A stretch of 32,000 bases of DNA from Sedimentisphaera cyanobacteriorum. GTDB lineage: Bacteria; Planctomycetota; Phycisphaerae; Sedimentisphaerales; Sedimentisphaeraceae. The stretch spans positions 1,710,001-1,742,000 of the forward strand of contig NZ_CP019633.1 in assembly GCF_001997385.1 (NCBI RefSeq), in the 5' to 3' direction. The translations under genes were made by a program, and so were the position numbers. Numbering within the stretch: the stretch's first letter is position 1; the number at the start of each line of letters is the position of its first letter. Below the pieces are notes generated by a model. That model saw only the letters and a list, made by a program, of their open reading frames with translations, was not told the DNA's origin and made no database searches. This document shows positions 1-32,000 of the stretch, in pieces.

Positions 1-128
1 TTGAGGAAATTTCCCGAAGAAAACCTCAGACCGAAGCCGAGCTTAGAGAAGTGCTGCAGCTGAACGACTGGCAGTTTGATATTTTAGAAGCGAAATTTAT
101 AAGCATTATCCAGAGCCACACAAGCTGA
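1..128 (+). CDS. 3' end of a CDS that starts before the window; function unknown, with a weak HRDC-like C-terminal helix pattern
   Basis: Frame 3 is open from the window edge to TGA at 126-128 (...EAELREVLQLNDWQFDILEAKFISIIQSHTS*). The stop lies 2 nt from the convergent ybeY stop. Confidence 0.35.
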   Translation, partial: EEISRRKPQTEAELREVLQLNDWQFDILEAKFISIIQSHTS

Positions 129-130
129 AG

Positions 131-595
131 CTAACCCTTCGGCTCAAACTTTCTCTCGCCGAAGATGCGGCCGACTCCGAATTCCTCGAGTATATCGTCT
201 TCTTCCTTGTGCATCTTATGGAAAGCCTCTTCGGTAGTATCGTCAAATCCAAGGTTATGCAGAAGGCCGTGAAGCAAGTACAGCATCAGCTCATCTTCTG
301 CTGAGTGGGGCATGTCTTCAGCGGTTCTTGCGGCCATCTGATAATTTACGATAATCTCGAAATTAACCTCTCCGCCTTCCGGCTCTGTGAGGTCAAAGCT
401 TATTACATCGGTGGTCTTATCGTCTGCCATAAAGAGCCTGTGCACCTCGCTGACAGCCTCGTCGCCCACGACCGCAATGCTTATAAATGCATCTTCAAGC
501 TCGAGTCTCTCGCATGCAAACTCAGTCAGATTTCTCAATCGCCTCTCGCAGAGGCTGAGTTTTGTGAGTTGAATGTTTATTTCCGTTTCCACCAT
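131..595 (-). CDS. ybeY: Endoribonuclease YbeY (rRNA maturation factor)
   Basis: Zinc-binding motif HGLLHNLGFDD (family pattern H-G-x-L-H-L-x-G-Y-D-H) and TDVISFD. The likely start is the ATG at 595 (MVETEINIQ...), not the ORF-track start at 679. This start overlaps the upstream gene tail by 74 nt. Confidence 0.85.
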   Translation of the reverse strand: MVETEINIQLTKLSLCERRLRNLTEFACERLELEDAFISIAVVGDEAVSEVHRLFMADDKTTDVISFDLTEPEGGEVNFEIIVNYQMAARTAEDMPHSAEDELMLYLLHGLLHNLGFDDTTEEAFHKMHKEEDDILEEFGVGRIFGERKFEPKG

Positions 596-2096
596 TACCG
601 TTTTCAGCTTTCTGTTCGCCGTTATTTTCTTCCGGATACTTAACTCTGCCGTGATAATGCGCCGTAAGGCTCTTAACAAGCGCCTTCTCTATTTTGCTCA
701 GCTCTTTAATCGTTATTTCGCAGTCGTTAAACTGCCCGTCCCTCAGGCGGGACATCAGAATATTATGAACCACAGCCGAGATCTTTGAAGGCGTGGGTTC
801 GGAGAGGGCTCTTGTAGCTCCTTCTGTCCCGTCGCAGAGCATCAGGATAGCCGCCTCTCTGGTGCTGGGTTTTGGCCCTGGATACCTGAAATCATCTTCA
901 GATACGTTCTGCTCGCCCCTCTGCTTTTTCGCCTCTTCGTAAAAATATTTAATAATTGTGGTGCCGTGATGGGTTTCTATAAACTGCCTTATCGTCGGGG
1001 GGAGGTTATACTCCTTTGCAATCTCAATCCCGTCTTTTACATGCCCTACAATCACAAGCTGGCTCATAGCAGGGGTGATTGTGTCGTGCTTGTTTGCCTG
1101 ACCCATTTGATTTTCAACAAAATACTTTGGCTTATTTGTTTTGCCGATATCGTGGTAATACGCCCCAACCCTGCAAAGAAGTCCGTTTGCGCCGATAGCT
1201 TCGGCAGCATTTTCGGCAAGCGAACCGAGCAGGAGGCTGTGGCTGTATGTTCCGGGGGCCTCCATGGCAAGCTTCTTGAGAAGTGGCTGGTTTGCATCGG
1301 AATAGTCCAGCAGAGTCATACTCGTAACGACGCCAAAAACCTTCTCTATTACAGGAAGAATCCCCTGAATTATCACGCCTACGAAAAACGTTGATAAAGC
1401 GGCCGTACCGGCCTTTTGAACCACTTGCAGCCCCTCAAGCCCGTTGATAACTCCCATGGAAACCGATACCGCCATTACGCATATCGCAGCAAACATACTT
1501 ACCTGTATGAGCTTCCAGCGGTTGCGTATTTCCTTCATTGTAAAACAGCAGGCAAATATGCCGGCAACCATCGTTAAAAACAGCTCCACAGCCTCCTGCC
1601 CGGGCAAAACAAAGGAGGCCATAAGTGCATAAAAAAGGGATATGGTGAGTGAATACCGCTGGGAGTAGGTGATTGTTAGAATCATAGCTGAGACTACACC
1701 TGTACCCGTTGTAAGGTAAACCCATTCCTCCGAACCTGAGCCTGTTTTTGCGATAACAAGAAGAAGCAGAAGGAGGCCTGTTAACGCAAGGAGCCTTGCC
1801 CGTTTGCGGACAATTCGAGGCCGGTATAGGTATGTATAAACGCCCATGCCGGCTGTGATAAGCATCATCAAAGCGAAATAAGCCAGAAATTCCCCCAATC
1901 CGACTGTTTTCACAACCGAACCTTCCAGACTGAACGAGAGAACCGCACTGCATAGAAGAGCAAATATAACAGCAGTGATAACAGCTGCCATATAGCCCTG
2001 CTTTACAAACTCGTTGTATCTCGATGCCCGCTCAGCAGCCCTGGTGTTGCGAACCTGCTTTCTTCTGGCATTAATTTTTTTTCTAAATATTTTCAT
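522..2096 (-). CDS. 7TM-HD family membrane phosphohydrolase (YqfF/PgpH-like HDIG protein)
   Basis: Multiple hydrophobic helices are followed by HD-domain motifs (GAYYHDIGK, ETHHGTT). It lies directly upstream of ybeY, as in the conserved yqfF-ybeY neighbourhood. The ORF-track start at 2282 is a TTG; the ATG at 2096 (MKIFRKKINARRK) is preferred, with the ATG at 2123 as an alternative. Confidence 0.8.
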   Translation of the reverse strand: MKIFRKKINARRKQVRNTRAAERASRYNEFVKQGYMAAVITAVIFALLCSAVLSFSLEGSVVKTVGLGEFLAYFALMMLITAGMGVYTYLYRPRIVRKRARLLALTGLLLLLLVIAKTGSGSEEWVYLTTGTGVVSAMILTITYSQRYSLTISLFYALMASFVLPGQEAVELFLTMVAGIFACCFTMKEIRNRWKLIQVSMFAAICVMAVSVSMGVINGLEGLQVVQKAGTAALSTFFVGVIIQGILPVIEKVFGVVTSMTLLDYSDANQPLLKKLAMEAPGTYSHSLLLGSLAENAAEAIGANGLLCRVGAYYHDIGKTNKPKYFVENQMGQANKHDTITPAMSQLVIVGHVKDGIEIAKEYNLPPTIRQFIETHHGTTIIKYFYEEAKKQRGEQNVSEDDFRYPGPKPSTREAAILMLCDGTEGATRALSEPTPSKISAVVHNILMSRLRDGQFNDCEITIKELSKIEKALVKSLTAHYHGRVKYPEENNGEQKAENGNGGNGNKHSTHKTQPLREAIEKSD

Positions 2097-2410
2097 AATC
2101 AAGCTCTCAGGCCAAAACAGCATTTTAAAACTAAAGGCGGGATGTTCAAGCTTAATCCCAAAATCGAAAATCAGCAGTCGCTGCCTGCCCAGTTTACCGC
2201 CGTTGGGATAACGCCCTTGTTGTCTCCCGTGCAGCTGTAATTGAATCTTCAAATTATTGAATAAAAGAGAGTACTTAGCCAAGTGAGCAGCTCTAAAAAA
2301 GTACGGACTCGGATTAAAGTCTTTTTACCTTTTCCCTAAAAAATTAGAAAAAAAAACACGCTTAAAAACATACTTAGATGAAAACATACTTTAATCAGAG
2401 GATTATAACC

Positions 2411-4036
2411 ATGCAAAGAAGAACTTTTTTAAAAAGTGCTGCAGGGGTTTGCGCCTCAGCATGGCTGAGCACGCTATGGTCTTCCAGCGTTTCAGCTGCT
2501 GAGAAACAAAAGCCGAACGTTTTGCTGATTGTCTGCGACGACCTCAACGACTATGTTCAGGGGATGGGAGGCCATCCGCAGGCGAAAACGCCCAACATAG
2601 AGAAGCTCGCTGAATCGGGTACTCTCTTCAAACGGGCATACAGCAGCAATCCGGTATGCGCTCCTTCCAGGGCAAGCTTCCTCACCGGGATATACCCGCA
2701 AACATCAAAGAATCTGTTCTTCGATAAATGGTTCAGGAATCCGGTGCTGAAAAATTCCAAGAGCTTGATGAAATACTTCAGCGAAAACGGCTACAAAACT
2801 GCCGGCTCGGGCAAGCTTATGCACCACTGCCGGCCGAATGAGTGGAACGAGCACAAATACCATCCCGATTATGGGCCGTTCGTTTTCGACGGGGAAAACC
2901 GAATCGCTCACCCGTCTGTGCCCGAGCCATACAGCGAGATTGGAGCTGTTGACGGGTCTTACGCACCGCTTAGCGATAACCCGTTTCCAAACGATGAATC
3001 CGGAAAGAAAGGCTGGATTTACGGCTACCCTTGGGGCGAAAACAAAAAGATGGAATACAAAGACCCTGACCACAGAGACCCCACACCTGATGAGAAAAAT
3101 GCAGACTGGGCTGCGGGGAAGATAAAAGAGTTTGAAAACTCGCAAGACAGCCGCCCGTTTATGCTGGGCGTTGGGTTTGTAAGGCCGCATACTCCGTTTC
3201 ACGTTCCGAAGAAATACTTCGATATGTTTCCCGCGGAGGATGTGAAGGTGCCGATGATAAAGCTTGGCGATAAAGAAGACACCCACTACCTCGACGTTTA
3301 CGACGAGAAACAGAAAGGCCCGAGATATTTCAAAACGCTTGGAGAATCCTATTCAAGCATTGAAGAGGGGCTCAGGCACTTCACGCAGGGATATCTTGCG
3401 AGCATAGCAGCAGTTGACGACTGCATCGGCAAAGTTTTAGATAGCCTGAACAGCAGCTCATTCAAGGATAACACGATCGTTGTTTTAACCAGCGACCACG
3501 GCTGGAATATGGGCGAGAAGGATTATCTGTTCAAAAATTCGCTCTGGGAGGAAAGCACTCGCGTTCCGCTGATAGTGCGGGCTCCCGGGCTTACCAAACC
3601 GGGCACGAAGGCAGAGCATCCTGTTTCGCTGATCGATATTTACCCAACGCTTAAAGACCTCTGCGGGCTGAAGGGCGATACGAGGAAGAATTCCAAAGGC
3701 GCAAAGCTCGACGGCTTCAGCATGAGGCCGTTTCTGGAGAACCCGAAGAGTATGGAGTGGGAAGGGCCTGATGCAGCGATTTCAATGATCTATGCAGGCG
3801 GGGAAACCGGCACCGACCCTATGAAGCAGAACTGGTCTGTGCGCACACTAAATCACCGCTATATTGTGTATCGAAACGGCGATGAAGAGCTATACGACCA
3901 CAGCAGCGACCCATACGAATGGCACAACCTTGCGAAAAAGCCCGGCAGCGATTCGGTTTTGAATTCGATGCGAAGAAAGCTCGCCTCTATGCTCGGAGAC
4001 GTGCCTGAGGGTTTGAAAAAAGCAAAGCGGGGGTAG
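2411..4036 (+). CDS. Sulfatase (arylsulfatase family, Cys-type formylglycine site) with twin-arginine signal
   Basis: Motifs LLIVCDDLNDY and the SNPVCAPSRASFLTG C-x-P-S-R maturation motif, plus SDHGW. The TAT-like N-terminus is MQRRTFLKSAAG. GAGGA lies 8 nt before the ATG at 2411, so this start is preferred over the track start at 2378. Confidence 0.9.
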   Translation: MQRRTFLKSAAGVCASAWLSTLWSSSVSAAEKQKPNVLLIVCDDLNDYVQGMGGHPQAKTPNIEKLAESGTLFKRAYSSNPVCAPSRASFLTGIYPQTSKNLFFDKWFRNPVLKNSKSLMKYFSENGYKTAGSGKLMHHCRPNEWNEHKYHPDYGPFVFDGENRIAHPSVPEPYSEIGAVDGSYAPLSDNPFPNDESGKKGWIYGYPWGENKKMEYKDPDHRDPTPDEKNADWAAGKIKEFENSQDSRPFMLGVGFVRPHTPFHVPKKYFDMFPAEDVKVPMIKLGDKEDTHYLDVYDEKQKGPRYFKTLGESYSSIEEGLRHFTQGYLASIAAVDDCIGKVLDSLNSSSFKDNTIVVLTSDHGWNMGEKDYLFKNSLWEESTRVPLIVRAPGLTKPGTKAEHPVSLIDIYPTLKDLCGLKGDTRKNSKGAKLDGFSMRPFLENPKSMEWEGPDAAISMIYAGGETGTDPMKQNWSVRTLNHRYIVYRNGDEELYDHSSDPYEWHNLAKKPGSDSVLNSMRRKLASMLGDVPEGLKKAKRG

Positions 4037-4038
4037 AA

Positions 4039-4365
4039 TCAGGCGGATTTTGTTTCCGCAGGTTTGCCATCTTGGGGTTTTGATTCGGAGCTGGGAGATT
4101 TCTCGCTTTTGGCGGCATCCTTCCCGCTCTTTTTCTCTGATTTTGCCTCGCTGGCCTTTTTCTCGCCTGCCTTATAGCTTTCGGAGCGGTAATCGGTTTC
4201 ATAGAAGCCTGAGCCCTTGAAGATTGCGCCGGCTCCGGTGCCGATAAGCCTTTTGAGCTTCATCTTTCCGCATTCGGGACATTTTCTAAGGGGCGAGGCG
4301 GTTATCTGCTGAAACTTCTCAAACTCATACCCGCATTCACTGCACTTGTAGTCATACGTCGGCAT
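4039..4365 (-). CDS. FmdB-family (CxxC_CxxC_SSSS) zinc-ribbon protein with a Lys/Ser/Glu-rich tail
   Basis: [33 protein letters not shown] is the classic FmdB zinc-ribbon signature. The start at ATG 4365 overlaps the grpE stop by 14 nt. The longer track ORF (to 4491) lies inside grpE. Confidence 0.75.
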   Translation of the reverse strand: MPTYDYKCSECGYEFEKFQQITASPLRKCPECGKMKLKRLIGTGAGAIFKGSGFYETDYRSESYKAGEKKASEAKSEKKSGKDAAKSEKSPSSESKPQDGKPAETKSA

Positions 4366-5089
4366 CGTTTTTATCCTCCTGAGTTTGTTCAGAATTTTCA
4401 CCCTTCTCAGCATTTTGCTCAGAGGCATCCGGGGCGGCTTCGGCCTGCTGTGATTTATTCTCACTCTCAGGCTGCTGGCTTTGCTCTGCATTTTTCTGCT
4501 TTTGAAGCTTATTCACTGCCACCATTGCCGGACGGACAACCTTATCCTTAATGCGGTAGCCTTTCTGGATTTCCTCCAGAACGACCCCGTCGTCCTTGTC
4601 TTCAAGGCTCTGATTCACAACTGCCCTGTGTACAGACGGGTCGAACTGCTCGCCCTTGGCAGCAATCTGCTCGAGCCCCTGAGTTTTCAGTATCTCAAGC
4701 AGGTTCGAATACACCATCTGCACGCCTTCTACAACGCCTTCTACATTCTCGCTGTTTTCAGAATGCTTTATTGCATGCTCAAAATTATCCAGCCCGGGCA
4801 GAAGCGCCTTGATAAAAGACTCCACCTTGTAGTTTACCTCGTCCTGAATCATCTTCGGAACGCGTTTTTGATAATTGGCATAGTCTGCTCTGAGCCTCTG
4901 GAACTTCTCTTCAAGCTCATTATACTCCTTCTGGAGCTGCTCAATTTTTTCTTTTTTGCTAAGCTTTTTCTGTTCCTTAGCGTTTTTCTCGCTGCCCAAA
5001 TCGGCCTTTTTCTCTTCGGGCTTTGAGTTTATGTCCTGAGCTTTGCTGTGCTCATGATTTTGAGTGTTTTTGTTTTTTTCTTCAGTCAT
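4352..5089 (-). CDS. grpE: Nucleotide exchange factor GrpE, with low-complexity N- and C-terminal extensions
   Basis: GrpE core [14 protein letters not shown]...FDPSVHRAV...[16 protein letters not shown]. The ATG overlaps the dnaJ stop as ATGA at 5086-5089. Confidence 0.9.
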
Positions 5090-6243
5090 TTTTTATTCCC
5101 GAAATAATCTTTCAATTTTTTGAAAAAATTATCCCTCTCAGGAGAAACGTGCTTATCTTCCGTTTCTGCGAAATCCTTAAGCAGCTGCTCCTGTTTTGGT
5201 TTGAGTTTCTTGGGTATCTCCACAGTTACCCGGACAAGCTCATCGCCTTTTCTTGAGCTTCTCAGATCAGGCATTCCCTGCCCCTTTATCCTGAACACAT
5301 CACCATACTGCGTTCCGGCAGGTATTGTAAGCTGTTTTCTGCCTTCAAGGCTTGGGACATCAATCTTTGCCCCGAGAGCCGCCTGAGTAAAGCTTACTGG
5401 AACTACAGCTATCAAATCGTTCCGGTCTCTAACGAGGAACGGATGCTTTTTTATATCAACATAGCAGTAAAGATCGCCGTTCGGGCCTCCGTTTACGCCC
5501 GGCTCGCCCTCACCGGCCACTCTAACCGCCTGTCCTTCATGTATTCCAGCAGGGATCTTAACGGTAACCTTTCTCTTGACCGGCATCCTTCCGCTGCCCT
5601 TGCATTTTGTGCATGGGTTGGATATTACTTTGCCAGTGCCTTTACAGCTTGGGCAGGTAGAGATTGTCTGGAAAAAACCGCCCATTCGTGTAGTGCTAAC
5701 CTGTCCGCTTCCGCCGCAGGTTGGGCAGGTTTTGGGATTCGTCCCCGGTTCGCATCCGCTGCCATCACACTTATCGCACTTATCCTGACGGGTAAAGTCT
5801 ATAGTTCTTTTGCTCTCTTTAGCTGCCTCTTCCAGCGTAAGCTCAACGCTTGTCTCAAGATCGAGACCTTTGCGCGGTGCGTTCGGGTTTGCTCTTCGCC
5901 CGAAACCTCCGCCAAAGCCGCTGCTGAAGCCGCCGCCGAATATATCGCCGAATATATCGCCGAAGTTCGAGAATATATCATCAACGTTCATATTCGAATA
6001 ATCATGAACGCCTGAACCTCTCAGGCCTTCATGTCCGAACTGATCGTATTTCTTGCGTTTCTCGGGGTTGCTGAGAACCTCGTATGCCTCAGCGCACTCC
6101 TTGAATTTCTCCTCAGCCTCTTTATCCCCCTTATTCTTATCGGGGTGATACTTAACTGCGAGCTTTCTGTAAGCCTTTTTTATTTCATCTGCGCTTGCAT
6201 CTTTGCTTACGCCCAGTATTTCGTAGTAATCTCTTTTTGTCAT
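5086..6243 (-). CDS. dnaJ: Molecular chaperone DnaJ (type I: J domain, G/F region, four CxxCxGxG zinc-finger repeats)
   Basis: [37 protein letters not shown], a [12 protein letters not shown] linker, and [32 protein letters not shown]. Confidence 0.95.
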
Positions 6244-6393
6244 AACTTCTGCCCGTTTTTAATTCGCAGCCCGACTCAAGGGCCGAGCTCAAGCTGTCAT
6301 TTCCGCCTCGCCTGTTTACATAAGAAACCCGCTGGCCTTGGCAAGACCTGAGACACGGGCAACTCCGAACAACTCGGAAGAGCTGCGTTTAAG

Positions 6394-6444
6394 AAAAAAC
6401 CGCAGGGCAAAACTCAAATAAACTCCGAGCTAAAGGCCCTGCGG
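6394..6444 (-). terminator. Putative intrinsic terminator after the distal groEL
   Basis: A 9-bp stem pairs CCGCAGGGC (6400-6408) with GCCCTGCGG (6436-6444). On the minus strand it is followed by a T6 run (A-run 6394-6399 on plus). The loop is long (27 nt), so strength is uncertain. Confidence 0.5.
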
Positions 6445-6464
6445 TCTGGCTGATTCAATATCTT

Positions 6465-8099
<1,635 letters not shown>

Positions 8100-8127
8100 C
8101 TAAGGCCATTAAGTCAGTGTCAATGAA

Positions 8128-8415
8128 TTACTCAATTACGCCCAGAATATCGGTTTCGTGCATAATCTTATACTCTTTGCCGTCAACCTTGAAATCGGTA
8201 CCGGCGAAGCGGCCGAACGCCACAAGATCACCAACTTTAACGCTCATCTCGGCATTTTCGCCGTTTTTGAGCGTTTTACCCTCGCCTACGGCAGTAATCT
8301 TGCCCATGAGGGGTTTTTCTTTTGCTGTATCCGGGAGAATAATCCCGCCCTGTGTTACTTCTTCAGCCTCTGAAGGCTCAATCACTACTCTATCACTGAG
8401 AGGTTTTATTTTCAT
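8128..8415 (-). CDS. groES: Co-chaperonin GroES
   Basis: MKIKPLSDRVVIEP...GGIILPDTAKEKP...GDLVAF, a 95-aa Cpn10. Confidence 0.95.
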   Translation of the reverse strand: MKIKPLSDRVVIEPSEAEEVTQGGIILPDTAKEKPLMGKITAVGEGKTLKNGENAEMSVKVGDLVAFGRFAGTDFKVDGKEYKIMHETDILGVIE

Positions 8416-8491
8416 TTTTTTATCTCCTGTATAATAATTGGCAGACAGTTAGTATTATCAAAATTTCCTATGAGCTAAACGGGAGCAGGGA

Positions 8492-10192
8492 CTACATCAT
8501 CCCCATACCGGGCATACCGCCCATTCCTCCCATGCCGCCCATGCCGGGCATACCGCCCATACCACCCATTCCGCCGGACGGGTCCATTCCAGCGCCTGCG
8601 CCGGAATCTTCATCAGGGCTCTGTGTTACAACGCAGTCTGTAGTCATCAAAAGACCTGCAACGCTTGCGCTGTTTTCAAGGGCGATTCTGGTAACCTTAA
8701 CAGGATCAATCACGCCTGCCTCGATAAGGTTTTCGTATTTGCCTGTATTTGCATTGTATCCGTAGCCGTCTTCACCTTCTAAAACGTTATTAACAACGAG
8801 ATTGGCAACTGCACCGGCATTCTCTGCAATGCAGTGGCACGGCATCTTCAGGGCATTTGCTACAGCATTGGCTCCGGTTTTTTCATCACCCTTGAGCTTG
8901 AGCTTCTTAACGGCATCCATGCAGCGAACCAGAGCAACACCTCCGCCTGCTACGATACCTTCCTCAAGTGCGGCTCTTGTAGCGTGAAGGGCGTCTTCGA
9001 TTCGTGCCTTCTTTTCCTTCATCTCCGCTTCGCTTCCAGCGCCAACGTTAATCTGGGCAACGCCGCCGGTGAGCTTGGCCATTCTTTCCTGAAGCTTCTC
9101 GCGGTCGTAGTCGCTGGTGGTGGCTTCTATCTCGCCCTTTATCATATTTATGCGGGCTTGGATATCGCTTTCTGCACCTGCACCTTCAACTATAACCGTG
9201 CTGTCGTTGTCAACTACTATTTTCTTGGCCTGTCCGAGCTGAGCAAGCTGAAGGCTGTCCAGCTCAACGCCCAGATCCTTCATAACTGCCTCTCCGCCTG
9301 TGCAGGCGGCAATATCTTCGAGCATTGCCTTTCTGCGGTCGCCGTAGCCGGGGGCCTTAACAGCACATACATCAACCACGCCTCTCATCTTATTTACAAC
9401 GAGCGTTGCAAGGGCCTCGCCCTCAACATCCTCTGCAATAATAAGAAGGGGACGCTTTGTTTTGGCAACCTCTTCGAGAAGGGGAACAATCTTCTGCACA
9501 TTGCTGATTTTGTCCTCATATATAAGAACGTATGGCTTTGACATTTCGCAAAGCATACTGTCGCTGTTTGTTGCGAAATGGGGGGATAAAAAGCCCCTGT
9601 CGAACTGCATACCTTCAACGTAATCTACTGAGGTTTCAAGGCCTTTGCCCTCTTCCACAGTAATCACTCCGTCCTTGCCGACCTTGGTAAATGCCTCGGC
9701 CATCTGCTTTCCGATCTCTTTGTCGTTGTTTGCAGAGATCGAAGCGATACTCACAATATCCTTCTTGCTCTCAATATTAACAGGCTTGGATATCTTTGCC
9801 AGCTGTTTTACTGCCGCTTCAACAGCCTTCTTGATGCCTCTGTTCATTGCCATTGGGTCTGCGCCGGCGGCAAGATTTCTGTAGGCCTCTTTGAAGATTG
9901 CCTCAGCAAGTACTGTAGCAGTGGTAGTTCCGTCGCCTGCCTTTTTGTTGGTTTTGCTCGCAGCTTCCTTAACAAGTGAGGCTGCCATATTTTCGTTCTT
10001 ATCGAACAGGTCTATCTCTTCTGCTACAGTAACCCCGTCTTTAGTTACTGTCGGGCTTCCCCAGCCCTTGTCTATTATTGCGCAGCGTCCCCGCGGCCCG
10101 AGTGTTGATTTAACGGCCGCCGAGAGCTTTTCAACACCGCTAAGCAGCGATGCTCTCGCATCGGTTTCGAAGGAAAGTTCTTTTTTTGCCAT
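8492..10192 (-). CDS. groEL: Chaperonin GroEL paralog (proximal copy, with GGM-repeat tail)
   Basis: Full-length Cpn60 with [11 protein letters not shown] and [19 protein letters not shown]. The C-terminal tail is [32 protein letters not shown] lies upstream of the ATG. Confidence 0.95.
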
Positions 10193-10409
10193 ATTTTACT
10201 GCTCCTGTAATATCGATTTTTACAATTTACTGATTACTCTGCAAGCAACTATAATGCCAGCACAGTTCTAAAACGGGGGACTCCAATCGGGCAGAAATTG
10301 CAAAAGCTTGTAAATAAAGAGCTTACACAGCTTAAGCAGGTTCAATTACAGGCAGACTAAACTTCTCTGCCAACCAATTGGATTCACTTGGAAATGTCAA
10401 ATTGACAGA

Positions 10410-10922
10410 CTACTCTGCGGCAGGGTCAGTTTGCGGGGCATTAGTGCCTATTGCAGCGTTTTTATCTCTCTTCTCCTGAAGACCGGATATAATCATTTCT
10501 GAGGCGTTGCTTTTAGCGATTGCTGTTATAACAGGCTTGTATTCCCTGAACACAAGCTCTCTGTCCATCCTGAGATTAATCATTGCCTCGCCGTGAAGCA
10601 GTTCAATACCCCTGTTTATCATCCTCTCCAATTCAGCTATCGTCCCCTGCCCGGGTTCCAGGGCAAGCTTTGAATTCTGAAAGATGCACATTATCGTTCC
10701 GTCATCCTCCCGCATTACATTCAGAACCACCTCACCGGGCTTAGAGCCTTCATCCGCAACAGATTTATGCATCTGCTCGGGCAATTCCACAGGGTAGTTC
10801 TCCGAAGCGATAAACTGACCGAGGAAAAGCAGGAAAATAATCAGAATAAAGATAATATCAATGATAGCGGTAATATTAAATTCTAAATATCCTGCAGCAT
10901 TTCTCAGCTTTTCGAGAAGCAT
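10410..10922 (-). CDS. exbD: ExbD/TolR-family biopolymer transport protein
   Basis: N-terminal TM segment FNITAIIDIIFILIIFLLFL, then the periplasmic domain pattern (VELP..., INLRMDRELVFREYKPVITAI). The ATG overlaps the exbB stop (TAATG at 10920-10924). Confidence 0.8.
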   Translation of the reverse strand: MLLEKLRNAAGYLEFNITAIIDIIFILIIFLLFLGQFIASENYPVELPEQMHKSVADEGSKPGEVVLNVMREDDGTIMCIFQNSKLALEPGQGTIAELERMINRGIELLHGEAMINLRMDRELVFREYKPVITAIAKSNASEMIISGLQEKRDKNAAIGTNAPQTDPAAE

Positions 10923-11698
10923 TAATAGATACCCTCTATCTTATCAAGCACTGTTTCCGCCTCAACAGCAGCCTCACTGGCCATTGCTTCAAGCTTGTTC
11001 CTAAGATAGCCGTAGATAAAAAGCGACGGGATAGCCACAAACAGCCCCCAGAACGTGGTTACAAGAGCGATTGATATGCCTCCTGCAAGCTGGGATGCGT
11101 CCGGCTGACCGCCTGCCTCAACAATCGTGTTAAACGATTTAATCATACCAAAAACCGTACCGAAAAGACCAACCATAGGAGAGATGTTACCGGTAAGGTT
11201 CAGTCTTTCAACCTTTCTCAATATCTCAAGCGTTCTTTCCTGAAGCACATCAGAAACCATCTGCTGAAGCCCCATGTACCCAACCTCTTTTGTTTTTACG
11301 AGGTTGAACGCCCTTGAAAGCGAATAACTGAGCAAATCATCCTGCTTGGCAGCTGCCGCTTTAATAACCTCTTTATCGCCCTTTTCTGCAATCTTTTTGA
11401 GCTGTTTGGTATTTTCTTCAGGCAGAAGAATTTCCCTGCTTGTCTTAATGCTCAAGTCGATTGCCTGATAACACGAATAGAAAGATAGAGGCATAAGAAC
11501 AAACCATACAATCGGGCCGCCCTCAATAACAAACTGCCTCAAGAACGAAACGCCTTCGTCGTAATCACCTTCCAAAACTGCGCTCTCATCCAGCGAAGAT
11601 TCTTCTCCTTGAGCATGAAGCTGAGCAGAGAGGCCTATAAGTACGAAAAGGCTTATTACAAGCAGCCAAAGTCTTGTCCAGTTCTTGTTCATTTTCAA
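10922..11698 (-). CDS. exbB: MotA/TolQ/ExbB-family proton channel, with signal-peptide-like N-terminus and N-terminal extension
   Basis: Family signature NISPMVGLFGTVFGMIKSF and GGISIALVTTFWGLFVAIP. N-terminus is MKMNKNWTRLWLLVISLFVLIGLSAQLHA. The track start is a TTG at 11698; an alternative ATG lies at 11692. Confidence 0.85.
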   Translation of the reverse strand: MKMNKNWTRLWLLVISLFVLIGLSAQLHAQGEESSLDESAVLEGDYDEGVSFLRQFVIEGGPIVWFVLMPLSFYSCYQAIDLSIKTSREILLPEENTKQLKKIAEKGDKEVIKAAAAKQDDLLSYSLSRAFNLVKTKEVGYMGLQQMVSDVLQERTLEILRKVERLNLTGNISPMVGLFGTVFGMIKSFNTIVEAGGQPDASQLAGGISIALVTTFWGLFVAIPSLFIYGYLRNKLEAMASEAAVEAETVLDKIEGIY

Positions 11699-11699
11699 T

Positions 11700-12914
11700 T
11701 TAATTTACTCCCTCAGAATAAAGTGTAAACTTCCCGCCGCTGTTTTCAGCCATCCGCCTGAGCATAGCAGCGTCTTTACTGTTAGTTCTAAAACCGATTG
11801 TATGTATCTTCACAGCCGGCGCAAATTCTTTCCTGTACCGCTCAACTTCCATCGAGAAGCCTGCATAATCGAATCCGTCTGTAAGGAAATATATCACTCC
11901 GGCATGATCGCCGATGCTGTCTTTGTATTCAATTGCCTTCTTAATGGCCTCCATTGCATCGGGTCCGCCCATTGGCATAGGAACCGATTTCACCATCTCA
12001 AGGCCTGTCTTCTTGCCTGCATCGCTCGCCCTTATGAGCTTTTTCTGCTCGAGCTCCAGTATATCCGAGCCTCGGAACACTATAACCGCAAAGAAATTAT
12101 CCTGCTTGAGGTTTGTTATTGCTTCATTGAGCTTCTGCTTCACTTCTCCAAAGAATCCGAGCATACTCCCTGAGCAGTCAACCACGAAGCAAACCTTCCT
12201 AGCGCTTGCAACGTTTCCAAAAAATTCAATCCTGTTGGACTTTGTTGCAGGGCGTTCTTCGGTGGCCTGCGGGACTCCTGCAATCTGTCCGCTGAGCCTC
12301 GGGCCTGAAACGCGGTATGTGCCCTGTTTTCTGAGCCCGCCGCCGGCTTCTCCTCCGCCGCCGCCTTCGCCTGCGCCTTCAGAAGAGCCTTCTCCGCCTC
12401 CTTCTCCACCTCCTTCACCGCCTTGGCCGCTGCCTTGGCCTTCTTGCCCCTGCCCAGCGCCGCTTTCCGAGCCGCCTTGGCCAGTTCCAGCGCCTTCTCC
12501 GCCTCCTGCACCGCTTGCGCCGCCTTGTCCTCCTGCACCTCCGCCCGGGCCGCCTTCGCCGCCCGCACCTTCAGGGCTGCCCCCTGAAATACCGAGAACT
12601 GAGCTGAGGCTGCCAGCTCCGGAAAGGCTTGCAACGCCCTCAGAACGCATATTTACATCAACATCAAACCGGCCTGCCCCGAAACCTGCGCTGCTGTAGC
12701 CGGAACGCTTTACTGAAGGAGTATCAACGATAAAATCCCCCGAGCTGAAAAAATCCAGCTCACGAACTGCAACAACAGCAGGGTTGTTCAAAAGCTCCTT
12801 GAATCCGCCTCTGGAGAACTGTATCAGGGCGAATGTACCCAGAAGCACAACGTGCACGAGCACCGTGAGACCAAGGGCAATATAATCTATTTTTTTCTGT
12901 TCAATTACCATCAA
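11700..12914 (-). CDS. Membrane-anchored von Willebrand factor A (vWA) domain protein with a long Gly/Glu/Ser/Ala low-complexity spacer
   Basis: N-terminal TM helix IDYIALGLTVLVHVVLLGTFALIQF, a G/E-rich spacer of roughly 100 aa, and a C-terminal vWA fold with MIDAS residues (VCFVVDCSGSM ... YFLTDGFD). The stop is 1 nt from the exbB start. Confidence 0.8.
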   Translation of the reverse strand: MMVIEQKKIDYIALGLTVLVHVVLLGTFALIQFSRGGFKELLNNPAVVAVRELDFFSSGDFIVDTPSVKRSGYSSAGFGAGRFDVDVNMRSEGVASLSGAGSLSSVLGISGGSPEGAGGEGGPGGGAGGQGGASGAGGGEGAGTGQGGSESGAGQGQEGQGSGQGGEGGGEGGGEGSSEGAGEGGGGGEAGGGLRKQGTYRVSGPRLSGQIAGVPQATEERPATKSNRIEFFGNVASARKVCFVVDCSGSMLGFFGEVKQKLNEAITNLKQDNFFAVIVFRGSDILELEQKKLIRASDAGKKTGLEMVKSVPMPMGGPDAMEAIKKAIEYKDSIGDHAGVIYFLTDGFDYAGFSMEVERYRKEFAPAVKIHTIGFRTNSKDAAMLRRMAENSGGKFTLYSEGVN

Positions 12915-13044
12915 GTAAAAAATATCTGCATAATTTTATTAGAGCGACAGATTATAATCCCCGTAAAAGTTATTGAAATAAAAAAAAATCATTAGAATTC
13001 GGTTTCAACTCTGCATTTTAAAAGCAGCAGGATTTTAGAGCAAA

Positions 13045-14292
13045 TCAGTTTATAATCTGAACATGCGATTTGCCCAGCATCATAAGGTCGTAAACCTCCA
13101 CAACATCCTCGTTGCTCAGCCTTATGCAGCCTCGGCTGCTTTTCTGGCCTATGCTCTCGGGCTCGCTGGTTCCGTGAATAGCAAAGCCTGTCCTGCCCTT
13201 TGCATCACCGGAGATGCCCTTAATAGCTATCCACCTCTTGCCGAGAGGATAGTCCGGATCCATTGCGTCATAAGTTCTGCCGGAATCCGGGTCCGTCCAA
13301 GTTGGCGAAACCATCTTCCCCCCGGGTTTTACAACCCACATACCTGTGGGGGTGGCATGCTCTTCTCTGCCTATACCTATCGGATAGGATTTTACGTAAA
13401 GATTGTCAAGGTATAGATCCATATTGTAGGTGCTTTTATTCACGATCAGGTTGAAAGGCCCTTTAACCACCTTGATATCTTCGCCGGCACGGAGCTGTTC
13501 TGGCCTGAGCATATCGTTTATCTTCAGCAGAAATTCCCAAGGAACATTATACTCATCGCCTATTCGGCTAAGCATATCGCCTCTCTGAACAGTATAATAA
13601 TGGCAGTGCGGATCGCCTTTTAAAACATCCTCGCTGAAAAGCCATCTCTCAGAGAGCTTCTCGAGCATATCCTTCAGCGCCCTTCTCTGGAGTGAATCAG
13701 GATACCTGCTGAGGGTGTTGTTTAGCATATCCCTCGCCTTGATAACCTCACCTGAACGAACAAGCGAACGGGCATTTGAGATCTTGCCGCTGATAACATC
13801 TGATTCATCCGTATAACCTTCTGAATCCTCCGAATCTGAAGCATCATCTTCTCCTATAGTATCGCTGTAGGCCGAATCTTGCTCTTCTCCTTCATCTGTA
13901 TCAGCAGGGGTTTGCTCAGTATCATCTTGGTCTGCATAGCCGGCCTCTTCGCCTTCAGTTAAAGGCATTTCACGCTCGGCGCGGGTTTGCTCTTCCGCCT
14001 CACCTACAAGATAACGCGGGGCCTCGCCTGACTGTTCGGTGTCCGCCTCATTTTCTGCTGGCTCCTGAGAGGATGACTGCTGCTCGGTCTGGCTTGCAGT
14101 CTCAGCTGAAGCTGCCTGTTCTTCCGATAAAGCTGTTTGAGAAGATTCTGGAAGCTCAGTTTCCTCCGCCTTGTTGAGAGCCTTAAAAGCAAAGAATATC
14201 CCCGCCGCAATGATAGCACCTATAACCGCAAAAATAAATGTGTTCTTTTTCTTCTGCCTTGAACTGTAAGGCACATAGCCCTTCCTTGCCAT
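13045..14292 (-). CDS. L,D-transpeptidase (YkuD domain) with LysM domain, N-terminal membrane anchor and acidic low-complexity region
   Basis: LysM: YYTVQRGDMLSRIGDEYNVPWEFLLKINDM...LRAGEDIKV. YkuD catalytic motif: FAIHGTSEPESIGQKSSRGCIRLSNEDV. TM: FIFAVIGAIIAAGIFFAF. The ATG at 14292, preceded by AAGGA, is preferred over the TTG at 14298. Confidence 0.85.
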   Translation of the reverse strand: MARKGYVPYSSRQKKKNTFIFAVIGAIIAAGIFFAFKALNKAEETELPESSQTALSEEQAASAETASQTEQQSSSQEPAENEADTEQSGEAPRYLVGEAEEQTRAEREMPLTEGEEAGYADQDDTEQTPADTDEGEEQDSAYSDTIGEDDASDSEDSEGYTDESDVISGKISNARSLVRSGEVIKARDMLNNTLSRYPDSLQRRALKDMLEKLSERWLFSEDVLKGDPHCHYYTVQRGDMLSRIGDEYNVPWEFLLKINDMLRPEQLRAGEDIKVVKGPFNLIVNKSTYNMDLYLDNLYVKSYPIGIGREEHATPTGMWVVKPGGKMVSPTWTDPDSGRTYDAMDPDYPLGKRWIAIKGISGDAKGRTGFAIHGTSEPESIGQKSSRGCIRLSNEDVVEVYDLMMLGKSHVQIIN

Positions 14293-14307
14293 TGTCAATC
14301 CTTTGTC

Positions 14308-14892
14308 TTATGGACGTGTTAATATTCTCTTTTCTGTTATTATAGTGTCCGCCGAAATATCTCTATCCCCGGAAGCTGCCTGCTCCACAATTTGAACCTC
14401 AAAGCAGACCCCGCAAAGATGCCCCCGAACATTATCGGAGCTTAGGAAGCGGTCGTAGTAGCCCCCGCCTTTACCCAGCCTTCCGCCCTGAACATCGAAG
14501 CCGAGCCCTGGCAGTATAATCAAATCAAGCCTCTCCGGCGAAACCTCAGCACCGTCTTGCGGCACTCTTATTCCAAATTTATCTTTTTTAATGCAGTTTT
14601 CAAGCGAATTAAGCCGAACAGCCCGCATTTTTCCCTTCTCCTCTTGAACTTCCGGCACTGCTGCGGCTTTTCCCTGCTTCAGGGCGCTGGCGAGCAGGTA
14701 GTCCAGATTTACCTCATGGCCGTAAGCTAGATACCCCATTACCGCACCTGCCTGTATATAAACCTCAAGCTGCTCAATCCTCTTGCATATCTCAAGCGAT
14801 TTGGCCTGTATATTTTCAGGGCTAAGGCGGGATAAAGCTGCTTTAAGCTCAGACCTCTGAGCGGACTTTCTATTTTTTAGCTCTATATCCAA
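14308..14892 (-). CDS. ygfA: 5-formyltetrahydrofolate cyclo-ligase (MTHFS)
   Basis: Signature ILPGLGFDVQGGRLGKGGGYYDRFL. The start is an apparent TTG, with no early in-frame ATG. Confidence 0.8.
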   Translation of the reverse strand: MDIELKNRKSAQRSELKAALSRLSPENIQAKSLEICKRIEQLEVYIQAGAVMGYLAYGHEVNLDYLLASALKQGKAAAVPEVQEEKGKMRAVRLNSLENCIKKDKFGIRVPQDGAEVSPERLDLIILPGLGFDVQGGRLGKGGGYYDRFLSSDNVRGHLCGVCFEVQIVEQAASGDRDISADTIITEKRILTRP

Positions 14893-15204
14893 AATTCTAA
14901 AGATCTCTGCCTTGTGTATTTAAGTATTACCCTTCGAGCATATTCTAACCTCAGCAGAATAAATATAAATCAGAAAATCCGCAAAAAGCTTAGCAGTGTG
15001 CGACAATATTTTTTGGCAAAATGCAAATCATCAGGCTGCAATGCTTTGCAGAATTTATTATCTATTTACTGAGCCAGTCCGCCTGCGGCGGAAAACTCGC
15101 TAAGGATTTTTTGCCTGAAGGTTTTGTTGGCGAGCATGGGCGAACCTGCGCAAACGCCCGCCTGCGCAGAGTGAAAATTCTGCGAAAAAAACTTATGCAC
15201 TATT

Positions 15205-15437
15205 GATTTTGAACTGCTGGGGATTGGATTAAACCACTAAGCGCTCCAAGGGCGCGAAGAATTTTTTTAAGATATTTTATAACAATGCTTTACGTTCATA
15301 AAATTATCTGTAAAATCTGCGTCATCTGTGGATAATAAACTTCGATGCGACATAAATCTGCGAGATCGTTTACCTGCCAAACTTCTTTAATTAAATCAAA
15401 ACCATATCCCCTTCGTGTGTTTCGCGGGTTTCGTGGT
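15205..15437 (+). repeat. Copy A of a non-coding repeat family of about 200 bp with inverted-repeat ends
   Basis: Aligns to 16385-16562 (same strand) and to the reverse complement of 21172-21379. In the core, 15296-15340 (45 nt) matches the reverse complement of copy C with 5 mismatches. The ends carry inverted CACGAAGG-type motifs. Confidence 0.7.
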
Positions 15438-15614
15438 AAAACAAAAACAAATTAGCGAAATCAACATCATCTCTGGACAAGAAAATCTACTAAAAAAATT
15501 TAAAAAATAACCAAAAATACTGAATTTTAATTTGAATTCTGCGTTTTTATTTGGTAGATTAGGAAATAATAGTTTTTATAAAGTTTAGTGGAATTAAAGT
15601 TGGCAGGTGTGAAA

Positions 15615-16304
15615 ATGAAAAATTTACTGACTCCAACTGTACTGGTTGTTACCGCTTCGGTAAGTTTGGCGGCGTATAATCCTGTGTTTACAATCAATGC
15701 CGAGGCCTCAGAAACAGCATTAGGCTATTAGGAAGGCCAGTCTTACAGTTTCAGCTTTGTTGCTGACGGTTCAAGAACCGAACAAACGGAAGATGTATTC
15801 AGTCAAGCGCAAAACTTATGGAAAACAGAGCTCACCGCAGATGCCCCTGTGTTCCTTGATATTTACGGCTCAGGCGTTTCTGGAGAATATCAAACGCCGG
15901 ATTCGAATAATTCTGACCCATCTGACAGTTTGGATATTTATTTTACAGATCTTGGATTTGATAGCTTTACAGGATTCAATCTTACTGCAGCTGCAGATTC
16001 CAGCAATCTAAGCATCACTGCGCCAAACGATGATTATTTGAAATATGTCGAATTTACTGAAGATAATAGCAGCTTCGGCTTTGACTATTCCAGCCAGACC
16101 TACTTACCCCCCGAAGCGTATTTCTCGGATTATTTAGGGGAGTATGATTTCAGCGATTCTTACGGCAGCTATTTCGAAGTTGAAAATGTAAACGGGGAAT
16201 ATGCAGAATTTAGCGTAACTACTGTTACAATCACCCCCGAGCCGACGACGATGGCACTGATCGGGCTTGGCGGGCTATTTATCCGCCGCAAACGCAGGGC
16301 ATAA
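15615..16304 (+). pseudogene. PEP-CTERM-anchored secreted protein interrupted by one in-frame TAG
   Basis: The ATG at 15615 encodes a signal peptide, MKNLLTPTVLVVTASVSLAA. The same frame then hits TAG at 15729-15731 and stays open to 16304. It ends in a canonical PEP-CTERM sorting signal, TPEPTTMALIGLGGLFIRRKRRA. The track ORF 15849..16304 is the distal part of this frame. Confidence 0.7.
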
Positions 16305-16384
16305 GTACGAATAATCTTTTGCGGCTTAAAAATGGGGTGTTAGCACTGGTTCGTCCCTTCGCATTTCAATAATACCTTCAAGGT

Positions 16385-16562
16385 GATTGACAGGATTTTT
16401 GAGCTTGGGATTCGGTTTGAACCATGGAGGACACCAAGGGCACGAAGGGTCTTGTTGTAAGTTTCTTTATGACAATGCTTTACATTCATAAAACTGTCTG
16501 TGCTATCTGTGTCATCGTTTACCTGCTAAGCCAATCAATTCAGTTAAAACCACATCCCCTTC
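16385..16562 (+). repeat. Copy B of the repeat family, truncated at its right end
   Basis: Shares the left GAAGG-type motif block, the core (gacaatgctttacattcataaaactgtctgtgctatctgtg) and the cgtttacctgc and ttaaaaccacatccccttc modules with copy A. It breaks off inside the right inverted repeat. Confidence 0.65.
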
Positions 16563-16571
16563 AGGGTCTTT

Positions 16572-16616
16572 GAGCTTCTTTACACTGCAGCTGTACCTGT
16601 CGGCGTGTATGGGAAT
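16572..16616. repeat. 45-bp relic homologous to the 3' end of clpB; direct repeat of 18399-18443
   Basis: 38 of 45 positions are identical to 18399-18443. The reverse complement reads IPIHADRYSCSVKKL, against [15 protein letters not shown] at the genuine ClpB C-terminus. Confidence 0.65.
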
Positions 16617-16793
16617 TCAAGCAGAGCTCTGCAATATTCTTTCATAAATCGTTTCTCATAATCCTGCAGCTTATATTGCACATAATTGCGGAATTTTTAT
16701 CCTATTTTGCGTTTCAACTTTCGAGTAATTTGCTAATATTTAAGTTTGCATAAATGAAAAAGTAAAAATTTCACTCAAAACAAGGAGAATTCT

Positions 16794-18290
16794 ATGAACC
16801 GGCGTAACTTTTTAAGGTCTGTATGCATTGGGGCTTCAGCTTCGTTTCTCTCCGGCTGCGGAGGCTCTTTCCTCACTGAAAACAACCGCAAACCGAATGT
16901 GCTGCTGATAATAGCTGATGATCTTGGTTACGCAGATGTAAGCGCTTATGCTCATTCCTCCCCGGATGTGAACACCCCGAATATGGACAGATTAGCCCGG
17001 GACGGCGTTCGTTTTACGCAAGGATATGTTACCGGGCCTGCGTGCAGCCCTTCCCGCGCTGGATTGAATACTGGTCGATACCAGCAGAGATGGGGTATGT
17101 GGGGCTGGGCTAAGCCTCTGCCAAAAGATGAAAGGATGCTGGCGGAGTATCTCAAACAGGCTGGCTATAAGACGGGGAAATTCGGCAAAAGCGATTTCGG
17201 GCAGAATTATCACCGCACGGATGTTCGTGAATTTCCAATGAACCACGGATTTGACGAGTTTTTAGGATTTTCCGCACATGCCCACGATTATTTTCATTTG
17301 TCTGAGAAAATTGAAAAGGCCACACCCGATCCAAACGGAGCAAGCGCTTCATTAGGTACTTTATTCCATAATAATGCCAAAAAATCATTTGAAAAAGGCT
17401 ATACTACTGAAATCTTTACCGATTACGCTATAGACTTCATAAAACGCCAAAGAGAAAAACCGTTCTTTGCATGCGTATCTTACAATTCAGTGCATGCTCT
17501 GGTGCATCTTGTTCCCGAGCGTTATTTAGAGCGTTTCGGCGCGAAAAAGGTGCCTTTGTATGACCCTGAAAACGGAAAATATTACACTTATTACGACCGC
17601 TACGGCCACGGCAAGGCTGATGTTGATGATGAAACCTATCGCCGGTGGTGCCTTGCTAATACGGCATGTATGGATGATAATATCGGCCGCCTGCTTGACA
17701 CTCTTGAAAAGCTCAATCTTGAAGAAGACACTTTCGTTGTGTTTATGCCTGACAACGGCGGTGCACCAACAAGGGAGACAGGCTCTGTGAATCGGCCGTT
17801 AAAGAGTACGAAATACAGCCTGTTTGAAGGTGGTATTCGAATCCCGATAATAATGCGGTATCCCGCCGGGAAGGCAGCGAAGGGGAAAGTTTGCGAGAAT
17901 GTGGTATCAACGCTGGATATTCTGCCAACCTTTCTCGCCGCAGCGGGGCAGGAGAATATTCAGGGAAAACCGCTGGACGGAAAGAATCTTATGCCAATGC
18001 TCAAACGCCCCGAGAAAACTCAGAAACGCGGCCCGCTGTTTTGGCATTTCGGCGACCAATTTGCTGTTCGCGACGGCGACTGGAAGCTGGTTAAGGCAAG
18101 GCTGTTCACTAAAGATATTATTAGCGGAAGAAAACAGCCGCTCCCTGAGAAGCCGCAGCTGTTCAACTTGAAAAATGACATTGGCGAAACCAATGACTTA
18201 GCAGACAAAAACCCTGAAATAGTGAAAAAGCTGACAAAGGAATACGAAAACTGGAAAGCAGAAATGAGAGCCAGCATTAATCAGGGATAA
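16794..18290 (+). CDS. Sulfatase (arylsulfatase A family, Cys-type) with TAT-like signal and lipobox
   Basis: MNRRNFLRSVCIGASASFLSGCGG (RR motif plus LSGC lipobox), LLIIADDLGYAD, the formylglycine motif TGPACSPSRAGLNTGRY, and DNGG. Confidence 0.9.
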   Translation: MNRRNFLRSVCIGASASFLSGCGGSFLTENNRKPNVLLIIADDLGYADVSAYAHSSPDVNTPNMDRLARDGVRFTQGYVTGPACSPSRAGLNTGRYQQRWGMWGWAKPLPKDERMLAEYLKQAGYKTGKFGKSDFGQNYHRTDVREFPMNHGFDEFLGFSAHAHDYFHLSEKIEKATPDPNGASASLGTLFHNNAKKSFEKGYTTEIFTDYAIDFIKRQREKPFFACVSYNSVHALVHLVPERYLERFGAKKVPLYDPENGKYYTYYDRYGHGKADVDDETYRRWCLANTACMDDNIGRLLDTLEKLNLEEDTFVVFMPDNGGAPTRETGSVNRPLKSTKYSLFEGGIRIPIIMRYPAGKAAKGKVCENVVSTLDILPTFLAAAGQENIQGKPLDGKNLMPMLKRPEKTQKRGPLFWHFGDQFAVRDGDWKLVKARLFTKDIISGRKQPLPEKPQLFNLKNDIGETNDLADKNPEIVKKLTKEYENWKAEMRASINQG

Positions 18291-18351
18291 ATTCCCTTAA
18301 ACCCTCGCAAAGGCTTATGCTGGAAAAGAAATAATCAGCGGAAAGAAAGAA

Positions 18352-18373
18352 GGGGACGCAGCCTCGCGCCCCC
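18352..18373. terminator. Possible hairpin terminator between the convergent sulfatase and clpB genes
   Basis: GGGGACGC-agcctc-GCGCCCC forms a stem with one bulged A. It is followed by a T-rich run on the minus strand (ttctttctttcc) but has no T-run on the plus strand. Confidence 0.35.
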
Positions 18374-18383
18374 TAAATCTATA

Positions 18384-20984
18384 TTAATCGCCGGCCTCGA
18401 GCTTCTTTACAGTGTAGCTGTATTTGTCGGCGTCTATGAGTATCTTATCGCCCTGTGAGAATTTGCCTTCGAGCATCTCCGAGGCGAGTTTGTTTTCGAG
18501 CCGGTGCTGGATAGCCCGCTTGAGCGGCCTTGCCCCGAATACCGGATCGTATCCTTCATCCATAATCAGCTCTGTTGCTGCATCGGTAAATTCAACCTCA
18601 ACATCCCTCTCCGCGAGCCTCTGCCTGAGGTTTTCAAGCTGGAGCTCAACAATCTGCTTGAGCTCTTCTTTTCCGAGCGTTTTGAATACGAGCTTCTCAT
18701 CGATCCTGTTGAGAAATTCCGGGCGGAACACCTGAGTAAGCACATCTCGAACGTGCGCTTCTATCTCCCAGTCTGCCCCGTCTTCCTGAGTGAGCGATCT
18801 TATCTGATCGCCTGCGAGGTTGCTGGTCATAATGATAACGGTGTTTTTGAAGTCAACGGTTCTGCCCTTCCCGTCGGTAAGCCGGCCGTCATCAAAGATC
18901 TGAAGCATCACGTTAAACACGTCTTCATGAGCCTTTTCGATCTCATCGAGCAGGACAACAGAATAAGGCCGCCTCCGCACAGATTCGGTGAGTTTGCCGC
19001 CTTCTTCATAGCCCACGTATCCCGGAGGAGCTCCGATAAGCCGAGAAACAGAATGAGCTTCCATAAACTCGCTCATATCGATTCGAATCATGGCGTTCTC
19101 ATCGTTGAACATAAACTCAGCAAGCGCCTTGGCAAGCTCTGTTTTTCCAACGCCTGTAGGCCCGAGAAACAGGAATACGCCTATCGGGCGTTTCGGATCG
19201 CTGAGCCCTGCCCTGCTCCGCCTAACGGCATTCGAAAGCGAGGATACTGCCTGATCCTGCCCGACAACACGTTCTTTGAGCTTTGTTTCCATATTGATGA
19301 GCTTCTCCCTCTCGCCCACCATCAGATTCGAAACGGGGATTCCCGTCCAGCTGGAAACTACCTCTGCGATATGCTCCGCTGTTACCTCGTTCTGGATGAG
19401 CTTCGGCTCGCCGCTGCCTTCCTCGCGTGCCTTTTTCTCGGCCTCTTCAAGCTGTTTTTCCAGCTCGATAATCTTGCCGTACTTTATACGGGCTGCCTTC
19501 TCCAGCTCGCCGTTGCGCTGGGCTTCCTCGAATTCGTTATGAGCCTTCTCAACTTCCTGCTTTATCGATTTGAGCTCATCGATACCTTCCTTCTCACGGT
19601 CCCACTGCTCTGTAAGCTTTTGATTCTCTTTTTCAAGCTCTTCAAGCTGTTTTTCGGTTTCTGCGAGCTGTTTCTGGCTTGCCTCATCGCTCTCTTTCTT
19701 CAGAGCCTCCCGCTCAATCTGCAGCTGAACGATCCTCCGCCTTATCTTATCAAGCTCCTCGGGGAGCGAGTCGTTTTCAATGCGCAGCTTCGAGGCCGCC
19801 TCGTCTATGAGGTCTATAGCCTTATCGGGAAGCCAGCGGTCTGTTATGTAGCGGTTGGAGAGAGTGGCCGCTGAGACGAGAGCAGAATCCTGAATACGCA
19901 CGCCGTGATGGGCGTCGTAGCGGTCTTTCAGGCCGCGCAGTATCGCAACAGTTTCCTCCACAGACGGCGCCTCCACCAGCACCGGCTGAAACCTCCTCTC
20001 AAGGGCGGCATCTTTCTCGATTTGCTTACGGTATTCAGCGAGGGTGGTAGCGCCTATGCAGCGAAGCTCGCCCCTTGCAAGCGAGGGCTTGAGCAGATTG
20101 CCCGCATCTACAGAGCCTTCTGTTTTTCCCGCTCCTACAATATTATGCAGTTCGTCTATGAACAGAATAATCTTGCCCGCAGATTCAGTAACCTCTTTGA
20201 GAACAGCCTTAAACCTGCTTTCAAACTCGCCGCGGAATTTTGTGCCTGCAATCAGAGAGCCCATATCCAGAGCTATAATCTTCTTTTCCTTGAGCCCGGC
20301 TGGAACGTCTCCATCCACAATCCGCTGCGCCATTCCCTCAACGATAGCCGTTTTCCCAACTCCCGGCTCCCCAATCAGAACAGGATTATTCTTCGTGCGG
20401 CGAGTGAGCACCTGCATACACCTGCGGATCTGGTCTTCCCGGCCGATAACCGGATCGAGCTTGCCGTTTCTGGCCATCTCCACAAGATCAATCCCGTATT
20501 TCTCGAGCGCCTGATAGCCCGCTTCGGGGTTTTCATCGGTTACCTTCTGACCGCCGCGAACATTGTCAACGGCCTCTTTTATCTGATCTGCGTTTACAGA
20601 GTTCAGGCTTAGAATCTCTTTTACCGTGCTCTCCACCTTCGCAAGCGAGATCAGAATATGTTCAACGCTGAGATACTCATCGCCCATTTGATCTGCTTCA
20701 TTCTGGGCGTTTAATACTATCTGATTTAGCTGCATATCCGGCATAATCATTGAGCCTGTTTTGCCGGTCGAGAGCTTCATAATCTCAGACTCTGTCATCT
20801 CCTTGAGCCGTGAAACCTTCACGCCGAGCTTCTCGAACACCTGCCCGGCAACACCATCCTCATCGTCCAGTATTGCTGAGAACAGATGCAGAGGGCTCAA
20901 AACCGTATTTTTCTTAGCCATGGCGATCTGCTGGGCGGTCGCCAGGGCTTCTTGTGCTTTTACTGTGAATTTGTCAAATTTCAT
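18384..20984 (-). CDS. clpB: ATP-dependent disaggregase ClpB
   Basis: Two AAA+ modules ([16 protein letters not shown]) and a long coiled-coil middle domain typical of ClpB, plus the Clp N domain. The ATG at 20984 (MKFDKFT) is preferred over the TTG at 20990. Confidence 0.95.
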
Positions 20985-21171
20985 CCTCAATTACCTTTCC
21001 GTAAAATTCAGGAACCACTGAGCATACACAAATTCCGTGCCATAGCCTCTGGGGGCTTGTATGAAACAAAACTGACTCGCAGAACAGATTTGAAAACAAT
21101 TTCTGCTGTCATTTTGGCATATTGATTGTCATTAGTGATTACGAAGATTCGCGCGGATTTTGTGTTTTTTT

Positions 21172-21379
21172 ACCACGAAACACACGAAGGGGATATGGTT
21201 TTAATTGATTTTATTATCCACAGATGGCACGGATTTCACGGATAATTTTATGAATGTAAGAGCTTGCTGTAAAACAATTTATAATAAAATCCTTCGTGTT
21301 CCTTCGCTCCCTTCGCGGTTTAAGAAAATCAACCGCCCGAAAATCCTGTAAATCCCGTCTAAAAAAGAACCTGCCAATC
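21172..21379 (-). repeat. Copy C of the repeat family, in inverted orientation
   Basis: The reverse complement aligns to copy A across the left GAAGG triplet, the core and the right end (aaaaccatatccccttcgtgtgtttcgtggt). It contains a perfect TTATCCACA at 21214-21222. Confidence 0.7.
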
Positions 21380-21527
21380 CTGTAAAAATTATAAAAATTT
21401 GGCGGAAATTTTATTTTTCCATTGAAATTCTCTTCAAAATACATTAACCTGCTCATCACCAGGGAAAACGGCGTTTATTGGGCGGAAAAAGTAAAGAAAG
21501 ATTATTGTTTCACAGCAGGAGCATAAA

Positions 21528-22301
21528 ATGCGTATCCTCAGATTTTCAGTTGCGTTAGCGTTGGCAGCATCAGGCATTGCATTCGGTTTCGCCGCCGGCG
21601 ATGGTTCACAGGCTAATCCTTATCAGGTTGCCAATACGAACGATTTGCAGGAGATAGCGACGAACAATCCTAACTCCGGCGATTATTTCGTTCTTACAAG
21701 CAGCATCACAGGTGTTGACTTTGTTATTGGCGGTAGTTTTAATGGTAATTTTGATGGAGACGGAAATACTATAGACGTTTCCTATCAAGGCACCCTAACC
21801 GGCGACGATGCTCTTTTCGAAGAGATCGGCCAGCAGGGAGTTGTCAAAAACTTAAACGTAAACCTCGACTACGACCTCAGCGCTTACAGCGGAAACTGGG
21901 GATTTGTAGCTGGTATTGCCGGCTTTAACAACGGCGGTACTATCGAGAACTGCTCTGCGGCTGGTTCAATAGATGCCCAGGACAAAGGCCTTGCTGTTGG
22001 CGGTATCGTTGCTTCAAACGCAGGTACTCTGCAGAATTGCCAGTCTGAGGTGTCTATCGCAACAGACTACGGCTGCAACGCAGGCGGTATAGCAGGACAG
22101 TCCACCGGTTCGATTGACGAATGCTCATTCATGGGAAGTATGGATGTGGCAGATTCCGGCTTTGAAAGTATTGACGATACAGCTAATCCGACAATTGCAG
22201 GCGGTATCGTGGGATACGCTTGGGATACGCTTATGACGGTTCAGAATATACCAACCTTACAACAAATGCAGAAATCATCGCTGATGCAAGCGGTGTGGTA
22301 G
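21528..22301 (+). CDS. Fragment 1 of the disrupted surface protein (signal peptide plus first GLUG region)
   Basis: AGGAG precedes the ATG. GLUG-like repeats are present (VGGIVASNAGTLQNC, AGGIAGQSTGSIDEC). The frame is lost after ...IAGGIVGYA, and the last 26 codons are out-of-frame read-through. Confidence 0.75.
   Translation: MRILRFSVALALAASGIAFGFAAGDGSQANPYQVANTNDLQEIATNNPNSGDYFVLTSSITGVDFVIGGSFNGNFDGDGNTIDVSYQGTLTGDDALFEEIGQQGVVKNLNVNLDYDLSAYSGNWGFVAGIAGFNNGGTIENCSAAGSIDAQDKGLAVGGIVASNAGTLQNCQSEVSIATDYGCNAGGIAGQSTGSIDECSFMGSMDVADSGFESIDDTANPTIAGGIVGYAWDTLMTVQNIPTLQQMQKSSLMQAVW
22210..22231. repeat. Perfect 11-bp tandem duplication (tgggatacgct x2) causing the frameshift
   Basis: 22210-22220 is identical to 22221-22231. 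Deleting one unit gives AGGIVGYAYDGSEYTNL, which is continuous across both ORFs. Confidence 0.9.
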
Positions 22302-25003
22302 CAGGCGGCGTTGTAGGCTATCTTGAGTCCAGCGCAGTAACCGGAGCCCAAATGGCAGGCGGAAGCGTTACTGTTCCATCTGCACCGTTTAACGGCTCAA
22401 TTGTCGGCGGTATTGTTGGTCAGTCGCTAGACAGCAGCGTTATGCAGGCTGTTTTGGCTGAAGATGCTTCTGTTATCGGCGGACGCTACAGCGATACAGG
22501 CGGTATCGTGGGCTACAGCGGGATATCCACTGCCGGCGCAAGCGCAGAGATAAGCGAAGCTGTTTCTCTTGGTTACATTGAAACAGGCTACCTTGGCTAT
22601 GCAGGCGGAGTTGCCGGACGCAATTCAAGAGGGATGGTAACAAACTGCTATGCAGCGGGTAATGTTGTGGCCAACGAGTCAAGCGGCGATAACACAGTGC
22701 TCGGCGGCGTTGTAGGCCAGAACGAAAGAAACGACCAAAACGGCGGCGAAGCCCCTGTTCAGTACGTGCATTATGCAGGTACTATAATGGACAAGCAGGG
22801 CGGCCAAGGATTTCTCGGCGCAGTGATTGGCTGGAATAACGGCGGAAGCCTTGACAGCGCACATTACGACAGCGACTTGGCAGGCGTAAGCGAGTTTATC
22901 GGCTGGGGCGACCAGAACGAGACAAGCTCTACAGCCCTCACTTCAGTACAGATGACCCAGCAGGGCAATTTCCCGAACTTCAATTTCGCTCAGATTTGGT
23001 CTATGGGAGCAGCTTATCCGGTTCTCACATTCCAGCAAACTGGCGATTCTGTAAATTATCTTGTCGTTCTCCAACCGGGCGAACACGGATCAATAAATGA
23101 AGCAAATTCTGAAGATGATTTTGTGGATATATACTTTGAAGGGGCAGATTTTCCTTCAGTAAATGTTTCTTCTGACATGGGTTACGATTTTGTTGGTTTT
23201 GACCCTCCGCTGCCGGACATTGTTTCTGGCAATTTTGAGGCAACTGCACAGTACGAGGCGACTCCGCAGTACACAGTAACATTTGATGCTGGAGCGGGCG
23301 GAAGCATAACCGCAGGCGATGCAGTGCAGACCGTTTACGAGGGCGAAGATGCAGCTGAGCCTACAATCGAAGCTAACGAAGGCTGGGAGTTTGCCGGCTG
23401 GGACACAGACTTTACAAACGTCCAGTCCGACCTTACAGTAACCGCTCAGTATGAGCTTACATATACTGTAAACTTTTTGTCGGGCGCCAACGGTACTATA
23501 ACTTCAGGCGATACCGAGCAGACCGTTGCTGACGGCGGTTCAGCGACAGCTCCTACTGTTGAAGCAAATACCGGCTGGGAATTCACTGGCTGGGATACGG
23601 ATTTCACAAATGTTCAGTCAGACTTAACTGTAACGGCTCAGTATGAGGCGACTCGGCAGTACACAGTAACATTTGACGCTGGAGCGGGCGGAAGCATAAC
23701 CTCAGGCGAGGCAGTGCAGACCGTTTACGAAGGCGGAGATGCCGAGGCTCCGGAAATAACTCCTAATGCTCCATACATTTTCGCCGGCTGGGACAAAGAG
23801 TTCACAAACGTTCAGTCCGAGATTACTGTAACAGCCCAATACGATACCAAAACATTCACCGTAACATTCAATGCAGGGCAGTACGGCATTATATCAGAAG
23901 GTCAGTCTCAGCAGACAATTGAATACGGCAGCTCGGCAGCATCTCCGAGTGTTGAAGCTGATCAGGGCTGGGAGTTTGCCGGCTGGGATACACCATTTGA
24001 TAACGTAACAAGCGATCTTGCGATTACAGCGGAATACTCATTTGCGATGGCCGGCAGCGGAACGCCGGAAGACCCGTATCAGATTAAAACAGCCCAAGAT
24101 CTGGGAATGGCTGATTATGCCCTCTCCGCACGTTATGTTTTGATCAATGATATTGATTTGTCTGAGGAAAATTTTTACAGTATTGGAGATTCCGAAGAAC
24201 CATTTGCAGGCTCGTTTGATGGAAACGATAATAAGATTCAGCATTTGAATAAGCCTATTTTTTACAGTATCGGCGAAGCTGGAAAGGCAATTAATTTGGG
24301 AATTGAGGAAGTCGATATCAGCATGAGCAGCACAAATTCCTTTTCCATTGGTTCAATCGCTAAAAAATGTCGCGGCACTATCGAAAACTGCTATGTATCC
24401 GGCAATGTTGAAGGGGGTGATGATACAGGCGGGCTTGTTGGGCATCTTTATTATGAAGGAAGCCTGATTAACTGCAGCTCAACAGCAATGGTTCATGGAG
24501 ATAATCGAGTTGGCGGTTTAGTTGGCCGAAGCAATGGAGGAACAATTGAAAACTGTTACGCTGCCGGAGCTGAATCGGAAAACGGCTATTTACAGTCTAT
24601 AGATGGAACTGAAGATGTTGGCGGTATCTGCGGATTAAATTTCGGCACAATCGAAAGCTGCTGTTCAGAAATTTCTGTCTTTGGAAGCAGAAGCGTTGGC
24701 GGTCTTTGCGGGAAAAATTCAGGCCATATTAAAAACAGCTATTCAACCGAATGGGTTTCCTGCCTCGGGGATAATGAAGAAGATGATACAGTCTGCGGTT
24801 TCTGCGGGAAAAACAGCGGGACAATCAAACACTGCTACTCTACCTCTTGGGTAGGAGGGGATGATAATCCGCAGGGCGGCTTCTGCGGCGAAAAGAGTTA
24901 CAGCACCGAGCTGGAGTGTTTCTGGGATATCGAAACCTCGACAGTGGATATAGGCTACGGGAAAATCAACGGGCTCGACGGCGACGACGAGATCTATTCC
25001 TGA
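22220..25003 (+). CDS. Fragment 2 of the disrupted surface protein (GLUG region, 5 Flg_new-type repeats, second GLUG region)
   Basis: Its start is only an artefactual TTG inside the duplication. It ends at a TGA created 2 nt inside the IS left end (25001-25003). Confidence 0.75.
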   Translation: MGYAYDGSEYTNLTTNAEIIADASGVVAGGVVGYLESSAVTGAQMAGGSVTVPSAPFNGSIVGGIVGQSLDSSVMQAVLAEDASVIGGRYSDTGGIVGYSGISTAGASAEISEAVSLGYIETGYLGYAGGVAGRNSRGMVTNCYAAGNVVANESSGDNTVLGGVVGQNERNDQNGGEAPVQYVHYAGTIMDKQGGQGFLGAVIGWNNGGSLDSAHYDSDLAGVSEFIGWGDQNETSSTALTSVQMTQQGNFPNFNFAQIWSMGAAYPVLTFQQTGDSVNYLVVLQPGEHGSINEANSEDDFVDIYFEGADFPSVNVSSDMGYDFVGFDPPLPDIVSGNFEATAQYEATPQYTVTFDAGAGGSITAGDAVQTVYEGEDAAEPTIEANEGWEFAGWDTDFTNVQSDLTVTAQYELTYTVNFLSGANGTITSGDTEQTVADGGSATAPTVEANTGWEFTGWDTDFTNVQSDLTVTAQYEATRQYTVTFDAGAGGSITSGEAVQTVYEGGDAEAPEITPNAPYIFAGWDKEFTNVQSEITVTAQYDTKTFTVTFNAGQYGIISEGQSQQTIEYGSSAASPSVEADQGWEFAGWDTPFDNVTSDLAITAEYSFAMAGSGTPEDPYQIKTAQDLGMADYALSARYVLINDIDLSEENFYSIGDSEEPFAGSFDGNDNKIQHLNKPIFYSIGEAGKAINLGIEEVDISMSSTNSFSIGSIAKKCRGTIENCYVSGNVEGGDDTGGLVGHLYYEGSLINCSSTAMVHGDNRVGGLVGRSNGGTIENCYAAGAESENGYLQSIDGTEDVGGICGLNFGTIESCCSEISVFGSRSVGGLCGKNSGHIKNSYSTEWVSCLGDNEEDDTVCGFCGKNSGTIKHCYSTSWVGGDDNPQGGFCGEKSYSTELECFWDIETSTVDIGYGKINGLDGDDEIYS
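23051..24042 (+). repeat. Five tandem repeats of about 65 aa, of the Listeria-Bacteroides (Flg_new / InlB B-repeat-like) type, inside the surface-protein gene
   Basis: Repeat pattern YTVTFDAGAGGSIT.G...QTV..G..A..P.....GWEFAGWDTDFTNVQSDLTVTAQYE. There is a 390-bp DNA periodicity: 23255 onward matches 23645 onward at about 94% over roughly 95 nt. Confidence 0.75.
24987..24998. repeat. Left copy of the 12-bp target-site duplication (acgagatctatt)
   Basis: Identical to 26870-26881 and immediately abuts the IS terminal inverted repeat. Confidence 0.85.
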
Positions 25004-25024
25004 CTTCGGCGGTAAATTTTCATA

Positions 25025-25054
25025 AGTCCTTGTCAATAAAGGACTCGATTTTTT
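25025..25054 (+). terminator. Hairpin plus T-run inside the IS end, oriented to stop inward plus-strand read-through
   Basis: AGTCCTT-gtcaata-AAGGACT forms a 7-bp stem at 25025-25045, followed by cgaTTTTTT. Confidence 0.45.
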
Positions 25055-25102
25055 GCGCAGGCACTACAAACCCTATTTCGGAAGGTTTTTCGGCGGGTGA
25101 AA

Positions 25103-26725
25103 TTACATTTTGTAAGGCGTTGTATTGGTGCTGAGATTAACTGTTTTATAGAGTTTTCTTGCGTCCTCGTTAATCTTTGATGGCAGGACATATCTGCACT
25201 CTGTTTTCTTATCCCAGAGTATGCTCAGCTGCACGTGGTTGAGGGCATTTACAATCCTCGCCACAGACATCGGCTCAAATCTCAGCCGAACCCTGTAGGC
25301 CAGATTTCTCGCGCAGGTTAGAGCGATAAAGCATATCAGTATATGGGCTTTGATTCGTTTCGGCGTCCAGTGGTATATCGGCCGTATCTTCAGATCGTGC
25401 TTGCTTATCCTGAAGCACTCCTCAATCAGCCAGAGCTGCCTGTAATGATCTACTACAGCCGAATCATCCATATCCTTGACATTCGTTATAACACCGTGAA
25501 GACCATCAAAATTCGCAGCCTGCGCGTATTTCTCTTCATCTATCCGGCAGTCTATATCGCCGGTAACACGCATAAACTTCTTGTAGCCGTAGTTGCTTAT
25601 AAGTGATTTGGGGTTGCTGCTCTTTTCAAGCTTCTCCTGGAGCTTTCTTATAGCTTCATCCCTGTCGTGCTTATTCTTTTTAGCGAGTTTATCGCTGTAG
25701 GTAACAATAAGCCTTGTATCTTTGCCGTAATCAAAGCTTCTAAGCGGGGCATTGGATTCTGTAACCTTTGCTTTCCATTTATCAGTGAGGCTTTTAAGCC
25801 TCGCTGCCACAATATACTCAACTCCCTGCTTTTCAAGGTAATCAAGATTAGCCTTGCTAAGCATTGCGCTGTCTGCGGTGAAGATAACACGCTTGAGGTT
25901 GTATTTCTCTTTGATCTTAGGGATTACAGTATGCAGCGTATGCCCTTCATACTGATTGCCGGGGAATACCTCATAACCTACTGGAAGCCCTTCTGATGTG
26001 GACAGAAGACCAAGGACAACCTGCGGCTGATTGAACTTCATATCCTTGCTGTAGCCGTTCTTTTTGAGCTCATCTTCTGTAAATGATTCAAAATAAAGCG
26101 TGGTGCAGTCGTAGAAAAGAAGACTTATCTCTTCGCCGAGAAGGCCTTTAGCAGCACTGTGAGCACAGTTTTGAGCCTTGCTGATAATATCATCTGTGAT
26201 ATTATCCATCATACGGTAAACGCTGTCTAAAGAAAGGTTAATGCCGAAGTCTTTGGAGAGATCCTGAACGCTGCTGCGTTTGCTCACTGGGTTTGCAAGC
26301 CTTGCCATTGTGATATGACGAAGGTTTTTGCCTGCAGACTCTTTGCGTCTATCGAAAAGATTGTTAAAGCCAAGCTCATTGTAGATGCTGCCGAATACCT
26401 CATGGATGCCTGTAGTTATGCGTGCCTGTTCCCTGAGATTCTTTAGATTGACCCGCAAAGGCTTATCATCAATGTTTTTGCGGGCATCTATTGCAGCTTC
26501 TGCAAGATGCTCAGGCTTGAAAAGTGCCGGCGTTTTCTCGGCCTCAAGCTTGGCCTTCTCGAATTCGGCAAAATCCTTGAGCCGCTTAAGCTCTTCTTCT
26601 GTGAAGGCTGTGCCGAGATGACGAACTATACGCTGACGAGGCTGGTTCTTCTCGTTGCGATAACTCTCTACAATCTGTACCGACTGCTTCGGACTGTTTT
26701 TTGATGTCTTTACTCGTATAAACAT
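25103..26725 (-). CDS. DDE transposase, IS4 superfamily (IS1634-like)
   Basis: The N-terminus MFIRVKTSKNSPKQSVQIVESYRNEKNQPRQRIVRHLG is typical of IS1634-group transposases. Candidate DDE residues lie in LFYDCTTLYF and VIFTADSAM, with the YREK-type block YRQLWLIEECFRISKHDLKIRP. Confidence 0.9.
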   Translation of the reverse strand: MFIRVKTSKNSPKQSVQIVESYRNEKNQPRQRIVRHLGTAFTEEELKRLKDFAEFEKAKLEAEKTPALFKPEHLAEAAIDARKNIDDKPLRVNLKNLREQARITTGIHEVFGSIYNELGFNNLFDRRKESAGKNLRHITMARLANPVSKRSSVQDLSKDFGINLSLDSVYRMMDNITDDIISKAQNCAHSAAKGLLGEEISLLFYDCTTLYFESFTEDELKKNGYSKDMKFNQPQVVLGLLSTSEGLPVGYEVFPGNQYEGHTLHTVIPKIKEKYNLKRVIFTADSAMLSKANLDYLEKQGVEYIVAARLKSLTDKWKAKVTESNAPLRSFDYGKDTRLIVTYSDKLAKKNKHDRDEAIRKLQEKLEKSSNPKSLISNYGYKKFMRVTGDIDCRIDEEKYAQAANFDGLHGVITNVKDMDDSAVVDHYRQLWLIEECFRISKHDLKIRPIYHWTPKRIKAHILICFIALTCARNLAYRVRLRFEPMSVARIVNALNHVQLSILWDKKTECRYVLPSKINEDARKLYKTVNLSTNTTPYKM

Positions 26726-26869
26726 AAATGCAGATTATACGAAATCAAAACATTGTGTCAAAAAAATAAAAATTAGGCACTACGAGCGAACCGAACTTAA
26801 CAAACCCTCATAACAGCCTCAAAACGCACTTTTTGCAGAGTTTTCCACAATCATACCGCCGAAGTCAGG

Positions 26870-26881
26870 ACGAGATCTATT
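26870..26881. repeat. Right copy of the 12-bp target-site duplication (acgagatctatt)
   Basis: Identical to 24987-24998. Confidence 0.85.
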
Positions 26882-27159
26882 GGATAATGCTGAATATGGA
26901 GGATTTTCCGGGTGTTCGGGGCAAATCCACCGCTCAGATGCAGGATATAAATACATTTCTTGATGCCGGCTGGGATTTTGAAGGGGAAAGCGCAAACGGC
27001 GAAGAGGATATCTGGTTTATGCCGGAAAACGGATACCCCAAGCTCGCCGGCAGCGCCGGCAGCACCTCGGGAAGCAATCCTGCTGATATGAACGAGGACG
27101 GATACGTTGATATTCTCGATTTTGCGATATTCTCGGAAAACTGGCTCATAGCCGATTAG
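26870..27159 (+). CDS. Fragment 3 of the disrupted surface protein (C-terminal GWDF region plus dockerin-like Ca-binding repeat)
   Basis: ...DEIYWIMLNMEDFPGVRGKSTAQMQDINTFLDAGWDFEGE...DMNEDGYVDILDFAIFSENWLIAD*. The first 12 codons of the track ORF (start 26833) are IS sequence. Confidence 0.7.
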
Positions 27160-27263
27160 TCTTGCGCATAAGTGCGAACGGGGATTAGCTCTGCTATTAT
27201 CGCAAAGGGCGAATCCGCTTACCCAAAATCAGTTTCGCAGGCCTTCCGCCGAGCGGCGGGGGA

Positions 27264-28811
27264 TTATTCCCATTCGATAGTGGCGGGAGGCTTGCTGGAG
27301 ATGTCGTACACCACTCTGTTCACCCCTCGCACCTCGTTTATAATTCGGTTTGAGATGATCCCGAGTGTGTCGTAGGGGATTCGCGAGAAGTCGGCTGTCA
27401 TAAAGTCTGATGTATCCACCGAGCGGATTGCTATCACGCTCTCGTAGCTTCTGTCGTCTCCCATAACCCCCACATTCTTCACCGGCAGAAGAACAGCAAG
27501 CGTTTGGCTGCATTTCCTGTACAGCCCGGCGGCTTTAATCTCATCGATAAGTATCTCATCTGCCTGACGGACGATCCTGAGCTTTTCCTTTGTTATATCG
27601 CCGATGATGCGTACCGCGAGCCCCGGGCCGGGGAAGGGATGCCGCCATACCATATCCTCAGGCAGGCCGAGGTATTCCCCGAGCAGGCGAACCTCATCCT
27701 TGAATAGATCCCGCAGCGGCTCCACCAGCCCAAACCCAAGCTCCTCGGGCAGTCCGCCAACGTTGTGGTGCAGTTTTATATTGGCGGCGAGGTTGCCGTC
27801 TTTCGAGCCGGATTCTATTACATCCGGATAAAGCGTTCCCTGAGCGAGAAATTTTGCGTTTTCGATCTTCTCCGCCTCAGATTTGAACGCCTCAATGAAT
27901 TCCGCTCCGATAATCTTGCGTTTCTTTTGCGGGTCGGTAACGCCTTCAAGCCCCGAAAGAAACTGCTCAGACCAGTCCACCACTCTCAGATTAACGCTGA
28001 AATGGCCGCAGAAGGTTTTTTCAACTCCCTCCCGCTCATTCTCGCGAAGAAGGCCGTTGTCAACAAATATGCAGTGCAGACGCTCACCGATTGCCTTGTG
28101 CAGAATCGCTGCTACTACAGAAGAATCCACGCCGCCGCTGAGCCCGCATATTACGTTCTCGCCTTTGAGCTCGTCTTTTAGCTGGGCGATCATCTCCTCC
28201 GCTATATCCCCAATCAGCCAGTCGCCTTTGCAGCCGCAGATCTGATAGAGGAAATTTTTGAGCATCTCGCTGCCGTCGGGGGTGTGGGTAACCTCGGGGT
28301 GAAACTGTACGCCGTAGAATGGCTTCTTGCTGTATTTTACCGCTGCATAGGGGCACGTCGGCGTTTGGGCGAGGGTGATGAAATCATCGTTGAGCTGATT
28401 AACCTGATCCCCGTGGCTCATCCATACGGTTGTTTTCTCCGGAACGCCTGCAAGCAGGCCGGAGCTCTCTGATACATGCAGATCAGTTCTGCCGTATTCC
28501 CTGCTCTCTGCAGGCCTGATATCTGCTCCGAGTATCTTGCCTGCTATCTGCATCCCGTAGCAGATCCCCAGCACGGGAACTCCCAGATCGAAGAGCTTCT
28601 CATCGCAGCTCGGGGCGTTTTTATCGTAAACGCTTGAAGGACCTCCGGAGAGTATTATCCCTGCTATGTTTTCGCCTTGAAGCTCCTCAGCGCTTACGCT
28701 CGGGGGATAAATCGCAGAAAGAACCTTCTGCTCGCGCACACGTCTTGCGATAAGCTGGCCGTACTGGCTGCCGAAATCTATTATTGCAATCTTTTCATGA
28801 GATGTTTTCAT
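27264..28811 (-). CDS. guaA: GMP synthase (glutamine-hydrolysing)
   Basis: GATase domain (GICYGMQ, HPEV), ATP-PPase P-loop ([10 protein letters not shown]), and the characteristic C-terminus ...[14 protein letters not shown]. Confidence 0.95.
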
Positions 28812-28825
28812 TAAATCGCCTCAGG

Positions 28826-30325
<1,500 letters not shown>

Positions 30326-30487
30326 TTAAGGCAGTATATACCGGTAACACTCGAGAAATGAAGCAAAGGAAATTTACCGGCAAATAATGCTCAACCCGAA
30401 GCCAAATTTTACTATATATATCACTTTCAGTCAAGCTGGAGAAAGACGTTAAAACACGAGAAAAATTGCTGCCCGCTCGAATTCTTC

Positions 30488-30515
30488 TTGATAATTTTCG
30501 GCGTTGGAATATTAT
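30488..30515 (+). promoter_or_regulatory. Putative sigma70-type promoter for tRNA-Ala
   Basis: TTGATA at 30488-30493, a 16-nt spacer, and TATTAT at 30510-30515. The tRNA 5' end is at 30528. Confidence 0.45.
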
Positions 30516-30527
30516 ATCTCGCTTTGA

Positions 30528-30600
<73 letters not shown>

Positions 30601-30860
30601 TTTCTTCTTTAAGCATATCTTTTAGACAAATCATTTACCCCGCGGGATGCTGTGATTATGTAATTTCTGCAATCTGTTTACGGTTCACTGATTAAGTTTT
30701 TTGAATTAGCAGAATCATTATTTTAAGTTAGAGCGAGATCTAAAATAATACTTAGCCCCTGTTCGGGAATCTGCGTACCTAAGGCAAGGCTGGCTGATTA
30801 TAAATCCCCTTAGGTGTATTTAATCAAATCCTGTTTCCGCTTTTCAGAGCCCCAGCTTGC

Positions 30861-32000
30861 CTAATCGCTGATAATAGGCTTAAGGCTGAGCTTGCTCAAT
30901 ATCTCAATGCACCTTCTCTTTCTGCGGTGTTTCTGCTGAAGCTCTTTAATATATTTTTCCCACTCATCCTTACTGCCGTTTAGTCTCATAACTTTACGTG
31001 CCTTGCGCAGGTATTCGGCGGCTTCGTAGTATGATTTAACTTTAGTTTCATCTATATAATCTTCAGCAATCTTCTGCCATATTGAAACTGCACGCTGCGG
31101 AGAGTAATCTTTTGCTGCTTCGGCTGCATCATCTGCAAGATGAATTGGCATTCTAAAATTCAATTCATTGCCCTTGTTAAACCAGTAAAGAACCCTCTTC
31201 GGGTCTTCTTCGTATATTGCAATTGAGACTAATGCCCTGATATTCGGGAAAATTCTGTAACTGCCCTCCTCAGCATAAATATTTTTAGGTTTGGGCAGAG
31301 GCCAAGATAAGTTTTCCCATGGCAGATTACCTTTTTCGAGATATTCAAGCAGCAGCTCCCGAACTTCCGTCCATGTTTTATTTTTTTTGTTTATCTTTTC
31401 GCAAGCGGCATAATTGTCTTTGTTAGGTGAGCTGACAAAATTCTCAACATCCATAATTGCGGCAGATGCCCAGTCCTTTTCAAGCTTGTAGATTTGTTTC
31501 AGTTGTTCTTGCAGTGTGCTAACAATTCCGCTATATCTATCCTGATTCTGCTTGACCCCTTCTTTGATCCATTTTTTTGCTTCATCGTATTTCTCTTGTT
31601 CTCTCAACACTTCTACAAGCCGCGGGTAGTTGTTGTTTGTTCGAGCTTCAGCCTTGCAGATAGACAATTTTTCATTTTTTCTCCCGGCCTTTTCAAGTGA
31701 ATAAACAAGCCAGTCAACAAATTTATCACGGAAATGATCTCTGCAGACATTAGGAGAAGCCTTTGGGAAACCTATTTCTTTCAAGCGAACAAGCAATCTG
31801 TCTGCAAATCTGCTCCATTGAGATTCAGGACGATTTTTAGTGAGGTAATTTTTGAAATTATCAAAGAGGTGATAGCCGTCTTCAAGAACGAAATTAAGGG
31901 CGTGTTCCATCTTTTCTATTTCTGTCGCTGAAGACTGCTCAAGCGCGCAAAATAAGGTAGGGGATATTTTTTCGAAATCCAAAGTGATGAATTCTTCGCT
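30861..32000 (-). CDS. Hypothetical helical-repeat protein, with its 5' end probably beyond the window. The C-terminal region resembles that of bacterial SWIM-zinc-finger-family proteins.
   Basis: The frame is open from 30861 to the window edge, and the track start at 31982 is only a TTG. The C-terminus ...YYEAAEYLRKARKVMRLNGSKDEWEKYIKELQQKHRRKRRCIEILSKL recalls that family from memory. No SWIM CxCxnCxH motif is visible in the part present. The gene looks visibly more AT-rich than its neighbours. Confidence 0.6.
   Translation of the reverse strand, partial: SEEFITLDFEKISPTLFCALEQSSATEIEKMEHALNFVLEDGYHLFDNFKNYLTKNRPESQWSRFADRLLVRLKEIGFPKASPNVCRDHFRDKFVDWLVYSLEKAGRKNEKLSICKAEARTNNNYPRLVEVLREQEKYDEAKKWIKEGVKQNQDRYSGIVSTLQEQLKQIYKLEKDWASAAIMDVENFVSSPNKDNYAACEKINKKNKTWTEVRELLLEYLEKGNLPWENLSWPLPKPKNIYAEEGSYRIFPNIRALVSIAIYEEDPKRVLYWFNKGNELNFRMPIHLADDAAEAAKDYSPQRAVSIWQKIAEDYIDETKVKSYYEAAEYLRKARKVMRLNGSKDEWEKYIKELQQKHRRKRRCIEILSKLSLKPIISD

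Follow-up and report, generated by a model that had tools for sequence, protein, structure and literature searches.

A vWA-domain protein with a TonB/TolA-like N-terminus is encoded with ExbB and ExbD in Sedimentisphaera cyanobacteriorum: a probable force transducer of Phycisphaerae

We analysed 32,000 nucleotides of Sedimentisphaera cyanobacteriorum DNA (NZ_CP019633.1, positions 1,710,001 to 1,742,000), here called the window, in whose coordinates all positions are given. An original prediction, made from the letters of the window, had placed three adjoining minus-strand genes at this locus, for a vWA-domain protein, an ExbB and an ExbD. We refer to these genes as the trio. The features considered are listed below from upstream to downstream on the minus strand.

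14308..14892, minus strand: 5-formyltetrahydrofolate (5-FTHF) cyclo-ligase (Pfam, 2.8e-36), the start of a conserved same-strand block; context only
13045..14298, minus strand: membrane-anchored L,D-transpeptidase with LysM and YkuD domains (Pfam); functional membership in the trio unproven
11700..12914, minus strand: vWA gene, TonB-like 'force transducer'; 404 aa from the TTG at 12914, an alternative start
ATG at 12911, minus strand: start of the vWA gene 3 nt inside the TTG; 403 aa
12810..12884, minus strand: N-terminal transmembrane helix (AlphaFold2), residues 10-34, with T16-x3-H20; H20 is 12854-12852
12741..12779, minus strand: conserved amphipathic segment starting at Pro, residues 45-57, at the position of the TonB D-box or 'motor box'
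12708..12731, minus strand: family box [VI][IT]-P-K-P-K-[VI]-K, residues 61-68, degenerate in the window (IVDTPSVK)
12234..12698, minus strand: disordered linker (pLDDT<50) with a Gly/Ser/Glu/Ala-rich core at residues of about 90-192
11712..12233, minus strand: predicted periplasmic vWA domain, residues 227-400 (Pfam, AlphaFold2, Foldseek)
10922..11698, minus strand: ExbB/TolQ-family proton-channel subunit, 258 aa (PF01618, MotA_ExbB, 2.8e-26)
10410..10922, minus strand: ExbD/TolR-family subunit, 170 aa (PF02472, ExbD, 4.4e-9)

The open reading frames and their junctions confirmed the tight packing of the three genes. As read from the sequence, the stop codon of the vWA gene (TAA, 11702-11700) is separated by 1 nt from the TTG start of exbB at 11698, or by 7 nt if ExbB truly starts at the ATG at 11692, and the TAATG at 10924-10920 is common to the exbB stop and the exbD start. 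The gap between the transpeptidase gene and the vWA gene is 130 nt and contains a promoter-like site. A promoter and terminator scan of the window returned consensus-level sites only, which are silent on operon boundaries. The ssrS-ygfA arrangement of Escherichia coli is a precedent for a 6S RNA beside a 5-FTHF cyclo-ligase gene; upstream of the cyclo-ligase gene, 6S RNA was found neither at the Rfam gathering threshold nor at E<=1.

The C-terminal part of the first protein was assigned to the vWA fold by several methods. Pfam profiles matched residues 240-396 (VWA_3, 3.9e-10; VWA, 2.4e-8), AlphaFold2 returned a vWA fold for residues 227-400 at a pLDDT of about 90, the top Foldseek matches were ITIH1 (1e-10) and BatB (4.5e-9), and a profile search against the PDB gave ITIH4 (1.7e-16). 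The Pfam profile TonB_C had no match in the 404-aa protein even at E<=1. [quoted passage not shown] The MIDAS had been described as intact, which is true of four of its five positions: D245-C-S247-G-S249 (12179-12165) and D345 in the TDG are present, but at the Thr position this protein and its nearest relatives have Pro, here Pro317 (GGPDA). Thr occupies this position in 69 of 77 relatives, aligned to the GGTN/ATN of ITIH vWA domains, and the family consensus is complete (D-x-S-x-S ... T ... D). Given the Pro in the MIDAS and the degenerate PKPK box, the window copy may bind more weakly or differently.

The N-terminal helix, LGLTVLVHVVLLGTFAL, contains T16-x3-H20 and no Asp. Its family consensus among the 77 relatives is S-x3-H-x3-L-x2-F. 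The position of H20 is His in all 77, and the position four residues before it is Ser in 75 and Thr in two; because of this conservation, T-x3-H is more than a chance pattern. L or F occurs at H+4, and F (58) or L (18) at H+7. The fourth SHLS position varies, being basic or Gln at H+11, with a Ser at H+13 instead. When the family N-termini were aligned by hhalign with 11 TonB/TolA N-termini, the probability was 93% (P 3e-7) with S-x3-H in register, as against 7% for transpeptidase anchors and 0.3% for ExbD helices used as controls. On these profile comparisons, the match is to TonB/TolA in particular and not to generic anchors. The predicted TonB-like single helix with its Thr-x3-His was thus borne out by the AlphaFold2 helix, the conservation and the hhalign result. 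A search of the window and 166 related loci with the N-terminal profile found other TonB-like N-termini only in the cluster of L080 (E 0.02), a more distant vWA gene described below.

Between the helix and the vWA domain, two conserved segments precede a disordered linker. Residues 45-57 follow the pattern P-x-Phi-z-Phi-z-z-Phi-z-z-Phi-Phi-z, in which the main Phi sites are 82-97% hydrophobic and one is 78%. AlphaFold2 rendered this segment as low-confidence coil, and it matches the published pattern of the TonB D-box, which is defined in PMC10907165, only in part; it would be the segment that binds ExbD. In the PKPK box, P65 is conserved in 77/77 relatives, K64 in 75/77 and K66 in 56/77. The pLDDT is below 50 across most of residues 43-224. 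The predicted Gly/Glu/Ser/Ala spacer in place of a Pro-rich rod proved real: residues 90-192 consist of 50% Gly, 14% Ser, 12% Glu, 10% Ala and 2% Pro, and the whole window linker of 33% Gly and 3.6% Pro. This core is specific to the clade of the window protein. The family linker has a median length of about 91 aa with 11% Pro and is expanded to about 190 aa in the window, where short tandem DNA repeats (12337-12566) lie within the linker-coding DNA; the S. salicampi ortholog shows indel differences in the linker.

The motor proteins retain the residues expected of their families. In ExbB, GLFGTVfGMI and ALVTTFWGL are conserved in at least 80% of 74 sequences; the Thr motifs (GT/TT) are kept, and their equivalence to the pore-lining Thr positions is by alignment only. 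In ExbD, FNmTPiIDiVFLLIIFF is conserved across 71 sequences, including the transmembrane Asp22 (10859-10857). The best NCBIfam scores of ExbB were 74.9 bits for TolQ (TIGR02796, cut-off 221) and 55.1 bits for ExbB (TIGR02797, cut-off 206.2). By these scores, the gene product is a divergent superfamily member that can be assigned to neither the TolQ nor the ExbB equivalogs.

ExbB has a signal-like N-terminal helix and a short acidic extension ahead of three canonical transmembrane segments. An N-terminal extension of about 60 aa had been predicted; an extension is present, but it resolves into a signal-like segment of roughly 27 residues and about 25 acidic residues before TM1, a layout found family-wide. 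In many relatives, the cleavage site of the hydrophobic segment is not obvious. Nor is such an N-terminus atypical, as had been thought, since a signal peptide plus a periplasmic extension at the N-terminus mark a known class of ExbB proteins, described for Serratia ExbB and the HasB system, where the extension aids the work of a specialised TonB paralogue (PMC9008036). In both proteins, TM1 is preceded by a signal-like N-terminus and then by a short periplasmic extension that is probably unstructured. That of Serratia is Ala/Pro-rich; at about 25 aa, the extension in the ExbB of the trio is shorter, and it is acidic.

We then consider the extent of the family and its gene linkage. With a full-length query, the Gly-rich linker dominated the word index and kept the matches to 23; a linker-poor alignment was used afterwards. 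The family is discrete, with 193 representatives at E<=1e-30 versus 5155 at 1e-10, nearly all of them about 300 aa and full length; vWA domains at large numbered 16841 representatives at E<=1e-3. The neighbourhood check proposed with the original prediction came out in its favour: exbB-exbD follows the vWA gene in 89 of 90 informative loci, all in Planctomycetota and mostly in Phycisphaerae. Where the contig allows, species-representative genomes have ExbB after vWA in 73/73 loci and ExbD next in 70/70, with median gaps of 28 nt (vWA-ExbB) and 10.5 nt (ExbB-ExbD). Among metagenome loci picked via the transpeptidase, vWA is followed by exbB-exbD in 16 of 17. The exception is a relative, L087, which has flagellar genes after the vWA gene and no exbB-exbD there. 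Between the transpeptidase gene and clpX, the three genes of the trio are found or missing together, as a block. An ad hoc profile of the TonB/TolA C-terminal domain, used as a search for canonical TonB, had no match in the window and the 166 related loci (12,839 ORFs), the profile being a weak one.

The original prediction overlooked the L,D-transpeptidase gene, which lies directly upstream of the vWA gene and on the same strand in 75 of 76 loci. It was upstream in all four loci inspected at first. A median of 49 nt separates it from the vWA gene, and some loci (e.g. L001 and L002) have overlapping start and stop codons. The encoded protein is membrane-anchored, and its catalytic HGT...SRGCIRL, with the His and Cys, is conserved. 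These features would be consistent with a four-gene unit, a Tol-Pal-like machine in which the motor of the trio positions or loads a peptidoglycan/outer-membrane link made by the transpeptidase, as would the report that Planctomycetes have no pal, which comes from an earlier survey as cited in the supplement of PMC12204202. In the literature library searched, no paper connects YkuD with ExbB. The linkage is, however, one-way. Of 65 metagenome loci selected via the transpeptidase, 39 lack the trio; these 39 cluster in a few clades, and clpX directly follows the transpeptidase gene in 16 of 30 trio-less loci. Except at one position, the transpeptidase is conserved alike with and without the trio, and since it persists unchanged in trio-less lineages, its functional coupling is unproven. 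Moreover, inherited synteny suffices for the linkage, because an unrelated housekeeping gene, that for 5-FTHF cyclo-ligase, shows equally tight linkage, preceding the transpeptidase gene in 69 genome loci and in 52/56 of the metagenome loci. The 130-nt gap with its promoter-like site in the window also speaks against a single unit. The reciprocal search and the comparison of loci with and without the trio thus led us to downgrade the transpeptidase from an obligate fourth component to a rival explanation, and we regard the four-gene unit as unlikely. A more far-reaching idea makes the trio a Ton/Tol-like machine of a third functional type, whose metal-dependent vWA head would grip a partner in the wall or outer membrane and work with a co-transcribed transpeptidase to build or regulate the attachment of peptidoglycan to the outer membrane. 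If true, Phycisphaerae, for which an absence of Pal is reported, would have in the trio a functional substitute for Tol-Pal; we hold this idea to be quite doubtful.

The reading that we favour, with a probability of roughly 0.7, is that the trio is a Ton/Tol-type envelope machine driven by the proton-motive force, with an output arm that ends in a vWA domain. It builds on the domain architecture, the fold, the conserved motifs, the similarity of the N-terminus to TonB/TolA and the near-absolute gene linkage. The inner-membrane motor would consist of ExbB and ExbD, presumably pentameric and dimeric, respectively (putative stoichiometry 5:2), with Asp22 of ExbD as the proton-binding residue. The 403-aa protein would have its N-terminus in the cytoplasm and its C-terminus in the periplasm, and its single helix would dock onto the motor via the TonB/TolA-type Ser/Thr-x3-His face. 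Residues 45-68 would probably engage the periplasmic domains of ExbD, like the TonB D-box, and the flexible linker would carry the vWA domain across the periplasm. There, a partner in the wall or outer membrane, the presumed ligand, would be bound by the MIDAS face and pulled on by the motor, with force transmitted through the arm.

Two other readings of the vWA protein have to be weighed. It could be a vWA protein of the ordinary kind, tethered to the membrane on its periplasmic side and either BatA/BatB-like or binding in a metal-dependent way, while ExbB-ExbD serves an unlinked transducer such as a canonical TonB. BatB is indeed a structural neighbour (3ibs, E 4.5e-9), and vWA domains are very common, as the 16841 representatives attest. 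But the N-terminus matches TonB/TolA specifically, with the His invariant in 77/77; exbB-exbD is linked in 89/90 loci, and gain or loss affects all three genes together; MoxR, DUF58 and BatC-type neighbours are absent; and the ad hoc TonB C-terminal profile came up empty in the window and 166 related loci, though this is a weak test. We judge this reading improbable. Alternatively, the protein could insert into the pore as a stator partner, providing an ExbD-like trans-pore helix in a TolQ pentamer, as in a second family of vWA proteins that likewise have a single helix, a linker and a vWA domain and are encoded beside a TolQ-like gene (PMC12204202). The helix of the trio protein has no Asp, a separate Asp-bearing ExbD is always present, and the S/T-x3-H is missing from the second family. 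These three features refute the stator-partner reading, to which we give next to no credence. The favoured reading, a vWA domain in the TonB slot that is probably moved or tensioned by the motor, as originally predicted, is well supported in silico by the N-terminal profile, the gene linkage, the motor residues and the lack of TonB_C.

A 5:2 proton motor that pulls on a monomeric arm across the envelope is well established for the two systems Ton and Tol, and vWA-headed arms would add a third type of output to these motors. If the vWA head binds via its MIDAS, force would pass through a metal-ion bond and not through beta-strand addition, a different mechanical solution. The sub-family offers a clean study case: its module is compact, with three genes and only one ExbD, and its vWA protein is uniform at about 300 aa, with the His, the MIDAS and the membrane-proximal box invariant or nearly so. 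Lineages that naturally have or lack the trio would open the way to comparative genomics of co-varying genes. As the planctomycete envelope is poorly understood, any energised trans-envelope system would be informative.

Among known systems, BatA/BatB of the Bacteroides aerotolerance operon share with the trio protein a membrane-tethered vWA domain (structural neighbours 3ibs and 4jdu). They differ in their N-terminus, in their MoxR/DUF58/TPR operon context, which is missing here, and in lacking a linkage to a motor. TolQ-TolR-TolA resembles the trio in that ExbB scores best against TolQ and in that TolA, too, has an SHLS helix; like Tol-Pal, the locus stands beside a cell-wall enzyme and amid housekeeping genes. 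Genes for TolA domain III, TolB, Pal and CpoB were found neither in the window nor in the 76 loci examined.

The Ton system has the same motor families, an S/T-x3-H helix, a conserved segment at the place of the D-box (PMC10907165), a periplasm-spanning linker and a three-gene layout with the transducer gene first. Unlike in Ton, the linker is not Pro-rich in the window (3.6% Pro) and is so only to a moderate degree in the family (11%), and the scores of both motor subunits fall well short of the NCBIfam equivalog cut-offs. The TonB C-terminal domain is also missing, so partner capture would be via the MIDAS face and not by beta-strand addition to a Ton box.

The closest likeness is to the 'vWA force transducers' beside TolQR-like motors, which Williams-Jones et al. 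(Mol Biol Evol 2025; PMC12204202) proposed from sequence, Planctomycetes included. The arrangement is thus not undescribed, as had been supposed; a literature search for vWA with TolQ returned only this paper and unrelated work on Myxococcus CglB. The shared features are a single N-terminal helix with an SHLS-type motif and a conserved His, a disordered membrane-proximal region and linker (about 100 residues there, a family median of about 91 aa here), a C-terminal vWA fold, a gene that adjoins a TolQ/ExbB-TolR/ExbD-like motor, and occurrence in Planctomycetes. In the published class, the disordered region contains a 'motor box' predicted as a beta-strand, at whose position residues 45-57 of the window protein are coil in AlphaFold2. 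Independently of our analysis, that work arrived at this model for related vWA proteins, its AlphaFold3 complexes placing the His at the TonB site (PMC12204202). The second family in that work has an ExbD-like trans-pore helix with a conserved transmembrane Asp and no adjacent tolR/exbD. [quoted passage not shown] The reference proteins of Tichowtungia aerotolerans lack the MIDAS (ILDADKR, LCSGFG) and have 474-476 aa with a long C-terminal extension, in contrast to about 300 aa and DxSxS...T...D here. The relationship to them in sequence is remote: BLASTP gave 25% identity at E 0.011, and hhalign gave 93.9% (E 1.5e-7) over the vWA region only. A closer relation to Tichowtungia (E 1e-7) was seen for L080, the more distant vWA gene in the same order, whose locus reads vWA-ExbB-ExbD-ExbD-large helical protein, so the L080-type system and the vWA-exbB-exbD trio may be paralogous. 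We conclude that the locus represents a separate, widespread and Phycisphaerae-centred sub-family of the 'vWA force transducers'.

The module is made up of three genes of the minus strand, preceded by two others.

14308-14892, minus strand: 5-FTHF cyclo-ligase gene
13045-14298, minus strand: LysM-YkuD L,D-transpeptidase gene
11700-12914, minus strand: vWA gene, ORF of 404 aa from TTG (alternative ATG at 12911, 3 nt in)
10922-11698, minus strand: ExbB gene, ORF of 258 aa from TTG 11698 (alternative ATG at 11692)
10410-10922, minus strand: ExbD gene, ORF of 170 aa

Both tight junctions of the trio were verified on the sequence: the TAA of the vWA gene (11702-11700) is separated from TTG 11698 by 1 nt (7 nt should ATG 11692 be the true ExbB start), and the ExbB stop and ExbD start overlap as TAATG (10924-10920). 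Pfam assigned residues 240-396 of the vWA protein to VWA_3/VWA, the ExbB protein to MotA_ExbB (2.8e-26) and the ExbD protein to ExbD (4.4e-9). A TonB C-terminal domain was not matched by Pfam in the vWA protein even at E≤1, in agreement with its proposed replacement by a vWA domain. The closest NCBIfam models for ExbB, TolQ (74.9 bits) and ExbB (55.1 bits), scored far under their equivalog cut-offs, so the protein is, by these scores, a divergent superfamily member. Its motifs GLFGTVfGMI and ALVTTFWGL are kept across the family, as is the membrane Asp of ExbD (Asp22 in the window copy). The N-terminus of ExbB, previously regarded as atypical, is conserved throughout the family and belongs to a known class with signal peptide and periplasmic N-terminal extension (PMC9008036). 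No further ExbB, ExbD, vWA or TonB-like N-terminus was found elsewhere in the window.

Among 77 non-identical family members the His of the N-terminal helix is invariant; 75 of them have Ser at H-4, and the other two, the window protein included, have Thr. Leu or Phe occupies H+4, and H+7 holds Phe (58) or Leu (18). Where the E. coli SHLS motif has Ser (H+11), the family has a basic residue or Gln, with a conserved Ser at H+13. The family profile (residues 1-72) was compared by hhalign with 11 TonB/TolA N-termini, including what we take to be those of E. coli TonB and TolA. The probability was 93% (P 3e-7) with S-x3-H in register, while the TonB/TolA profile gave 7% against transpeptidase membrane anchors and 0.3% against ExbD helices as controls. 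The other nine N-termini were copied from the supplement of Williams-Jones et al. (PMC12204202). These results bear out the TonB-like helix with Thr-x3-His of the original prediction. The helix is followed by a conserved P-x-Phi-z-Phi-z-z-Phi-z-z-Phi-Phi-z segment (residues 45-57) and, beyond that, by a box [VI][IT]PKPK[VI]K with invariant Pro. The segment lies in the same place as the TonB D-box, a Pro-flanked Phi-z-Phi-z-Phi-Phi-z strand captured by the ExbD dimer (PMC10907165), and resembles it in part; it may likewise bind ExbD.

An AlphaFold2 model of the vWA protein, built with a 20-sequence alignment, has a helix at residues 10-34, mostly low confidence over residues 43-224 and a vWA fold over residues 227-400 (pLDDT around 90). 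Structures retrieved from the PDB by Foldseek were vWA domains only (ITIH1, 1e-10; anthrax-toxin receptor; BatB, 4.5e-9), and the family profile matched the PDB sequences of ITIH4 (1.7e-16) and ITIH1 (1.2e-13). The linker core (residues 90-192; 50% Gly, 14% Ser, 12% Glu, 10% Ala and just 2% Pro) agrees with the Gly/Glu/Ser/Ala spacer of ~100 aa noticed earlier and is encoded by imperfect short tandem DNA repeats. Expansion of the linker relative to the family (median ~91 aa, 11% Pro) accounts on its own for the unusual length of the window protein. Two alternative-frame ORFs overlie the Gly-rich linker (11914-12699, plus strand, 261 aa; 12140-12634, minus strand, 164 aa) and were rejected as genes, being by-products of GC-rich repetitive coding sequence.

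The claim of an intact MIDAS holds for the family (D 77/77, S 74/77 with three Thr, S 77/77, T 69/77, D 76/76) but not for the window protein, in which the Thr is Pro317 (11958-11960; motif GGPDA). Its nearest relatives likewise have Pro (GGPDA, GRPDA, GKPNA). Two further traits mark this clade, the enlarged Gly-rich linker and degeneration of the PKPK box. Cys241 (12191-12189; 74/77) and Cys246 (12176-12174; 66/77) flank the MIDAS loop in the periplasmic domain and could possibly serve in a disulfide or in metal binding.

The top match to the window protein was from Sedimentisphaera salicampi (95% identity; Phycisphaerae, Planctomycetota). Scanning one genome per species gave 80 loci, of which 73 clearly belong to the family. 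Each carries the label Planctomycetota, in most cases as Phycisphaerae, Sedimentisphaerales or Anaerohalosphaeraceae; 'uncultured Pirellulales' is the label of many automatically binned MAGs. In a profile search at least 740 of the proteins scored had E≤1e-3; the 120 matches listed were ~300 aa long (286-367), and each named one was from Planctomycetota. When 1.84 billion representatives were searched exhaustively with HMMER, 193 matched at E≤1e-30 versus 5155 at E≤1e-10, the best 150 being mostly full-length at ~300 aa. Judged by these searches, vWA proteins of the window type form a discrete family.

The same-strand order is 5-FTHF cyclo-ligase, LysM-YkuD L,D-transpeptidase, vWA, ExbB, ExbD. 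Linkage was counted in loci selected through the vWA protein, wherever the contig extends far enough: ExbB followed vWA in 73 loci and ExbD followed ExbB in 70, with no exception where the contig allows (median gaps 28 nt and 10.5 nt, respectively). The only exception found overall is locus L087 (3376-8262), where flgB-flgC-fliE-fliF-fliG follow the vWA gene; its vWA protein carries DGSGS in place of DCSGS. The original prediction would have failed had homologs been generally unlinked to exbB-exbD, so the linkage seen does not refute it. The feature is real and not due to chance. It is improbable that the vWA protein and ExbB-ExbD are merely co-located.

The transpeptidase gene, omitted from the earlier account of the locus, directly precedes the vWA gene in 75/76 loci, in some with a stop/start overlap, and its co-transcription with the trio is plausible. 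Its product (TRANSPEPTIDASE) is membrane anchored, combines a LysM with a YkuD domain and keeps its catalytic His and Cys across relatives; the window copy has an extra acidic insertion of ~100 aa, absent from most relatives. In a reverse test, 80 metagenome loci were selected through the transpeptidase. The cyclo-ligase lay upstream of it in 52/56, and the trio followed in just 26/65. The 39 trio-less loci (including L091, 3932-7100, L094 and L098) group in a few clades when the transpeptidases are arranged as a tree, and in 16 of 30 the transpeptidase gene is immediately followed by clpX; clpX also sits shortly past exbD in the family loci L004, L006 and L007. The pattern of transpeptidase conservation is the same with and without the trio. 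The trio is thus a self-contained unit that one fixed site of an otherwise conserved housekeeping block has either lost or acquired; it is a clean presence/absence polymorphism of a three-gene module. A four-gene, Tol-Pal-like machine that includes the L,D-transpeptidase is an unlikely reading of a gene so constantly next to the trio and so often found without it. We favour, with a probability of roughly 0.7, an ExbB-ExbD motor that would be driven by the proton-motive force and whose TonB-like arm would end in the vWA domain, the MIDAS face of which would bind a wall or outer-membrane partner. A trans-pore-helix model for the vWA protein was excluded by the features tested.

Elsewhere in the window the following were found.

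2378-4036, plus strand: sulfatase (Pfam)
6465-10192, minus strand: groEL, groES and groEL, in that order
16794-18290, plus strand: ORF, putative sulfatase by reading of the sequence
21528-25003, plus strand: two Glug-motif / Listeria-Bacteroides-repeat surface proteins
25103-26725, minus strand: DDE transposase gene

Phycisphaerae that degrade polysaccharides typically carry such transposase, repeat surface protein and sulfatase genes. Of the two GroEL proteins, the upstream one (566 aa) ends in a long run of GGM repeats; these are missing from the downstream one (538 aa), which has an acidic tail. A small secreted protein (15849-16304, plus strand) ends in a PEP-CTERM-type sorting signal (VTITPEPTTMALIGLGGLFIRRKRRA), and the ~950-nt AT-rich non-coding stretch 14893-15848 gave no Rfam match.

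The original prediction did not recognize the arrangement as a described system, but it matches a published, purely computational proposal (PMC12204202). The vWA force transducers of that study are inner-membrane-tethered and consist of an SHLS helix, a disordered region that includes a motor box, a ~100-residue linker and a C-terminal vWA domain; AF3 models put their His at the TonB site. Their genes adjoin TolQR-like motors and occur in Proteobacteria, Planctomycetes, Verrucomicrobia, Bacteroidetes and Rhodothermaeota. Our literature search found no second publication joining vWA to TolQ/ExbB in this way. The earlier interpretation is correct in its essentials, though this kind of system had been proposed before.

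The window locus differs from the published PVC layout in that the vWA gene comes first, there is one exbD and a TPR gene is absent. The Tichowtungia aerotolerans reference proteins (474-476 aa), transcribed from the supplement with one residue restored by analogy with a paralogue, have lost the MIDAS (ILDADKR; LCSGFG), whereas the window family keeps it, and their similarity to the window protein is remote (BLASTP E 0.011; hhalign 93.9%, vWA part only). L080 (4061-9442), from a Sedimentisphaerales genome and only distantly related, encodes vWA, ExbB, ExbD, ExbD and a 958-aa protein without Pfam matches, and its vWA protein is nearer to Tichowtungia (E 1e-7). L004 (7511-10001) and L007 (13747-16467) contain tails, ExbD plus a 660-740-aa protein, that are convergent to the trio with clpX between and appear to belong to a second cluster of that type. 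This second vWA-motor cluster of some Sedimentisphaerales-type genomes (vWA, ExbB, two ExbD and a 660-960-aa protein without Pfam matches) resembles the published PVC layout (PMC12204202). The L080 layout and the two tails suggest that two vWA-motor systems coexist in some Phycisphaerae, the one in the window being the less described. In its gene order, single ExbD, retained MIDAS and Phycisphaerae-specific position, the locus is a distinct variant of the computational 2025 class.
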